64,000 nucleotides of DNA from an uncultured Acidimicrobiales bacterium. GTDB taxonomy: Bacteria; Actinomycetota; Acidimicrobiia; Acidimicrobiales; SHLQ01. A model generated the notes under the pieces. It was not told the origin of the DNA. It saw only the letters and a program-made list of their open reading frames with translations, and made no database searches. The stretch lies in NCBI GenBank assembly GCA_964451305.1, contig CAYVHV010000006.1, forward strand, positions 10,820 through 74,819. The letters are read 5' to 3'. Each line of letters begins with the position of its first letter. The stretch's first letter is position 1. Shown in pieces: positions 1-64,000 of the stretch. Both the position numbers and the translations under genes were made by a program.

Positions 1-257
1 TCTTGTAGGACGATCCCTATTCGTTCTCTCCATGCAAGCGGTGCATCTTGGGGATCATGACCGAGGACACTGACGGTTCCCGACGTCCGATTGCGAAATC
101 CCTCGAGGATCTCGATCGTGGTTGTTTTGCCCGCGCCGTTCTGGCCGAGAAAGGCAAGGATCTCGCCGGTGTGGACCTGGAGATCAATATTGTCGACCGC
201 GACGAAGTCGTCGTAATGCATCGACAATCCCTGGACGTCGATCGCGCTGTCCACCAC
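1..257 (-). CDS. ABC transporter ATP-binding protein, N-terminal part (gene continues past the left window edge)
   Basis: Reverse-strand translation from the GTG at 257 reads VDSAIDVQGLSMHYDDFVAVDNIDLQVHTGEILAFLGQNGAGKTTTIEIL, with a Walker A loop (GQNGAGKTT). AGGAGG lies 6 nt upstream of the GTG. It is missing from the ORF track because it is open at the window edge. Confidence 0.85.
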   Translation of the reverse strand, partial: MVDSAIDVQGLSMHYDDFVAVDNIDLQVHTGEILAFLGQNGAGKTTTIEILEGFRNRTSGTVSVLGHDPQDAPLAWRERIGIVLQ

Positions 258-629
258 GCCGTTCCTCCTACCAGTCCATAACTGGGTCGTTGAGTAGAAG
301 GAGAATCCTAGCCGCCGAAGTTGGGCGCAAAACTAGTTGGAGCGGGTGACCACCGTTTCCGGCTGTCACCCGCTCCAAAGAGTGTCCTTGGAAACCCGCC
401 AAGGACTCGTTCCTCGGTATCCCGCCAGAGGACGTGGTGCTGAGCACCTGTCCGTATAGTAGACACATCCGGACTCTAGATTCAATATCCAGAATCACGA
501 TTTATCAGAAATGGGTCTCGCGGACTACCTGGGACCATTTTGTTGCACCTTGGATAACGTACTCTTCAGAGTCCGGTAGGTTTTCCGGGCGCCACGGCGA
601 AATGGCGAAACAGGCAGGAGGCCCAACAA

Positions 630-1406
630 ATGGCCACACGGCGACCTCGGCTTAGTTCTGAGGAGACACGGACGCGTCTTATTGACGTTGGTATTGAATC
701 TCTTCGTCAATACGGAATGTCGATCGGCCTCGACGCGGTCAACTTGGAAGAGGCGGTTCGAGAAGCCGAAGTCTCTCGCTCGTCGGCATACGCTGTCTGG
801 TCGAATGGGGGCTATTCACCCCAGGAAGAGTTTCAGCGAGCTGTCCTGCTTCGTGCAATCGATGAACGTCGTGTCACACTCGAGGTCCTGACGAAGCATG
901 TCGGCGAGCTCTACCAAGGGCTCGGCGAGAAAATGGGTCCCGGTCAGATGCTTCGCGAGATCATCCGACAAACCGGGGCAGCGAACGTCAAGGCGACTGC
1001 CGACTCGACCGGTTGGAAGCTGGTGATTGCGCTGCGTGCGATCATGCACAGCGCCCCCGAGCAAGAACGCGACCAAGAACTCGTGAAGTGGATGTCTGAG
1101 TCGGCTGAGGCTATGCGTGACTACACGATTGAGAATGTATACAAACCGCTCGCGGCGATCGTCGGCCTCGTTCCCCGCGCCCAGTACGGAGAGCGGGCAT
1201 GGGAGCTCGGCTACGAAGCCACGTCAGCGATTACCGAGGGCTTCTCGATGCGGTACTGGATCGATTCCGCGAACTACCTCGATGGGCTGAAACACCACGC
1301 GATGGAAGACGGCGAAGCAAACTGGGGCATGTACGCGATGATCTTCGAGAAGATTACCGAGATCTTCTTCGTTCCCTCTTCTGGAAGCTGGGACGACTTC
1401 GAATAG
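630..1406 (+). CDS. TetR-family transcriptional regulator (long form)
   Basis: The N-terminus TRTRLIDVGIESLRQYGMSIGLDAVNLEEAVREAEVSRSSAYAVW fits the TetR helix-turn-helix pattern. GGAGG precedes the ATG. Confidence 0.7.
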   Translation: MATRRPRLSSEETRTRLIDVGIESLRQYGMSIGLDAVNLEEAVREAEVSRSSAYAVWSNGGYSPQEEFQRAVLLRAIDERRVTLEVLTKHVGELYQGLGEKMGPGQMLREIIRQTGAANVKATADSTGWKLVIALRAIMHSAPEQERDQELVKWMSESAEAMRDYTIENVYKPLAAIVGLVPRAQYGERAWELGYEATSAITEGFSMRYWIDSANYLDGLKHHAMEDGEANWGMYAMIFEKITEIFFVPSSGSWDDFE

Positions 1407-1422
1407 CGCGCCCGAATGAGGC

Positions 1423-2739
1423 TCAGCGCGGTGTGAACACCGCGGGGAGATGCTTGATCCCGTGGATAAAGCTCGACTCCAGAAGGTCGGGCGGGCCAGC
1501 GGTTTCAATATCATCGAGGCGTCGGAACAGCTCGCTGAACATGACACCAATCTCGCGTCGTGCGAGGTGCGCCCCGAGACAGAAGTGAGGTCCTGGGCCG
1601 CCAAAACCTAAATGCTTGTTCGGGTTGCGTTGGACGTCGAACGTCAGTGGATCTTCAAAGTGCGCGTCGTCTCTGTTCGCGGCGACGTAGAACATGGCGA
1701 GCTTGTCGCCCTTTTGGATCTTGGTGTTCCCGAGCGTTGTGTCAGCGGTTGCGGTTCGACGCATGTACGACACGGGACTTCCTATCCGGACGATCTCCTC
1801 GACAGCGGTTTGGGTGACACCTTCGATGTCGGCTTTCCAGATCTCGCGCTGGTCAGGGTTCTTCGTGAGGTAATGCAGTCCCCACGAGATCGCGTTGCGG
1901 GTCGTTTCGTTCCCGGCGACGACGAGAAGAATGAAGAACGACGCGATGTCGCTCGGGCTGAGGCGTTCGCCGTCGACTTCGCTGTTCACGAGGATCGAGG
2001 TCAGGTCGGTGTCGTCGCCACCTTTCTTTGACTCGGCAACACTGGTCATGAGTTCGGCCAATGCACCGCCGGCGCCGAGCAGCGCCGTGACGACGTCGGT
2101 GCCATCGGGTCGATACTCGGGATCTGATGCCCCCAGCACTGTGTTCGTCTGTTCGAACACGAAATCCAACTCGCTGCGAGGAACACCCATGAGGTCGCAC
2201 ACGATCGCGAGCGGCAACTGCGCGGCGACGTCGACCACGAAATCGCATTCGCCGCGCTCGGCAACGTCGTCGACGATGCGCGTCGCCTGTTCGTTCACGC
2301 TGTCGTCGAGTGCAGCGAGCATCCGCGGAGTGAAGCCGAGCGAGACCAGGCGGCGAAGTCGGCCGTGGCGGGGATCGTCCATCGCGATCATCGAGCTATA
2401 GAACTCGAGGAAGGCTTGAGGAAGATCAGTGATCGTGATGCCATCGGCCGATGAGAAGATCTCCGGCTTGCGAGACATCTCGACGATGTGGTCGTAGCTC
2501 GTGACCGCCCACGCTCCCGGTCCATTCGGTATGCCGATGCTCTCGGTCTCGGGTTCGGGAAAGAAGGTCGGTCCACCCGCCCGGATCGCCGCCAACTCGT
2601 GATCAACAAGGTCGGGGTCCTGAGTCCAAAACGACCCATACAGCGGATTCGGTTCGTGCAAAGCGTCGGTCACCCCAGCATCATCGCACGTCGATTCGGC
2701 CGCCGCTCCAAAGACGGTCGCACCCGCACCCTCATCCAC
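1423..2739 (-). CDS. cytochrome P450
   Basis: Heme-thiolate loop FGGPGPHFCLGAHLARRE (FxxGxxxCxG), an ExxR-type motif (EEIVR), and an I-helix-like AGNETT. Confidence 0.9.
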   Translation of the reverse strand: MDEGAGATVFGAAAESTCDDAGVTDALHEPNPLYGSFWTQDPDLVDHELAAIRAGGPTFFPEPETESIGIPNGPGAWAVTSYDHIVEMSRKPEIFSSADGITITDLPQAFLEFYSSMIAMDDPRHGRLRRLVSLGFTPRMLAALDDSVNEQATRIVDDVAERGECDFVVDVAAQLPLAIVCDLMGVPRSELDFVFEQTNTVLGASDPEYRPDGTDVVTALLGAGGALAELMTSVAESKKGGDDTDLTSILVNSEVDGERLSPSDIASFFILLVVAGNETTRNAISWGLHYLTKNPDQREIWKADIEGVTQTAVEEIVRIGSPVSYMRRTATADTTLGNTKIQKGDKLAMFYVAANRDDAHFEDPLTFDVQRNPNKHLGFGGPGPHFCLGAHLARREIGVMFSELFRRLDDIETAGPPDLLESSFIHGIKHLPAVFTPR

Positions 2740-2766
2740 TGAGTGAGACGTCGATCGCTGACGGCG

Positions 2767-3390
2767 TTAGTCGATTCCGTGTTCGATCGCGTAGCGGATG
2801 AGCTCTTGTTTTCTATTGAGCTGGAGTTTCTTCAGAATGTTCCGGACGTGATTCTCGACGGTCTTGGCCGAAATGAAGAGTGTTTCGCCGATCTCTTTAT
2901 ACGTATGGCCTCGGGCGACGTATTGCAGAACTTCTCGTTCACGCTCGGACAACGCTTCGCCGGGGATCTCGGCTTTGTGCAGCCTGCGAAACTCGGTGAG
3001 TACGAGCGCTGCGAGCGAGGCGGAGAAGACCGGTTCGCCTTTCGATGCCTTCCAGAGCTGCTCGCGTAGTTCGTCGGGGTTGGTGGACTTGACGAGATAG
3101 CCGAGAGCGCCGGCCGCGATTGCATCCAGTAGGTCCGACTCGGCTTCTGAGACTGTCAGCATCACGACCGGAACCTTGCCGCCGATCGCTTTGACGAGTG
3201 CGATGCCACCACCTTCGGGCATGTTGAGATCCGAGAGTACGAGGTCGGGGTCGGTCGCTTCGATGACGGCGATAGCTTCCTTCGCGTCAGCGGCTTCACC
3301 AACGACGGTGAAGTTCTCTCCGAGGTCAGCTCGCAGGCCGGTTCTCCAAATCGAATGGTCGTCTGCAATGACAACTTTCACCGCTGCCAT
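2767..3390 (-). CDS. response regulator, NarL/LuxR family
   Basis: Receiver domain (KVVIADDHSIWRTGL, DLVLSDLNMP) plus a C-terminal LuxR HTH (LSEREREVLQYVARGHTYKEIGETLFISAKTVENHV). I set the start at MAAVKV (ATG 3390, GGAGG upstream) because the longer track ORF overlaps the kinase gene. Confidence 0.9.
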   Translation of the reverse strand: MAAVKVVIADDHSIWRTGLRADLGENFTVVGEAADAKEAIAVIEATDPDLVLSDLNMPEGGGIALVKAIGGKVPVVMLTVSEAESDLLDAIAAGALGYLVKSTNPDELREQLWKASKGEPVFSASLAALVLTEFRRLHKAEIPGEALSEREREVLQYVARGHTYKEIGETLFISAKTVENHVRNILKKLQLNRKQELIRYAIEHGID

Positions 3391-3415
3391 AAGAGATGCC
3401 TCCAGTGTCGGTGGT

Positions 3416-4588
3416 CTACACCCATAGTTGTACTTCGGTGCCGCGACCGGTCGTACTTTCGATGTCGGCAGTTCCACCGACTTCTTCAATACGCCCGCGA
3501 ATCGACGACGAGATTCCGATCGACTCGGTCATCGACGCCATATCGAAGCCAAGGCCATCATCTTTGATGCTGACGAACACGATTGCGGCCGCCGCTTCGG
3601 CGGGCTTCGCGATGAACGAGTCTTCGGCGGGTTCGGCGTAGATCGTCACCTTCTTGGCATGTCCGTGCTTACCCGCATTGGTTAGCGCTTCACCGACGGC
3701 GCCGGTCAGCGCCGACAGCTGTGGGTTGCTCAGTGCCGGGAGATCTTGCGCCACGACGACACTCACTTTGCACGGAGGGTGCAACTTCTCGTGTTTCGCG
3801 GCGAGCCGTCGCATCGCTGGTTCAAACGCCTCCTGATCGCCTCGCGATCCGGCGAGGAACCCGCGCAGGTCGTGCTCTTGGTCTCGGGCGAGTGCGGCCA
3901 GCTCGGCATCTTCTGAACGCCGTTGGATCACGGCAAGTGTTTGCAGCACCCCATCGTGCAACTCTCGCACGACTTCCTCCCGCGCCCGAGCGACCGAAAT
4001 TTCTGCTTCCGCTCGACGGAGGCGAGTGACGACGTATCCCGCGAGCGTTCCGGTCATGACCCACAACCCGAGCTTGGAGACTGCGGCCAAAGCGCTGTCG
4101 CTTCGCTCGAGGACAATCGTTTCGGAATAGAAGCCAGCGGCTCCGATGAACAGCGAACTCACGAACCCGGCCCGGGCCCCAAACAGGATGCCTGCGGCCA
4201 TGATGCCCGCCGCAGGCCAGCTCCACGGGAGTGACTGTGCTCTATCAGCGGAGTACACGAAGGAATCTCCGAGCAGGACGATCACACCGACCGACAGCTC
4301 AAAGATCACCGCGCCAAGGCTGGCCCGATCGAACGGCTTGAGGGTCGACGGCCAGCTCGTGAGAAATAGCGTCGTGACGGCCATGAGCGCAAGAAGAGCC
4401 CACGCAACCGCAGGTCGAATGAGGTCTTCGCCCGACAAGGCGACACCGAGCGATGCGTACCCGAGCGTCACCCAGCGAAAGACCGAGAGCACTCGAAAGA
4501 GCCCGCCGACGAGGGCGAGCTCAGTTTCAGGGCTGGCTTTCGGAGTGCGATATGAGCCGAATGGCTCACTCGGTATGGGATTTGTCAC
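3416..4588 (-). CDS. sensor histidine kinase (HisKA_3 / NarX-DesK type), multi-pass membrane N-terminus
   Basis: H-box ELHDGVLQTLAVIQRR, an ATPase region (ALTNAGKHGHA, DDGLGF), and about 5 hydrophobic N-terminal helices. It sits directly upstream of the response regulator. Confidence 0.85.
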   Translation of the reverse strand: MTNPIPSEPFGSYRTPKASPETELALVGGLFRVLSVFRWVTLGYASLGVALSGEDLIRPAVAWALLALMAVTTLFLTSWPSTLKPFDRASLGAVIFELSVGVIVLLGDSFVYSADRAQSLPWSWPAAGIMAAGILFGARAGFVSSLFIGAAGFYSETIVLERSDSALAAVSKLGLWVMTGTLAGYVVTRLRRAEAEISVARAREEVVRELHDGVLQTLAVIQRRSEDAELAALARDQEHDLRGFLAGSRGDQEAFEPAMRRLAAKHEKLHPPCKVSVVVAQDLPALSNPQLSALTGAVGEALTNAGKHGHAKKVTIYAEPAEDSFIAKPAEAAAAIVFVSIKDDGLGFDMASMTESIGISSSIRGRIEEVGGTADIESTTGRGTEVQLWV

Positions 4589-4675
4589 GTCGATTCCCTA
4601 AGCATCGCATTCCCCAGCGCTCTTTGGGGGAAACCCCCAGGGTTCAAACACCGTGCGTTCTGGCTCAATGAAGAC

Positions 4676-6010
4676 ATGACAGCGAAGATGACCTCACCAA
4701 ACACCCCAACACTCGCCTCGATGGCGGCCGCCGCAAAGTCCGATCGCAACCGTGCGATCGACTTTTATCGCGTCGTCGCAATGCTCTTCGTGGCACTCGG
4801 CCACTGGCTGGCACTCGTTGCCATCACCGATCAAAACGGTGAGGTCGTCGGCGGCAATGCCATCGAGTTCGCACCGAACCTCGGTTGGATCAGCTGGGTC
4901 ATGCAGGTCATGCCGTTGTTCTTCGTCGTCGGCGGTTTCTCTTCAGCGATGTCGCTCGACTCGCACAACCGCAAGAACGGCAACGCTCCCGACTGGATTG
5001 CCGCACGCCTTCGCCGGATGCTGCCACCGGCGGTCCTGCTCGCCGGAACCTGGCTCGTCATCATCGCCGGCGGTGCCGCCGCTGGTCAGCTCGAGATCGC
5101 CGGTCTGGCGCTCCAAGCCGCTGCGGTGCCTCTGTGGTTCTTGGCGAACTACACGATCGATACCGCGCTCGCCCCGTTCGTTCTTCCTCGCTTCCGCACG
5201 AATCCTCGCCTCGTCGTCGGCGGCCTCGTCGGTGCCTTTGTTGCGTTCGAATTGATGCGAATCGCAGATGTTCCGCTGTTGCCCCACCTCAACTGGGTTC
5301 TCGGCTGGCTGATCTTCCAGGTCATGGGTATGGCATGGCGCGATGGGATGCTTCCAACCGGCCGCACGCTTCACGCCGCAGCCGCAGCGATGTGGGCAGC
5401 CACCGTTGCGCTCGTTCTTTCCGGCGGACCATGGACCATCACGATGGTCAACGTGGCTGGCATCGAGAACTCTCCAACCAACCCGCCGACCCTCAGCCTG
5501 ATGACCTTCGGTGCCGCATACAGCTTGACCGCAATCGCATTCGCCCCACGTATTTCTGCCGCCTTGGCCAACCGCCCGAAAGCTTGGGCCGCCGTCGTTG
5601 GAGCAAACACGGTTGCGATGAGCGTCTACCTCTGGCACATGACCGCTGCGGTCATCGTGAGTGCAGCCATGCACTTCACCGTTGGCCTTCCCCAACACAC
5701 CGTGGCGTCGCTCGACTGGTGGCTCTTCAAGATCCCGACGGTGCTTCTGTCGATCATCGTCTTGGCGCCGATCGTCGCCGTCGTCTCTACGGTCGAGCGC
5801 AACGCACTCCTCGCTCCTCGGCGTCCCTGGAACGGCGGCTTGGCCTCGATCTTTGCCGTAGCGATCGTGACATCGTTCGCTCTGAAACTCTGGTCCGGCG
5901 GCGAACTCGCTACTGCGGTTCCTTCGCTCGCCATCTTGGTGGCGTTCGGTGCGACGATCTTGCGGCCGACCAAGGTCGTGCCAGCTCCAGCTGAGCCTGT
6001 TGAGGCCTAA
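4676..6010 (+). CDS. acyltransferase family 3 integral membrane protein
   Basis: N-terminal RNRAIDFYRVVAMLFVALGHWL is typical of acyltransferase_3 (OafA-like). About 10 hydrophobic segments. Confidence 0.75.
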   Translation: MTAKMTSPNTPTLASMAAAAKSDRNRAIDFYRVVAMLFVALGHWLALVAITDQNGEVVGGNAIEFAPNLGWISWVMQVMPLFFVVGGFSSAMSLDSHNRKNGNAPDWIAARLRRMLPPAVLLAGTWLVIIAGGAAAGQLEIAGLALQAAAVPLWFLANYTIDTALAPFVLPRFRTNPRLVVGGLVGAFVAFELMRIADVPLLPHLNWVLGWLIFQVMGMAWRDGMLPTGRTLHAAAAAMWAATVALVLSGGPWTITMVNVAGIENSPTNPPTLSLMTFGAAYSLTAIAFAPRISAALANRPKAWAAVVGANTVAMSVYLWHMTAAVIVSAAMHFTVGLPQHTVASLDWWLFKIPTVLLSIIVLAPIVAVVSTVERNALLAPRRPWNGGLASIFAVAIVTSFALKLWSGGELATAVPSLAILVAFGATILRPTKVVPAPAEPVEA

Positions 6011-6040
6011 CCCGAACCGGCTGGGCAACGTATCGACCCG

Positions 6041-6838
6041 TTAGCCCTGAGCAGTTCTGGTGATGCTGACCTCGCCGAACCCGGTGAAGGACGCCGTTGC
6101 CGTCGACCCTCCCGGGAGCAATATCGCGCCGGTGCATGTACCGGATAGGACGAACTCGTTGGCCTTCAGCTCGATCTGGCGAGCACTGAGATGGTTCACC
6201 AGCCACTCGAGCGATCGCCACGGATCACCGAGAATGTCCGATCCGTTTCCTGCCGAGACCTCCTCACCGTCGATGGTCAAGGTGACGGTAATTCCAGCGA
6301 GAGATGGACAGTGTTCTGTCTCGACGGGATCACCAAAGACGACCCCACCATTCTGGCCCGAATCTGCAATCAGGCTGAGATAGCTGACCGCACCCCAGTC
6401 GGTGAAGCGCGATGTGGCGATCTCGAAAGACGGGACCACCGCCAGAGTTGCTTCTTTGACCTCCTCGACCGAGTACTGACTGTCGCGCGGCGGCAGGTTC
6501 TTGCCGAGGACGAAGGCAAACTCGCTCTCGATCATCGGATTATGAATGGCGTCGTACGGCAACGGTTCGGGGCCGTAGACGGTGTCTTTGAACACTCGCC
6601 CAGGAAACGACTCCGGGGAGTTGAGAATCTGCATGGCCCTCGCTGAGGTGCAGCCGACCTTCCAACCAATTGGTTCCCAACCCAGCATTTCCGCGTGGGA
6701 GGTGGCGATCATATGAGCAGATGCTGGATCGTTCGGCGCGTTGTCGCCGAGACTATCGATCTGACCGACAGCAAGCCGTGCCTCAGTGAGGTCTTTTGCA
6801 GCCTTAGTGATTTGATCACGGGTCAACATGGCTGCCAT
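6041..6838 (-). CDS. 2-keto-4-pentenoate hydratase / fumarylacetoacetate-hydrolase-family hydratase-decarboxylase
   Basis: GWKVGCTSARAMQIL and the overall MhpD/HpcG-like layout, about 265 aa. Confidence 0.7.
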   Translation of the reverse strand: MAAMLTRDQITKAAKDLTEARLAVGQIDSLGDNAPNDPASAHMIATSHAEMLGWEPIGWKVGCTSARAMQILNSPESFPGRVFKDTVYGPEPLPYDAIHNPMIESEFAFVLGKNLPPRDSQYSVEEVKEATLAVVPSFEIATSRFTDWGAVSYLSLIADSGQNGGVVFGDPVETEHCPSLAGITVTLTIDGEEVSAGNGSDILGDPWRSLEWLVNHLSARQIELKANEFVLSGTCTGAILLPGGSTATASFTGFGEVSITRTAQG

Positions 6839-6926
6839 TGCAAAGGTCTATCAGCTCGATCGGTCCGGGCGCCAAGCGATCGGAGCGCTAGTCTGATCGC
6901 CACATCAATCGAGGAGAAATCAACTC

Positions 6927-7427
6927 ATGGCTGAAACGGCACTTCGAGGCAACCCAGTACAGACTTCCGGGGATCTCCCCGCTGTAGGGGCAGCTGCCCC
7001 AGCGTTCACACTCACCGGCTCGGACCTCGGCGCCGTCACGTCGGATGATCTGGCAGGCCAGCGAGTCGTCCTCAATATCTTCCCGTCGGTCGATACCCCA
7101 ACGTGTGCAGCCAGTGTCCGGACGTTTAATGAACGAGCCGCCGAGATGGACAACACAACCGTCCTGTGCGTTTCGGCCGACCTGCCGTTTGCGCAGGGTC
7201 GATTCTGTGGCGCCGAGGGCATCGAGAACGTCAAGACCGCGTCGACGTTCAAGAACGCAGACTTCCTCGCCAACTACGGCGTCGGCATGGTCGACGGGCC
7301 ACTCGAGGGCCTGTGCGCCCGCGCCGTTGTCGTCCTCGACGAGTCCGGCAACGTTCTCCACCAAGAACTCGTCGGAGAGATCGCCGACGAGCCAAACTAC
7401 GACGCTGCAATCAGCGCCCTCAGCTAA
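6927..7427 (+). CDS. tpx: thiol peroxidase (atypical 2-Cys peroxiredoxin)
   Basis: [30 protein letters not shown] with a second Cys in [15 protein letters not shown]. 166 aa. Confidence 0.9.
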
Positions 7428-7466
7428 CGCCGCTGAGCAGTCACAGCACCGCACAACATCTCAAAC

Positions 7467-7907
7467 GTGAAACGTTTCTCGACCGGCCCGCTCATCACGG
7501 GCGGGTTGGTCGCGGGATTTTTCACGGTCCTCTCACTCGTCCTTCCGTGGTTCGACATCCTCGGACGTGAGCGATCGAGCATCGACATTCTTCGAAGTGC
7601 GAGTGTTCTCGATGTGATCGAAGGCAGCCTGAAAGTGGCGGTGATCTTCGGCTGGTTGCTCGCGCCGGTCACCGTGTCGGCGGCGATGTTTCTCGCAGCA
7701 TCGGGGCGACACCGTATGGCGGCGGTGCTCTTGCTTCCCGTCGGTGCGATGACGATGCTCGTCGTCGGTGCCAGCCTCGTCGTCGACGAGATTGGCCTGG
7801 CATGGGGAGCATTTGTTGGATTGGGTTCCGCCCTCGCGGCGTTCATCCTTGCGGTTATGGTCTTGCTCAGCCCTCGTCCATCCATCGCGCCAGGAGGTTC
7901 GACATGA
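7467..7907 (+). CDS. hypothetical 4-TM membrane protein
   Basis: Four hydrophobic segments. Its stop overlaps the next start (ATGA at 7904-7907), which suggests translational coupling. Confidence 0.5.
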   Translation: MKRFSTGPLITGGLVAGFFTVLSLVLPWFDILGRERSSIDILRSASVLDVIEGSLKVAVIFGWLLAPVTVSAAMFLAASGRHRMAAVLLLPVGAMTMLVVGASLVVDEIGLAWGAFVGLGSALAAFILAVMVLLSPRPSIAPGGST

Positions 7908-8608
7908 GCGAGCTCCACATCTTCTTCATCGATGAACTCACCGCAGCACAGCCCGGCGACGTGGTGACGTTCGGTCGGAGTGGCGATATCGAAGTCGATG
8001 AAGCCAACAAGTACATGCACCGCATCGTTGGTACCTTCTTTGACCGCGACAACGTGTGGTGGCTGACGAACAACAGCAAGCACGGAAACCTGACATTGGC
8101 TGGTGACGGCGGACGCCTGACCCGTCTGCCGCCGTCAGCTGTCACCGCGCTCACCGAGGTCACCGGCGCTATCCGGTTCGATTCCGGCCCGACAACATAC
8201 GAATTGGGTTGGACTCTGCCTGGGCAAGACCCACTGATGCCCCCGAGCTCGACCGATGATGAGGACAGCGACGCATCGCCCGATGCCACACGTCAGTTCG
8301 GTGTTGTCAACCTCAACCATGAGCAGAAGCAGCTACTCGTGTCGCTCGCTGAAGCTTCGTTACTCGACCCCACGGCACCATCCACCGATCTTCCTGCGAA
8401 CGCATCGGTTGCGCACCGGCTGGGTTGGTCTGCGAAGAAACTCGACCGAAAACTCGACTATCTCTGCGCCCGCTTGGCATCGGTCGGGGTCCGCGGACTC
8501 CGGGGTGAGAAAGGCTTTGAAGCCATCGACCGCCGGAGTCGCCTCGTCGAACACGCCATGTCATCGGGGATGATTAGTGCAGCGGACCTCGACATCATCA
8601 ACGAGTGA
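7904..8608 (+). CDS. FHA-domain protein with an uncharacterised C-terminal domain
   Basis: VTFGRSGDIEVDEANKYMHRIVGTFFDRDNVWWLTNNSKHGNLTL fits the FHA pattern (GR...H...N.S..G). Start set at MSELH (GGAGG 6 nt upstream) rather than at the longer track ORF. Confidence 0.6.
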   Translation: MSELHIFFIDELTAAQPGDVVTFGRSGDIEVDEANKYMHRIVGTFFDRDNVWWLTNNSKHGNLTLAGDGGRLTRLPPSAVTALTEVTGAIRFDSGPTTYELGWTLPGQDPLMPPSSTDDEDSDASPDATRQFGVVNLNHEQKQLLVSLAEASLLDPTAPSTDLPANASVAHRLGWSAKKLDRKLDYLCARLASVGVRGLRGEKGFEAIDRRSRLVEHAMSSGMISAADLDIINE

Positions 8609-8658
8609 GCGTGTAGAAATCCCTTAACGAGGGACCCGGTCGGCCGATATGGATCTCT

Positions 8659-11172
8659 ATGACCACGCCACCGCCTGAGTCTCCGAGCCCGCCACCGCCT
8701 GAGCCTTCACCGACAGAGGCCACACCATGGGGATCAGCGATCGCCGCGAATGCTGCGGCGAACTCGCCGTCGGCGCCACCCCCTGCGTCGTCGCCTCCAG
8801 CACCGCCCGCATTTGGTGCGAGTGCACCCACCTATCCGAGTGCTGAAGCCCCCTTTGGAGGAGGCGACTCCGGCGGCTCATCGAAGCTTCCCTGGGTGCT
8901 CGCAGCGTTGACCGCCGTCGTGCTTCTCGGTGGCGGAGTATTCTTCGCCCTATCCGCATTCGGTGCGTCCGGTGGCGCTTCGTCTCCTGACGAAGGTATC
9001 GAGGCCGTCCTCGGAGCGGTCGGAGACGAAGACTTCGTCACCCTTGCCGAATTGATGGAACCGGCCGAACGACGCACGCTTGCCGAGCCGGCTATCACCG
9101 ACGTTCTTCCCGAGCTCGTCCGCCTCGGGCTGCTCGACGATTCCGTCGATGCGGGAGATATCGAAGGGGTCGACCTCGTATTTACCGACGTCGAGTATCG
9201 AGTGGAACGCCTCGTCGGGGTCGATGACATCGCACATGTCTTTCTCACCGGTGGCGAGTTCGCGTCGAACGTGAACGGTGCCTTGCTGCCCTTCACCGAC
9301 GAGATCGATACCGCTGATCTCGATCAACAGGACCGCCAGACAATCACCGAGTCAGATACGCCGATCGTGTTTGTTGAACGCGATGGCGACTGGTTCTTCT
9401 CGCTGTGGTTCACCATCGCGGAAAACGCGCGCATCGCGGCCGACGAACGGCTCCCTAGCCCCGGTGAGTCACCGGCGCAGATCCCGAGCGACTCGCCAGA
9501 GGCGGCGATCGAAGGCATGTTCAACTCGATGACCGAGTTCGATCTCACCTCGTTCGTTGGCCACATGGACCCAGAGGAGATGGCGGTGCTTTACCGCTAC
9601 TCGCCGCTCTTCCTCGACGATGCACAAGCGATGCTCGACGACTCACGAGGGGATCTTCGTGACGAAGGCATCACGTGGGAGATGTCCAACTTTGATTTCG
9701 ACGTCGATCAGTCCGGCGATGACGCTGTCGTAGCCATGCGTGGATTCACTCTCGACGTCGCTACCGATGGCTTCGAGATCTCTGCGAACTATGCACCTGA
9801 CGCACTGACCGGCGAGCTGGAATTCGACGGCGTCACGGCAAGCTTCGACGGAACGACAACCGATGTCTCGATCGACGGTCAGATCGATGGTTCAGCCTTC
9901 GAAGTGATCATCGGGATCGAACCAACTGAGAACCGAGTAGCAGGAACCTTGGGGATTGAAGGAGACTCCTTCGAGGGCGAGATAGCGCTCGATCCGTCTG
10001 GCGACTGCTCTCGTTATGAGATCACCGGAACCGACGGCACGAACGAATCCGGTTGCCTCGAAGAGGACCTTGGAATCGATGGTTTCGGTCCGATCCTCGT
10101 GGCGATGGAAGACTGGCCTGACGATTTTCCTGGCGTCTCGATGCGAGCCCGTCAGGTCGACGGCGGATGGTTTGTCTCTCCGGTCGGTTCGATCCTCGGA
10201 GGTATCGTCACGGGCCTCGAAGGTCTCGAAGAAGGCAACTTCGATGACGTCTTCAACCCGTTCGCCAGTGTTATTGGTGACGCCTTGGCTGATCCGTTCG
10301 GAGTGGTCGAGGATGGCACCGACTTCATCGACCCGGGTAGCGCTGACTTTCTCGACGACGATGTATTTGATGACGACGTGTTCGACGACGACGTGATCGG
10401 CAGCTTTGCGGATCCGGTCCTTGAAGATGCGAGTTTCATCATGGTGTCCGATGGTGAATCGGTCGAATTCCTCGGCGCGATCGAGCCGAACGGATTCGAT
10501 AGCTACGAGATTGAACTCGACGCAGGTTCTGAGCTCGCGGTCACCGCCCTCGCTACCGACGGGATCCTCGACACCACGCTTCGAGTCGCCGATCGCGACG
10601 GAAGTCAACTCGCGTTCAACGATGACGCCGGAATCACCGCCGAGCTGCCGAACCAATTCGACAGCCAGCTGGTCTTCACCGCCCCCGACGATGGCTTCTA
10701 CCAGATCGAAGTCGCGGGATTCAACGCTTCGACAGCGGGAGAGTACACCCTCATCGTCGATCGCAGCGGCGCTGGAATTGCCGGCGGCCAGCTCGAGGAC
10801 GAACTTGGAGCTCCCAACGATGACATTGTCACGGGAGCCGCAATCGACATCGCTGTCGCGAGCGGCGAGACGCTCGTTGTCAACGGCGTGGTCGAAGGCC
10901 CAACCCCATACAACATCGATCTCGAGTTAGGCGATGAGTTGGTGATCACGGTCGAGTCCGATGACGTCGACGAACTCGACCCCATCGTTTCGCTGATGTT
11001 GGACGGGTTCCAGATCGGTCGAAACGATGATGCCCTCGACGCAAGTGCTGTCGCGGACTCATTCGATAGTCAGCTCATCATCAACTCCGCAGGTACGGCG
11101 ACACACGTGATTCTCGTCGAGGGCTTCGGTGGAACCAGCGGCGCCTTCACGATGACCATCGAGCGGAACTGA
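8659..11172 (+). CDS. single-pass membrane protein: Pro-rich cytoplasmic tail, acidic ectodomain, two C-terminal PPC (pre-peptidase C-terminal)-like domains
   Basis: Pro-rich N-terminus (PPPESPSPPPPEPSP), a TM helix (LPWVLAALTAVVLLGGGVFFAL), and two modules of the type YEIELDAGSELAVTA...DTTLRV...NDDAG...DSQLVFTAPDDGFYQIEV.GF...GEYTLIVDR. Confidence 0.7.
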   Translation: MTTPPPESPSPPPPEPSPTEATPWGSAIAANAAANSPSAPPPASSPPAPPAFGASAPTYPSAEAPFGGGDSGGSSKLPWVLAALTAVVLLGGGVFFALSAFGASGGASSPDEGIEAVLGAVGDEDFVTLAELMEPAERRTLAEPAITDVLPELVRLGLLDDSVDAGDIEGVDLVFTDVEYRVERLVGVDDIAHVFLTGGEFASNVNGALLPFTDEIDTADLDQQDRQTITESDTPIVFVERDGDWFFSLWFTIAENARIAADERLPSPGESPAQIPSDSPEAAIEGMFNSMTEFDLTSFVGHMDPEEMAVLYRYSPLFLDDAQAMLDDSRGDLRDEGITWEMSNFDFDVDQSGDDAVVAMRGFTLDVATDGFEISANYAPDALTGELEFDGVTASFDGTTTDVSIDGQIDGSAFEVIIGIEPTENRVAGTLGIEGDSFEGEIALDPSGDCSRYEITGTDGTNESGCLEEDLGIDGFGPILVAMEDWPDDFPGVSMRARQVDGGWFVSPVGSILGGIVTGLEGLEEGNFDDVFNPFASVIGDALADPFGVVEDGTDFIDPGSADFLDDDVFDDDVFDDDVIGSFADPVLEDASFIMVSDGESVEFLGAIEPNGFDSYEIELDAGSELAVTALATDGILDTTLRVADRDGSQLAFNDDAGITAELPNQFDSQLVFTAPDDGFYQIEVAGFNASTAGEYTLIVDRSGAGIAGGQLEDELGAPNDDIVTGAAIDIAVASGETLVVNGVVEGPTPYNIDLELGDELVITVESDDVDELDPIVSLMLDGFQIGRNDDALDASAVADSFDSQLIINSAGTATHVILVEGFGGTSGAFTMTIERN
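10354..10396 (+). repeat. short in-frame tandem repeat encoding (DDDVF)x3
   Basis: gacgacgatgtattt / gatgacgacgtgttc / gacgacgacgtgatc, read directly from the sequence. Confidence 0.8.
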
Positions 11173-11281
11173 TCATTCGCACAAGTCGGTCGGGTGGAAT
11201 TAACTGATGGTTCGAAGGATGGACTTCTGATCTACCCGCGATACCATGACTAGTCGTTCTGCCCTGTGCAGTTCGTTATTG

Positions 11282-11357
11282 GCCCCCATCGTCCAGCGGC
11301 CTAGGACGCCTGCCTTTCACGCAGGTAACACGGGTTCGAATCCCGTTGGGGGTGCCA
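11282..11357 (+). tRNA. tRNA-Glu (anticodon TTC), CCA encoded
   Basis: Cloverleaf folded by eye. Acceptor GCCCCCA/TGGGGGT, anticodon stem CCTGC/GCAGG with loop CTTTCAC, T-arm ACGGG-TTCGAAT-CCCGT, then G-CCA. Confidence 0.9.
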
Positions 11358-11614
11358 TTTACGTCGGGCATGAAGCGCCTTCCACAGGCGATTCATTCGC
11401 TCTTTTGCCCCTTCGGCACACGATCTGATCGACGCTGGCCGCAGAGGTCGCGTCCGTTGTCTGATGTGCTGGTCGGCCTTCCTTGTCGCTGGCAGCACAA
11501 CAACCTCGATGTGCTGAATTTTGGGCATTTTGCCTTACATACTAAGAATTTCGATAATCGTGTCGATGGCTCTCTCAATACTCAGCGGCGGGACCGTTCG
11601 AGAAGAGGTAAAAC

Positions 11615-14600
11615 ATGTTCGATTCCGTCGCACCTGCGCGCAAAAGGGCTCCGTGGCTTAAACGCCTCGTGGGTCTACCTGTTTTGGTCGTCGCCCTCTT
11701 CGGGACACTGCTCGTGCCGACCGCGGCGGGTGCTCAGCAACAAAACGAGATCGTGTTGACCGTCGACTTCGACGGCACCGCAGCGTTCTCAGCTTCTGAT
11801 CCGCTCGATAATGGTGCTGGACTCCACACTCCAGGCCGTGACTTGAACGCAAACAACAGTGTTGTTCGCACATACGATCAGATCCAATACCGGATCGATT
11901 GGAACGTCAACGAAGTCGATGGCACGACGACCACGGTCAGCATGGTCCTTCCTGAGGGTATGGAATGGCTTGCCGATGCAACGACCGCTTCAGGTGTCCC
12001 TTCCGGATGTCTCGATGATGGCTCGTCATCGATCACCGGCCTAAACGGTCGTGAGCTGATCTGTAACACCGACGCCGAACACGAAGGTTCGAACGGTGCG
12101 ATCCACCCACGTGCATTCGTGAACGGTTTCCCCGACGGAACCCCACTTAACGTGACTGCTTCGGTTGAGACCGATCAACTTCCTCCGGTCGTTTCGAACC
12201 AGATCACCACGATCGTTTCCGCTGCTCCCGGAGGCGACTGGGTCAAGGGCGAACCAGAGCTCGACGCAGACTCTGGCGAAGTCATTCGCTACGAGCCGAA
12301 CGAAACGTACTTTGACATTCCTGGTGGCGCTTCGGGAGAACTCGGCCGCCTCTTCGTTTGGAACCTCCGTCTTGAGCCTTCAGGTGGCTTGAAGGGTTCT
12401 GAGCCGCTCGTCGATGCAATGCCACTCGAGTTCTGGGATCACTTCTTCGATTCGGTTCCCGGCACCGAGCTTGCAACCCCTGCTCAGATGTTGGCCGCAA
12501 CAGGACTGCCCCGCGTCCCTTGTGGTGGTTATGACGGCGACGGCTCGTACCCATTCGGTATCACTGCCGGCGTGCCATCGACGACGCCTGCAGCACAGAC
12601 CAACATTGGTGAGATTGCGTGTACCGACCTTGGCAACTCGGCTGGCTACCCGCAGGTCAAGTTCGACATCACCGGACACGACACCGCAAACATCGCGGCT
12701 TCAAACGCAGACGGCTCTGGAAACTCGACGACGTTGATCTCGGCTCAGGTAGCTTTCTGGGCTCCGGAGTCCGAGTTGAGCGTTCCAGGCACGGAGATTC
12801 GAAACGCGATCACCGGTTCGGCTGCAGTCGTTCCGCTAACCGCATCTGATGTCGATCCGATCTTGGTGCACGGAACTAACGGACCGGTCCCAGAGTTCTC
12901 AGAGAATGCGAATGGCCTCGCCGGTCTGTCGAACAATTCGCCATACCCTCTCATACCGCGAGTCACCGGCCAACCCGGCCGCTCGGTCCGCCACAACGTC
13001 CGCTACCAGAACGGTCCCTACAGCGAAGTGCAGTGGGACACCGCCCTCGGCGATACGTGGCGAACATATGACCGACGAGAGCTGTTCAATGGTGGGACCG
13101 GTCGTGTTGTCAACAACGGCAGCAACGGCGTCGACGAGAATACCCCACGTTGGGATGGCGATGGCCAAACCCCTCGCGGCAACATCTTGACGGTCGTGAA
13201 CACGCTCAACACGCTCACGTCGCGAGACAACGGCTCAGAGTTCTTCAGCCCGATCCACAGTTGTGTTGCGGTCGATACGACGCACCAGGAAGTTATTGGT
13301 ATGCCCGCTAGCTTCCCGATCAGCCTTCGCGAGCCAAACCTGGCGCAGAACTCTGCGCAGCAGTCAATCTTCACGAACAGCCCGACGACCGGCGGCCTTA
13401 CCGGAACACCCGCAACGCCGATTGCTCAGGTGCTCACTAGCGTCACCGGCAACTCCCAGGTCAACTACTCGGGTATCTCAGGGCCTGCTGTGAACGTTGC
13501 CGATGCCGAACTTGATTGGGTCCTTGAAGTTGCTGAACTCACCGATCCAGGAAATGCCGTAGGTCTCCATACAGTGACCTGTAACGGTGACGAAGGAACG
13601 TGGGTCGATGCCACTGATGCGGTCGCCTTGGCCGGTCTTGAGACCGGCACCCTTGCCGACGGCACTCCGGTCTACGGCAACGTAACGCACTTCCGTCTTC
13701 GCACCGCCGGCGACGTTGCGTGGAACTCCGACTTCTTCGCAGCCAACGGAACGACGTCATACGGCGCAAGCGCGCTGCTGAACTTCCAGGTTCGTGTCAA
13801 GGACAACCCAACTGTTCAGACTGCCGAACAGGAGCTGTTCATCTACGCAGGTCGCGCCACGGGAGACTGGGACGGTAGTGGTCAACCCACGACAGCTAAC
13901 TGCACAAACGCCTCGAGGTTCACCGGTGGAACGAACACCGCAATTCCTGCTGGTTGGTGCAACCTCTCGTTCACCGATGATGGTGTCGATACCCTCGACG
14001 CGCAGAACGGTGACCTCAAGGATGACTTTGATACTTCCGCCGGTGAGCAGTTCGGTGCCCTTGGCACCCTGTCGGCTCACGCTGATGTTGTCTACATTAT
14101 CGAGCCTGCGCTGGCGATTTCGAAGATAAACACCGATGGGCCTGGCGACATTGTTGCGAATGGTCAGCTTGTTGAGTTCGAGATTAACCCTCGTGTTGTT
14201 GGCTCGTCGTTGGACACGATCAACAATGTGAGGGTGACCGATGCGTTGCCAGCGAACATGGTGTTTGCTGGGTTTACGTCGCAGCCTGCGGGCTCGCCGT
14301 GTGCTCATGCTGGTGGTGTGATTACGTGCTCGTACGGTGATCAGGCCGGCGGTTGGGGTTCACTTGGTGAGGGCCGATTCAGCTTCAACGTCACGATCGT
14401 TGACGCTGGCCCGAACGCAACCCTGACCAACATCGCAACCATTAGCGGTGAGGATTCTCAGAATCCTGGCCTGGCAGTTACCCCTGCGTCTTCTCGGGCA
14501 CAGGCCTTTACCGGCGCTCCGTTTGAAGAGTCCGGCATCGAAAAGACAGTCGACCCGCACATCACCGATTGTTTCGAAGCTCCCGGCACGATTCATGATC

Positions 14601-17600
14601 CGGGCGATTGCACAGTGATCGCAACCGACGGAGGCATGATCTTCACGCTCGACATCGAGAACGAAGGCAACGTCGACCTCACGAACTACCGAGTCGTCGA
14701 TGTGTTGCCATACAACGGTGACGCCACCGAAGCGCCATCAGCTCCACACCCATTTACTGGTGTGGCTCTGACCGGTGATGGCCGGACACCGCCGTCGTCA
14801 TTCTCTGGCGATCTCAATTTTGTCAACGCTGTTGCGCCCGCCGGCTCGACGGTGCTGTACTCCGCTGACGCTCCGGGCACGATCAGCCGTGACCCATCTG
14901 TAGCCGAGGCCGGCGGAACAACGTGGTGTGACGCCCCTGCCGCTGGAACGGCCGTTGCGGCGGGCTTGGGTGCAACTGCGGGAACTGGTGCTTGCCCAGC
15001 GTCCGCTGACGATGTCACTGCAATCCACATCGATCTTGGCACCCTTGACCGAGGCGCAACCGAGTTCATCGAAATCCAGCTCACGACCGTTGGAGCCGAA
15101 TGTGGCGATATTTGGACCAACAACTTCGGTGCACGCACCTTTGGTCTGCTTCTTCCAATCCGATCAAATGACGTATCGGTCATGTCAGGGTTCTGCGAAC
15201 CATCGATCGACATCGAAAAGGCGACGAACGGTCTCGACTCTGACACACCATCTGGTGCGCAGATCGTCGCTGGTGATCCAGTGACCTGGACGTACGTTGT
15301 CACGAACGACGGCGATGTTGCCCTCGCAAACGCCACAGTTGTTGACGTGCCAGCACCAGCTGGCGGCATCCTCTGTGACGTTGCTGGTGATGGAAGCTTC
15401 ACGGGAACGAACGTAATTCCACTGCTCCTTCCCGGTGAATCCGTGACCTGTGAAGCAACAGGAATTGCGACCGGTGGGCCGTTTGCGAACAACGCTTCGG
15501 TGGTGGGCGAGCCAGTCCTTCCGGACTTCTCGGACCCCGCTGTTGATCCCGCAGATCCATCGACATGGCCAACCGATCCAACGGCGTTTGCTGCGCCGAT
15601 CGATCCAGTCACCGGTGCTCCAGCACTCGACGATGTCGACGATGAAGATCCATCGCACTACACCGGCATCGTGCTCGAACCAGGAATCGATATCGAGAAG
15701 GACACCAATGGTGCCCAGTCCGATACCGCTCCTGGTGAGCTGTTGGTCGCCGGCGAAGCAGTGACGTGGACCTACGAGGTCACCAACACGGGTAACGCGG
15801 CGCTGCTCGACGCCGAAGTTGCCGACGTTGATTCGACTGGCGCTTCAGTTCCCGTCGTCTGTGACATCGATGGCGACGGCACGTTCGACGGAACGAACGT
15901 TATTCCGCTGCTGCTCCCAAGCGAGACGGTGACATGTCAGTCGACGGGAACGGCCCAGCCTGGTCCGTACTCGAACAACGCGACAGTGACCGGCACGACG
16001 GCATTGTCGAACGAGGCATGTGTGTGCGATCCGACCGATCCAACCACGTGGCCAACCGACCTGGCAGCGTTCTCTGCCTACGTCGACCCAGTGTCGGGCG
16101 AGACCCTTCCAGTGAGCGACGAGGATCCATCGAACTACACCGGCGTCGAACCAGGAATCGACATCGAGAAGGCCACCAACGGTGTCGACTCCGATGTCCT
16201 GCCTGGCCAGCCGGTCGCAGCTGGCTCGCTAGTGACCTGGACGTACGAGGTCGCGAACACCGGCGGCACGGCGTTGCTCGATGCAACAGTGTCCGATGTG
16301 CCAGCACCTGTTGGTGGCATCAGCTGCGATGTCGATGGCGATGGCGTACTCGATGGTACGAACGTGATTCCGTTCCTCGCAGTTGGCGCAAGTGTCACGT
16401 GTGAAGCGACCGGACTGGCACAACCCGGACCGTTCACGAACAACGCATCGGTATCGGGAACCCCAGCGTTGCCGGACTTCTCAAATCCAGCTGTTGACCC
16501 CGCAGATCCATCGACGTGGCCAACCGACCCAGCGCTGTTCAGTGTGCCGATCGATCCAGCCACAGGTGTTCCATTTACGGTCGCCGATGAGGATCCATCG
16601 AACTACACCGGGTTTACCCCGGACCCCGGCATCGATATCGAGAAGGACACCAACGGTGAGCAGTCCGATGAGGCCCCTGGTGAAGAGATTGCCTTTGGCG
16701 AGGCGGTCACCTGGACCTATGTCGTGACCAACACCGGCGGAACTGCTTTGGCGAACGCGACGGTTACAGACAACACCGGAGTCATCGTCGACTGTGACGT
16801 CGATGGTGATGGTGTGCTCGATGGAACCAACGTGATCCCGTTCCTCGCATTCGGCGCAAGCGTCACGTGTGAAGGAACCGGAACCGCTCAGGTCGGTCCA
16901 TACGAGAACATCGGTGACGTCACGGGTGACCCAATCACCCCCGACTTTGCGACCTGCGGTTGCGATCCAGAAGATCCAACCACCTGGCCAGCAGATGCTT
17001 CTGGTTATGTCGCAGCGGTCGACGACTCGGGCGCCCCATTGGGCCCAGTCACCGATGCCGATGCTTCGCACTACACCGGAACCGCAACCTTCGACCTTGC
17101 ATTGGAGAAGACGATTGCTGATGGCCAAGACACAGCGAACCTGGCCATTGGTGACGACGTCACCTACACCATCGAAGTGTTCAACCAGGGCACCGTCGAT
17201 GCAACGGACATCACCGTTATCGATTACACGCCGGCCGCTCTCGAGGTCAACGATCCCGACTGGACCGTCGACGCTGATGGCAACGCAACGATCGATCTCA
17301 CCGGTGTCACCGTGGCCCCAGGTGAATCAACATCGGTCGACATCACCATGACGATCCTCACCGCAGGAGATATCAACAACACCGCAGAGATCACCGGGTC
17401 AACACCGATCGATGCGTTCGGTGCGCCAATACTCGGTGCCGACGGAAACGTCCTCGCCGATGTTGATTCTGTCTCTGACGCACTCGACACCGACGTGCTT
17501 TCCGATGGAATCATCGATGGCGCCGACGGTGATGAGGACGATCACGATGTGGCGTCGATCAACGTGACTGCGCCAGTCACGTCGACGCCACCGACGCTTG

Positions 17601-17713
17601 CGTTCACCGGCGTCGAGTCGTATCAGCTATTCCTCCTTGCGCTTCTCGCACTTGGAGCAGGCATGGCCGCACTGGTTGCACGCAATGGCATGGTCGCTCG
17701 CAAAGAGGACTGA
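11615..17713 (+). CDS. 2032-aa cell-wall-anchored surface protein with DUF11/Ig-like repeat domains and an LAFTG sorting signal
   Basis: Signal-peptide-like N-terminus (RLVGLPVLVVALFGTLLVPTAAGAQQ). DUF11-type modules (for example LEKTIADGQD...VTYTIEVFNQGTVDATDITVIDY). Four tandem ~158-aa modules. The C-terminus is LAFTG, then a hydrophobic helix, then an RK-rich tail. Confidence 0.9.
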   Translation: MFDSVAPARKRAPWLKRLVGLPVLVVALFGTLLVPTAAGAQQQNEIVLTVDFDGTAAFSASDPLDNGAGLHTPGRDLNANNSVVRTYDQIQYRIDWNVNEVDGTTTTVSMVLPEGMEWLADATTASGVPSGCLDDGSSSITGLNGRELICNTDAEHEGSNGAIHPRAFVNGFPDGTPLNVTASVETDQLPPVVSNQITTIVSAAPGGDWVKGEPELDADSGEVIRYEPNETYFDIPGGASGELGRLFVWNLRLEPSGGLKGSEPLVDAMPLEFWDHFFDSVPGTELATPAQMLAATGLPRVPCGGYDGDGSYPFGITAGVPSTTPAAQTNIGEIACTDLGNSAGYPQVKFDITGHDTANIAASNADGSGNSTTLISAQVAFWAPESELSVPGTEIRNAITGSAAVVPLTASDVDPILVHGTNGPVPEFSENANGLAGLSNNSPYPLIPRVTGQPGRSVRHNVRYQNGPYSEVQWDTALGDTWRTYDRRELFNGGTGRVVNNGSNGVDENTPRWDGDGQTPRGNILTVVNTLNTLTSRDNGSEFFSPIHSCVAVDTTHQEVIGMPASFPISLREPNLAQNSAQQSIFTNSPTTGGLTGTPATPIAQVLTSVTGNSQVNYSGISGPAVNVADAELDWVLEVAELTDPGNAVGLHTVTCNGDEGTWVDATDAVALAGLETGTLADGTPVYGNVTHFRLRTAGDVAWNSDFFAANGTTSYGASALLNFQVRVKDNPTVQTAEQELFIYAGRATGDWDGSGQPTTANCTNASRFTGGTNTAIPAGWCNLSFTDDGVDTLDAQNGDLKDDFDTSAGEQFGALGTLSAHADVVYIIEPALAISKINTDGPGDIVANGQLVEFEINPRVVGSSLDTINNVRVTDALPANMVFAGFTSQPAGSPCAHAGGVITCSYGDQAGGWGSLGEGRFSFNVTIVDAGPNATLTNIATISGEDSQNPGLAVTPASSRAQAFTGAPFEESGIEKTVDPHITDCFEAPGTIHDPGDCTVIATDGGMIFTLDIENEGNVDLTNYRVVDVLPYNGDATEAPSAPHPFTGVALTGDGRTPPSSFSGDLNFVNAVAPAGSTVLYSADAPGTISRDPSVAEAGGTTWCDAPAAGTAVAAGLGATAGTGACPASADDVTAIHIDLGTLDRGATEFIEIQLTTVGAECGDIWTNNFGARTFGLLLPIRSNDVSVMSGFCEPSIDIEKATNGLDSDTPSGAQIVAGDPVTWTYVVTNDGDVALANATVVDVPAPAGGILCDVAGDGSFTGTNVIPLLLPGESVTCEATGIATGGPFANNASVVGEPVLPDFSDPAVDPADPSTWPTDPTAFAAPIDPVTGAPALDDVDDEDPSHYTGIVLEPGIDIEKDTNGAQSDTAPGELLVAGEAVTWTYEVTNTGNAALLDAEVADVDSTGASVPVVCDIDGDGTFDGTNVIPLLLPSETVTCQSTGTAQPGPYSNNATVTGTTALSNEACVCDPTDPTTWPTDLAAFSAYVDPVSGETLPVSDEDPSNYTGVEPGIDIEKATNGVDSDVLPGQPVAAGSLVTWTYEVANTGGTALLDATVSDVPAPVGGISCDVDGDGVLDGTNVIPFLAVGASVTCEATGLAQPGPFTNNASVSGTPALPDFSNPAVDPADPSTWPTDPALFSVPIDPATGVPFTVADEDPSNYTGFTPDPGIDIEKDTNGEQSDEAPGEEIAFGEAVTWTYVVTNTGGTALANATVTDNTGVIVDCDVDGDGVLDGTNVIPFLAFGASVTCEGTGTAQVGPYENIGDVTGDPITPDFATCGCDPEDPTTWPADASGYVAAVDDSGAPLGPVTDADASHYTGTATFDLALEKTIADGQDTANLAIGDDVTYTIEVFNQGTVDATDITVIDYTPAALEVNDPDWTVDADGNATIDLTGVTVAPGESTSVDITMTILTAGDINNTAEITGSTPIDAFGAPILGADGNVLADVDSVSDALDTDVLSDGIIDGADGDEDDHDVASINVTAPVTSTPPTLAFTGVESYQLFLLALLALGAGMAALVARNGMVARKED
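15197..17080 (+). repeat. four tandem ~474-nt coding modules (starts 15197, 15677, 16148, 16622) in an alternating A-B-A-B pattern
   Basis: Each module starts (E/D)P(S/G)IDIEK(A/D)TNG and ends DEDPS(H/N)YTG. Modules 1 and 3 share PDFS.PAVDPADPSTWPTDP. Modules 2 and 4 share C.CDP.DPTTWP. Confidence 0.85.
17597..17710 (+). other. sortase sorting signal (LAFTG, hydrophobic span, ARNGMVARKED tail)
   Basis: LAFTG is encoded at 17597-17611, followed by VESYQLFLLALLALGAGMAALVA and a basic tail. Confidence 0.8.
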
Positions 17714-17750
17714 CCGAGGCGTTCGCAATAACGTTGCGCAGTAACGGACG

Positions 17751-17791
17751 ACAGGTCGGATCCCACAGGGGTCCGGCCTGTGTTCGCGTTT
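17751..17791 (+). terminator. candidate intrinsic terminator of the surface-protein gene
   Basis: 13-bp stem (acaggtcggatcc / gggtccggcctgt, two G-U pairs that form only in the plus-strand RNA), a 5-nt loop, and a downstream T-run (gcgtttt). Confidence 0.5.
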
Positions 17792-18264
17792 TAGAGCGCG
17801 CCCATTCGAGCTGACGTCAGCTCTTCTAACACGTGCGAGAGGACCTGATAGATGACCTTGGCTTGAGCGTCGGGATCGCTCTCGTCGATCGGGTCTTCTG
17901 CCTCGCCGACGTCGAGACGGGTACCGAGGACGAGACGGCACTGGTTGATCGTGTTCATCCAGTGGTCGGCTGTCTCGATGCTGATCGACTCGTTTTCGAG
18001 CGTCGCTTGGACCTTGTCGATGCCATCGAGCCGAGCCATCAACAACTGGTCGTGAACCATGTCGCGATAGCCCGCCTCGAGTTCTTCGTCGTCGGGGTAC
18101 GCCGTTGGATAGAGCCGCTTGACCTCGTCAACCTCGTCGAGCAGGAGCAATTCACGGAGCTCCTCGGTGACGTGGCGCACCAACTCGCGCAGTGTGTCGT
18201 CGAGTCGAACGGTGATCTCTTCGCCTTGCAGCTTGAACATGCGCCTAAACATCGGGTGAGCCAT
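17791..18264 (-). CDS. DUF2017-like protein (ClpS-associated)
   Basis: Acidic helical protein ([25 protein letters not shown]...[15 protein letters not shown]) directly downstream of clpS. The start is ambiguous (Met codons at 18264, 18252 and 18240). The longer track ORF overlaps clpS heavily. Confidence 0.65.
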
Positions 18265-18583
18265 CTTTTTGCATCGTTGCCCACAGGCCATGCTCATGAA
18301 GCCGAGCAACGTCGGCCTCTGCCTTTTCTTTGGGCCCACTCGACACAACCGCCCGACCCTTGTGGTGCACGTCGAGCATCAGCTCCGTCGCTTTTTCTTT
18401 GCTGAAGCCGAACAGCTTTTGGAGAACGAACGTTACGTACGACATCAGGTTGATCGGGTCGTTCCACACCAACACGACCCACGGCATGTCGGGTCGAACC
18501 TCGACATGGATATCGACATCTGGTTCGGCTACTTCTAAGGGGGAGGTCATCATTGGTGCATTCATGGCGCTCGCAGAAGTCAT
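18245..18583 (-). CDS. clpS: ATP-dependent Clp protease adaptor ClpS
   Basis: [47 protein letters not shown] matches the ClpS core. Confidence 0.9.
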
Positions 18584-18600
18584 AGCGGTAAGCCCGTACG

Positions 18601-19620
18601 TTACGAGACGAGTTCGGAGGCGCGGCCTGTCGGTGCGCCTTCGGCGATCGGATCAGCAGCCACCATTGCGTACCAGGTAACGGCGGTCCACAACAGGACC
18701 GAGCCCGCAATGTGTATCGCGACCAGCCCGACCGGTACCCCGATTCCGTACTGGATGTATCCAACAGCGCCTTGGAGCAAGGCCAGCGAGCCGATCCGGC
18801 CGAACCACTTTTGGTCGAGCATCGACCACGCCTTTTCGCCGTCCGCGTTTCGTGCTTTCCACATCCCAAGCACGATCAAGACGACGAGCACCCAGCCGAG
18901 GAGTGAATGGATGCGGCTGATCTCGCGAATGTCGAAACCGAGGCGCGGAATTGGCTCGCCGGACGATTCGCTACCGGTGTGAGGCCCAGAGCCGGTGACG
19001 AACGTTCCGACGACGATGACCGTCGTTGCCGAGAGGAACATCGAGCGGGCGAGAAGACGACGCTTGAGTTCCTGGGCTGACCGAGCTGGCTGACGGTCGC
19101 CGCTGGCGCGCGGGTTGCGGGCTCGATAATCCAAGACCACGCCGAACCAGATCAAAACGATCGAGAGCAAGAAGTGGCCGATGACGACCCTCGGGTCGAG
19201 CTCGGTCCGAGTGACCAACATGCCCAACAAGACCTGGCCAATGAAACCAAAAACGGTGGCATAGATGACGCCCAACAGATCGGGTCGGGAGCGACGAGCA
19301 CCAATCCACGCTGCGATCACCGGGATGATCGCGAGGCCCGAGATCATCCGGTTGCCGAATTCGATCGCGGAGTGAAAGCCAGGCGCATCGAGTTCGGTGT
19401 TTACCGAACACGTTGGCCAGTCCGTACAGCCGAGGCCCGAACCGGTCAGTCGAACCGCTGCACCGGTGACCGTGATGACCATCAACCAGACCAACGCAAA
19501 GCGAGTCCAGAAGCTGAGCGGCCGCGCCCAGACGGTCGGGTTGGACGCGACGGAGCCTGCGTTCGCGGCGTTGTCTTCCTCGAAGCCGGTGTTCTTACCG
19601 GGAGTCAAGAATTTCGACAT
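18601..19620 (-). CDS. ctaA: heme A synthase (COX15/CtaA family)
   Basis: [18 protein letters not shown] motif, 8 hydrophobic helices, conserved His in helices. Start set at MSKFLTPG (ATG 19620). The upstream extension in the track is Arg/Cys-rich and looks non-coding. Confidence 0.85.
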
Positions 19621-19682
19621 GTGACAACGATACGCCCGATGACGTTGGCATAAACAACGCAACGGGTCGTAACCTGTCGAGC

Positions 19683-20582
19683 GTGACAACTGTTGCGCCC
19701 GTGGCGTCCTCCCGTTCAACGCTTGCTGCATACGTTGCGTTGACGAAGCCTCGCATCATCGAGCTGCTGTTGATCACAACGGTTCCGACGATGATCGTCG
19801 CTCAGCGCGGTTGGCCCAGCCTCTGGCTGATCGTTGCAACCGTCGTCGGTGGCACGTTTGCTGCCGGCGGTGCAAACGCCGTCAACATGTACGTCGATCG
19901 AGATATCGACAAGATCATGAACCGCACCAAGGGTCGTCCGCTCGCTACCGGCGAGATCGAGCCCAAGAATGCACTGATCTTCTCAGTGGCGCTTCTGGTT
20001 ATCGCATTTGTCTGGCTGACAGCGTTTGTGAATTTGCTCTCCGCAGTCTTTGCGCTGTCGGCAGCGGCTTTTTACATCTTCGTGTACACGTTGTGGCTCA
20101 AACGAACGTCTACACAGAACATCGTTATCGGTGGCGCCGCTGGTTGTATGCCCGTTCTCGTTGGCTGGGCTGCGGTCACCAACAGCGTTGGGTGGGAGCC
20201 AATCGTGCTCTTCGGTGTCATCTTCTTATGGACGCCGCCACATTTCTGGGCGCTTGCGGTCAAGTACAAGGAAGACTATTCAGCGGCCAACGTGCCGATG
20301 TTGCCGTCGGTCGAAACGCTTGAGAACACCTCGAAGCAGATTTTGGCGTACACCTTGGCCGTGTGGGCGCTCTCGATTGCGTTCACGCCAATCGCGTCGA
20401 TGGGCTGGATCTACACGGTGACGGCGGTTGTGTCCGGTGCGGTATTCACGCTGTACGCCGTGCAACTGCTGCGAGATCCAACTCCAAAACGAGCAATGAA
20501 GGTCTTTACCTTCTCCATCACCTATTTGTCGGTGCTGTTCATTGCTATGGGTGTCGATTCGCTCGTTATTCCAGTCGCATAG
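19683..20582 (+). CDS. ctaB: protoheme IX farnesyltransferase (heme O synthase)
   Basis: ALTKPRIIELLLITT, NMYVDRDIDKIMNRTKGRPLATG, and a UbiA-type polyprenyltransferase layout. Divergent from ctaA. Confidence 0.9.
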   Translation: MTTVAPVASSRSTLAAYVALTKPRIIELLLITTVPTMIVAQRGWPSLWLIVATVVGGTFAAGGANAVNMYVDRDIDKIMNRTKGRPLATGEIEPKNALIFSVALLVIAFVWLTAFVNLLSAVFALSAAAFYIFVYTLWLKRTSTQNIVIGGAAGCMPVLVGWAAVTNSVGWEPIVLFGVIFLWTPPHFWALAVKYKEDYSAANVPMLPSVETLENTSKQILAYTLAVWALSIAFTPIASMGWIYTVTAVVSGAVFTLYAVQLLRDPTPKRAMKVFTFSITYLSVLFIAMGVDSLVIPVA

Positions 20583-20627
20583 CCACGATCCAAACACCGG
20601 CGTTTCGCGCCCTCAGTGGTCAAATAT

Positions 20628-20649
20628 CGCGCGGTTCGTGCGCTCTTTT
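20628..20649 (+). terminator. weak candidate terminator after ctaB
   Basis: gcgcg-gttcg-tgcgc short stem followed by tctttt. Confidence 0.3.
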
Positions 20650-20830
20650 GAGGTGTTGGCGGCCGGATCATCGGTGTGACGTCGGTCTCCGAGTGGACGT
20701 TGGTCGGTGAAGCGCGCGAGAACTATTGTCTGAATCGGAATAAAGCGCCGATCTGGGTCAAAAGTCCCGTAACATTCGGGAGTCCCTTTTGGTCGGCGCG
20801 CGACCACACGTTCAAGGTGAATCTTTCTCG

Positions 20831-22522
20831 ATGACAGCAACGGAAACGCAACCAGAGGCTCACGAAGACATCGGTGAGACTCATGAGGCAGAAATGGGTG
20901 CAGCGTCGAGTGACGGTCTGTACCGGCTCATCGCATCCAACGACCACAAAGATGTCGGTCGCATGTGGATCGCGATGTCCCTCATCTTCTTCGTTGGCCT
21001 CGCCGCTCTCGGTGTCGTAAACGAAATCGAACGAATTTCGGTAGACCCGCAGATCTGGGGCAGCGTAAGCCGCGCCTTCCAGAGCTGGGTACTCTTCCGA
21101 ACCGGAGCGATCTTCATGGTCGTCATCCCAATGTTCATTGGCCTCGCAACGGTCGTTACGCCCCTGCAGGTTGGTTCGGCAGCCATTGCGTTCCCCCGCC
21201 TCACCGCAGCATCGTTCTGGGGCTGGCTGTTCGCATCGATCATCCACGTCGTTTCGTTCCTCGCCGACGGTGGCCTCGGTCCGGCGCAGACCACCAGCCA
21301 GCAGTCGACGCTCCTGACGATGACGTCGCTCAGCTTCATGATCATTGCGCTCCTCGGCGCATCGGTCGCTATTGCGACGACCATCGTGGCACTGCGCCCG
21401 ACCGGAATGACCTTGATCGATGTCCCTGCCTTTTCGTGGTCGATGCTCGTCGCCACCTCGATCTGGCTGCTGTCGCTGCCGGTTCTGATCTCCAACATGA
21501 TCTTGGCCTACGTCGATCTTCAGGGCCGCCCGTTCCTCGACCTTGGCAACCCCGACCTCCTGTGGTCCCGTCTCGAATGGGCCTGGTCACAGCCGCAGGT
21601 CTTCGCGTACGCCATCCCGGTCCTCGGCATCCTCGCCGACGTCATGCCGGTGCAGACGAAGAGCCGTCAGGCGGGACGTCCAATCTTGCTTGGAATGATC
21701 GGCATGTTCGGCGTGCTCTCGTTCGGCGCGTGGGCCCAGAGCTTCTGGTCAAAGGGCGGGGATCCCGCCTTCGAGAACGGCAACTTCATCTACGAAGAAA
21801 CGCTGTACATCTTGTTCGGCCTGCTCATCTTCCTCCCCGCATTTGGGGCATTTAGCGGCTCGATGGACCAGATCCGACGGGGTACAGCCCCAAAGCCAGG
21901 CGGCGCACTCGTCGGTGTGGCGAGCGGTGCGCTCTTGCTCCTCGGAGCAACGGTCGCTGGTGAGCTTCGAGTCCTTGCAGGACTGCTCGACCTTCTCGGT
22001 GTGAACCCAAGCTGGAGCGCCCTCGAGACGAACGGTGTCCTCCTCTCATCATCGACCGGCATCTTGCTCATGGTCGTCGCAGCGGCAATGGCATCGGCGA
22101 TCGGTGGCCTCGTCCACTGGGCGCCGAAGATCTTCGGCGGCTTTGCAGTCGACCCGCTCGCCGCTCTCGGAGCAATGGCCCTCCTCGGCGGTGGTGTGGC
22201 CGCTGGCGTTGGCAACATCATCTCGGCCTTTGACGGCCAGCCCGATGACATTCGTTTCGTCGACAACGTCGATGGCCTCATCAGCACGATGAACGTCCTG
22301 TCGACCGTCGGCCTTGCAATGATGGCCGCCGGTGCCCTTGCGATGATTGGCTCAATTCTTCCGGCCGGGCGAAGCAAGGAAGTCATCTCCGATGATCCAT
22401 GGGGTGGACAGACCCTCGAGTGGGCGTCCCCATCGCCACCACCGATCGGCAACTTCGTCGAACCCGTCGGTGTCGTTCGCTCACCTGAACCATTGCTCGA
22501 CGAGATCGAGGGGGCCAACTGA
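20831..22522 (+). CDS. heme-copper oxidase subunit I-like protein lacking the canonical heme/CuB ligands
   Basis: Collinear by eye with the CtaD encoded at 25358: NDHKDVGRMW, AFPRLTAASFWGW, LRPTGMTLIDVPAFSW, DPWGGQTLEW. The ligand positions read R (21098), Q and F (21590, 21602) and QS (21737-21742). The start could also be 20789. Confidence 0.8.
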   Translation: MTATETQPEAHEDIGETHEAEMGAASSDGLYRLIASNDHKDVGRMWIAMSLIFFVGLAALGVVNEIERISVDPQIWGSVSRAFQSWVLFRTGAIFMVVIPMFIGLATVVTPLQVGSAAIAFPRLTAASFWGWLFASIIHVVSFLADGGLGPAQTTSQQSTLLTMTSLSFMIIALLGASVAIATTIVALRPTGMTLIDVPAFSWSMLVATSIWLLSLPVLISNMILAYVDLQGRPFLDLGNPDLLWSRLEWAWSQPQVFAYAIPVLGILADVMPVQTKSRQAGRPILLGMIGMFGVLSFGAWAQSFWSKGGDPAFENGNFIYEETLYILFGLLIFLPAFGAFSGSMDQIRRGTAPKPGGALVGVASGALLLLGATVAGELRVLAGLLDLLGVNPSWSALETNGVLLSSSTGILLMVVAAAMASAIGGLVHWAPKIFGGFAVDPLAALGAMALLGGGVAAGVGNIISAFDGQPDDIRFVDNVDGLISTMNVLSTVGLAMMAAGALAMIGSILPAGRSKEVISDDPWGGQTLEWASPSPPPIGNFVEPVGVVRSPEPLLDEIEGAN

Positions 22523-23133
22523 TGGCAGCCAATGCAGTCACTGCACCACCAGCACCTGAACTCGCACGTAACCGCACGCTCGTCGTAGGCACCGCCTTCG
22601 TCTCCGGCGCGGTGATCATGCTGTTCGTTGGGTTGTTCAGCGTCTATATCTCGATCCGCCAGAACAACGAACTCCTCGTCGAGAGCCTCCTCGGCGGAAG
22701 CCTCTGGTTCCCTGAAGGCGCAGTGCAGATCGCGCCCGGAACCATGATGATGTTCACCACGTGGATCTCGGTCATGACGATCGCATGGGCCGTGCAGGCC
22801 TTCAGAAACGACGATCGTCGCAACGCCTACGTTGCTCTCACCCTCACCATTCTTATGGGAGCTGCGGTGATCAACCAGATGGTCTTCGCAATTGGCGACT
22901 TTGGCCTCCCCGTCGATCGGTCGACCCCAGCGATGCTGCTGTTCACGCTCTACGGCAGCTACATCGTGCTGCTCGGCACAGCGATCGCATTCGTCTTTCT
23001 CATGTTCATGCGAGCCATCGCTGGACAGTTCAACTCAAAGAACGCTGACGGCATCGAAGCTGCCGCCATCTTCTGGTACGCAACGGTGATTCTGTACCAC
23101 CCCATCTGGTACCTCATCACCATTACGAAGTGA
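22522..23133 (+). CDS. oxidase subunit III-like 5-TM protein (divergent paralogue)
   Basis: Collinear with CtaE at 27396: AVQAFRNDDRRN vs ALSAVKRDDERN, FTLYGSYIV vs FTLTGFHGVHV, IFWYATV vs LYWHFVD. Its start overlaps the preceding stop (TGATG). Confidence 0.7.
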   Translation: MAANAVTAPPAPELARNRTLVVGTAFVSGAVIMLFVGLFSVYISIRQNNELLVESLLGGSLWFPEGAVQIAPGTMMMFTTWISVMTIAWAVQAFRNDDRRNAYVALTLTILMGAAVINQMVFAIGDFGLPVDRSTPAMLLFTLYGSYIVLLGTAIAFVFLMFMRAIAGQFNSKNADGIEAAAIFWYATVILYHPIWYLITITK

Positions 23134-23140
23134 GCCTGAC

Positions 23141-23944
23141 ATGATTCCAACAGGATTAAAGCTCTACGCCGGTATCGCCGTCGCCGCTCTTGCCGCCGCC
23201 GCCCTTGGTGGCTGGACGAGTGGTGGCAGCTTCGTCGGGCCGATCAGCGCTGGCTACAAGGGCGGCATTGGTGACTACGTCAGCTACGTCGTGCTCGTCG
23301 GTGTGGCATTCGTGTCGATCATCGTCGGCGGCCTTCTCACCGTCTTTCGCGATGCTGACGCAACCGCCGTTGCGGCATCGATGGGACTTGCTCAGGCGCC
23401 GGTCGGACAGCGTCCGGTCGCAGCATCCATCTGGCCGATCGTCGCCGGCATTGGTGTGTCGTTCCTCGCTGTAGGTATTGCAGTCAACGCTGCGATCACC
23501 GGCGTCGGCTTTGTCATCCTCGCCATCGTTGCATTCGAGTGGACCATGACCGCATGGGCCGATCGAGCAACCGGTGACTCCAAGGCCAACGAAGCGCTTC
23601 GCGCCCAGATCATGGGCCCGTTCGAGATTCCATTGCTCGGCCTCATGGCTGCGGGCGTCGTCGTCATTGCGGTCAGCCGAATCTTGCTCGCCTCATCTGA
23701 GCTTGGAGCGGTCGTCGTCGGCGGCGTCGTTTCGGTCATTATCTTGGGAGTCGGCATTTTCGCCGCTCAGGGGCCAACAGTTTCTAAGAATGTGATTACA
23801 GGAGTTGCTGGCGTTGTGCTTGCTGGCATACTCATCGGAGGTGTTTGGGGTGCCGTGTCGGGAACACGTGTCATCGAAGAGCACTTCGAAGAGGGAGAAT
23901 CGGGCGAGGTAGAGGGCGAAGCGGCTGTAGAGGCTGAATCGTGA
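23141..23944 (+). CDS. multi-pass membrane protein with a CtaF (actinobacterial subunit IV)-like segment and an acidic tail
   Basis: SIWPIVAGIGVSFLAVG...GFVILAIVAFEW resembles the S.(W/F)P...two-helix motif of actinobacterial CtaF and the C-terminal extension of the CtaD below. Starts 8 nt after the previous gene. Confidence 0.55.
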   Translation: MIPTGLKLYAGIAVAALAAAALGGWTSGGSFVGPISAGYKGGIGDYVSYVVLVGVAFVSIIVGGLLTVFRDADATAVAASMGLAQAPVGQRPVAASIWPIVAGIGVSFLAVGIAVNAAITGVGFVILAIVAFEWTMTAWADRATGDSKANEALRAQIMGPFEIPLLGLMAAGVVVIAVSRILLASSELGAVVVGGVVSVIILGVGIFAAQGPTVSKNVITGVAGVVLAGILIGGVWGAVSGTRVIEEHFEEGESGEVEGEAAVEAES

Positions 23945-24041
23945 CCTGCCCCGACCACGCTGTCACTTCACCCTCCCGACTACGCTCGGGAAAAGTTTCA
24001 CAAGTAATCGTTGACCTCGATCAGTGCCGAAGGAAACATCA

Positions 24042-25358
24042 ATGAACCGCCTCAAACCGTCAACTCGTAAGGTTGTTAAATTCCTTGCGCTCTTGACGGC
24101 AGCATTCGTTCTGGCAGCGTGTGCCGATAACGCGCCGCTCGATACTCGTGGAGACAACCTCCAAGGACCGGAAGCCCGCGACATCGAGAGCTTCCTGCGT
24201 TGGGTCTTGTGGGTCGCATACGTGGTGTTCGCACTCGTGATGGGTCTCACGTTGTATGCCTGGAAGAACTTCCGCATCAAGACCGACGACTACGAGGACG
24301 ATGAGTTTCCCGAGCAGATCGACCACAGTAAGTGGGAGATTGTCTGGACGATCGTTCCTGCGATCATCCTCGCCGTTGTCGCAGGATTCACGCTCATCTT
24401 GCACCTTCAAGTCAACGGCCGCGAAGACAATCCGATCACGGTGGAAGTCGCCGATGGGTCCTCGGTCGAATGGGAACCGGAGATCGTCGTTGTTGGCCAG
24501 CAATGGTGGTGGGAGTACCAGTACCACTTCGGCGATGTTGAGCTCACCGCCCAGCGCGTTGAAACGCTCCCAAACGCAGACATCACCACCGCAACCCAGA
24601 TGGTCATCCCGGTCGGCATGGAGATCGAACTCGAAGTCACCAGCCGCGACGTGATCCACTCGCACTGGATTCCATCGCTAAACGGTAAGCGTGACGCCGT
24701 TCCCGGCCGCCAGAGTGCACCGTGGAAGATTCAAGCCGATGAACCGGGTGTCTACTTCGGTCAGTGCACCGAGTTCTGTGGCCTCTCACACTCCCGTATG
24801 CGCATGCAGGTCGTGGCGCTCCCAGAGGCAGAGTTCCAAGAGTGGGTCACCGCCCAGATGACCGGCCTCGAGCTCTCCCCAGAAACCGCTGCGTACGTCG
24901 CTGAACTCGCAGCTGGCGAGACCATCCCTCCAGAGGGCAACGAGCAGCGTGCGATCGACACCTTCCGCACCAAGTGCGCATCGTGCCACGTGCTCGATGG
25001 TGTCACCGACGGCATCGTTGCTCGTCCGGAAGAACAGCTCGTTTCCGGTGCAGCTCCGAACCTCACGCACTTTGCAACTCGAACCACCTTCGCCGGTGGT
25101 ATCCGCAACGTGTACGACACGAACACCGGTGAGTTCAACCGCAACGATCTTGCCCAGTGGCTTCGCGATCCAGCGTCGATCAAAGCGAACTTCACCGAGC
25201 CAGTAAGTGACACGGATAGCCGCCTCCGCGGAATGCCAAACCTGGGTCTCACCACTCAGGAAGTAGACGATCTCGTATCGCTACTCGAATCGACCGGGCC
25301 TCAAGAGGGCGAATTTGAGTCGTTCGATTTCATCATCGAAGAAACGGGGATCGAATAA
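24042..25358 (+). CDS. ctaC: cytochrome c oxidase subunit II with a fused C-terminal cytochrome c domain (caa3 type), lipoprotein-like signal
   Basis: CuA site HSHWIP...CTEFCGLSHSRM, heme c site CASCH, N-terminal LALLTAAFVLAAC. ATG 24042 is preceded by GAAGGAAA. GTG 24024 is an alternative start. Confidence 0.9.
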   Translation: MNRLKPSTRKVVKFLALLTAAFVLAACADNAPLDTRGDNLQGPEARDIESFLRWVLWVAYVVFALVMGLTLYAWKNFRIKTDDYEDDEFPEQIDHSKWEIVWTIVPAIILAVVAGFTLILHLQVNGREDNPITVEVADGSSVEWEPEIVVVGQQWWWEYQYHFGDVELTAQRVETLPNADITTATQMVIPVGMEIELEVTSRDVIHSHWIPSLNGKRDAVPGRQSAPWKIQADEPGVYFGQCTEFCGLSHSRMRMQVVALPEAEFQEWVTAQMTGLELSPETAAYVAELAAGETIPPEGNEQRAIDTFRTKCASCHVLDGVTDGIVARPEEQLVSGAAPNLTHFATRTTFAGGIRNVYDTNTGEFNRNDLAQWLRDPASIKANFTEPVSDTDSRLRGMPNLGLTTQEVDDLVSLLESTGPQEGEFESFDFIIEETGIE

Positions 25359-27403
25359 TGGCAATTATCGACCAGCCATTGGCCATCGGCTCTGGCGACG
25401 GACCGGTTGAGACCGTCGATCGTCCGCTCGGTACGATCACCCGGCCTCGAGAATCTGGAACCTGGCGAGACTGGCTGACCACCGTCGACCATAAGAAGAT
25501 CGGCATCATGTACGGCGCTGCCGCGATGTTCTTCTTCGTGATCGGTGGCGCTGAAGCGTTGCTGATTCGCCTCCAGTTGGCCACTCCAAACGGCACGCTG
25601 TTGTCGCCCGAGGTGTACAACCAAGTCTTCACCATGCACGGCGTGACGATGATCTTCCTCGTCGCAATGCCCATGGGTGCGGCGTTTGCCAACTACCTCC
25701 TGCCGCTGCAAATCGGTGCTCGAGATGTGGCATTCCCTCGTTTGAATGCGCTCAGTTTCTGGGTCTTCCTCTTCGGTGGATTGTTCTTGAACTCGGCATG
25801 GCTACTCGGCGGTGGCGCCGACGGCGGCTGGTTCAACTACGCACCGAACTCGACGGTGACGTTCTCGCCATCGCACGGCATCGACTTCTACGCACTCGGC
25901 CTGCAGATCACCGGTGTTGCTTCGCTCGTCGGCGCAATCAACCTGATCACGACCGTGCTGAACATGCGTCCCAAGGGCATGACCCTGATGCGGATGCCGA
26001 TCTTCACATGGATGAACCTGGTCGTACAGTTCCTACTGCTCTTCGCAGTTCCCGTGATCTCGGTGGCACTGTTCGAACTCACCTTCGACCGCCTCTTCGA
26101 CGCCAACTTCTTCAACACCGAAGCCGGCGCCGACCCGTTGCTCTGGCAGCACCTCTTCTGGATCTTTGGTCACCCAGAGGTGTACATCCTCATCCTTCCG
26201 AGCTTCGGCATTGTCTCCGAGGTCATCCCGGTCTTCTCCCGTAAGCCAATCTTCGGGTATAGCTTCATGGTCGCTTCGGGCGTTGCCATTGGGTTCATGG
26301 GCTGGGGCGTTTGGGCTCACCACATGTTTGTTTCGGGCATCGGTCCAATCTCGGTCGCTGCGTTCTCGCTCTCGACGATGTTCATCGCGGTGCCAACCGG
26401 CGTGAAAATCCTCAACTGGCTCGCAACGATCTGGGGCGGCAAGCTGCGCTTCAACACTGCAATGCTCTTCGCTGTCGGCGTCGTCTCGATGTTCACCATC
26501 GGCGGACTCTCCGGCGTCACCCACTCGATTGCGCCAGCTGACACCCAGCAGACCGACACGTACTACATCGTTGCTCACTTCCACTACGTGATCTTCGGTG
26601 GAACGCTCCTCGGCTTCTTCTCTGGCTTCTACTTCTGGTGGCCAAAGATGTTTGGCTACAAGCTCAACGAGAAGCTCGGTAAGACCAACTTCTGGCTTCA
26701 GATCGTCGGCTTCAACGTCACATTCGGTCCGATGCACATCCTTGGACTCCAAGGCATGAGCCGTCGTATCGATACCTACGATGCGGGCTTCGGGTTTGAG
26801 TTCTGGAACCTCGTTGCAACCGTCGGTGCGTTCATCATCGCCCTCGGTATTGCATTCTTCTTCGTAAACGTTGCGGTCAGCCGCAGGCAGTGGATTGCCG
26901 CTGGCAAGCCAAACCCTGGACCCGATCCATGGGACGCACGAAGCCTCGAATGGATGACCGCATCCCCAACGCCGGTTCACAACTTCGACGAAGAGATCAT
27001 CGTCGATAGCCAAGATGAGTTCTGGCATCGCAAGTACGGCTATGACGAGCAGGGCAACGTTGTCCGCATCGCCACCGCCGAAGAAGTCGCTCAGGACGGA
27101 TCGAACACCAATGTTCACCTCCCATCACCGAGCTACTTCCCAATCTTGCTGGCGCTCAGCATGCCGATCATCAGCTATGGCCTGATCTACAGCCTCTGGC
27201 TCTGCATTCCTGGCGGAATGCTCATGGTGTACTCGATGGTCGGTTGGATGTTCGAGCATCCCGACGATCCAAACGCCGCACACGACGATCACGGCCACGA
27301 TGACCACGGCGATGCGCCAGACGCACTCGAAGCCGGAGATGTCGAGGAAGAGCTCGTCGGCGTAGGAGCCGGAGCACCTGAAACGGAGGTCACCGATGGC
27401 TAG
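25358..27403 (+). CDS. ctaD: cytochrome c oxidase subunit I (all six canonical His present), with a two-helix C-terminal extension and a His/Asp-rich tail
   Basis: FTMHG (His codon 25637), FGHPEVY (His 26171, Tyr 26183), AHHMF (26318-26323), AHFHYV (26576, 26582). Its start overlaps the ctaC stop (TAATG). Confidence 0.95.
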   Translation: MAIIDQPLAIGSGDGPVETVDRPLGTITRPRESGTWRDWLTTVDHKKIGIMYGAAAMFFFVIGGAEALLIRLQLATPNGTLLSPEVYNQVFTMHGVTMIFLVAMPMGAAFANYLLPLQIGARDVAFPRLNALSFWVFLFGGLFLNSAWLLGGGADGGWFNYAPNSTVTFSPSHGIDFYALGLQITGVASLVGAINLITTVLNMRPKGMTLMRMPIFTWMNLVVQFLLLFAVPVISVALFELTFDRLFDANFFNTEAGADPLLWQHLFWIFGHPEVYILILPSFGIVSEVIPVFSRKPIFGYSFMVASGVAIGFMGWGVWAHHMFVSGIGPISVAAFSLSTMFIAVPTGVKILNWLATIWGGKLRFNTAMLFAVGVVSMFTIGGLSGVTHSIAPADTQQTDTYYIVAHFHYVIFGGTLLGFFSGFYFWWPKMFGYKLNEKLGKTNFWLQIVGFNVTFGPMHILGLQGMSRRIDTYDAGFGFEFWNLVATVGAFIIALGIAFFFVNVAVSRRQWIAAGKPNPGPDPWDARSLEWMTASPTPVHNFDEEIIVDSQDEFWHRKYGYDEQGNVVRIATAEEVAQDGSNTNVHLPSPSYFPILLALSMPIISYGLIYSLWLCIPGGMLMVYSMVGWMFEHPDDPNAAHDDHGHDDHGDAPDALEAGDVEEELVGVGAGAPETEVTDG

Positions 27404-28028
27404 CGCAACGGTTGCAATGGACCACGGGGCCGATCACGGTCACGAGGAGCACGAGACCAACTACGGCATGAGCAACAACAAGATGGCCATGTGGCTGTTC
27501 TTGTCGTCTGACTGCCTGCTCTTCGGAGCGTTGATCTCCACGTTCCTGCTCTACCGCACGAACATCTCCGACGGTACGCCGTTCACCGAGCCAGCCGACG
27601 TGTTCGACATCCCGTTCACCTCGCTCAGCTCGTTCGTGTTGCTGATGAGCTCGCTCACGATGGTGCTCGCACTGTCGGCGGTGAAGCGTGACGACGAACG
27701 CAATGGCCGAATCTGGCTCCTCACCACTGCCTTCCTCGGTATGGTCTTCATCGGTGGACAGATCTACGAGTTCACAATCTTCAGCGCAGAAGGTCTGCAG
27801 TACTCCACAAACACGTGGACCTCAGCGTTCTTCACGCTGACCGGCTTTCACGGAGTGCACGTCAGCGTCGGCATCTTGTTGCTCATGGGAACGGTGTTCG
27901 GCACCCGCAACAGTGGCCTCGGTAAAGAGAAGAGTGAAGCCGTCGAGCTCGTTGGTTTGTACTGGCACTTCGTCGACATCGTCTGGGTCATCATCTTCAC
28001 CGTCATCTACCTCATCCCGATCGGATAA
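27396..28028 (+). CDS. ctaE: cytochrome c oxidase subunit III (5-TM form)
   Basis: FFTLTGFHGVHVSVG and LYWHFVDIVWVIIF motifs. Overlaps the ctaD end by 8 nt. Confidence 0.9.
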   Translation: MASATVAMDHGADHGHEEHETNYGMSNNKMAMWLFLSSDCLLFGALISTFLLYRTNISDGTPFTEPADVFDIPFTSLSSFVLLMSSLTMVLALSAVKRDDERNGRIWLLTTAFLGMVFIGGQIYEFTIFSAEGLQYSTNTWTSAFFTLTGFHGVHVSVGILLLMGTVFGTRNSGLGKEKSEAVELVGLYWHFVDIVWVIIFTVIYLIPIG

Positions 28029-28039
28029 GGGGAATTCGT

Positions 28040-28444
28040 ATGTCTGTCACAGAGAACACTCCAATGGACCACGTCGATCACGACGGTATGGATCACGATC
28101 ACGATCACGAACACCCAACAGATCGAAGCTACGTGATGATCGCTCTCGGTCTTGCCGTGCTCACCGCGGTCGAGGTTCTGCTCTTCGTCCTCGAGGATTG
28201 GATCGGCGACAACCTTGGTCTCGGCAGTGTGAAGATTGCCCTAGTCCTCTTGATGATCGTCAAGTTCTGGATTGTCGGTGCGTACTTCATGCACCTCAAG
28301 TTCGATAACCCGATCCTCACTCAGCTGTTTCTGTTTGGGCTCGTACTAGCGGTCGTGGTGTATTTCATCATGCTGTCCGCGTTTGAGTTCTCGTTCTGGA
28401 ACGACGGCTTCGAAGACACCGGTTTACCCGGGGGAATTAGCTAG
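28040..28444 (+). CDS. ctaF: cytochrome c oxidase subunit IV (prokaryotic CtaF/COX4_pro type)
   Basis: Three TM helices, VKFWIVGAYFMHLKFD motif, His/Asp-rich N-terminus. Confidence 0.75.
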   Translation: MSVTENTPMDHVDHDGMDHDHDHEHPTDRSYVMIALGLAVLTAVEVLLFVLEDWIGDNLGLGSVKIALVLLMIVKFWIVGAYFMHLKFDNPILTQLFLFGLVLAVVVYFIMLSAFEFSFWNDGFEDTGLPGGIS

Positions 28445-28446
28445 CT

Positions 28447-29358
28447 GTGTTGCTGGCTCAAGAGATCAACCCGTGGCAGTACCAACCTCACCCCGAGGTC
28501 TGGGTTCTCGTTCTTGGGATTGTGGGCTTGGGCTTCTACGCGACTCGGGTGATCGGCCCGAAGGTCGTTACTGAAGGTTCGCTCGATTCGGACGGAAATC
28601 CACTCGAAATCGCAACCGTTCGTCAACGGCGATTCTTCGCTGGTGCGGTCGTGACCTTGGCGATCGCCGCCGATTGGCCAATGCACGACATTGCGGAGCG
28701 GTATCTGTACTCGGTGCACATGTTCCAGCATCTGCTGATCACGTTCTTCATCCCGATTCTGTTCTTAAAGGCCACGCCTGAGTGGCTTGCTCGCCTGATC
28801 CTCGGCGGTGGCGATCAAGGCCGCACCCTGGTCGGAAAGCTTGCAAAGCCAGTCGCTGCTGGCGTCACCTTCAATTTCCTTGCTGCGCTCACCCACTGGA
28901 ACGGAATCGTTCAACTCTCCTTCGATTCTGGTCCCTTTCACTACGGCATCCATCTCCTGATGTTCAGCTCGGCGCTGCTCATGTGGCTTCCCGTCCATGG
29001 CCCGCTTCCAGAACTTCGCCTCAAGGTGCCAGCACAGGTCATCTACCTGTTCCTCATGTCGATCATTCCAACGATCCCTGCTGGCTGGCTGACCTTCGCC
29101 GACAACCCGGTGTATCCGGCGTACGACACGGTCGATCGTCTGTGGAACATCAGCGCCGTCAACGACCAGCAGATGGCTGGCTTCATCATGAAGGTGCTCG
29201 GCGGCTTCTTCTTGTGGGTCATGATCGGAATCAAGTTCTTCGGCTATGCGGCGAAAGAACGTGCGTCAGACCTCGAGAAGCGTGTTGTTCGTCCCCTCAC
29301 CTATGACGAGGTAACGAACGAGTTCAACCGCAGCGAGCCATCGCGCGTCGAGTTGTAG
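28447..29358 (+). CDS. ctaG: cytochrome c oxidase assembly factor CtaG (Caa3_CtaG family)
   Basis: YSVHMFQHLLITFFIPILFL, multi-pass membrane protein, last gene of the cta operon. Confidence 0.8.
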   Translation: MLLAQEINPWQYQPHPEVWVLVLGIVGLGFYATRVIGPKVVTEGSLDSDGNPLEIATVRQRRFFAGAVVTLAIAADWPMHDIAERYLYSVHMFQHLLITFFIPILFLKATPEWLARLILGGGDQGRTLVGKLAKPVAAGVTFNFLAALTHWNGIVQLSFDSGPFHYGIHLLMFSSALLMWLPVHGPLPELRLKVPAQVIYLFLMSIIPTIPAGWLTFADNPVYPAYDTVDRLWNISAVNDQQMAGFIMKVLGGFFLWVMIGIKFFGYAAKERASDLEKRVVRPLTYDEVTNEFNRSEPSRVEL

Positions 29359-29514
29359 CCTCCAGATACTCCCGCAAGATTCTGCGGCAGCGCGCCTTGC
29401 CTGTGCGCAGAAACTCACTCTGCGTATTTGTGTCAGGGATTATTCCGCAGAAGTTGTCGCACAAAGTGGCGATGCGAATAGTATTGGCTACTAACTGGGC
29501 GACAGGAGTAGGGC

Positions 29515-31518
29515 ATGGTTGCGGGCGGCGGGCTTTCATTGACGGACGACGAGGTCGTCGCGTCTTTTGACATCTTCGACACGGTCGTGACGCGACGCGT
29601 TGGTGATCCTCGATCAGCGTTCCTGTCGCTGGGCCGACGCCTCCACGGACAGGCGCGGATCGGTTGTTCAGCCCATGCGTTCGCGAAGGCCCGCACCGAC
29701 GCCGAAGTCCGCACGTTCCGAAACGCTGGTGGACTCGATTCTGATGTCACCCTCCACGACATCTACTGCGAACTCGGAAATGCGCTGCATTGGACCGAGG
29801 AGAAGATTGCACGGTTATACCAAGCGGAACTCGAACTCGAGTCAGAGTTGCTCGTCACGATTGCGGATGGAAAACAGCGCGTCGAAAAGGCACGGGACAA
29901 GGGGGAACGCATCGTCTACGTCTCCGACATGTATCTTCCGGCTGACTACCTCGAAACGATGCTCCGTGAGCGAGGGCTCTTTGTCGACGGCGACACGCTC
30001 ATCGTGTCCAACGAAAAGAGTGCTTCTAAAGCCACCGGCAAGTTGTGGCCAATAGCTCTTCGCGAGCTCGGTACGGATCCGCACTGGGTCTGTCATATCG
30101 GCAACGATGCGAAGAGCGATGGCCGGACAGCTCGCAAGGCCGGTATGTGTGCTCTCGTGCTCGAACAGAACAACCTCAATCGATATGAACGAGCGCTGGA
30201 ACGTCACCGCGATGCAACCGATGGCCTGAGCTCTGCAATTGCCGGTGCGAGTCGTCTCGCCCGGCTCGATCCTCCAGATCCGACACGGACTGCACTATCG
30301 GATGTCGCTGCCGGCGTGGTTGCGCCGTTCGTCATCGGCAATCTCCTGTGGACGCTCGAAGTCGCTCGCAAGGAAAACCTCGCCGAGCTCTTCTTCGTTG
30401 CTCGCGATGGCCAGATCCTTTGTGATGTCGCCCGCATCTTGGCCTCGAAAGTTGGCTACACGGGCAAGCTCACATACGTCTACGGAAGTCGACAGGCCTG
30501 GTCGCTTGGCGGGCTGACATCGATCAGCCCAAAACGGCTCGAACCAATGATTCCTGACTCGGGTGATGTGGACGCAACGTTGCGATGCGTTCTTTCTCGC
30601 CTGGCGTTGAGCCCTGAGGAGATTTCGCTTCCTCTTGCTCACGCAGGCTTTCATCGTGCGACATGGGGCCGCCCGCTCGTCGACGATCAACCGTCCCAGC
30701 TGCGATCGCTGTTGTGCGAGGACCCAGAAATTTCGCGTCTCCTACGAGACAAAGCAAAGACGTCGCGCGAGCTCGTGCTCGCCTATCTCGATTCTGTCGG
30801 AGCGCTCACCGATCAACCTATTGGGTTCGTTGACCTCGGAACTGGTGCGACCCTGTTCAATTCACTCGGTGCCATCCTTAGTACGGTCGGCCAGAAACCT
30901 CCGCTCGGCTTCTATTTCGGTCTCCGATCAAAGGTCACTGATGTCGGCTTCGGAAAGCCACTGACCTATGTGCGTAACGAGGACGAACGGCTCGGATTCC
31001 TGAGCACTCCAGGGTTGTTGACGATGGTCGAACTCGCGTGCACCGCTGGCCACGGTTCGGTGACTGGCTATGAAGATGTCGATGGTCTTGTCGTTCCGCA
31101 ATTCGATGAGTTCGGCAACGATCCGGTTGTTCAGTGGGGTCTGCCGGTTATCTCCAAGACCGTGTGCCGGGTCGCCGAAGAGCTCCTTCTCGCTCCGGAT
31201 CTTGTGGGCTCTGAAGGAATCGACCTGCGTCCGGCCATCCTCGAGGTGTTCAACCTGTTTTGGAACTCGCCGACAGCCGAGGAAGCCCAGGTTTGGGGTT
31301 CATATCCCTTTGAGGATGGCTGGGGCAAGCAGTCGTTCCGTCATCCAATCGCCGAGGCCCGAGGCCTACTCGATGCCGTGCGCCGCCAGCCATATCGACA
31401 TTGGTGGGAAGAAGGATCGGCACAGCTGAGCGGCCCAGTAGCTCGTAAGGCATTCGAGTCTCGTCGGCTCGCGAAGGACGTTGTACAAAAAGTTCGCAAA
31501 CGCTTGCCTATCGGGTAG
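29515..31518 (+). CDS. large (667 aa) protein with an N-terminal HAD-superfamily-like hydrolase domain
   Basis: SFDIFDTVVTRR, VYVSDMY, KATGKLW and HIGNDAKSD resemble HAD motifs I-IV. The C-terminal ~430 aa has no motif I recognise. Confidence 0.5.
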   Translation: MVAGGGLSLTDDEVVASFDIFDTVVTRRVGDPRSAFLSLGRRLHGQARIGCSAHAFAKARTDAEVRTFRNAGGLDSDVTLHDIYCELGNALHWTEEKIARLYQAELELESELLVTIADGKQRVEKARDKGERIVYVSDMYLPADYLETMLRERGLFVDGDTLIVSNEKSASKATGKLWPIALRELGTDPHWVCHIGNDAKSDGRTARKAGMCALVLEQNNLNRYERALERHRDATDGLSSAIAGASRLARLDPPDPTRTALSDVAAGVVAPFVIGNLLWTLEVARKENLAELFFVARDGQILCDVARILASKVGYTGKLTYVYGSRQAWSLGGLTSISPKRLEPMIPDSGDVDATLRCVLSRLALSPEEISLPLAHAGFHRATWGRPLVDDQPSQLRSLLCEDPEISRLLRDKAKTSRELVLAYLDSVGALTDQPIGFVDLGTGATLFNSLGAILSTVGQKPPLGFYFGLRSKVTDVGFGKPLTYVRNEDERLGFLSTPGLLTMVELACTAGHGSVTGYEDVDGLVVPQFDEFGNDPVVQWGLPVISKTVCRVAEELLLAPDLVGSEGIDLRPAILEVFNLFWNSPTAEEAQVWGSYPFEDGWGKQSFRHPIAEARGLLDAVRRQPYRHWWEEGSAQLSGPVARKAFESRRLAKDVVQKVRKRLPIG

Positions 31519-31552
31519 CACCGAATCTGGCGGTCCGCCGTAACGTGGACAG

Positions 31553-31990
31553 GTGTCCCGCAATCAGTCGAGCCCGTCAAAGCTTAAGGTTGTTGCGCGC
31601 GGCTTTGCCGGGGCCTGCGGCGTGTGCGGCAAGTGGCGCTTGAGCCGACAATGGCTGACAGTTACCGAACGATGCCCTCGCTGCAACTTTCCCATTGAAC
31701 GCAAAGAAGGTCACTTCGTCGGGGCGGTAGGAATGAATACCATCGTCACCTTTGGCGTCGTGTTGGTCGCGCTCATCGTAGCACTCGTGATTACCGGAGG
31801 GGATCCATCGTCGCCGTGGCTGATGGTCAGCATCGTGGCCGCGATCGGAGCGGTCACCGGCATCATCTTCTATCCGGTATCGAGAACGCTGTGGAGTGCG
31901 ATCGATCTGCTGATCGTGCCACTCGAGCCAGGCGAAGTCGATCCCCGCTTCGACCCGTCGGTCTCACTCGACAAGTCAGACGCTGAGTAG
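31553..31990 (+). CDS. DUF983-like zinc-ribbon membrane protein
   Basis: CGVCGK...CPRCNF zinc ribbon followed by two hydrophobic helices. Confidence 0.55.
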   Translation: MSRNQSSPSKLKVVARGFAGACGVCGKWRLSRQWLTVTERCPRCNFPIERKEGHFVGAVGMNTIVTFGVVLVALIVALVITGGDPSSPWLMVSIVAAIGAVTGIIFYPVSRTLWSAIDLLIVPLEPGEVDPRFDPSVSLDKSDAE

Positions 31991-32044
31991 AGCCGATCAC
32001 GGTTCACCCGCGGGAGGTTCTGCGCGTGTTGTAGCGTCCAAAAC

Positions 32045-32752
32045 ATGGTTGTCGACAACACTGCGGAGGCCGCGCACCATCGAAACGAAGAAGCGATGGT
32101 GGCGTGCATGGAGGCCCAGGGCTTCGAGTACTTTGCTCGACCATTTGATGACGTGCGCGGTTTCGTATTTCGAAACCCAGAGACTGGCGAGGTTATGGAG
32201 GAGGCGGCGTTCGCGGCTGCCTACGGTCTAGGGATCGTGTCGGGAACTGCTACTTCCATCGAGCAGGTGCTCGAGACTGACCCGAACGCTGCGTACCAGT
32301 ACTCCTTGTCTGAGGAACAACGAGAGCACTACGACGCCGCGCGAGATGCTTGCGATCAGAAGATCTTTGGAGCGGTGATCGCTCCGGACATCGATGAGGC
32401 GACGTCGGAGGAGATGGGTCGTAGGTGGGACGAAGTGGAGGAGCTCGTTCTCTCCCACCCGGAGATTGTTGCAGCCCTCGCTACGTGGCGACAGCACATG
32501 TCTGCCAACGGATTCGAGTACTCCGACTACGACGAAGCGGTGGAACACCTAGAAGAAGAGTTCAACGCGCTTCTCAACGAGGCAATGGAACGTGGTCGTC
32601 CGTTGTCTGAGGCTCAGCTACACGAGTTCCAGCAACGCGAGATCAGCTTTGCTGTGGCCAACCTCGAAGCGGGAGGTGGCGAGTCGGGGATTGGGGCTCG
32701 ATACCAAGAGCTGTTCGACCAGATTATGGATGAGCGCTACGGCGAGAGCTGA
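32045..32752 (+). CDS. acidic hypothetical protein
   Basis: Intact ORF with coding-like periodicity and an internal repeat of the motif (A/S)(Q/N)GFEY. No signal peptide. An upstream in-frame stop lies at 31988. Confidence 0.5.
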   Translation: MVVDNTAEAAHHRNEEAMVACMEAQGFEYFARPFDDVRGFVFRNPETGEVMEEAAFAAAYGLGIVSGTATSIEQVLETDPNAAYQYSLSEEQREHYDAARDACDQKIFGAVIAPDIDEATSEEMGRRWDEVEELVLSHPEIVAALATWRQHMSANGFEYSDYDEAVEHLEEEFNALLNEAMERGRPLSEAQLHEFQQREISFAVANLEAGGGESGIGARYQELFDQIMDERYGES

Positions 32753-32777
32753 TGCGGTGCGCTCGGCTGAATTCGAA

Positions 32778-34028
32778 CTACTCGGGAGCGTTAACCGAGG
32801 TGAACCCGGTGAAGGGCTGGAGTACGTCGGGGACAGCGAACGAGCCGTCGGCTTGCTGATAGTGCTCCATCAAGAACAGCAACATACGGCCCACGGCACA
32901 CGCCGTGCCGTTGAGCGTGTGCACGAACTCGGTGCCCTTCTCGCCTTTGGCGCGAGTGCCGAGGCGGCGCGCTGAGTAGTCGGTGTAGTTCGAACACGAC
33001 GTGAGCTCGCGATATGCACCTTCGCTCGGAAGCCAGACTTCGCAGTCGTACTTCTTCGCGGCCGGGTTGCCGAGGTCGCCAGCAGCGACATTGATCACGC
33101 GATACGGGAGGCTGAGATCATCGAGTATCTCCCGTTCGATCTCGAGCAGCATCTCGTGTTCTTCCCACGATTTTGCTGGGTCGCTCCAGATGAACATCTC
33201 GACCTTGTCGAACTGGTGGACTCGGAAGATGCCCGTCGTGTCTTTGCCGTACGTGCCGGCCTCGCGGCGGAAACACGAGGAGAAGCCGGCGTAGCGCAGC
33301 GGCAGGTCAGCGAGGTCGAGGCGGTCGCCGCGGTGAAGGCCAGCGAGTGGAATCTCCGAGGTGCCGACGAGGTACAGGTCGTCCTCGGGGATTGCGTACA
33401 CCTGGTGTTCGTCGGTTGGGAAGAACCCGGCGTCGATCATCATCTGCTCGCGAACGAGAACAGGGGGGACGGTCGGGATGAATCCGCGAGCGACGAGCTT
33501 CTGCATCACCCATTGCACGAGAGCGAACTCGAGCAGGACCGCTTCGCGCTGGAGGTAAGCAAACCGTGAACCGCTGACATCGGCGCCCTTTTCGGTGTTG
33601 ACCCATCCCATCGCTGCGCCGAACTCACCATGATCCAGCGGGGGAGGCGATGCTTGGTCGCCGACGGTCACGACCAACTCGAAGTCCTCTTCACCGCCAG
33701 CGGGAACCGACTCATGGGCCGGGTTCGGGACCTGGAGAACGAGCGCGTCGACCGCTGATTGAAGCTCGGTCAAGCCGGCTTCCTTATCCTTCAGTTCGTT
33801 CTTGAGGACGTTGGCTGCCTCGATCTTCGCGGGCCGCTCATCGGGCGACGCTTGGCCGATCTCCTTGGAGACGGCATTCGACTGACCTCGTAGCTCTTCG
33901 ACCTCGGTGAGCATGGTCCGCCGGTTCTGTTCGGCAGTGGCCAACTCGTCGAGTTGTTCAGCGGTAGCACCCTTCAGAATGGCGCCCGCACGGTAGGTCT
34001 CGTCGTCAAGAAGTCGAAGATTTATCAC
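32778..34028 (-). CDS. serS: seryl-tRNA synthetase
   Basis: N-terminal coiled-coil arm plus class II core (FRREAGTYGKDTTGIFRVHQF, GTACAVGR). Confidence 0.95.
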   Translation of the reverse strand: MINLRLLDDETYRAGAILKGATAEQLDELATAEQNRRTMLTEVEELRGQSNAVSKEIGQASPDERPAKIEAANVLKNELKDKEAGLTELQSAVDALVLQVPNPAHESVPAGGEEDFELVVTVGDQASPPPLDHGEFGAAMGWVNTEKGADVSGSRFAYLQREAVLLEFALVQWVMQKLVARGFIPTVPPVLVREQMMIDAGFFPTDEHQVYAIPEDDLYLVGTSEIPLAGLHRGDRLDLADLPLRYAGFSSCFRREAGTYGKDTTGIFRVHQFDKVEMFIWSDPAKSWEEHEMLLEIEREILDDLSLPYRVINVAAGDLGNPAAKKYDCEVWLPSEGAYRELTSCSNYTDYSARRLGTRAKGEKGTEFVHTLNGTACAVGRMLLFLMEHYQQADGSFAVPDVLQPFTGFTSVNAPE

Positions 34029-34052
34029 CTTCTGAGACTATCGTCCTGAGCA

Positions 34053-34715
34053 ATGGGCTTGAACGAACTTGCGAACGCACCTGGAACTCAACCGGTGCCT
34101 CCAAAACCTGAAGTCGCTTCAGAGATCCGAACGCTGACGCTGAAGATTGCGTTCGACAACGAATGGACCGAGGAGACATCGGCATGGATCACCGATCTGT
34201 TCGACGGAATGGCCGACGACTGGACGGCTGGGCACGACAACCCCGACCGAGATTTGCTGCTGCACGACGCGCTCGATCGAGGTCGTGATGGCTATCCGAT
34301 TGCCGGAGAGAGGGTCCTCGAACTCGGTTCGGGTACAAGCCTTGGTACGCGCGAACTGGCGAGGCGCTTCGACGATGTCGTGGCGCTCGACCGGTCGCAC
34401 GGCATGTTGGAGAACGCGCCGCCTGAGTACGGCCCGAGGGTGCTCGGTGATTCCGCGGCACTGCCCATCCAATCCAGCTCGATCGATGTGCTCGTTCTGG
34501 TGAACATGTTTCTTTTTCCGAGTGAAGCCGACCGCGTGCTAGCTCCGAGCGGATCGATCGTGTGGATCAATACCTTCGGTGAGAACACGCCGATTCATCT
34601 CACCGCCGAAGAGGTGCATGACGCCATGCCCGGCGACTGGAAGGTCACTCACAGCCGAGCAGGAACCGGCACCTGGGCAGTAGCCCGCCGCCCCCTCCCT
34701 CCAACAGAAATTTGA
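34053..34715 (+). CDS. class I SAM-dependent methyltransferase
   Basis: VLELGSGTSLGTRELARRFDDVVALDRSHGML (motif I and post-I). Confidence 0.8.
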   Translation: MGLNELANAPGTQPVPPKPEVASEIRTLTLKIAFDNEWTEETSAWITDLFDGMADDWTAGHDNPDRDLLLHDALDRGRDGYPIAGERVLELGSGTSLGTRELARRFDDVVALDRSHGMLENAPPEYGPRVLGDSAALPIQSSSIDVLVLVNMFLFPSEADRVLAPSGSIVWINTFGENTPIHLTAEEVHDAMPGDWKVTHSRAGTGTWAVARRPLPPTEI

Positions 34716-34766
34716 AGAGTTATGGTCCTGACAGGACCAGCATCCTTCAAATTTCGGTTTGCACTG

Positions 34767-36242
34767 CTATTCGTCTCGCATGACGGCGACGTCGTGGGGG
34801 TGGCTTTCTCGCAGGCCGGACTGGGTGATGCGGACGAGTCGGCTGCGGGTACGGAGCTCGGAAATATCGGCGGCCCCGGCATACCCCATTCCAGAGCGAA
34901 GGCCACCAGCCATTTGGCCGATGAGGTCAGAGATTGAACCGGCGTAGCGCACACGGGCTTCGACGCCCTCGGCAACATGTTTGCCGGGGGCCTGGCCGGA
35001 TCCGTAGCGGTCGGCAGCGCGGCCTCGCATCGCTCCGGCTGAACCCATGCCTCGGTACGTCTTCCACATCGCGCCATCGACGAGCTCGAGTTCGCCCGGT
35101 GCTTCGTCGGTTCCAGCGAGGAGGTTGCCGACCATTACCGCATGTGCGCCTGCGGCGAAACATTTGACGATGTCGCCAGAAGTGACGACTCCACCGTCGG
35201 CGATGATTGGGACGTTCAATTCCTTTGCGGCTTGAGCACATTCATAGATGGCGCTCATCTGTGGCATGCCAGCGCCAGCAACAATTCGGGTGGTGCAGAT
35301 ACTGCCCGCACCGACGCCGACCTTGACTGCATCAGCGCCCGCTTCGACGAGGGCTTCGACGCCCTCGGCGGTCACCACGTTGCCGCCGACGACCACGATC
35401 TCGGGCCAGCCCTTCTTGATGGTACGAACGGCGTCGATCACGCCTGCGGTGTGACCGTGTGCGGTATCGATGACGAGCATGTCGACACCGGCTTCGGCGA
35501 GAAGCTCGGTTCGCTCGAGGACATCGGTAACTCCAACCGCAGCGCCGACACGAAGACGGCCAGCGGAGTCGAGACTCGCGAGGGGCTTTTCGATGCGCTT
35601 GTCGATGTCTTTCACGGTGATGAGACCGGCGAGGACGCCGTCATCGTCGACCAGCGGCAGCTTCTCGATGCGATGCTCGTGCAGGATGGCCTTGGCCTCT
35701 TCGAGCGTGGTCCCGGTCTTGGCAGTGACGAGGTTGTCACTCGTCATGAAATCGGTGACGGGCCGATCGAACTCGTCTTCGGTACAAAAACGGATATCGC
35801 GGTTTGTCAGGATGCCGACGAGCGTGCCGTCGTCCTCACAGATCGGGACACCACTGATCTTGTGGGTCGCCATCAGGTTCTCGGCGTCGTTCAACGTGGC
35901 AGCAGGACTCAGCGAGATCGGGTTGGAGATCATTCCGGCCTGCGCCCGCTTCACCAGGTCGACCTGGTGGGCTTGCTCGGCGGGGGACAAGTTGCGATGA
36001 AGGATGCCGATGCCGCCTTCGCGGGCCATCGAGACGGCGAGTGGAGCTTCGGTGACCGTGTCCATCGCTGCTGACATCAGCGGTACACGCAGTTCGATTC
36101 CGCCGATGGTCGTGCTGGTGTCGACCGAGTCTGGAAGAACTTCGCTGTAGCCGGGGACGACGAGTACATCGTCGAAGGTCAGCGCCTGACCGTTTGCGAA
36201 GAGGGCCTTGTTCGGGTCGAAAATATCATTTGTGGCTGCCAT
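34767..36242 (-). CDS. guaB: IMP dehydrogenase
   Basis: [18 protein letters not shown], a CBS pair, and the catalytic loop [11 protein letters not shown]. Confidence 0.95.
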
Positions 36243-36318
36243 GAATGCACGTTAGTTGGTTCCGCGGCGCCTATGTCCAGCAGAGCTACCTGATGTGACA
36301 GATTTTGCTATCGACGGG

Positions 36319-36663
36319 TTACGAAAGCGCGATGCCAAGGAGGGCCGCACCAACGCCGAGGATCGTCGACGCGAGCACGTACGTCGCCGCCTTTTCCGTC
36401 GTCGCTTCTCGATTGAGACGCTCCACCTGCGAGATAAACGTGGAGAACGTCGTGAGCGCACCGAGCCCACCAATAGCGGTGATGATCGCCACGTCGGCCT
36501 CAGATGCACTGAGGATTCCGAAGAAAAATGAACCCACGACATTGACGATCAACGTGCCGACTAGTTGCCGGTTGAACTCGGCATCGAGGCCGGTGATGAC
36601 AACCCGTAGAAACGTCCCGATCGACCCGGCGAGGAAAATTCCAATGGCGATAGTGAGAGTCAT
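36319..36663 (-). CDS. crcB: fluoride channel CrcB/FEX family, copy 2
   Basis: GTLIVNVVGSFFFG and GGLGALTTFSTF motifs. Start set at MTLTIA (ATG 36663), overlapping the upstream crcB stop (ATGA). Confidence 0.85.
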   Translation of the reverse strand: MTLTIAIGIFLAGSIGTFLRVVITGLDAEFNRQLVGTLIVNVVGSFFFGILSASEADVAIITAIGGLGALTTFSTFISQVERLNREATTEKAATYVLASTILGVGAALLGIALS

Positions 36664-37058
36664 GTTCGGCGCACCGCCGATGGGGTAGGGGGAGCTTGAG
36701 GACCAGGTTGTATCCAGCCACTGACCGCGGCGAACGCGACAAATCCAGCGGCGAGGGACGCCAACAGGTAGACGATCGCAAGTGTTGACCGGCCGTCGTT
36801 GGTGAGCGACGCGACCTCGACGGTGAAGGTCGAGAATGTGGTGAGGCCACCGCAGAAACCAACGCCGAGGATCCGGCGCTGCGACCGAGTGCGCGTCGGC
36901 GAGCTGACGAGCGCGAGCAGAGCGCATCCAACGATGTTGACGACGAACGTCGCCCACGGAAACGAGGTACTTGGGAGCAGTTCGCCAACGCCGTATCGGG
37001 TGACTGCACCGACGGCTCCGCCGATGGCAATAAAAACAACATCGCCGCTGAGCTTCAT
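36660..37058 (-). CDS. crcB: fluoride channel CrcB/FEX family, copy 1
   Basis: ATFVVNIVGCALLA and GFCGGLTTFSTF motifs. Confidence 0.85.
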   Translation of the reverse strand: MKLSGDVVFIAIGGAVGAVTRYGVGELLPSTSFPWATFVVNIVGCALLALVSSPTRTRSQRRILGVGFCGGLTTFSTFTVEVASLTNDGRSTLAIVYLLASLAAGFVAFAAVSGWIQPGPQAPPTPSAVRRT

Positions 37059-37089
37059 GTGCTCACCGTAGTGGGGCGTAGGTTTGCAT

Positions 37090-37728
37090 ATGGACTTGTC
37101 CGATCAGCGGATGCCCTACGAGGCCGAACGCATCGATTTCGATTCCCTGCCCGACGACCCGATCATCCAATTTGCAACGTGGTTTGGTGAGGCGCAGGCA
37201 AGTGCCGAGCCAGAGGCGTATGCGATGGTCGTGTCGACCGTCGACGCCGACGGCTGGCCAACCGGCCGGACGGTCTTGCTTCGACAATTCGATAAGGACG
37301 GGTTCGTCTTCTACACGAACTACGAGTCTGCGAAGGGTCAAGCGCTCGACGCCACCGGGCGTGCTGGCCTCACGTTTTACTGGGCGAGTCAACACCGTCA
37401 GATACACGTGTCTGGTGAGGTCAGCCGGCTGCGTGAAGAGGAATCGGATGCCTACTTCGCCAAGAGGCCGCGGGAAAGCCAACTCGGAGCGTGGGCAAGC
37501 GACCAAAGCGCAGAGCTTTCCGGTCGTGAGGAGTTGGAAGAACGTCTCGAAGAAGTCACCGCGCTCTTCGAAGGTCGAGACGTCGATCGGCCCGGGTTTT
37601 GGGGTGGATACCGAGTGGTGCCTCGATGGATCGAATTTTGGCAAGGTCAGCCAAACCGGTTGCACGATCGGATTCGCTACATCGCCGAACCGTCAGGAAA
37701 CTGGCGTCGGGCAATTCTCAACCCCTAG
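37090..37728 (+). CDS. pdxH: pyridoxamine 5'-phosphate oxidase
   Basis: C-terminal IEFWQGQPNRLHDRIRY and an N-terminal FMN-binding split-barrel pattern. TTG 37084 is an alternative start. Confidence 0.9.
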   Translation: MDLSDQRMPYEAERIDFDSLPDDPIIQFATWFGEAQASAEPEAYAMVVSTVDADGWPTGRTVLLRQFDKDGFVFYTNYESAKGQALDATGRAGLTFYWASQHRQIHVSGEVSRLREEESDAYFAKRPRESQLGAWASDQSAELSGREELEERLEEVTALFEGRDVDRPGFWGGYRVVPRWIEFWQGQPNRLHDRIRYIAEPSGNWRRAILNP

Positions 37729-38453
37729 GGCGCCGTGGCCGTGACGGCGAATACAGCGCGGGTCTCGCCGGAATCGTCGTCGATGAGATGAAGGGATCGT
37801 CCTTCTGACGAGGTGACCGCAGTGAGGCGGTCGCCCGCCCGACATGGCGTTCGCCATTCGAGCTCGAGGCTGCACGGTCCGTCGAGATCGAGGAACTCCT
37901 CGGCCGCAGCGAGGTACGCGGTGTTGTTGACGTGCCCGAAGGCATCGCTGTCCGTTACTCGGAATGACCATGGTGCCGAGTGAAGAACGTCGGCGGGATT
38001 GGGGGACTTTGGGAGTCGCAGGCGAGCATCGACCCGCCGTCCATCCGTCGCCGGCAAATAGGTGGACGCGAACTCGTCGCCCCACGGAATTGGCTTGCCG
38101 GTTTCTGGATCGAGGTGAATCCAGATGGTCACTCCGTCGATAACCGCTCCCGATGCGCCCGAGATGGAAGTCCGGCGTTCCGCCCAGCGGCGCCCGGTTC
38201 CCGAACACCACGTCGAGAGCGTCAGGTCTTCTCGTGATTGCGCTGGGGTATCGACGGTGATGAGTGCTCGACGGGCGACCCATGCCAAGCCGAGGTCACC
38301 AAATTCTGCGTCGTCGGTATCGTCGTTGCCGATGTCTTGAAGAAACCGGGCAATCGCATCGAACTGCATCTTTCCCGCTGGTGAACAGTCGTCGATCGAG
38401 ACTCGGCGGGTGCCGGTGAATACTCGTCCCGTCGATGGTTCCGGTAGTAACAT
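37725..38453 (-). CDS. acyl-ACP thioesterase-like (double hotdog) protein
   Basis: FDAIARFLQDIGNDD...LAWVARR and a second half with DSDAFGHVNNTAYL. The start is uncertain. The track ORF extends to 38612. Confidence 0.6.
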   Translation of the reverse strand: MLLPEPSTGRVFTGTRRVSIDDCSPAGKMQFDAIARFLQDIGNDDTDDAEFGDLGLAWVARRALITVDTPAQSREDLTLSTWCSGTGRRWAERRTSISGASGAVIDGVTIWIHLDPETGKPIPWGDEFASTYLPATDGRRVDARLRLPKSPNPADVLHSAPWSFRVTDSDAFGHVNNTAYLAAAEEFLDLDGPCSLELEWRTPCRAGDRLTAVTSSEGRSLHLIDDDSGETRAVFAVTATAP

Positions 38454-38681
38454 GCTGGCGCCCGGACTGGTGTCGGAAGGGGACGGATCCGGGCTCGTAG
38501 CGTTCACGCTCGTGAATGTAGCCAAAACCGGCCCGAAACCCAGTTGTTCATACATGTAAGAAGAACGCGAACAATGCGTGGTACTAGCAAACCCTTGGAA
38601 TGTCTGCTGCAAGAATAAGTGTTAATGCTGTATCCCCCGAAATCCGATCACTAACAACGACGGAAAAACAAGGACTCTCAG

Positions 38682-39263
38682 ATGTCGCACTCAACTTCAA
38701 CGACCAAGACGAGCAAGCTCTCTCGGCTCGCAGCGCTCCTCTTTGTTATGGCGCTCATCGCTGCAGCGTGCGGCGGAGGTTCCGAGACGATCAGCCTCGG
38801 TGACGACGGTCTGGCCGCACCGGCGCCCGACGGTGACGTCGAGCTGGCAGAGTTGGCCGACCGTGTCGACTTCAACTATGAGAGTTTCGACGGCGAGCAG
38901 CTTTCGCTCTCCGGTCTCGGTGATCGCCCTGTGGTCCTGAACTTCTTTGCATCATGGTGCCCAACCTGCATTGCTGAGCTTCCCGACTTTGAGCGGGTGA
39001 GCCAAACATTCGCCGATGACGTCCAGTTCCTCGGCCTGTCCGTACAGGATCAGCCCGATCTGTCGCTCCAGCTTCTCGCAGAGACCGGCGTGACCTTCCC
39101 AACCGGTCTCGACACACCGGGCGACATCTTCTCGGCCTTCGGCGGCCTCGGTATGCCAACGACCGTCTTTATTACCGCCGACGGCGAAGTCGCTAACGTC
39201 CACACCGGAGTTCTCACCGAAGAGTCGCTCACCGACGCGATCCTCGAAGATCTTCTGCCATAA
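38682..39263 (+). CDS. TlpA/ResA-type thiol-disulfide oxidoreductase lipoprotein
   Basis: Lipobox LIAAAC and a thioredoxin motif VVLNFFASWCPTCIAELP. Confidence 0.85.
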   Translation: MSHSTSTTKTSKLSRLAALLFVMALIAAACGGGSETISLGDDGLAAPAPDGDVELAELADRVDFNYESFDGEQLSLSGLGDRPVVLNFFASWCPTCIAELPDFERVSQTFADDVQFLGLSVQDQPDLSLQLLAETGVTFPTGLDTPGDIFSAFGGLGMPTTVFITADGEVANVHTGVLTEESLTDAILEDLLP

Positions 39264-39310
39264 CCGTCCGCCTACCGCTTGAACTATCGAACTATCTCTG
39301 AGGAACCATC

Positions 39311-40240
39311 GTGATCGATTTACCACAATGGATTGTCTTTCCATTCGCTGCTGGCCTCATCGCTGCCTTCAACCCGTGTGGGTTTGCGATGTTGCCGACG
39401 TACCTGACCTACTTCCTCGGTCTCGACGATGGAGATGAGAACCCGTCGCTGTCGAAGGGCCTCGTACGAGGCGCCAAGGTCGGGCTCGCGCTGAGCCTCG
39501 GCTTTGTCACCGTCTTTGGCATCTTCGGTGTCTTGTTCGAACTCGTGCTTAGCGGTGGTGCTCGTGGAGCGGTCCAGAACTCGCTATGGATCGTGACTCT
39601 CGGTTCGGGTGTCCTCGTCCTCGTTCTCGGCATTGCGATGCTGCGTGGCTTCCAGCCGGTTCTGAACCTGCCGAAGGCAAACATGGGTACGAGCAGCCGT
39701 GAGACTGGCTCGATGTACCTCTTCGGTGTGAGCTACGGCCTCGTGTCACTCGGCTGCACGATCGGTCCATTCCTCATCGCTGTTACCGGTTCCGTCGCTA
39801 ACGCCGACACGCCAGGTGCATCGATTTGGGCGTTTCTCGCATACGCCGTCGGCATGGCTTCGGTCATCTTGTTCTTGACGATGGCACTCGCCGCTGGCCG
39901 AAACAGCGTCGCCAACAAGATGCGCTCACTGTTGCCAAAGATCAACAAGGTCTCGGGGGGATTGCTCGTCGTTGCCGGCATCTACTTGGTGTTCTACGGC
40001 AACTTCCAGCGTGACCCGATCAACAACAGCAACTTCGTCATCGAGGGCGTCGAGGAAGTTCAGGCATCGGTTGCCAACCTCTTCACCGGCAACCCCGGCA
40101 CCATTGGCTTGGGCATGCTTGCGATCGTCGGCATCCTCTTGGTCGCAGCCAAGGTCCGAAAGGGATCGAAGGTCGAGCCTGCCGAGTCGGCGCCAACCAC
40201 CACCCCAGCAGCCAACGCTGAGGAGCTCGCAGACGCCTAA
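39311..40240 (+). CDS. ccdA: cytochrome c biogenesis protein CcdA (DsbD transmembrane-domain family)
   Basis: FAAGLIAAFNPCGFAMLPTYL and a second Cys in VSLGCTIGP. Six or more TM helices. Confidence 0.85.
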   Translation: MIDLPQWIVFPFAAGLIAAFNPCGFAMLPTYLTYFLGLDDGDENPSLSKGLVRGAKVGLALSLGFVTVFGIFGVLFELVLSGGARGAVQNSLWIVTLGSGVLVLVLGIAMLRGFQPVLNLPKANMGTSSRETGSMYLFGVSYGLVSLGCTIGPFLIAVTGSVANADTPGASIWAFLAYAVGMASVILFLTMALAAGRNSVANKMRSLLPKINKVSGGLLVVAGIYLVFYGNFQRDPINNSNFVIEGVEEVQASVANLFTGNPGTIGLGMLAIVGILLVAAKVRKGSKVEPAESAPTTTPAANAEELADA

Positions 40241-40313
40241 GGCGAGCGAACAAAACTCTTCTGTACAACTCCCCATCGCACCCACGGGTTGCGGTGGGGA
40301 GTTCGTCGTTTAG

Positions 40314-40895
40314 CTACGGCTGAGCTGTGTGCTCGCTCTGGTCTGTCTGCTCGATCTGCATGGCGGGCAGAAATACGGCTTGACGGTAGTAGACGAGCTC
40401 ATCGATTGATTCACGAATGTCATCGAGCGCGCGGTGGCTCAAGCCCTTTTCTGGAGCTGCAGCGAGGACTCCCGGGTACCAACGACGCGTCAGTTCCTTG
40501 ATCGTCGACACGTCGACCGAGCGGTAGTGCAGGAACTCTTCGATCTCGGACGCGTACCGTGCGAGGAACCGACGGTCGGTGCCGATGGAATTACCGCAGA
40601 GCGGCACGGTTCGCTCTTCGGAAATGTGTTCCTTGAGGAATGCCATCGTTTCGGCGATTGCATCGTCCAGGCTGACCGTCGACGCTTCGATCTGGGCAAG
40701 GAGGCCGGACTTTATGTGCATCTTTCGCACGAAGTCATCCATCTCGGCCATTGCTTCTTCGGGTTGATGGATCACCAGGTCAGGGCCGACTGCAATGATC
40801 TCGAGATCGTCGTTTGTGAGGATTGTCGCGATCTCGACGATCACGTGACGATCGGGGTCGAGGCCGGTCATTTCGAGATCCATCCAAGCGAGCAT
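40314..40895 (-). CDS. orn: oligoribonuclease
   Basis: LAWMDLEMTGLDP DEDD exonuclease motif I, LCGNSIGTDRRFL, and HRALDDIRESI. Confidence 0.9.
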   Translation of the reverse strand: MLAWMDLEMTGLDPDRHVIVEIATILTNDDLEIIAVGPDLVIHQPEEAMAEMDDFVRKMHIKSGLLAQIEASTVSLDDAIAETMAFLKEHISEERTVPLCGNSIGTDRRFLARYASEIEEFLHYRSVDVSTIKELTRRWYPGVLAAAPEKGLSHRALDDIRESIDELVYYRQAVFLPAMQIEQTDQSEHTAQP

Positions 40896-40937
40896 CGGGC
40901 TAGGTTAGCCAGCGGTCATGGTCCTAAGGTTCTTTCC

Positions 40938-41393
40938 GTGCTCAAGATTCCACTGAAACGACTCGATTCCGATCTCGCGGCCCCGAAGTACGCGACCGAG
41001 GGCGATGCAGGCGCCGATCTGGTAGCTGCCGAGGCGGTCACCTTGCCACCGGGGGGAGGGCGTGCGCTCGTCTCGACCGGTATGGCCATCGCAATTCCGC
41101 TGGGTTATGCCGGGTTCATCCAACCGCGCTCAGGTCTTGCCTACCGCAATGGCGTTACCTGCCTCAACACGCCTGGCTTGATCGATTCTGGCTATCGAGG
41201 TGAGCTCAAGGTGCTTCTGGTGAACACCGATCCGACCGAGCCATTCGAGATCTCCCGTGGCGACCGAATTGCGCAACTCGTAATCCAGCGTGTCGAGCAT
41301 GCCGAATTCGTTGATGTCGATGAACTCCCGGCAGATTCGGTTCGCGGCGAGGGTGGCTTTGGGTCGACCGGCGTCGCGAGCTCCGGCGAGTAG
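40938..41393 (+). CDS. dut: dUTP diphosphatase
   Basis: ATEGDAGADL, IQPRSGLA, GLIDSGYRGEL and RGEGGFGSTG motifs. GTG 40938 chosen as the start because the long track ORF from 40434 is antisense to orn. Confidence 0.9.
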   Translation: MLKIPLKRLDSDLAAPKYATEGDAGADLVAAEAVTLPPGGGRALVSTGMAIAIPLGYAGFIQPRSGLAYRNGVTCLNTPGLIDSGYRGELKVLLVNTDPTEPFEISRGDRIAQLVIQRVEHAEFVDVDELPADSVRGEGGFGSTGVASSGE

Positions 41394-41416
41394 ATGGTTC
41401 TGGCGGCTGGCCAGCC

Positions 41417-41827
41417 CTATTTCTTCAGCAACTTCGAGAATTGGACGACGCCCTGCTCGGGGTCGGCTTCGAACCGATCGGTGAGATCTGCGAGGACCAC
41501 CTCGAAGCCAAGTTTGGACTCCGCTGTTGCGAGCATGGTGCTATTCGGTGTTCGGGCCACCATGACGACGAGTAACTCGTGGGCGTCAACTTCGAAGGTC
41601 ACGTCCACCGAACCGTCATGGTCGTGTTCGCCGAGTAGCAGCGCGAAGCTCTCGTCGACGGCGAGTCGGAGATCATCGATTGCACGAACCGAAAGCCCGC
41701 GTCGTCGAGCGATCGAGGCAACCGCGATGCGAACGAGGCGCACGAAACGAATCGCTGCTGGGATCGTCAAGGAGATGACGTCAGAATCGCTCGTCTCCGA
41801 GCTGGTTTGTTCGGTCGCGATGCCCAT
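41417..41827 (-). CDS. hypothetical protein, weakly similar to anti-sigma regulatory factor (HATPase_c_2-like)
   Basis: [46 protein letters not shown] resembles the N-terminal half of RsbW/SpoIIAB-type proteins. I could not see ATP-lid motifs. Start set at MGIATEQ. Confidence 0.4.
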   Translation of the reverse strand: MGIATEQTSSETSDSDVISLTIPAAIRFVRLVRIAVASIARRRGLSVRAIDDLRLAVDESFALLLGEHDHDGSVDVTFEVDAHELLVVMVARTPNSTMLATAESKLGFEVVLADLTDRFEADPEQGVVQFSKLLKK

Positions 41828-41910
41828 TGCACCGAGTGTGCCAGCCAGCGCTCCGAAAGCGGATGATCCCCGCAGGTCATTGCTTTCACAACAACGGCTC
41901 AGGGGTGGTT

Positions 41911-42462
41911 GTGGCGATTCTTGTCGATGAGGCGCGGTGGCCATGGCGCGGGACGTTGTGGTGCCATCTAGTGTCCGACTCGAACTTGGCTGAGCTCCAT
42001 ATGTTCGCGGGCGAACTCGGGGCGCGCCGTGTGGGTTTCCAAGGAGATCACTACGACATCGATATCGATACGCGAGCGATCGCTATCGCGAACGGCGCAA
42101 CACCGTGCGAAAGTCGAGAGCTGATTCGGCGGATGCGGTCGGCAGGGCTTCGGCTCCGCCCGTCCGCGTTCACCAAGTGGGAATTGGTCCGTCGCAGCGA
42201 TGAAGATGACGGTGAACCCGTGGACGTCCTGGCCGACCCTGTACTGACGCAGTTCCTAGACCGGATGGACGGATGGTTCGTGCTTTCACGCCTTCGGTCT
42301 ACTGGCGAACGAGCGACGGGCGTGGTTGTTATGGGCAATTCAGCCGACGGTGAGGTGGTGCTTCCCGAGGACGACCCTGAGGTTGGCTTGTACTCCCGCG
42401 TTGATCATCTCGGCAACTGGTCGGTCGAACGGATCACTCCGGCCCCGACCGATAGCGAGTAA
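41911..42462 (+). CDS. DUF4031-like protein with a C-terminal extension
   Basis: ILVDEARWPWRGTLWCHLVSDSNLAELHMFAGELGARRVGFQGDHYDIDIDTRAIAIANGA. GTG start at 41911. Confidence 0.65.
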   Translation: MAILVDEARWPWRGTLWCHLVSDSNLAELHMFAGELGARRVGFQGDHYDIDIDTRAIAIANGATPCESRELIRRMRSAGLRLRPSAFTKWELVRRSDEDDGEPVDVLADPVLTQFLDRMDGWFVLSRLRSTGERATGVVVMGNSADGEVVLPEDDPEVGLYSRVDHLGNWSVERITPAPTDSE

Positions 42463-42529
42463 GGACCTGGCGAGAAGCTCTCGGCTCGATGTCAAAGTTG
42501 TGTGATTCGCGCCCTAGGCTCGTTGCGCT

Positions 42530-43096
42530 ATGAAACCAATACTGCGGGCGGCCGCTTTTTGCTTCATGTGTGGACTTGTCGCGTCCGCATGCTCCTCAGC
42601 AGTCTCTGAGGCTGCTCCGGCGACGACGACAACGACCGCGCCGGTCACCACGACAACCGAATCGCTCCCGCTCGAAGTTGTGACGACCATTCGCCGCGTG
42701 CCGGCGGACGAGCTTGGATCGTCGGGGTATGTCACGGTGGGCGGCACACAGTACGACTTTGCCTTCGAGTGCTTTGCCGCAGGAGCCGGTGACATCTTGG
42801 CGCTCGGCGTCGGCGAGGTGCCTGGCAGCGAGGTATCTACTCAGGCTGTCGTCCAAGCCTTCTTTGGTCAGCCGTACGTGTCGGTCCTCATCGGCAACGA
42901 GCAGTTCATCGAGCTCGCTATCGACGCTCCGGCGGAACTGTTTGTGCAGTCCGGTGAGGTGCGAGGCAGTGCGCTGCGTTTTGTCGACTCGACAGAAGAC
43001 GCAGGCGTTGGCCCATCGCTTGGGCTGGGAAGGCTCAACGTTTCATGCGACAGCTTCGCGCCTGGTCTACCCGATCAGTATCAAGCAGCGAGTTGA
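42530..43096 (+). CDS. hypothetical lipoprotein
   Basis: Lipobox GLVASAC followed by a Thr-rich linker (ATTTTTAPVTTTTE). Confidence 0.6.
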   Translation: MKPILRAAAFCFMCGLVASACSSAVSEAAPATTTTTAPVTTTTESLPLEVVTTIRRVPADELGSSGYVTVGGTQYDFAFECFAAGAGDILALGVGEVPGSEVSTQAVVQAFFGQPYVSVLIGNEQFIELAIDAPAELFVQSGEVRGSALRFVDSTEDAGVGPSLGLGRLNVSCDSFAPGLPDQYQAAS

Positions 43097-43124
43097 GCAG
43101 CGGCGCTCGAGCCGCACGCGCACG

Positions 43125-44294
43125 TTAGTTTTCCGCGGCGTCCATCGCTTCGAGGTTCGCAAGCGCCTGATCGATGATTCGCGTCGAACAGCCCGCCATG
43201 TCGACCGGTGGGATCAGCTCGTTGATCACGTCGTGGGCAACCGCACGTAGCGCGTCGGCTGCTGCACCGGTACCGAGGACGGCCGGGATGCCGGTGTCGC
43301 CACCGTCGACGACCGAGCGGTCGAGAGGAATCCTGCCGATGAGCGGGGAGTCGATCTGCGCGGCGAGGTCTTCGCCACCGCCAACGCCGAACACCTCGTG
43401 AGTCTTACCGTCCTCATCGACAAAGGCGCTCATGTTCTCGATGACGCCCGCGATACGGAGGTAGTTGTTGCGTCCCATATTCGCAACGCGAACGGCGACG
43501 GTTTGGGCGAGCTTCGATGGTGTGGTCACGACGAGCATCTCCGCGTGGGGCAGCATCTTGGCTAGACCCATCTGAACGTCGCCCGTGCCAGGCGGCATGT
43601 CGATAAAGAGGTAGTCGAGCTTTCCCCACTCGACATCTTGGAGGAAGTGCTGGACGGCTCGGTTGAGCATCAGTCCACGCCACATGAGCGCGGTGTCTTC
43701 GCTGTCGACGAGAAACCCCATCGACACGACTTCGAGTTCTCCAGCCCCCATCGAGGTCACATGCGGGGAAATCTTGCCCGAATCGACCGAGCCTTCGAGG
43801 CGGCCCTCGACGCCGAGCAGGCGGGGGATCGAGTATCCCCAGATGTCAGCATCGAGTACGCCCACGCGAAAGCCTTGGATCGCGACCGCAGCGGCAAGGT
43901 TGGCCGTCACCGACGACTTGCCAACTCCACCTTTACCGCTCGCGATCAACACGCAGCGAGTGGTCGACGGAACGGAGGTATCGGGAGCGTTTTGACTCAC
44001 GTTGAAGCGGGCGACCTTCATGACCTCGGCCTTTTCGGCTTGGTCGAGTTCGGTCCAATTGATCTTCACCTTCTCGACGCCGGGGAGGCTCAGAAGGCGA
44101 GCCTTCACGTCTTTTTGGATCTGCGAACGCAACGGGCAACCCGATGTGGTGAGCGCGATCGTGATCCGAGCGGTGGAGTCGTCCATCTTTGCGGACTTGG
44201 CCATGCCGAGTTCCACAATGTTCGAGCCGAGCTCGGGGTCGATGACGCCCGAGAGGACCCCCATGAGATCTTCGGTCGTGGGTTGCTCAGCCAT
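43125..44294 (-). CDS. Mrp/ApbC-family Fe-S cluster carrier ATPase with an N-terminal DUF59 domain
   Basis: DPELGSNIVELGM (DUF59) and IASGKGGVGKSSVTANLA (deviant Walker A). Confidence 0.9.
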   Translation of the reverse strand: MAEQPTTEDLMGVLSGVIDPELGSNIVELGMAKSAKMDDSTARITIALTTSGCPLRSQIQKDVKARLLSLPGVEKVKINWTELDQAEKAEVMKVARFNVSQNAPDTSVPSTTRCVLIASGKGGVGKSSVTANLAAAVAIQGFRVGVLDADIWGYSIPRLLGVEGRLEGSVDSGKISPHVTSMGAGELEVVSMGFLVDSEDTALMWRGLMLNRAVQHFLQDVEWGKLDYLFIDMPPGTGDVQMGLAKMLPHAEMLVVTTPSKLAQTVAVRVANMGRNNYLRIAGVIENMSAFVDEDGKTHEVFGVGGGEDLAAQIDSPLIGRIPLDRSVVDGGDTGIPAVLGTGAAADALRAVAHDVINELIPPVDMAGCSTRIIDQALANLEAMDAAEN

Positions 44295-44433
44295 ATCTTC
44301 AGCCTATCGGCCCGAATTGCTTGAATTATCAGTGGTTTTCAGCCGAAAGTGCCGAAGGACGATACGGTGCGGCCTCGATCGTTGCGTCTTGTACAATGGA
44401 AAGCACTCGACTCGTATCTCCGGGAGCCAAATC

Positions 44434-44754
44434 ATGATCACTCTCACTGAAACCGCAACCTCCAAGGTCGGCGAACTCATCACTGCTGAAGGTGAAGAAG
44501 GGCTCGCGCTCCGCGTTGCTGTGCGTCCGGGCGGCTGCTCAGGATTCAGTTACGAGATGTTCTTCGATTCCGAGTTCAACGATGATGACAAGGTCCAGGA
44601 GTATGGCGACGTCCGTCTGGTTTGCGATGAGGCATCGGCTGGAATGCTCGAAGGCGCAACGCTTGACTACACCGAGTCGATCCAAGAGACCGGGTTCAAG
44701 ATCAACAACCCGAACGCGCAGCGCACTTGCGGCTGCGGCTCGTCCTTCTCCTAG
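44434..44754 (+). CDS. erpA: iron-sulfur cluster insertion protein (HesB/IscA/ErpA family)
   Basis: LRVAVRPGGCSGFSY and C-terminal CGCGSSFS. Start set at MITLTE. The longer track ORF is antisense to mrp. Confidence 0.9.
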   Translation: MITLTETATSKVGELITAEGEEGLALRVAVRPGGCSGFSYEMFFDSEFNDDDKVQEYGDVRLVCDEASAGMLEGATLDYTESIQETGFKINNPNAQRTCGCGSSFS

Positions 44755-44763
44755 ATCGAGGAG

Positions 44764-45627
44764 CTAGATCAGCGAGAGCAACTCTTCGGTTTCGGCACTG
44801 TCGAAGGCGAAGTGGCGAGCACCGAGAATCGTCGCGTCTGCATCCATAACGAACAGGGATGGCTCGAACGCGAGGTCCCAGTCGAGTAGGAGCGGCGCGA
44901 GCTCAGGGAGGATTCCGGTTTCGGTATCTCGACCGAAGTCCGCGTACACCTCTTGATGAATGATGTTGATGTCATCGCGGCCGGCCGCACCGTTGATCAA
45001 GTTCTCTAGTGATGGTCCGCACACGTCGGTCTGACAGAAGGCGGGCGTGGAGATGAGTAGTGCGGTTGCTCGACCGTTGCTCAACGCCTCGTTCAGCGTG
45101 ATCTCGTGGAACGGGCACGCTTCTCCGGGACGGGTGCAGATGGGGTTGACTCCACGAATGTCATCGAAGGTCGGTGTGTCGAACCCGGGCAAGGTCTCAC
45201 CGACTTGCCATAGCGTGGTGTCTTCACGTTCGACGACAACGAACTCGACATCGAACTCGCTGAAATCGGTTCGTGCGATATAACTACCGGCCGCAGGCGG
45301 GGTGAATGTGAGTGCGTAGTAGGGGTTGAACTGCCCGACACCGCTCGCTGGCACCGTCACGATTTCGAGTGTTTCGCCTTCGAAGATCACCTCGATATCG
45401 ATCGTTTCCGGGTTGTTGCTCACCATTGGTAGCCCGTCGTCGGCAACGATCACGAATGGAAAGCGCTGAGCACCGTGGCCGGTGACGGCGACGCTTGGAG
45501 CGCGGAAGCCATCGGGAAATCGAATGGCAAGTCGATCTGGACTTGGTCCGCTCGAGCCACATGCGGCGAGTGTTGCAGCGGCCGCGCTGCCCAAGAGGAA
45601 CGTGCGGCGATTGAACGCGATGGTCAT
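44764..45627 (-). CDS. Tat-signal lipoprotein with a C-terminal thioredoxin-like domain
   Basis: NRRTFLLGSAAAATLAAC (twin-arginine plus lipobox) and STPAFCQTDVCGP in the C-terminal domain. Confidence 0.6.
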   Translation of the reverse strand: MTIAFNRRTFLLGSAAAATLAACGSSGPSPDRLAIRFPDGFRAPSVAVTGHGAQRFPFVIVADDGLPMVSNNPETIDIEVIFEGETLEIVTVPASGVGQFNPYYALTFTPPAAGSYIARTDFSEFDVEFVVVEREDTTLWQVGETLPGFDTPTFDDIRGVNPICTRPGEACPFHEITLNEALSNGRATALLISTPAFCQTDVCGPSLENLINGAAGRDDINIIHQEVYADFGRDTETGILPELAPLLLDWDLAFEPSLFVMDADATILGARHFAFDSAETEELLSLI

Positions 45628-45729
45628 AGAGGAAACGGTATCTGGCTCGTCGAAGTCACCGGGCATGGAATGCTTCGGGCCACGAGAGTTTCGCGCGGTT
45701 CTTACCTTGGATGGATACCGCTTCGACGC

Positions 45730-46080
45730 CTAGACGACGGCGATTGCTTCGATCTCGACAAGACCGCCGAGAGGTAGTGCTGCGACAGCGAATGCCGCAC
45801 GTGCTGGCCGGTGGTCGCCGAAACTCTCGATGTACGCCGTGTTCATCTCGGCATAGTCATCGATCGACGCGAGCAAGACGGTCGTCTTGACGATGTTGTT
45901 GAGCGATGCGCCTTCGGAGTGCAGCAGGCCAGCCATGTTGGTCAGGGCTTGGCGAACTTGGGCATCGAGACCGTCGACGAGGGCGCCGTCGAGCAACCCG
46001 AGTTGGCCAGACACGTAGAGCGTGTCTCCGGTACGGACGATGGGCGTGTATGGACCAACAGGCTTTGTCATGGGCGGCAT
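45730..46080 (-). CDS. ridA: RidA/YjgF-family reactive-intermediate deaminase
   Basis: GPYTPIVRTGDTLYVSGQLGL...PARAAFAVAALPLGGLVEIEAIA. Confidence 0.85.
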   Translation of the reverse strand: MPPMTKPVGPYTPIVRTGDTLYVSGQLGLLDGALVDGLDAQVRQALTNMAGLLHSEGASLNNIVKTTVLLASIDDYAEMNTAYIESFGDHRPARAAFAVAALPLGGLVEIEAIAVV

Positions 46081-46102
46081 CGTATCGCGCTACGATGCGG
46101 CC

Positions 46103-46276
46103 ATGGTTGGTGTCATTCTTATCCTCATTGCGCTTCTGTTGTTCTTTCCCATCAGCATCATGATGAGCGGTGCTGGGCTTGCAGCGCTCATCGGTGGAGT
46201 CACGAAAGCATCGGTCGATAGTGAGTTCGCCGGTACCGAAGACCTCGAGATCTCCGAAGCGAATCCCTACACCTAA
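46103..46276 (+). CDS. possible small membrane protein (57 aa)
   Basis: One or two hydrophobic helices (VGVILILIALLLFFPISIMMSGAGLAALIGGV) and an acidic tail. The only support is an intact ORF in an otherwise empty gap. Confidence 0.3.
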   Translation: MVGVILILIALLLFFPISIMMSGAGLAALIGGVTKASVDSEFAGTEDLEISEANPYT

Positions 46277-46363
46277 CCCCCCGGTTGCTGTCCGCTCCAC
46301 CGATGGTGAGATCAGCAAGAGCTTGCTCGGGCATGGACCTGAGTCTGGTATTACCGTGAGTCC

Positions 46364-46708
46364 ATGGCACACGCGCTCCAGTTCGACCCCGATGATCCTG
46401 TCCTGAGGCAACTCCGAGCGATCTGCCCCGCATTGCCAAGCGCCGATGAGAAGGTGTCGCACGGTCGTCCGGCGTTCTTCACCAGGGAGAGCGACCTTGC
46501 TCGCCACCCGAACGTCGTTGGTACCCATCACGTCGGGGCATCGACCGCACAAGCACAAGCTGCGGTCGCTGCGGTTGCGTCGATGCACCTCAAGCACGAA
46601 CCATCGTCTGAGCTACTCGAGCAGCTCGAAGGTGACGGTGACATCCTCGCCGTCTCGCTCTCGGCGATTCCAGGTTCGCAGGAATTTACGCCCGGAACTC
46701 GCAGATAG
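46364..46708 (+). CDS. 114-aa chimeric-looking ORF: YjbR/MmcQ-like N-terminus joined to a 2-hydroxyacid-dehydrogenase-like C-terminus
   Basis: Residues 1-40 (FDPDDPVLRQLRAICPALPSADEKVSHGRPAFFT) look like a YjbR/MmcQ N-terminus. The following HPNVVGTHHVGASTAQAQAAVAAVA looks like the NV..TPH.G.ST.EAQ region of D-2-hydroxyacid dehydrogenases. Its stop abuts the DUF1015 start (TAGATG). Confidence 0.4.
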   Translation: MAHALQFDPDDPVLRQLRAICPALPSADEKVSHGRPAFFTRESDLARHPNVVGTHHVGASTAQAQAAVAAVASMHLKHEPSSELLEQLEGDGDILAVSLSAIPGSQEFTPGTRR

Positions 46709-47914
46709 ATGGTCAGCTTCACGCCGTTTCGAGGCTCGGTCATCAAGTCGGATTTCACTCGACGCGTTCCAGCTCCCGCGTTCGATTCGATGTCGCGATC
46801 GCAACGTTCCGAATATCTCGCGACGCACCCTGAGAGCTACACGCTCGTCACCCGTTCGCCGAGCGATGGTGGGCCGGAAGACCAGGCAGACCTCGCCCGG
46901 CTCATCGAACTCGGCGGCCAGGCTCTCCAGCGAATTCGTGATGCAGGCGCGTTCCATGAGATGTCCGGGCCGAGTTTCTTTCTCTACCGGTTGAAGTTGG
47001 GAGATCTCATCCAGACCGGAATTGTTGGACTCGTCGACACCCAGGACTACCTCGAGGGGCGAGTGAAGCGTCACGAACGAGTGAGGGCGAACCGGGCAGC
47101 GCATCTGTCGCACCACTTTGAAACGCTCGGTGTCCAATCATCGCCGATTGCGGTGAGTTACCGGTCCGATCCAATCATTCGGCAACGGCTCGACGACGTG
47201 CTCGATCGCACCGATCCGATCGTCTCGTTCATATCGGGCGATGGGCTCGATCAGACGGTGTGGGCAATCACCGACCAAGACGATCTCGACTATCTGTCGA
47301 CGGCGTTCGAGCCGCACGATTTCTACATCATGGACGGTCATCACCGAGCTGCAGCAGCGGGACAGCTTCTCGAACGCATCGGCCCGGAGCGAGCGAGCAA
47401 GATGCTTGGTGTTGCCTTCGCCGATGACCGGGTCAACATCGAACCGTTCCATCGCCGCATAATGCTCAACGATGATGTCGACATCGATATGTTCTCCTCA
47501 TCGCTGCGCGATTTGTTGCGCCTTGTCCCCGATGCCCGGATGGAACACGAGCTACCCGACGAGGGTCAGATCGGGGTTCACCTCGATGGGCAATGGTGGC
47601 GTGGCGAGATGCCTGAGACGTCGAGCGATTCGCCAATCGATGCGCTTGGACCGGTTCGGTTGCAGAAGCAGGTGATCGGTCCAGTCTTTGGGCTCGACCC
47701 CGAACAAAGTGCGGGCCAGATCCGCTACTTCCTCGATACTGCCAACCGCGGCGAATTGGCACAGCGCATCGACCGACGCAACGTGCTCTTCGTTCTTCGC
47801 CCGATCACCGCAGCTGAGGTGTTCGCCGTTGCTGACGCTGGGCTCGATATGCCGCCCAAGAGCACCTATGTGACACCGAAGCCACGATCGGGAGTCTTCC
47901 TCCGCGAGTTCTAA
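46709..47914 (+). CDS. DUF1015-family protein
   Basis: FTPFRGSVIK...VPAPAFD, HERVRANR and FYIMDGHHRAAAA motifs. Confidence 0.8.
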   Translation: MVSFTPFRGSVIKSDFTRRVPAPAFDSMSRSQRSEYLATHPESYTLVTRSPSDGGPEDQADLARLIELGGQALQRIRDAGAFHEMSGPSFFLYRLKLGDLIQTGIVGLVDTQDYLEGRVKRHERVRANRAAHLSHHFETLGVQSSPIAVSYRSDPIIRQRLDDVLDRTDPIVSFISGDGLDQTVWAITDQDDLDYLSTAFEPHDFYIMDGHHRAAAAGQLLERIGPERASKMLGVAFADDRVNIEPFHRRIMLNDDVDIDMFSSSLRDLLRLVPDARMEHELPDEGQIGVHLDGQWWRGEMPETSSDSPIDALGPVRLQKQVIGPVFGLDPEQSAGQIRYFLDTANRGELAQRIDRRNVLFVLRPITAAEVFAVADAGLDMPPKSTYVTPKPRSGVFLREF

Positions 47915-49665
47915 GGCGCTTTTGTTCGAACCTGGATTACATCCCAGCCGCGGACCGAGTTGATCGTGAAGACCTTGTCTGCGCTGTACAAATCATCGAG
48001 GGTGAGAAGTCGCTCGGTTATCTGACCACGATCGAGTAACTCTTGGCGCAGCGTGCCGGGCAGCAGGCCACTGTCGTTATGTGGCGTGAGCAATTCACCA
48101 CCGATTTCAAGTACGAGGTTGGCAATGCAGGTCTCAGTGAGCTCGCCTCGACGGTTCCACAAAATCACATCAGGAGCATCAGGAAAGCGGTCGAGTGCCT
48201 CCTCGTAGCGGTTTCGCGTGGTGGTTTTGAAAACGAGGAACTCGTTGTATGGGTCGGTGGGTTCGGTGTCGATCGGCAGCGTTCTAACCGTTCCGGTTTC
48301 GGGTGGGAGTGAACCCACGTCGAGTGTTGGAACGCCTGCAGCATCGACGAGCAGGCGAAGTCTTACCGGGGTGTCGGACCGGACCGTGTTGAGTAGTTCC
48401 ATGACCCGGTCCATGTCGACGTCGATTCCAAAGTGATCGCCCGCCGAGAGCAACCGGTTGATGTGCTGCTGTCGCAGTGACACCCCGCCTTCGGGTGTCC
48501 ACGCCATCGTCTCGAGTAACTGCAGTGGCTTGCCGGCGCGGGTAAGCACTCGCGACTTGTGTTCGGTCTCTTCCCACTCATTCGCTGGCTCGGAGTCCCA
48601 CACGATCCCTCCGCCAACCCCATAGGTTCCGGTGCCAGCTTCGAGGTCGAGCCAGACACTTCTGATGATGACGTTGAACTCCCAGCGCCCGTCGGGCGAG
48701 AGCGCAAATGCCGATCCGCAGTAGGCGCCACGAGGGGACTGTTCAAGGTCTGCGATGATCTGTGTGGTTCGGTACTTTGGAGCACCGGTGATCGACGCGA
48801 CGGGGTAGAGGGCGGTCATTGCCTCGGCGAGGCTGGCGTTCGACGTGGCTTCGACGGTCGAAGTCATCGCGTGCACGGTCGGGTAGTGCTCGACGTGGAG
48901 CAGGTTTGGGACGTACACGCTTCCGACGTCTGCGATGCGTCCGAGGTCGTTGCGGACCATATCGACGATCATGACGTTCTCGGCACGGTCCTTCAGGCTC
49001 GAGGTGAGGTCGTCCACCATCTCTGCGTCGCGGACGGGATCAAAGTGTCGAGGGCGAGTGCCCTTCATTGGCCGAGACGAGAACACCGGACCGTCGGGCC
49101 CGATATGGCGGGTGAAGAACAGTTCCGGAGATGCGCTACACAAGGCGTGCGTGCCGAAGTGCAAGAAGGCGTCGTGCTTTGCGTTCTGAGCTCGGACGAG
49201 TGAGGCAAAGAGCCCCTCGGCGCTTCCCCAGAAGGTCGAGTGCCGGCGAACCGTGTAGTTGACCTGGTAGGTGTCACCGGCAGCGATCAGTTCGCGAACG
49301 TCGTCGATCGCAGCGCTGTAGGTCGCTTCGCTTTGGTCGGGGAGCCAGTCGCCCACCTCAAAGGGTGCGTCGATGGGGCCACTGGAGGCTTCGGCAGCAC
49401 TGAAGATTCCGAAGGCGAGCAAGGGAGTGTCGTCGTCGCGTTGGCTGTGAACTGCTTCGTCGAACGCAGGGCCTGCGTCGTAGCTGAGCATTCCGACGAC
49501 CCACTTGCCAGCAGCGGTTGCTGCCTCAGCCCGTTCGAGTGATGGGATGACCTCGTCGATGTCCCACGCAGTTACCTTTTCCTCGGGGTCGGTAAAGCGA
49601 AGCCATTCGCGTTCGGTCCCAAAGCGCAACAACCCACTCGTGAGCTGTGTGCCAGCGCGTCCCAT
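47911..49665 (-). CDS. pabB: fused aminodeoxychorismate synthase component I and aminodeoxychorismate lyase (PabB-PabC)
   Basis: Chorismate-binding core (SITGAPKYRTTQIIADLEQSPRGAYCGSAF) followed by a ~200-aa class IV aminotransferase-like C-terminal domain (FKTTTRNRYEE...NLVLEIGGELLTP). Confidence 0.85.
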   Translation of the reverse strand: MGRAGTQLTSGLLRFGTEREWLRFTDPEEKVTAWDIDEVIPSLERAEAATAAGKWVVGMLSYDAGPAFDEAVHSQRDDDTPLLAFGIFSAAEASSGPIDAPFEVGDWLPDQSEATYSAAIDDVRELIAAGDTYQVNYTVRRHSTFWGSAEGLFASLVRAQNAKHDAFLHFGTHALCSASPELFFTRHIGPDGPVFSSRPMKGTRPRHFDPVRDAEMVDDLTSSLKDRAENVMIVDMVRNDLGRIADVGSVYVPNLLHVEHYPTVHAMTSTVEATSNASLAEAMTALYPVASITGAPKYRTTQIIADLEQSPRGAYCGSAFALSPDGRWEFNVIIRSVWLDLEAGTGTYGVGGGIVWDSEPANEWEETEHKSRVLTRAGKPLQLLETMAWTPEGGVSLRQQHINRLLSAGDHFGIDVDMDRVMELLNTVRSDTPVRLRLLVDAAGVPTLDVGSLPPETGTVRTLPIDTEPTDPYNEFLVFKTTTRNRYEEALDRFPDAPDVILWNRRGELTETCIANLVLEIGGELLTPHNDSGLLPGTLRQELLDRGQITERLLTLDDLYSADKVFTINSVRGWDVIQVRTKAP

Positions 49666-49693
49666 ATGGTCTCAGGCTAGTTACTTCGACGGG

Positions 49694-50650
49694 CTACCTG
49701 CGGTTTGAGAGTGCGTTGCTCTGACGGTAGTGAGAAACGTGGGCGTCGAGACCATCGGTCAGACGAACGGTTGGCTCCCAGTCCAGATCGTTGCGGGCAG
49801 CGGTCGTGTCGCCGCCAGTTCGGTCGACATCGCCCAGCGCGCGGGTTCGCACAGAGCGCTCTACCGCCTTGCCCGTGGCAGATTCGACAGCTGAGATCAT
49901 CTGGTTGACCGAAACCGAAGACCCGCCAGCGATGTTGTAGACGCTGCCGGGCGGGACGTCTGCGGTTGTAGCAGCGATGTTGGCGCGTGCGACATCGTCG
50001 ACGAAGGTGAAGTCTCGTACTTGATCGCCGCTGCCGAAGATTGAAATCGGCGTTCCGGTTTCGGCAGCCTCGATGAGGCGGTGGGTGAGCATGTCTGGCC
50101 GCTGGCGCGGTCCGTACACGGTGAAGTACCGGAGACTCACGGTCGAGAGGTCATGTTCGGCGGCGAATGTTCTGCAGAGGTGCTCTCCAGCCAGTTTCGT
50201 AACGGCGTACGGGCTCGTTGGCGCTGGAGTCTGTTCCTCGCTCGTTGGGTACTGAGTAGCGTTGCCGTACACCGACGATGATGATGCGTACACAACGCGG
50301 CGCACGCCGAATCGCAAACAGAGGTCAAGTACGTGTTTTGTCGCCTCGATGTTTGCACGAGCGTACGTCGTGAAATCGAGCCAGGACTTGCGGACTCCTG
50401 GCTGTGCAGCGAGGTGAAGGACGCTATCCACGCCATCGAACAACTCTTCGAAACCTCCGGTCGTCAGGTCGGCTTGAGAAAAGGTGAAGTTCGAAAACCG
50501 CTGCAAGGAAGAAAGGTTGGCAGCCTTAACCTCGAGGTCGTAATAGTCGGTCAGCGAGTCGATACCGCAGACCTCATGGCCGTCCGATAGCAGCCGGAGC
50601 GCAGTCGTCGTTCCAATGAACCCAGCGGTTCCGGTGATGATGTACTTCAT
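49694..50650 (-). CDS. NAD-dependent nucleotide-sugar epimerase/dehydratase (extended SDR)
   Basis: MKYIITGTAGFIGTTTA (GxxGxxG) and the YAVTK catalytic YxxxK. Start set at MKYII with GGAGG upstream. Confidence 0.9.
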   Translation of the reverse strand: MKYIITGTAGFIGTTTALRLLSDGHEVCGIDSLTDYYDLEVKAANLSSLQRFSNFTFSQADLTTGGFEELFDGVDSVLHLAAQPGVRKSWLDFTTYARANIEATKHVLDLCLRFGVRRVVYASSSSVYGNATQYPTSEEQTPAPTSPYAVTKLAGEHLCRTFAAEHDLSTVSLRYFTVYGPRQRPDMLTHRLIEAAETGTPISIFGSGDQVRDFTFVDDVARANIAATTADVPPGSVYNIAGGSSVSVNQMISAVESATGKAVERSVRTRALGDVDRTGGDTTAARNDLDWEPTVRLTDGLDAHVSHYRQSNALSNRR

Positions 50651-50752
50651 GATTTCCTCGATCGGAGGGGTTGAGCTGTTCGGTGTTGGTCCAGCTATGT
50701 GACCAGTGTCATGCATGCGAGAGGCTTAAGGGTTTGCATGTTTGTCTTCGTA

Positions 50753-50770
50753 TGATAAGTATGCTTATCA
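50753..50770. promoter_or_regulatory. candidate operator palindrome TGATAAG-N4-CTTATCA
   Basis: Perfect 7-bp inverted repeat in an AT-richer divergent promoter region, 36 nt upstream of the lipoprotein ATG. Confidence 0.3.
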
Positions 50771-50805
50771 ACAGAGATCAAGCCGAACGGCGAGGGAGCA
50801 AATAC

Positions 50806-52005
50806 ATGGCCGGTTTTACGGCAAAGAATCGACTCGTGAGAGCGATTGCAATTACTGGAGCGTTGGCCGTTGGAGCTGCTGCTTGCGGTACTGACGACGG
50901 AGCATCGGTGACCAACCTGGCCGAAGGTGATGGCTCGGTTAGCGCAAGTTCTGGCTCTGGCTCTGGTTCTGGTTCTGGCTCTGGCTCTGGTTCGAGTAGC
51001 GCAAGCGCTTCGGCGAGCGGCCCGTCCGAAGACGATGGTGGAGCCGTAACGGTCGGCGACGGTGGCTACGAGTATGTTTCCGATGTGGACAGCCATCGTC
51101 TTGTCGTTGCAGACATCTGCGAGGTGAGCGATGCGCTTCCATCAGATGCAGAAATTGACTTCGACGCGGTTGCGGCGATCTATCGAGACGGAGGCAACTC
51201 GGTCAATAGCGATGGCTCGATTCGAACAGTCGCCGGATTTGCGTCTCGCGAAGACCGCAACCCCGAGCTTCAGGAGTTCTTCGGTACTTCGACGCCACTC
51301 GATGATTTCGTGACCTCAGCACTCGGGGGCACCGGCGATTTCGAAGGCGAACCTGACCTCGTCCGTCGGCAGGGAGTCCAAAAGGGAATCCAGAACGCCA
51401 CGATGGTGGCGTGGACAATCCACGAGTTCAACACCGCCCTCAGTAAAGCGTCTGAGGGCGACCTCGAACCAGCGGGCGGAGCGCCCCACAACTGGGACGA
51501 AGCATGGGCGTTTTATCACGGTGCTGAGCCGGGATGCTCACCCTTCGCAACTGCGAACTCGCAGGCCGGAAACTTCGGCACCGAGGGTGCCGACGGTGAG
51601 ACGGCCCAAGCGAACGAGATCATCCTTCAAGCAATGATCGAAGGCCGCGACGCGCTGCTCGCAGAGGATGTTGCGGGCGCAGAGGCCGCCGTGGCCGACA
51701 CTGTTCGCGGGCTTGCAATCACCTACAGCCAAGCGTCGCTTCGATACGCCCAACTTGTCGAGAACGATCTCGGCGAGGGTGATGCCGAGACCGCCCGAAT
51801 CCATCAAGCGGAGGGTCTTGCGTTTAGTCGGGTGCTCGCTCCCCAACTTGCCGACGCTGGCGCCGATATGGATACCGTTCTGGCCACCTTCGCTCTAGAA
51901 AACGAACCCGCCGAAGGTTGGTACGCAACGATCGAAGAAGCACTCGCTCCTGCGTGGGACACGCTCGGCATCGATCGCGACGCCGATATTGGTGAGCTCA
52001 GCTAG
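50806..52005 (+). CDS. secreted lipoprotein of unknown function with a (GS)n linker
   Basis: Lipobox ALAVGAAAC, the linker SGSGSGSGSGSGSGSS, then a helical acidic domain (HNWDEAWAFYHG). Start set at MAGFTAK. Confidence 0.65.
   Translation: MAGFTAKNRLVRAIAITGALAVGAAACGTDDGASVTNLAEGDGSVSASSGSGSGSGSGSGSGSSSASASASGPSEDDGGAVTVGDGGYEYVSDVDSHRLVVADICEVSDALPSDAEIDFDAVAAIYRDGGNSVNSDGSIRTVAGFASREDRNPELQEFFGTSTPLDDFVTSALGGTGDFEGEPDLVRRQGVQKGIQNATMVAWTIHEFNTALSKASEGDLEPAGGAPHNWDEAWAFYHGAEPGCSPFATANSQAGNFGTEGADGETAQANEIILQAMIEGRDALLAEDVAGAEAAVADTVRGLAITYSQASLRYAQLVENDLGEGDAETARIHQAEGLAFSRVLAPQLADAGADMDTVLATFALENEPAEGWYATIEEALAPAWDTLGIDRDADIGELS
50947..50999 (+). repeat. hexanucleotide microsatellite (GGYTCT)n encoding the Gly-Ser linker
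   Basis: agttctggctctggctctggttctggttctggctctggctctggttcgagt, read directly from the sequence. Confidence 0.9.
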
Positions 52006-52047
52006 GTCTACCGAACAACCACGAACGAAAGCTTCGTTCGTCGCATG

Positions 52048-52082
52048 GACCTCCGGCCAAGGCTCCCTCTTGGCCGGAGGTC
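52048..52082 (+). terminator. strong hairpin after the lipoprotein gene (14-bp perfect stem), preceded by a 9-bp hairpin at 52021-52041
   Basis: gacctccggccaag-gctccct-cttggccggaggtc. No clear U-tract follows. Confidence 0.5.
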
Positions 52083-52101
52083 TCGCTATGTTTGACCCTC
52101 C

Positions 52102-53523
52102 ATGGTGTCTCCGCAATTGAAACCATCGGTCCTCGTGATCGGCGCTGGTCCTACGGGCCTGACAGCCGGATGGAAGCTCGCAGAGCGAGGCCACTGCGTC
52201 ACCGTGGCCGAACGTGCCCCCGTCGTGGGTGGCATGTCGGCGAGTTTCACTGTGGCAGGACAACGAGTCGACTTCGGCTCGCATCGCCTGCACGGCAAAG
52301 CTGATCCAGCACTGCTTCGCGAGCTCAAGGCATTGATGGGTGACGGCCTGCAAGCTCGTCAACGAAATGGACGCATCCGCCTCGAGGGTGAGTGGGTTGG
52401 GTTCCCGCTTCGCGCCGGTGCCCTCATTGCGCACCTTCCTCGCCGGTTCGCTATCGGCGCAGCGTTCGATTCGCTCACATCGTCTCTCCGTCGTCCAGCA
52501 GCGGACGACTTTGGAAGCATCGTGCGCGCTGGGCTCGGGCCGACGGTGTTCGACGCGTTCTATGGTCCATATGCGAAGAAGCTGTGGGGGGTTGACGCCC
52601 GTGAACTCGATGGGTCGATGGCCCAGCGCCGGGTGTCTGCCGGCGGGCCAATCGACATTGCCAAGCGCCTCCTCGCAGCGAGAAATGAAGAAGGCCGAAT
52701 CTTCTACTACCCGCGAAATGGATACGGCCAAATCTGTGAGGCCCTCGCTGAGGCGGCAACCAACGCCGAAGCGGAAGTACGTCTGGCAACGAAAGTGACC
52801 TCGCTGTCGTTCGAGGGAGATCGAGCTCAGGCCACGCTCGTCAGCACGTCGGCTGCTGACGAGGAAGAAGCCGAGTTACTCGAGGCTGACGTTGTCGTGT
52901 CGACGATTCCCGCTACTCGACTCGTCGACATCACGACGCCTGCACCCGCAGAAGACGTTCGGTCTTCGGCGGCGAGCCTCGAAAGCCGCGGCATGGTGTT
53001 TGTCTACCTCGTCGTACCGAGGGCGCAGTACACGCCCTATGACGCGCATTACTTTCCGAGCCTCGACACTGCAATCGCTCGGTTGTCAGAGCCAAAGAAC
53101 TACCGCACGGGAACCGATCCCGAAGATCTCACCGTGCTGTGCGCTGAGCTTGCGTGCAGTGTTGGTGACGAGGTTTGGTCGATGGACGACGAGGCCCTCG
53201 GCGACCTCGTTGCCCGTGAGTTACAGCAATTGGGTTTGCCAGCGCCGGCACACGTTGAAACTCTCGTCCGGCGGTTGGGATCGGTCTATCCGGTCTACCG
53301 GCACGGCTTCCAATCCCATCTCGACGCCATCGAGTTCTGGGCGCAAACCCAGCCCGGCTTGATCACTGCTGGCCGCCAGGGGTTATTCGTCCCCGACAAC
53401 TTGCACCACACTATCGCCATGGGCCGGGCTGTTTCGCAGGTGATCGACGATGACGGCACGATCGACCGGGTGGCGTGGACGAGGGCTCGCAACGAGTTTC
53501 GGTCTCATGTCGTTGAGGATTGA
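52102..53523 (+). CDS. NAD(P)/FAD-dependent oxidoreductase (amine-oxidase / protoporphyrinogen-oxidase-like fold)
   Basis: SVLVIGAGPTGLTAGWKLAERGHCVTVAERAPVVGGM dinucleotide-binding motif. Confidence 0.8.
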   Translation: MVSPQLKPSVLVIGAGPTGLTAGWKLAERGHCVTVAERAPVVGGMSASFTVAGQRVDFGSHRLHGKADPALLRELKALMGDGLQARQRNGRIRLEGEWVGFPLRAGALIAHLPRRFAIGAAFDSLTSSLRRPAADDFGSIVRAGLGPTVFDAFYGPYAKKLWGVDARELDGSMAQRRVSAGGPIDIAKRLLAARNEEGRIFYYPRNGYGQICEALAEAATNAEAEVRLATKVTSLSFEGDRAQATLVSTSAADEEEAELLEADVVVSTIPATRLVDITTPAPAEDVRSSAASLESRGMVFVYLVVPRAQYTPYDAHYFPSLDTAIARLSEPKNYRTGTDPEDLTVLCAELACSVGDEVWSMDDEALGDLVARELQQLGLPAPAHVETLVRRLGSVYPVYRHGFQSHLDAIEFWAQTQPGLITAGRQGLFVPDNLHHTIAMGRAVSQVIDDDGTIDRVAWTRARNEFRSHVVED

Positions 53524-53545
53524 TCAGACCCTCCGGTAGAGCGAG

Positions 53546-55189
53546 TTAGGCCGTGTTGATCTCGCGGTAGATCGCAGGCATGACACGTCGGAGATAGGGG
53601 CCGAGCTTGATGAAACTGTCGCCGGTCGAGCGGAAGCGGTACGTGATGCCGACCTCTTTGTATCGATAGCCTTTGGCGATGAGGTCGAGGGTGATGACCT
53701 GAGCGTAGTTGAAATCGTGGATGACCTCTGCGTCCTTCGCTGCGGCGGGGGAGAAGGCTCGGTAACCGGTCTGGCCATCGGTCACCGGAGTGCGGGTAAG
53801 AAAGGCGACCATCTTAGTAAGCACAATATTGCCGAATCGGCGATGTGGTCGCATGTGTTCGATGGTGCCCATGAATCGACTTCCGCCGACGTAATCGGCT
53901 TCGCCGTCAAGGATTGGCTTCGCGAGGTTGGCAAGCTCTTCCGGCGGGTATTCCTCGTCGGCGTCACAGAACGAAACGACGACGGGATCGTGGGTGAGTG
54001 CGTGTGAGAGTCCGTATCGGACACCGGCACCGAGGCCCTGGTTTGTTTCGAACGAGACGACTTCGGCGCCTTCTTTGCGAGCGATCTCGGCAGTGCGGTC
54101 CGAGGACCCATCGTCGATAATCAGCGTGTGGACCGGGTGGCCGAGCACTTCTTCTGGGACGCGTCGGATGCATTGTCCGACCGAGTCCTCTTCGTTGTGT
54201 GCTGGCATGAACAAGACGATTGGGCGAGGGGTTTCGCCGTTGAGTTCAGGGGCGTTCGTGATTGGGGGGAGCGGACGTTCTGGCTGAAGGCGGAACCGCC
54301 CGACAAAGCTCGGCGCAGGAACGAAGAGGGCGATACCGCCCGCTACGAGGGAGTAGATCGTCTTGAGTCCGTGGGCCGAAATTGCGGCAACGAGAGCAGC
54401 CCTCGGGTCATGGTCGAGAAGCCCGTATGCCGCCACCGATGCCGCCTCGTAGGTGCCGATCCCGCCAGGTGCAATCGCTGCGATCTGGGCAGCGACGGCA
54501 ACCGTTGTGATGACGACCGCGTCGGTTGCCGACAGCTCGATGCCGGCCCATTTCGCGCTGTGCCACACCAGTACGGCTTCAAAGAGCCACGCTGAAGCGG
54601 TCAGCGCGAAGGCGACCGGTCCAGGGAACTTGACCGAAGAATTCACTCGTGCGGTTTTTGCGAGCCACACTCCACCGATCACCGCAGCGGCGGTGATCGC
54701 GAAGCCGAGGACCAGAATCCATCCGCCGACGAGTCGTGACATTGCCGAGGGGGCGATAAGCCAAGCCAAACCAACGACCGTGGCGATATCGGCGCTTCGG
54801 AGGACGAGTGATGACGACGCTGCGGCGTCGAGCGAAACCGAGGCTCGGCGTACGACGCTTGCGACGCGAAACGGTTCGCCGAGTCGGAAGGGGAGGACGT
54901 GATTGGCCCCGAGCGAGAGGTGAATGCCAGCAAGAGCTTGCGAGAGTGACAGTTTTGGCAGCACGCGAGCCCAAGCGATCGCTCGAAGCAGAAAGGCGAA
55001 GGCGAAGGCGGCAACAGCGATCGTGAGCCCGACCGGATCTGCGCCCATTGCCGAGAGGGCTTGCCCGAGCATCGACGTATCGAGCGTGAAGGCAAAGACG
55101 GCGAGTGAAATAACGAGTGCAAGAAGGCCGAGGATTGCGAGTGTGCGATTCGGCCAATTCGGTTTGGTACGACTCTTCAAAAGTTCCAT
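53546..55189 (-). CDS. fusion of a flippase-like (lysyl-PG synthase TM region / UPF0104) domain and a family-2 glycosyltransferase
   Basis: N-terminal ~300 aa with 8 or more TM helices. C-terminal GT2 domain (IVLFMPAHNEEDSVGQCI, LIIDDGSSDRT, SFCDADEEY). Confidence 0.8.
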   Translation of the reverse strand: MELLKSRTKPNWPNRTLAILGLLALVISLAVFAFTLDTSMLGQALSAMGADPVGLTIAVAAFAFAFLLRAIAWARVLPKLSLSQALAGIHLSLGANHVLPFRLGEPFRVASVVRRASVSLDAAASSSLVLRSADIATVVGLAWLIAPSAMSRLVGGWILVLGFAITAAAVIGGVWLAKTARVNSSVKFPGPVAFALTASAWLFEAVLVWHSAKWAGIELSATDAVVITTVAVAAQIAAIAPGGIGTYEAASVAAYGLLDHDPRAALVAAISAHGLKTIYSLVAGGIALFVPAPSFVGRFRLQPERPLPPITNAPELNGETPRPIVLFMPAHNEEDSVGQCIRRVPEEVLGHPVHTLIIDDGSSDRTAEIARKEGAEVVSFETNQGLGAGVRYGLSHALTHDPVVVSFCDADEEYPPEELANLAKPILDGEADYVGGSRFMGTIEHMRPHRRFGNIVLTKMVAFLTRTPVTDGQTGYRAFSPAAAKDAEVIHDFNYAQVITLDLIAKGYRYKEVGITYRFRSTGDSFIKLGPYLRRVMPAIYREINTA

Positions 55190-55224
55190 CGCTTGTGACT
55201 CTAGTCCTAAAACGCCTTAAATCG

Positions 55225-55243
55225 TTAGGTGAGCTTTACGTTC
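55225..55243. promoter_or_regulatory. candidate iron-box-like motif TTAGGTGAGCTTTACGTTC upstream of the Fe(III) transporter
   Basis: 12/19 match by eye to the IdeR/DtxR consensus TTAGGTTAGGCTAACCTAA, but with poor dyad symmetry. 14/19 identical to the motif at 59881-59899. Confidence 0.25.
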
Positions 55244-55272
55244 TGCGAGTGTCATCCGTTACGCTGGATGAT

Positions 55273-56331
55273 ATGCCCTCATATAGAAGCTCTTTGTTCC
55301 TCTCGTCTGCCTTCTTTGGCGCTCTTGCGTTGAGCGCCTGCGGTGGGGGAAATGAAGTGACCGTGACCGCGGCCGATGGCACAACCCAGGTTGTCGAGGA
55401 CCCAACGATTCGGATCTACACCGGCCGGCACTACGACCTCGAAGAAGCGTTCGGCCAGTTCACCGAGGAAACCGGTATCAGTATCGAATTCCTGCCCGGC
55501 TCCGACGCGGAGCTACGCGAGCGAATTGCGGCGGAGGGTGAAGACACTCAAGCCGATATCTACATGACCGTTGACGCCGGCAACCTTGCCCAGGCTGCCG
55601 CGCAGGGCTTGTTTGCCGAAGTCGATTCCGATGTGCTCGACTCGTCGATCCCAGACAGCCTTCGAGATCCTGATGGCCAGTGGTTCGGACTGAGCCAACG
55701 CGCTCGAACCATCGTCTACAGCACCGAACGGCTCAGCGATGAAGAATTGCCAACCACCTATGCCGAGCTTGCCGATCCTGAATGGGAAGGGCGTGTGTGT
55801 CTGCGAACCTCATCTGATGCGTATACCCAATCATTGGTGGCGAGCTTGATCGGCGGCCGGGGCGAGGCCGAGGCGCTCGACATCGTGTCGGGGTGGGCTG
55901 ACAACGCCAACATCTTGTCCAACGATGTGATCGCGTTGAACTCGATCCGTGACGGTTTGTGCGATGTCGGTATCACCAATCACTATTACCTCGCTCGCGA
56001 GCTGGAGGAAGACCCGAACTATCCGGTCGGCTTGTTGTGGGCAGACCAAGACGATGGCGGCACCCACGTCAACATCTCTGGAGCGGGTATTACCCGACAC
56101 GCCGATGACCCCGAACTTGCGCGATTGCTCATCGAATGGCTTGCGACCGAGGGCCAGAGCGTGTTTGTCGACGGGAACCACGAGTTCCCGGTGAATCCTG
56201 ACGTTCCTGTAGTGAGCATCGTCGAGGAGAACTTCGGCTCTGACTTCGTTACCGATGACCTCAGTGCAGCGACTTGGGGTGCGCTCAACGCCGACGCCGT
56301 CGCGGTTCTCGATCAAGCGAGCTACGAGTGA
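55273..56331 (+). CDS. Fe(III) ABC transporter substrate-binding lipoprotein (FbpA/AfuA type)
   Basis: Lipobox GALALSAC. IRIYTGRHYDLEEAF and ADIYMTVDAGNLAQAA are typical of ferric-binding proteins. Confidence 0.85.
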   Translation: MPSYRSSLFLSSAFFGALALSACGGGNEVTVTAADGTTQVVEDPTIRIYTGRHYDLEEAFGQFTEETGISIEFLPGSDAELRERIAAEGEDTQADIYMTVDAGNLAQAAAQGLFAEVDSDVLDSSIPDSLRDPDGQWFGLSQRARTIVYSTERLSDEELPTTYAELADPEWEGRVCLRTSSDAYTQSLVASLIGGRGEAEALDIVSGWADNANILSNDVIALNSIRDGLCDVGITNHYYLARELEEDPNYPVGLLWADQDDGGTHVNISGAGITRHADDPELARLLIEWLATEGQSVFVDGNHEFPVNPDVPVVSIVEENFGSDFVTDDLSAATWGALNADAVAVLDQASYE

Positions 56332-56332
56332 G

Positions 56333-58015
56333 TTGAGTGTTATCGCTCCTCCGGAGCCCAGAAGCGTCGGCGATTCACGTCAGCCTCGATTAGGTCGGAA
56401 CAGCGGTTGGAGCTGGCCGACCTTTTCGGTCGTTTTGGCGATCCTCGTCGCGATACCCGTGGGGCTGCTGGCAGTAAGCATTCTTCAGCCGAACGTCGAG
56501 GTGTGGCAGCGCCTGTGGGAGACACGGCTTCCAGGCCAGCTGTACGAAACTGGCGTGTTGCTCGTCGGCGTGAGCTTCTTCTCGCTCGTCGTTGGCTCCT
56601 CGCTCGCGTGGCTGGTATCGGCCTATGAGTTTCCTGGGTCGAAGTTCTTTGGCTGGATCCTGATCGCGCCGCTTGCGATGCCGTCCTATGTGCTGGGCTT
56701 TGTTGCGCTGTCGGTGATTGGCTTTACCGGACCGATCCAAAATTGGTGGCGAGACGTCTTTGGGCAGGACGCATGGTTCCCGCCGGTTAGGTCGCTCGGA
56801 GGAGCGATCTTCGTCTTCACGCTCGTCCTCTATCCGTACGTCTTCTTGTTGGCTCGAACCGCTCTCGCCGATCAAGCCGGGGGAGCCTACGAGGTTGCGA
56901 GGAGTCTTGGTGCGGGTCCGGTCGAAGCTGCTCGTCGGGTGATGATGCCCCTTATGCGCCCGGCGCTCGCTGCCGGTACGTTCATCGTCGCAATGGAAAC
57001 GCTCACCGATTTTGGCACGGTGCAATACTTCGGTATCGATACGGTCTCTGTCGGTGTGCTCCGCATTTGGAGAGGCTCATTCGACCTCGACGCAGCGTCA
57101 GAGTTTGCGACACTCGTGCTCGGCGTTGCGTTGCTCATCATTGCGCTCGAACGGCTGGGGCGGGGTAAGGCAAAATTCGGTGAAGCTGCAGGAGCCGCCT
57201 CTGGCTTGCGTACACGGCGCCTTTCCGGCGGTCGCGCATGGGCAGCGACCGCGGTGTGTCTGTCCGTGCTGTTCATGAGCTTTCTCGCACCCGTGGCCCA
57301 GTTGGTCAGCTGGGCTGTCCAAGAAGCGGCGAGTGATCGCGGAACGCCGTTGCTCGGCAGGTTCCTCGAGTTCTTAGGTAACTCGGTGTTGCTTGCGCTG
57401 ATCGTCGCTGCGGTGTGTTTGGTGGCTGCGGGTCTCCTCGCCAATGCGCAGCGGTTCTCATCGAAGAGTTCGGTCAAGGTCGCCGCACGGGTGGCTTCGA
57501 TTGGCTACGCGATTCCAGGTCCCGTCGTCGCTATCGGTGTCGTGTTTGCTTTGGTCGCACTCGATGACGGCCTCGAAGTCATCGGCTTGGGCTTGCCTGG
57601 GGCGGTTGCAACCGGAGGATTGATTGGTTTGGTATACGCCCAAGCCGTGCGCTTCCTCGCTCCAGGCGTAAGCGCGATCGAGGCTGGGGTAGAGCAAGTT
57701 CCCGAAGAGGTGACCTACGCTGCCCGCTCGCTTGGTGCGAGACCTCTTAGCATTATGGGACGGGTCCATTTGCCTCTCGCCCGCACGAGCGTGGCGACCG
57801 GTATCGTCCTCGTTGCCGTCGATGTCTTGAAGGAGTTGCCAATCGTGTTGTTGTTGCGCCCGATTGGTTTCGACACGCTGTCGGTTTGGACGTTCAATCT
57901 TGCGAACGAGTCTCGCTTTGAACAGGCTGCGCTCCCTGCGCTTGCGATCGTCGTTGTCGCGCTCATTCCGGTGGCATTGCTCTCGCGCCAGCTCGCACGA
58001 ACTAGCGGGAGGTGA
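56333..58015 (+). CDS. Fe(III) ABC transporter permease (duplicated TMD, FbpB type)
   Basis: Two tandem BPD-transporter halves (ARSLGAGPVEAARRVMMPL and ARSLGARPLSIMGRVHLPL EAA loops). The start is uncertain: TTG 56333, or ATG 56255 overlapping the binding-protein gene. Confidence 0.8.
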   Translation: MSVIAPPEPRSVGDSRQPRLGRNSGWSWPTFSVVLAILVAIPVGLLAVSILQPNVEVWQRLWETRLPGQLYETGVLLVGVSFFSLVVGSSLAWLVSAYEFPGSKFFGWILIAPLAMPSYVLGFVALSVIGFTGPIQNWWRDVFGQDAWFPPVRSLGGAIFVFTLVLYPYVFLLARTALADQAGGAYEVARSLGAGPVEAARRVMMPLMRPALAAGTFIVAMETLTDFGTVQYFGIDTVSVGVLRIWRGSFDLDAASEFATLVLGVALLIIALERLGRGKAKFGEAAGAASGLRTRRLSGGRAWAATAVCLSVLFMSFLAPVAQLVSWAVQEAASDRGTPLLGRFLEFLGNSVLLALIVAAVCLVAAGLLANAQRFSSKSSVKVAARVASIGYAIPGPVVAIGVVFALVALDDGLEVIGLGLPGAVATGGLIGLVYAQAVRFLAPGVSAIEAGVEQVPEEVTYAARSLGARPLSIMGRVHLPLARTSVATGIVLVAVDVLKELPIVLLLRPIGFDTLSVWTFNLANESRFEQAALPALAIVVVALIPVALLSRQLARTSGR

Positions 58016-59094
58016 GCGCAGTGGGTCGTGAGAACGCTGAAAGCTCTGGAGACAACGGGTCGGTTCGTCCGCTCGACGTATATGGATTAGTAAAGCGATT
58101 TGATGATGTCGTTGCGGTCGACGATGTCGATGTCACCCTCGAAGACGGTGAACTGCTCGCGCTCGTCGGCCCGAGTGGTTGCGGCAAATCTACCTTGCTG
58201 CGTTCCATTGCTGGGCTGATCGAACCTGAAGCGGGGACGATTACCCTCGGCGGAGTTCTGGTTGATGATGGGAAGCGCCGGCTCCCTCCCGAGCAGCGTT
58301 CAGCAGGTCTTGTGTTTCAGGAACATGCGCTGTTTCCGCACCTGAGCGTCGACGACAATGTCGGGTTTGGTCTTCGTGAGCTGTCGGGTGCAGGCAAGCA
58401 AGCCCGAATCGCCGAAATGCTCGAGCTCGTCGACCTTGCAGATCTTGGCGAGCGCTATCCACATGAACTCTCCGGTGGTCAGCGCCAACGCGTCTCGCTC
58501 GCTCGAGCAATGGCGCCGGGGCCCGACATCATGTTGTTCGACGAACCATTCGCAAGCCTCGACCCGAATCTTCGGGTGCAGCTGCGTCATCAAGTAAGCG
58601 AGGTGTTGCGAGAAACGCAGACCCCCGCAGTCTTTGTTACCCACGACCAACGCGAAGCTCTAGCGATGGGGGACCGTATTGCGGTCATGAATCATGGAAA
58701 GATCGAACAGGTCGGCTCTGCCGAGCAGATCTTCCATTCCCCAACGAATCAGTTCGTCGGGGCATTCATGGGCGAGGCGAACTTCTTGCCAGTCACCGAG
58801 GAATCGGGTGGGCTGGTCAGCTCTCTTGGCATGATCGATGCCGAAGGCAGAGCAACGACCGGCGCTGTTGCCATGACGCGGCCAGACGATGTCGAGTTCG
58901 TTGCGTCTGCCGGCGGGACCTCGACGGTGGTGGGGGCCGACTACACCGGAACGCACTGGTTGGTCCGGGTACGACTGGACTCGGGCGAACAGATTCAACT
59001 GCTCACGTCGCACCTCGATACGCCGCAAGCCGGGACGAAGGGCGACGTATCGCTCGTGCCGGGACATCAGCAGGTACTGGTCCCGCTCGTGTAG
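58012..59094 (+). CDS. Fe(III) ABC transporter ATP-binding protein (FbpC type)
   Basis: GPSGCGKSTLLR, LSGGQRQRVSLARA, MLFDEPFASLD, and a C-terminal TOBE-like domain. Confidence 0.9.
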   Translation: MSAVGRENAESSGDNGSVRPLDVYGLVKRFDDVVAVDDVDVTLEDGELLALVGPSGCGKSTLLRSIAGLIEPEAGTITLGGVLVDDGKRRLPPEQRSAGLVFQEHALFPHLSVDDNVGFGLRELSGAGKQARIAEMLELVDLADLGERYPHELSGGQRQRVSLARAMAPGPDIMLFDEPFASLDPNLRVQLRHQVSEVLRETQTPAVFVTHDQREALAMGDRIAVMNHGKIEQVGSAEQIFHSPTNQFVGAFMGEANFLPVTEESGGLVSSLGMIDAEGRATTGAVAMTRPDDVEFVASAGGTSTVVGADYTGTHWLVRVRLDSGEQIQLLTSHLDTPQAGTKGDVSLVPGHQQVLVPLV

Positions 59095-59099
59095 GTCGC

Positions 59100-59771
59100 C
59101 TACGCGGTCGTCACCAAGATTCGTGAGCTCGCAAACTCGCCAACACCTACGTGGGCGCCGTTGATCTCGATCGTTGTCGTGCCATCAGGTGATTGCGCCG
59201 TGACCTTGCCGGTGTTGCCAGGCACGATTGCTGCGCCCTCAAGGAACTCGAGCATTCCATCGCGATATTCGAGCTCCTCGGGGATTCGCTCGACTCGGAA
59301 TCCGTTGCCGGTCTCGATGTCTTGCAGAGCAGCACTGCGCTCAGGTTCTTCGTACCCGGCGCCAGGGATTGGGTTGCCGTGGGGGCATGTGGTCGGATCT
59401 TCCATGATCCGCACGAGTGCCGCTTCGACATCGGGGGAGATGACGTGCTCCCAACGGCCAGCTTCATGGTGGGCTTGGCTCCACGAGAGACCCAGTACAT
59501 CGGTAAGGAATCGCTCGGCAAGACGATGGCGGCGTACGACTTTGGTTGCGAGCTGCTGACCCTCGGGAGTGAGGGAGATATCGCTGCCCTTGACGCCGAC
59601 GAGACCTTCGCGCTCCATTTTGCGGATCATCTCTGATACCGCAGGGCGCGAAACGTCGAGGCGCTCTGCAATTCTCGCCTGAATGATGTCGACGTCGTCT
59701 TCTGCAAGTTCGAAGATCGCCTCGCAGTATTCCTCGAAAGCGGGGTGGAATTCAGGTGTCTCGTAGGCCAT
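59100..59771 (-). CDS. ideR: iron-dependent repressor, DtxR/IdeR family
   Basis: EEYCEAIFELAEDDVDIIQARIAERLDVSRPAVSEMIRKMEREGLV, RRHRLAERFL, HHEAGRWEH, and a C-terminal SH3-like domain. Start set at MAYETPEF. Confidence 0.9.
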   Translation of the reverse strand: MAYETPEFHPAFEEYCEAIFELAEDDVDIIQARIAERLDVSRPAVSEMIRKMEREGLVGVKGSDISLTPEGQQLATKVVRRHRLAERFLTDVLGLSWSQAHHEAGRWEHVISPDVEAALVRIMEDPTTCPHGNPIPGAGYEEPERSAALQDIETGNGFRVERIPEELEYRDGMLEFLEGAAIVPGNTGKVTAQSPDGTTTIEINGAHVGVGEFASSRILVTTA

Positions 59772-59880
59772 GAGCAGAGTATAACCCACCCGTTGGAATG
59801 GGGGATACTCAAAGTTGGGGCCAGATACAGGCGGTGTTAGGTGCTCTTGAGAAGTCTGACAAAAAGACCTTGTCGAGATA

Positions 59881-59899
59881 TTAGGCATGCTTTACAGTC
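59881..59899. promoter_or_regulatory. second copy of the TTAGG-N3-GCTTTAC motif
   Basis: TTAGGCATGCTTTACAGTC lies 110 nt upstream of the ideR start and overlaps the ATG of the 103-aa Cys-rich ORF. Confidence 0.2.
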
Positions 59900-60204
59900 T
59901 GACTATGCGGACACCATCACTCACTCCTTCACCATCCATTCCCACAGCCTCAGCACTCTCGGCTTCGCTGTCTGGGTCGACGATGTCTACGCCGGTACCG
60001 ACGTACCTGAGCGCTGATGGTGACCGGTGGTCGGCGAGCAACATTGTTTGGGTGCACGGGTGTCTCGAATGTGGCGAGTTGAATCTTCGATCCTTCTGGG
60101 GGTCGTCGTTCCTCGCCCAATGTCATTCGACGCCGTGCCAAGGCTGTGGCTGTCCGCAGATGGCGATCTGCCCAGTGCAGCTACCCGCGACCCACTAGGG
60201 CTGT

Positions 60205-60558
60205 TTACGCAGCCTTTTTCAGGCGTTTTGCCGCACGTGTGCGTTGCTTGCCGGTCAACTCTCGTGAACGCAGGCGCTTGGACGGCTTCGCCTTCTTGCC
60301 AGCCGCTACTCGAACGGCGGACTCGACGACATCACGCTGGGCTTTCTCCGAGCGCAAGTCTTCGAACCATCGAGGCCCATCATCGTCGACCAAAACAACC
60401 GTTGGTCCGACGCAGCTTCCTTGACAGGCAACGTCGATCGCGACAAGGCCCTGCTTCTCAAAGCGCTTCTCGAGTTTCTTATACGCCTTCTTCTGTTTCT
60501 TGGCGCAACCCTTGCCATTGCAGAGCAGTAGGCAGTCTGGGCCTTTCGTGTTTGGCAT
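60205..60558 (-). CDS. thioredoxin-like [2Fe-2S] ferredoxin-family protein with a Lys/Arg-rich tail
   Basis: Four Cys in the pattern CLLLCNGKGC...CQGSC. Basic C-terminus. Start set at MPNTKGPD. Confidence 0.55.
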   Translation of the reverse strand: MPNTKGPDCLLLCNGKGCAKKQKKAYKKLEKRFEKQGLVAIDVACQGSCVGPTVVLVDDDGPRWFEDLRSEKAQRDVVESAVRVAAGKKAKPSKRLRSRELTGKQRTRAAKRLKKAA

Positions 60559-60713
60559 GCTGAACAGAGTATACATGCCTAGGTGACTTTCTCGCATCAA
60601 GCGTTCTAGTCTGATCGGACTAGTATGGACGTAGTGGATCGAACGTGATTACAGGGGAGAGACCTCGCATTGAGTTTGGTGGCCGTAAGTTTGGTGGCGG
60701 TGAGGCGGTGGCG

Positions 60714-62180
60714 ATGAGACGACTACAGGGTGCGATCTTTGTCGTTGTGCTGATCACCTCACTCCTCGGCATCGGCGTGCGAGCAACCTATGGAGCGCAG
60801 GTCAGCGCTGACGAACCGCAATACCTCCTCACCGCAATCAGTCTTGGCGAAGACCTCGATCTCGATATCAGCGATGAGCTCGCAGAAGAGCGGTTTCGAG
60901 ACTTCCACGAGGTGAACCTCAGCCAGCAGACGATCGACCTGACGTCTGATGGACAGCGCATCAGCCCGCACGACCCGCTGCTTCCGATCATTCTCGCGGG
61001 ACCAGTGTTGCTCGGTGGATGGGAGGCGGCGAAGGCAACGTTGTCGGTCATTGCGGCGCTCACCGCAGTCGCCACCTTCGTGCTAGCCGTCAGGCGATTC
61101 GACGTGACTCCGCGAATCGCAGCGGTGGTAACGGCCACTTTCTTCGTCGCCGCGCCGTTTACCGCCTACGGAACGCAGGTGTATCCAGCGATGCCCGCAG
61201 CGCTCGCAACGGTCCTGGGTGTCTATGGGGTCACCGGCCCGTTGGCCACGCGAACATCGGCGATTGCCGTCACGAGCGTCGTTGCGTTGCCATGGCTCTC
61301 GGTGAAGTACGTGCCAATCGCCGCAGTGATCGGCATTGCAATGCTCGTGCGGCATTGGGTTGGAGGAGACCGTCGAGGGTTCCTTCTTTTCGGGGGCGTG
61401 CTCGGCGTTGCCGGAGTGATGTACCTCGCCGTTCATCAGCGTGTGTGGGGAGGGTGGACGGTTTACTCGGCCGGCGACCACTTCGTGACCGGTGAATTCG
61501 AGGTCGTAGGCACGAACCCCAATTACGTCGCGCGAACCAACCGTCTTGTTGGCTTGCTCGTCGATCGCTTCTACGGAGTGGCAGCGTGGGCGCCTGGCTT
61601 CTTGTTGATGCCTGCCGGAGTGCTCGCCACCTATGTTCATGGTCCTCGCAAGCGCTGGTTGCCCAACGCCGATGCTTTCGTCGTGCTCTCAACGATCGCT
61701 GCCGGGTGGGCAGTAGCTACCTGGGTTGCATTGACGATGCACGGATGGTGGTGGTCGGGTCGGCAGATCGTCCCAATCCTGCCTCTCGTCGTCGTCGGTA
61801 TCTCGATCTTGGTTCAGCGTCTGCCAAAGCTTCGGGTTCCCGTGGTGCTTTCCGGCGCATTAGGGGTTCTCAATTGGTTTTGGCTCGCATTCGAAACGTC
61901 CACTGGCCGATTGGCGCTGATCGTCGACCATGAAGAGACGTCCAATCCCATCTTTCAGATGTGGGCGCAGTTTCTGCCCGATCACCGAGTCGATGCCTTC
62001 GGCGATCAGTTGATGACCGCTGGTTGGGGTGTGCTCTTTGCATTAAGTGTTGGCGCGACGTGGCGGGCACTCCGGACGACAACCTCGGTCTCGGCCGACT
62101 TCGGTGCCGATGCTGACGGCGTCGTCGATCAGGTTCAAGAGTCGAGTCGCGATTCTGCGCTTGTCTCGGCAGGACGCTAG
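60714..62180 (+). CDS. GT-C-fold (ArnT/PMT-like) membrane glycosyltransferase candidate
   Basis: A DEPQY motif in the first extracytoplasmic loop (compare the DE..Y loop I recall in ArnT/PMT-type enzymes) and more than 10 TM helices. GTG 60645 is an alternative start. Confidence 0.55.
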   Translation: MRRLQGAIFVVVLITSLLGIGVRATYGAQVSADEPQYLLTAISLGEDLDLDISDELAEERFRDFHEVNLSQQTIDLTSDGQRISPHDPLLPIILAGPVLLGGWEAAKATLSVIAALTAVATFVLAVRRFDVTPRIAAVVTATFFVAAPFTAYGTQVYPAMPAALATVLGVYGVTGPLATRTSAIAVTSVVALPWLSVKYVPIAAVIGIAMLVRHWVGGDRRGFLLFGGVLGVAGVMYLAVHQRVWGGWTVYSAGDHFVTGEFEVVGTNPNYVARTNRLVGLLVDRFYGVAAWAPGFLLMPAGVLATYVHGPRKRWLPNADAFVVLSTIAAGWAVATWVALTMHGWWWSGRQIVPILPLVVVGISILVQRLPKLRVPVVLSGALGVLNWFWLAFETSTGRLALIVDHEETSNPIFQMWAQFLPDHRVDAFGDQLMTAGWGVLFALSVGATWRALRTTTSVSADFGADADGVVDQVQESSRDSALVSAGR

Positions 62181-62193
62181 CTAGAGTGCGGGC

Positions 62194-62640
62194 ATGACCA
62201 ACGAGCACGACACGATCGACGAACAACAAGTAATCGGCAAGCTCAACGCAATTCTCGAAGCTGAGCTTGCCGGGGTAGTTCGCTACACGCACTATTCGCT
62301 GATGATTACCGGCCCTCACCGGATTCCGCTGGTGGACTTTATGAAAGCGCAGGCCACTGAGTCGTTGCTCCACGCGCAGCAGGTAGGCGAGATTTTGACC
62401 GGGCTCGGGGGACATCCGTCGACCGGTATTGCCGAAATAGAAGAGACCAACCAGCACGACATTCGTCCGATTCTCGAAGAGAGTCTGCAGCACGAACTCA
62501 CTGCGGTGACGCTCTACCGCGACCTCCTGGCTTCTGTCGAAGGTAAGTCGGTGTTCCTCGAAGAATACGCCCGAGGGCAAGTGGCGACCGAGGAAGAGCA
62601 TCAGCTCGAGTTGCGCAAGATGCTCCGAGATTACGCATAG
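62194..62640 (+). CDS. ferritin-like / bacterioferritin-family protein
   Basis: VIGKLNAILEAELAGV, LQHELTAV and TEEEHQLEL fit the Bfr-type four-helix diiron pattern. The first E..H spacing is atypical (ESLLH). Confidence 0.65.
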   Translation: MTNEHDTIDEQQVIGKLNAILEAELAGVVRYTHYSLMITGPHRIPLVDFMKAQATESLLHAQQVGEILTGLGGHPSTGIAEIEETNQHDIRPILEESLQHELTAVTLYRDLLASVEGKSVFLEEYARGQVATEEEHQLELRKMLRDYA

Positions 62641-63001
62641 TCGCTTCCGGCTAGATACCTGAACCAGCGGGTTGGGCGAGTGCGTCCAGAGTGGGGATTG
62701 TTTGTCGCGCTCTGGAGGCTGTGGAGTGTCCGCCGCTTTGACGCGCTCAGAGTTGAAAACTTCGCCTTGCGTTCACTGTTAGGCAGCCACATCGGTAGAG
62801 CGAACCCCCGAGATGGGGTGGCAAAGCCGCTGTTCCGTCGAGGCTTTAGATGGCGGACCCTTCTTCGTACCGCCCCCACCAGCCGAGGGCGAGTACCTGG
62901 GACAACGTCTCATCGAGAGCTAGCTCGTCTGGGCGCCGATCACGGTGCCTAGACCATGACAACGTGCTGGGGGCGATGTTGAACCGGTACCGTAGCCAAC
63001 T

Positions 63002-63565
63002 ATGAGCCTTCGTGGGGTTGCTCTGGCCATTTCTGATGTCTTCTTTGACGAGCTCGCCGTAAGTAACGCGGGTGTTGTGCCGCTCGATCGTCCGGTGATC
63101 TTGGCGGCAAATCATCATTCGGGCCTGATGGACGCAATGATGCTCTACGCTGCCACTCCGCGCGATCTGCGCGCTGTTGGGAAGTCGACGCTGTGGAAGA
63201 TCTGGCCGCTCCGACCGTTCCTCGCGGCTGGCCGGGTCATTCCCATCTACCGTCAAAAGGATGGCGGCGGCGATAACGCACAGGCATTTGCAGCGGTCAC
63301 CGAGGCGCTCGTCGACGGAGGAGCGGTCGGCGCCTTTGCCGAAGGTGTTTCTCACGACGGCACCCGCGCACATTCATACCAATGTATTGGGCCCCATCAG
63401 GTTGGCTCGGGTACGACCTGTCCGGATCACCGGACTGGGATGAAGTCGCCGAGCTCGTCGAAGACTCCTTTCGCCTCACCGCAAACAAAACCCAGATCAC
63501 AGCTCTCGACGAGCGCTAACGGCGAATTTTCTCCGATCATCACAGGCGAGTCTCGCCGCCGGTGA
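63002..63565 (+). pseudogene. PlsC-family acyltransferase, N-terminal ~120 aa only, then a non-homologous tail
   Basis: NHHSGLMD (HX4D motif), GKSTLW and FAEGVSHD (motif III) are present up to about 63360. The rest of the ORF (SYQCIGPHQVGSGTTCPDHRTG...) has no acyltransferase character. Confidence 0.5.
63361..63519 (+). pseudogene. C-terminal fragment of a YjbR/MmcQ-like gene (different frame from the PlsC-like ORF)
   Basis: This frame reads HPRTFIPMYWAPSGWLGYDLSGSPDWDEVAELVEDSFRLTANKTQITALDER-stop. That is typical of the C-terminal third of actinobacterial YjbR/MmcQ proteins. There is no start codon or N-terminal part here. Confidence 0.45.
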
Positions 63566-63616
63566 GCGCCCAAATCGTCCATGTCACGATCGAGGCGGCT
63601 CGCCCGTCGAGATTGT

Positions 63617-64000
63617 ATGGAAACGAAACAGCCAGCTCGAGAACCCGCCGATGTTGCGATCATCGGAGGTGGTCTCGCCGGCCTGACCGCAGCATCGACT
63701 GTGGCCGCCGGCGGATGTCGTCCGATCGTCTACGAACGTCGGCGCGATATCGGAGGGGACGCTCGCAGCACGTCTAGTGAGGGCTTCATCTTCAATCAGG
63801 GGCCGCACGCGCTCTACCGGGGTGGGCCTGCGGAACGAATCCTGAGAGAGCTTGGTGTGAAGCTGCGCGGCGGCGTGCCACCGGTGAAGGGCCGAATGGT
63901 TCTAGAGGGGGAGATGCATATCGCTCCTAACGATGGAACTTCATCTCGTCCAGGCGAACGGTCAGTTCGCTGCCTATATGACCAACCATGGCGAGCCATA
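63617..64000 (+). CDS. NAD(P)/FAD-dependent oxidoreductase, N-terminal part (runs off the right edge)
   Basis: METKQPAREPADVAIIGGGLAGLTAASTVAAGG...FIFNQGPHALY. Absent from the ORF track because it is open-ended. Confidence 0.75.
   Translation, partial: METKQPAREPADVAIIGGGLAGLTAASTVAAGGCRPIVYERRRDIGGDARSTSSEGFIFNQGPHALYRGGPAERILRELGVKLRGGVPPVKGRMVLEGEMHIAPNDGTSSRPGERSVRCLYDQPWRAI

Follow-up and report, generated by a model that had tools for sequence, protein, structure and literature searches.

Across the heme-copper oxidase superfamily, subunit I is taken to have six invariant histidines. Paralogues of catalytic subunits can be devoid of cofactors: in cytochrome bd, CydB is a paralogue of CydA without redox cofactors, is encoded by the adjacent gene and is an obligatory structural subunit that contacts CydA directly. 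A related preprint is 10.1101/2021.01.16.426971. In Actinobacteria, CtaE and CtaF together make up the lipid cleft and the chief surface on which complex III docks (PMC8361435; bioRxiv 10.1101/2021.06.16.448340). The heme-copper family member gNOR, recovered by mining environmental sequence, swaps one active-site histidine, was described as the first member to do so, and still has both hemes and a metal bound (Murali et al. 2024, PMC11214002). Survey pipelines for this superfamily discard sequences that lack the six histidines (PMC3084760).

The window analysed here (the whole stretch of 64,000 nucleotides, from an uncultured Acidimicrobiales bacterium) contains three genes, psD, psE and orf3, between ctaB and ctaC. 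An earlier note on this DNA had reported three intact and tightly packed open reading frames at this position, none of them a paralogue of subunit II. All are present as it described, on the forward strand, and neither the list of open reading frames nor Pfam reveals a COX2-like frame within the trio. The features of the locus are as follows.

18601..19731, reverse strand: ctaA, heme A synthase, divergent from ctaB (Pfam COX15-CtaA, E 1.5e-19)
19683..20582, forward strand: ctaB, heme O synthase (Pfam UbiA, E 1.7e-68)
20583..20830, forward strand: ctaB–psD intergenic region, 248 nt (from the sequence)
20831..22522, forward strand: psD, subunit I (CtaD) paralogue, 563 aa, 12 TM helices (Pfam COX1, AF2, Foldseek)
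21095, 21098, 21590, 21596, 21602, 21737 and 21740, forward strand: psD key codons F89, R90, Q254, Q256, F258, Q303 and S304, respectively
22522..23133, forward strand: psE, CtaE-type subunit III paralogue, 203 aa, 5 TM helices (Pfam COX3, NCBIfam aa3_CtaE_Actin, alignment)
23141..23944, forward strand: orf3, membrane protein, 267 aa, 7 TM helices (AF2, hhalign, L018 orthologue)
24024..25358, forward strand: ctaC, genuine subunit II of caa3 type carrying a fused cytochrome c domain (TIGR02866 above cutoff; Pfam COX2, COX2_TM and Cytochrom_C)
25358-27403, forward strand: genuine ctaD, all ligands kept (TIGR02891, 683 bits, above cutoff)
27396-28028, forward strand: genuine ctaE (Pfam COX3)
28040-28444, forward strand: genuine ctaF (COX4_pro)
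28447-29358, forward strand: ctaG (Caa3_CtaG)

Of the two psD starts previously considered, the ATG at 20831 stands and the TTG at 20789 does not: homologues begin MTATET and a Shine-Dalgarno sequence (AAGGTG) lies 11 nt 5′ of the ATG. The intergenic region contains two weak terminator-like hairpins (20628-20642 and 20765-20781) and matches no Rfam family; a consensus scan found 11 matches against 8.2 expected, which is within noise. A gap of 100-250 nt occurs at the same position in other cassette loci. The psD stop and psE start overlap (ATGA) in the window and in all loci, and orf3 is separated from ctaC by 80 nt in the window but overlaps it by 4 nt in two other lineages (coordinates of L019 and L024). 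Together these overlaps imply stoichiometric co-production with the oxidase.

The claim that the first frame (577 aa as originally delimited) is collinear with CtaD rests on homology far above chance: psD matches Pfam COX1 (PF00115) with E 8.9e-28 (97.7 bits, cutoff 34.8), mycobacterial CtaD in the PDB with E 1.5e-42, and TIGR02891 with E 1.2e-52, although at 179 versus 671 bits it falls far under the equivalog cutoff. It is collinear with the neighbouring genuine CtaD at 25% identity over 555 residues. The AF2 model (pTM 0.81) has 12 helices and is placed by Foldseek with subunit I (TM 0.70-0.74, E about 1e-14).

Within this fold all six histidine ligands – two of the low-spin heme, one of the high-spin heme and three of CuB – are replaced, in a register on which BLASTP, phmmer and MAFFT concur. 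GHPEVY becomes SQPQVF (Q254, Q256, F258), WAHHMF becomes WAQSFW (Q303, S304), and helix X is without histidine, small or aliphatic residues taking the ligand positions; all three changes had been read correctly in the earlier note. Its account of helix II requires a shift of register: FTMHG does become LFRTG, without histidine, but the ligand histidine aligns to F89, and the arginine, R90, lies one residue on, opposite the glycine of FTMHG. Many family members have Tyr at this ligand position.

The losses extend beyond the ligands. At the site of the His–Tyr cross-link the window's psD has F258, and 79 of 108 relatives have Tyr without the His partner. In the D-channel the Asp is replaced by Ser or Ala, one Asn by Ala and another by Thr, and the gating Glu is Gln in 107 of 108; in the K-channel Lys becomes Ala, Val or Leu, and Thr becomes Phe. 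The Arg pair at the heme propionates is Asp/Ile. Judged from its sequence, psD can bind neither of the hemes (a and a3) nor CuB and, since the cross-link Tyr, both channels and the Arg pair are gone as well, it should be incapable of O2 reduction or proton pumping by the known mechanisms of heme-copper oxidases. gNOR and psD both diverge from the rest of the superfamily and have altered active sites, but psD replaces all six histidines as against one. The substitutions are not sequencing errors, since independent assemblies yield the very same psD and orf3 proteins (P0001 on 2 contigs, P0121 on 29 contigs).

psE exceeds the Pfam COX3 (PF00510) cutoff (25.6 bits, cutoff 23.8); its best NCBIfam match is aa3_CtaE_Actin, yet at 21.8 bits against a cutoff of 190. 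An alignment of 16 psE with 12 genuine CtaE sequences is collinear over all helices and bears out the replacements given in the earlier note, GFHGVHV by YGSYIV and WHFVD by WYATV; in addition, the helix III Glu is Phe.

The third gene, orf3, belongs to an orphan family of about 109 matches, every one annotated 'hypothetical'. Four N-terminal helices form a CtaF/Cyt_c_ox_IV-type domain, followed by a conserved motif on the cytoplasmic side (EW..AWADRATGD..N..R...P.E.P), a further three helices and an acidic tail; some lineages bear an additional ectodomain, and the C-terminus in a single distant lineage gives a sub-threshold cupredoxin-like hint (E 0.032). The CtaF-like character proposed for this gene is upheld through its relatives, whereas the window's own orf3 reaches no Pfam threshold and PF12270 is absent from it at E <= 0.1. 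Across the family PF12270 gives weak matches in 5 of 28 members (best E 0.006), but the L018 orthologue, which matches the orf3 profile over its full length (190 bits), scores 29.9 bits against a cutoff of 26.9, residues 6-123 aligning to 5-123 of the 132 profile positions. The genuine CtaD of the window has an additional PF12270-like hairpin at its C-terminus, and hhalign aligns the orf3 family to this hairpin at 92.7% (E 4e-7). The AF2 model of orf3 (7 helices, pLDDT 71, pTM 0.49) returns the CtaF chains 7q21_F, 8hcr_H (named 'Cytochrome c oxidase polypeptide 4') and 6hwh_S at Foldseek ranks 1, 4 and 8; these matches are non-significant (E 0.27-1.4), with a target-normalised TM of about 0.35 for a query model of pTM 0.49.

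Among the closest described counterparts is the aa3 core (CtaD, CtaE and CtaF) of the CIII2CIV2 supercomplex of Mycobacterium and Corynebacterium. psD shares its 12-TM fold and finds its best sequence and fold matches among mycobacterial enzymes, psE is likewise a 5-TM protein of CtaE type, and the N-terminal domain of orf3 is likewise of CtaF/Cyt_c_ox_IV type: the trio matches the split subunit III architecture of the actinobacterial enzyme (PMC8361435). Unlike that enzyme, the trio lacks subunit II, the heme and copper ligands, the Tyr cross-link partner, both channels and the Arg pair; three helices of orf3 are additional; and the genes are contiguous, inserted in a Bacillus-like ctaB-ctaCDEFG operon. 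The adjacent caa3 ctaD and ctaE, probably in the same operon, are homologous to and collinear with psD and psE. However, the psD profile scores 245 bits against mycobacterial CtaD and 214 bits against the neighbouring CtaD, which itself lies nearest to B. subtilis QoxB. The trio therefore did not arise by recent tandem duplication of the adjacent genes.

Relatives carry the same cassette between the same genes. The order ctaB-psD-psE-orf3-ctaC is fixed in 21 loci from Acidimicrobiia-type genomes, with psD identity down to about 40%, and linkage to ctaB and ctaC is nearly universal; the cassette is found in a 4.1-Mb Ilumatobacter sp. genome. Reading frames are intact at every locus. psD evolves faster than genuine CtaD from the same genomes (mean pairwise identity 0.47 versus 0.79), but dN/dS for the trio is 0.06-0.21, the same range as for ctaC, ctaF and ctaG. 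The cassette is therefore under purifying selection and is not decaying, which agrees with the earlier view that it is no decaying duplicate.

An exhaustive profile search returned at least 150 clusters (50% identity) of psD-like proteins, one 90%-identity cluster alone having 436 member sequences; the hosts are Acidimicrobiia-type genomes (Ilumatobacteraceae, Acidimicrobiales and freshwater Actinomycetota MAGs). Ligand loss is family-wide, in line with the proposal of a redox-dead module: no member keeps more than one of the three CuB histidines, and 84 of 133 representatives have lost all ligands. Both axial histidines of the low-spin heme are kept in 16 distant representatives of the 133, three of which also keep the a3 histidine, and one member that retains the low-spin pair sits in the same cassette. 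Orthologues with 0, 2, 3 or 4 of the six ligands occupy one locus; function evidently persists with or without heme ligands. The pattern suggests that cofactors were lost step by step and that the window's clade represents the last stage. The large size of the family, the retention of heme ligands by some members and the closer resemblance of the trio to the actinobacterial aa3 core than to the neighbouring caa3 genes had not been foreseen in the earlier note.

Among 127 representatives sharing <=50% identity, nearly all conserved positions are scaffold residues common to genuine CtaD (cytoplasmic loops, Pro and Gly), with no family-specific polar intramembrane site. Constraint is highest in the II–III and IV–V loops, helix III and the C-terminal tail, and loosest in VIII and X, the helices that formerly served the cofactors. 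The constraint on psD is best read as structural, not chemical.

We favour, at a probability of about 0.42, the reading that the trio forms a redox-dead I′/III′/IV′ subcomplex that partners the caa3 oxidase structurally, a role that we infer. Its proteins are paralogous to the membrane core of an actinobacterial aa3-type oxidase but cofactor-less, with psD as subunit I and psE plus the N-terminal domain of orf3 as a split subunit III (CtaE and CtaF). The genes are probably co-transcribed and translationally coupled to each other and, in several lineages, to ctaC, and they have stayed under purifying selection at one position of the cta operon across Acidimicrobiia. Their products may assemble into a subcomplex that preserves the arrangement of subunits I and III together with the lipid cleft and the cytoplasmic surface, and that would serve as a non-catalytic scaffold or docking module for the caa3 oxidase, possibly for the bcc complex. 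A cultured Acidimicrobiia strain carries and expresses qcrC (PMC11697166 supplement). The trio has CydB-like traits: it is paralogous to a catalytic subunit, has lost redox cofactors, is encoded alongside and would likewise be kept as a structural partner. In CydB one subunit was duplicated, whereas here it is a whole multi-subunit core.

A bolder and somewhat unlikely extension is that the trio is a stoichiometric 'pseudo-complex IV' within a new Acidimicrobiia supercomplex, its CtaE/CtaF-type face docking, for example, on the bcc complex or the caa3 oxidase, and that the family records an order of loss in which CuB went first, the high-spin heme second and the low-spin heme last. If so, one orthologous locus would document the passage from a working oxidase to a purely structural membrane module.

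Operon membership cannot separate a subunit from an assembly factor: assembly factors (ctaG) are also encoded in cta operons. The trio might be a transient template or holdase in caa3 biogenesis, absent from the mature enzyme, that holds CtaC, CtaE or lipids or organises the delivery of heme a by CtaA and CtaB. The cassette lies directly 3′ of ctaB and near ctaA, ctaG is in the same operon, the trio is under selection, and a chaperone could plausibly be built as a mimic of its client protein. NifEN is a scaffold paralogue of NifDK and would be a parallel on this reading; NifEN keeps its cluster sites, however, and psD has lost its cofactor sites. We nevertheless judge an assembly role unlikely: without histidine ligands psD has no obvious means of holding heme a, coupled genes ahead of the structural genes suggest stoichiometric rather than catalytic amounts, and the least conserved helices are those facing subunit II and the cofactors, which does not favour the holding of CtaC.

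Quite unlikely is an exapted channel, transporter, sensor or lipid- or gas-binding complex, co-regulated with respiration and without a physical tie to the oxidase. In at least one lineage a truncated, stand-alone psD-like gene lies far from cta, psE and orf3 genes, beside glycerol-3-phosphate dehydrogenase-like and glycerol kinase genes; some members therefore act outside the oxidase operon. In the window's clade, moreover, the glutamines Q254, Q256 and Q303 are nearly invariant, together with E67 and R90, and may form a site for a specific ligand or ion instead of serving packing alone; the extra helices, sharply conserved motif and occasional ectodomain of orf3 point the same way. Yet linkage to ctaB and ctaC is near-universal in the 21 loci, and the only conserved polar intramembrane residues of the broad family are scaffold ones common to genuine CtaD, which weakens the transporter-like role raised in the earlier note. 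The proton-channel role raised with it is disfavoured by the replacement of D- and K-pathway residues with non-protonatable ones (Ala, Ser, Thr, Phe, Val).

A residual redox protein, binding a cofactor through non-His ligation and passing electrons, for example from CtaC, would accord with the distant members that keep the low-spin or a3 histidines, one in this very cassette, and with the helix II Tyr of many members. It is highly improbable for the window's clade, where Phe, Gln, Gln, Ser and small helix X residues fill the ligand positions and Asp/Ile the Arg pair, and there is neither a member with more than one CuB histidine nor a subunit II paralogue. A functionless decaying duplicate or assembly artefact, although suggested by the loss of every catalytic residue and the faster divergence of psD, is refuted by the intact frames, the dN/dS values, the identical proteins in independent assemblies, retention over class-level divergence in at least 150 clusters and the conservation of family-specific motifs.

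In the searchable literature we found no description of such a trio or family, in keeping with the earlier statement that no function had been described for it; this silence stands alongside the practice of dropping sequences without the histidines from superfamily surveys. The result is an extensive family of 'dead' oxidase subunits that has been overlooked, has kept fold and operon place and has lost the catalytic apparatus. Its members are annotated 'cbb3-type cytochrome c oxidase subunit I' or 'heme/copper-type oxidase subunit 1', labels that can lead genome and metagenome surveys to overcount terminal oxidases. The family can serve as a natural experiment on the non-catalytic roles of the subunit I/III scaffold, and the co-occurrence in one locus of orthologues at different stages of ligand loss makes the path of cofactor loss testable.

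Between ctaB and ctaC lie three intact open reading frames on the forward strand, present in the ORF list as the earlier note had claimed:

19683–20582: ctaB, upstream of the trio
20789 or 20831–22522, forward strand: psD, paralogue of oxidase subunit I (CtaD)
22522–23133, forward strand: psE, paralogue of subunit III (CtaE)
23141–23944, forward strand: orf3, third gene of the trio
24024–25358: ctaC, downstream of the trio

In the window ctaA is divergent and upstream, while ctaD, ctaE, ctaF and ctaG follow downstream. Of the two starts offered for psD, the ATG at 20831 stands and 20789 does not: homologues begin with MTATET and a Shine-Dalgarno sequence precedes the ATG at 20831. Sequencing error is excluded as an explanation for these reading frames, since public assemblies made independently contain psD and orf3 proteins with the same sequences. 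The ctaB–psD spacer (20583–20830) measures 248 nt, compared with 100–250 nt at other loci, and has two weak motifs in which a hairpin is followed by a T-run (20628–20651 and 20765–20790). An Rfam scan of window positions 17500–30000 gave no RNA family match; promoter and terminator consensus matches in the window showed no excess over shuffled expectation, with hairpin counts within noise, and no terminator-like site was seen in the orf3–ctaC gap.

The psD protein matches Pfam COX1 (E 8.9e-28) and TIGR02891 (E 1.2e-52), the latter with 179 bits, far under the equivalog cutoff of 671. Its AlphaFold model has 12 transmembrane (TM) helices (pTM 0.81) and matches the structures of A-type oxidase subunit I at TM scores of 0.70–0.74 (E ∼1e-14), the best match being mycobacterial. 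The register of the ligand substitutions first read by eye was the same in BLASTP against the neighboring CtaD, in phmmer against mycobacterial CtaD and in two MAFFT alignments: GHPEVY is replaced by SQPQVF, WAHHMF by WAQSFW, and helix X contains no His. The helix II ligand is also gone, but the residue aligned with it is F89 rather than the Arg originally proposed (R90, codon 21098), which lies one position later.

Roles for the D- and K-channel residues, the gating Glu and the heme-propionate Arg residues are established for A-type oxidases. We projected these canonical residues, via the genuine (ligand-bearing) CtaD, onto 108 psD relatives. In the D-channel, Asp is replaced by Ser or Ala and the Asn residues by Ala and Thr; in the K-channel, Lys is replaced by Ala, Val or Leu, and Thr by Phe. 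The gating Glu is Gln in 107 of the 108 and the propionate Arg pair has become Asp/Ile; the Trp, Pro and Gly residues of structural importance are retained, as are the cytoplasmic loops. A proton channel was rejected as a reading, since the D and K residues are replaced. Judged by alignment, the module is shown to be unable to bind the cofactors of heme-copper oxidoreductases (HCOs) or to use their known proton pathways. psD shares the fold of the HCO superfamily by homology, yet, being without ligands, channels and a subunit II, it is on sequence grounds not a member of the enzyme family as that family is defined.

The second protein, psE, scores 25.6 bits against Pfam COX3, above the cutoff of 23.8, and is collinear with the genuine CtaE across five helices. 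Family-wide, GFHGVHV has become yGsyiv, WHFVD has become WyATV and the helix III Glu has become Phe; besides these lost CtaE motifs, psE has strongly conserved motifs of its own.

The orf3 family comprises ∼109 proteins, each annotated 'hypothetical', and Pfam and NCBIfam searches assigned no family to the window member. Conserved motifs are FRDADA, S-x-WP and EW..AWADRATGD..N..R...P.E.P...SR; the model, of moderate quality (pLDDT 71), has seven TM helices. The resemblance to CtaF that had been noted for this gene is borne out by an orthologue from locus L018 (190 bits to the orf3 profile, full length), which exceeds the PF12270 cutoff (29.9 bits against 26.9; residues 6–123 to profile positions 5–123 of 132), and by hhalign, which aligns orf3 residues 69–138 to the PF12270-like hairpin of the genuine CtaD with 92.7% probability. 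When the orf3 model was searched with Foldseek, subunit IV chains of 139–143 residues from three actinobacterial supercomplexes took ranks 1, 4 and 8, all non-significant matches, and neither the orf3 family profile nor the N-terminal domain of the L018 orthologue matched any PDB sequence. By these comparisons the first four helices of orf3 are a CtaF/Cyt_c_ox_IV domain. In Actinobacteria CtaE and CtaF jointly replace the canonical 7-helix subunit III; the pair holds a cardiolipin in its cleft and forms the main contact to complex III (PMC8361435; bioRxiv 10.1101/2021.06.16.448340). By homology the trio corresponds to subunit I and a subunit III split in two, and is therefore a putative whole oxidase membrane core minus subunit II.

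Longer orf3 orthologues occur in two distant lineages (344 aa, L018:11232–12266; 418 aa, L021:12263–13519), both with a beta-rich C-terminal domain beyond the last TM helix. In a domain search the L021 domain found no match; that of L018 matched Cupredoxin_1 below threshold (E 0.28; isolated domain E 0.032, 14.7 bits against a cutoff of 27). If real, it would represent a subunit II-like ectodomain on a dead core.

The cassette also lies beside cta genes in relatives, a check that the earlier note had proposed: the order (ClpS–DUF2017–ctaA, divergent) ctaB–psD–psE–orf3–ctaC–ctaD–ctaE–ctaF(–ctaG) was found at 21 loci. Identity to psD is 56–85% at loci from Acidimicrobiales metagenome-assembled genomes (MAGs) and 40–48% at loci on metagenome contigs; further loci come from a freshwater Actinomycetota lineage, a 540-kb contig and the 4.1-Mb genome of an Ilumatobacter sp. 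(RefSeq WP_420451651.1). The psD stop overlaps the psE start (ATGA) at every locus, psE and orf3 are 7–13 nt apart, and in L019 and L024 the last 4 nt of orf3 are shared with ctaC. Taxon labels were taken from the MAG records, in which contigs with an Acidimicrobiia-type cassette (L006, L007 and that of P0453) are labeled Verrucomicrobiales, Chthoniobacterales or Acidobacteria. These labels probably result from wrong binning, because the contigs carry the same cassette, with CtaDs 82–89% identical to that of the window (82% in L006; for L007, which ends before ctaD, the 82% identity is that of ctaB).

The trio is under purifying selection. Across seven genome pairs its dN/dS (Nei-Gojobori) is 0.06–0.21, with ctaC, ctaF and ctaG in the same range and the genuine ctaD and ctaE at 0.02–0.15. 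dS is near saturation in most pairs; in the cleanest, L012/L013 (dS ∼0.5), each trio gene has a dN/dS of 0.21 versus 0.24 for ctaC. The assertion that the module is no decaying duplicate is thus upheld, and a pseudogene is excluded by dN/dS and conservation.

An exhaustive psD profile search of 1.84 billion representatives returned 519 matches at E ≤ 1e-30. The best 150 of the 519, each one 50%-identity cluster, all score at least 257 bits, most near full profile length, versus ∼200–214 bits for genuine CtaDs. We re-aligned 133 full-length representatives with genuine CtaDs and scored the six His positions. None of the six remains in 84 of the 133. Sixteen still have the two axial low-spin heme ligands (the helix II His and the helix X H-Y/F/L-V motif), and three of these also keep the high-spin heme His (H-x-H, like AHFHYV). 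Of the three CuB His, at most one survives in any representative, and the maximum is four ligands of six. The heme-ligand-retaining members (P0250 at L024:1445–3079, P0301, P0311 and 13 further representatives) may possibly bind heme without CuB. P0250, with three heme His and zero CuB His, sits in the arrangement ctaB–psD–psE–orf3–ctaC–ctaD; because this intermediate occupies the same cassette, the family appears to record stepwise cofactor loss in one orthologous locus, of which the window's clade appears to be the fully ligand-free end-point. A separate lineage has a shortened, stand-alone psD-like protein of 481 aa (L020:932–2377, L022:9001–10446, L023:5732–7177). Its gene is flanked on one side by a PemK toxin-antitoxin pair and on the other by genes for glycerol-3-phosphate dehydrogenase-like proteins and a glycerol kinase, and the neighborhood lacks cta, psE and orf3 genes.

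By score the trio is nearer to the actinobacterial aa3 core than to the neighboring caa3 genes. The psD profile gives 245 bits to mycobacterial CtaD versus 214 to the neighboring CtaD (single sequence, 149 versus 111), while for the genuine CtaD B. subtilis QoxB comes first (544 bits) and mycobacterial CtaD second (512 bits). The best NCBIfam match of psE is the actinobacterial CtaE model, and those of the genuine CtaE are CyoC and QoxC; orf3 is related to CtaF, which is actinobacteria-specific. From these score asymmetries and affinities the trio looks as if it descended from the aa3 core of Actinobacteria and did not arise by recent tandem duplication of its neighbors. The C-terminus of the genuine CtaD (window 27100–27403, aa 587–681) has two added TM helices that match PF12270 (E 4.8e-8) and resemble TM13–14 of B. 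subtilis QoxB (E 0.02), followed by an acidic, His-rich tail, HDDHGHDDHGD.

Other features surround the cta cluster. The ClpS and DUF2017 pair (17791–18583, reverse strand) has the same position in L012–L016, L018, L019 and L021, and is conserved in all lineages, next to ctaA or, if ctaA is missing, directly beside ctaB. In most other loci extending that far (L012–L014, L019, L021) serS adjoins the 3′ side of ctaG on the same strand; in L018, which has no ctaG, it adjoins ctaF. In the window a 667-aa ORF (29515–31518, no Pfam family) and small ORFs intervene and serS (32778–34028) is on the opposite strand, so that the 29515–34028 arrangement looks like a local insertion or inversion. A repetitive, Asp/Thr/Gly-rich secreted protein of 2032 aa (11615–17713) ends in LAFTG, then a hydrophobic helix and basic residues, as in the sortase-type anchors by which Actinobacteria typically fix proteins to the cell wall. 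Some 20 kb beyond the cluster on its downstream side, 50671–52005 encodes a 'low iron-inducible periplasmic protein' resembling Fea1 (PF07692, E 4e-28), of a family best known from algae.

The searched literature, whose coverage leaves out most subscription-journal papers, described neither an HCO subunit I family without ligands nor the psD–psE–orf3 cassette, in agreement with the earlier note, which knew of no described function for the trio. Murali et al. 2024 (PMC11214002) present gNOR, in which one active-site His is replaced, as the first member of the HCO family with such a replacement. Sousa et al. 2011 built an HCO classifier that discarded sequences without the six His (PMC3084760), a filter by which the psD family was overlooked. 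Public labels for its proteins are 'cbb3-type cytochrome c oxidase subunit I', 'heme/copper-type cytochrome/quinol oxidase subunit 1' and 'hypothetical protein'.

What the trio does is best approached through the residues that have been kept. Among 127 psD representatives nearly all positions conserved at 80% or more are scaffold residues common to genuine CtaD (DH-G, P..G, PLQ-G...AFPR, R..GM...P-F-W, W250, P255, W-PK..G, PW-G-TLEW..SP); a cytoplasmic C-terminal S..P..D tail is specific to the family. No new polar intramembrane site was found across these 127, and a new catalytic site was rejected for that reason. Measured against genuine CtaD from the same 12 genomes, psD has retained most constraint in loops II–III and IV–V, in helix III and at the C-terminal tail (ratio 0.77–0.92). 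Relaxation is strongest in helix VIII, in helix X and where helix II begins (0.40–0.48), all of them former cofactor helices. Helices VIII and IX of subunit I face subunit II. Family-wide scaffold conservation combined with relaxed cofactor helices points to structural constraint.

Given this constraint, and translational coupling within the trio and to ctaC, the most economical reading, to which we give a probability of about 0.4, is that the three proteins would form a redox-dead I′/III′/IV′ subcomplex, made together with the caa3 oxidase and serving as its structural partner. That the trio is instead a transient assembly scaffold is a weaker possibility. An exapted, independent function is somewhat less probable again, though the stand-alone psD-like variant and the clade-specific Gln254/Gln256/Gln303, E67 and R90 speak for it. 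As P0250 and ligand-free members occupy the cassette locus in different lineages, the function evidently does not depend on whether heme ligands are kept. A residual redox role is very improbable. Decay, against which purifying selection (dN/dS 0.06–0.21) argues, can be practically dismissed.

For a structural partner of the caa3 oxidase there is an analogy, and an analogy only, in cytochrome bd, where CydB, a paralogue that lacks the cofactors, has been retained beside CydA as its partner. In a cultured Acidimicrobiia strain qcrC is present and expressed, with transcriptome tables listed per KEGG orthologue (PMC11697166). The trio is shown to be functional in an evolutionary sense, and the proposed subcomplex would possibly dock by its CtaE/CtaF-type face, the surface that in other Actinobacteria contacts the bcc complex.
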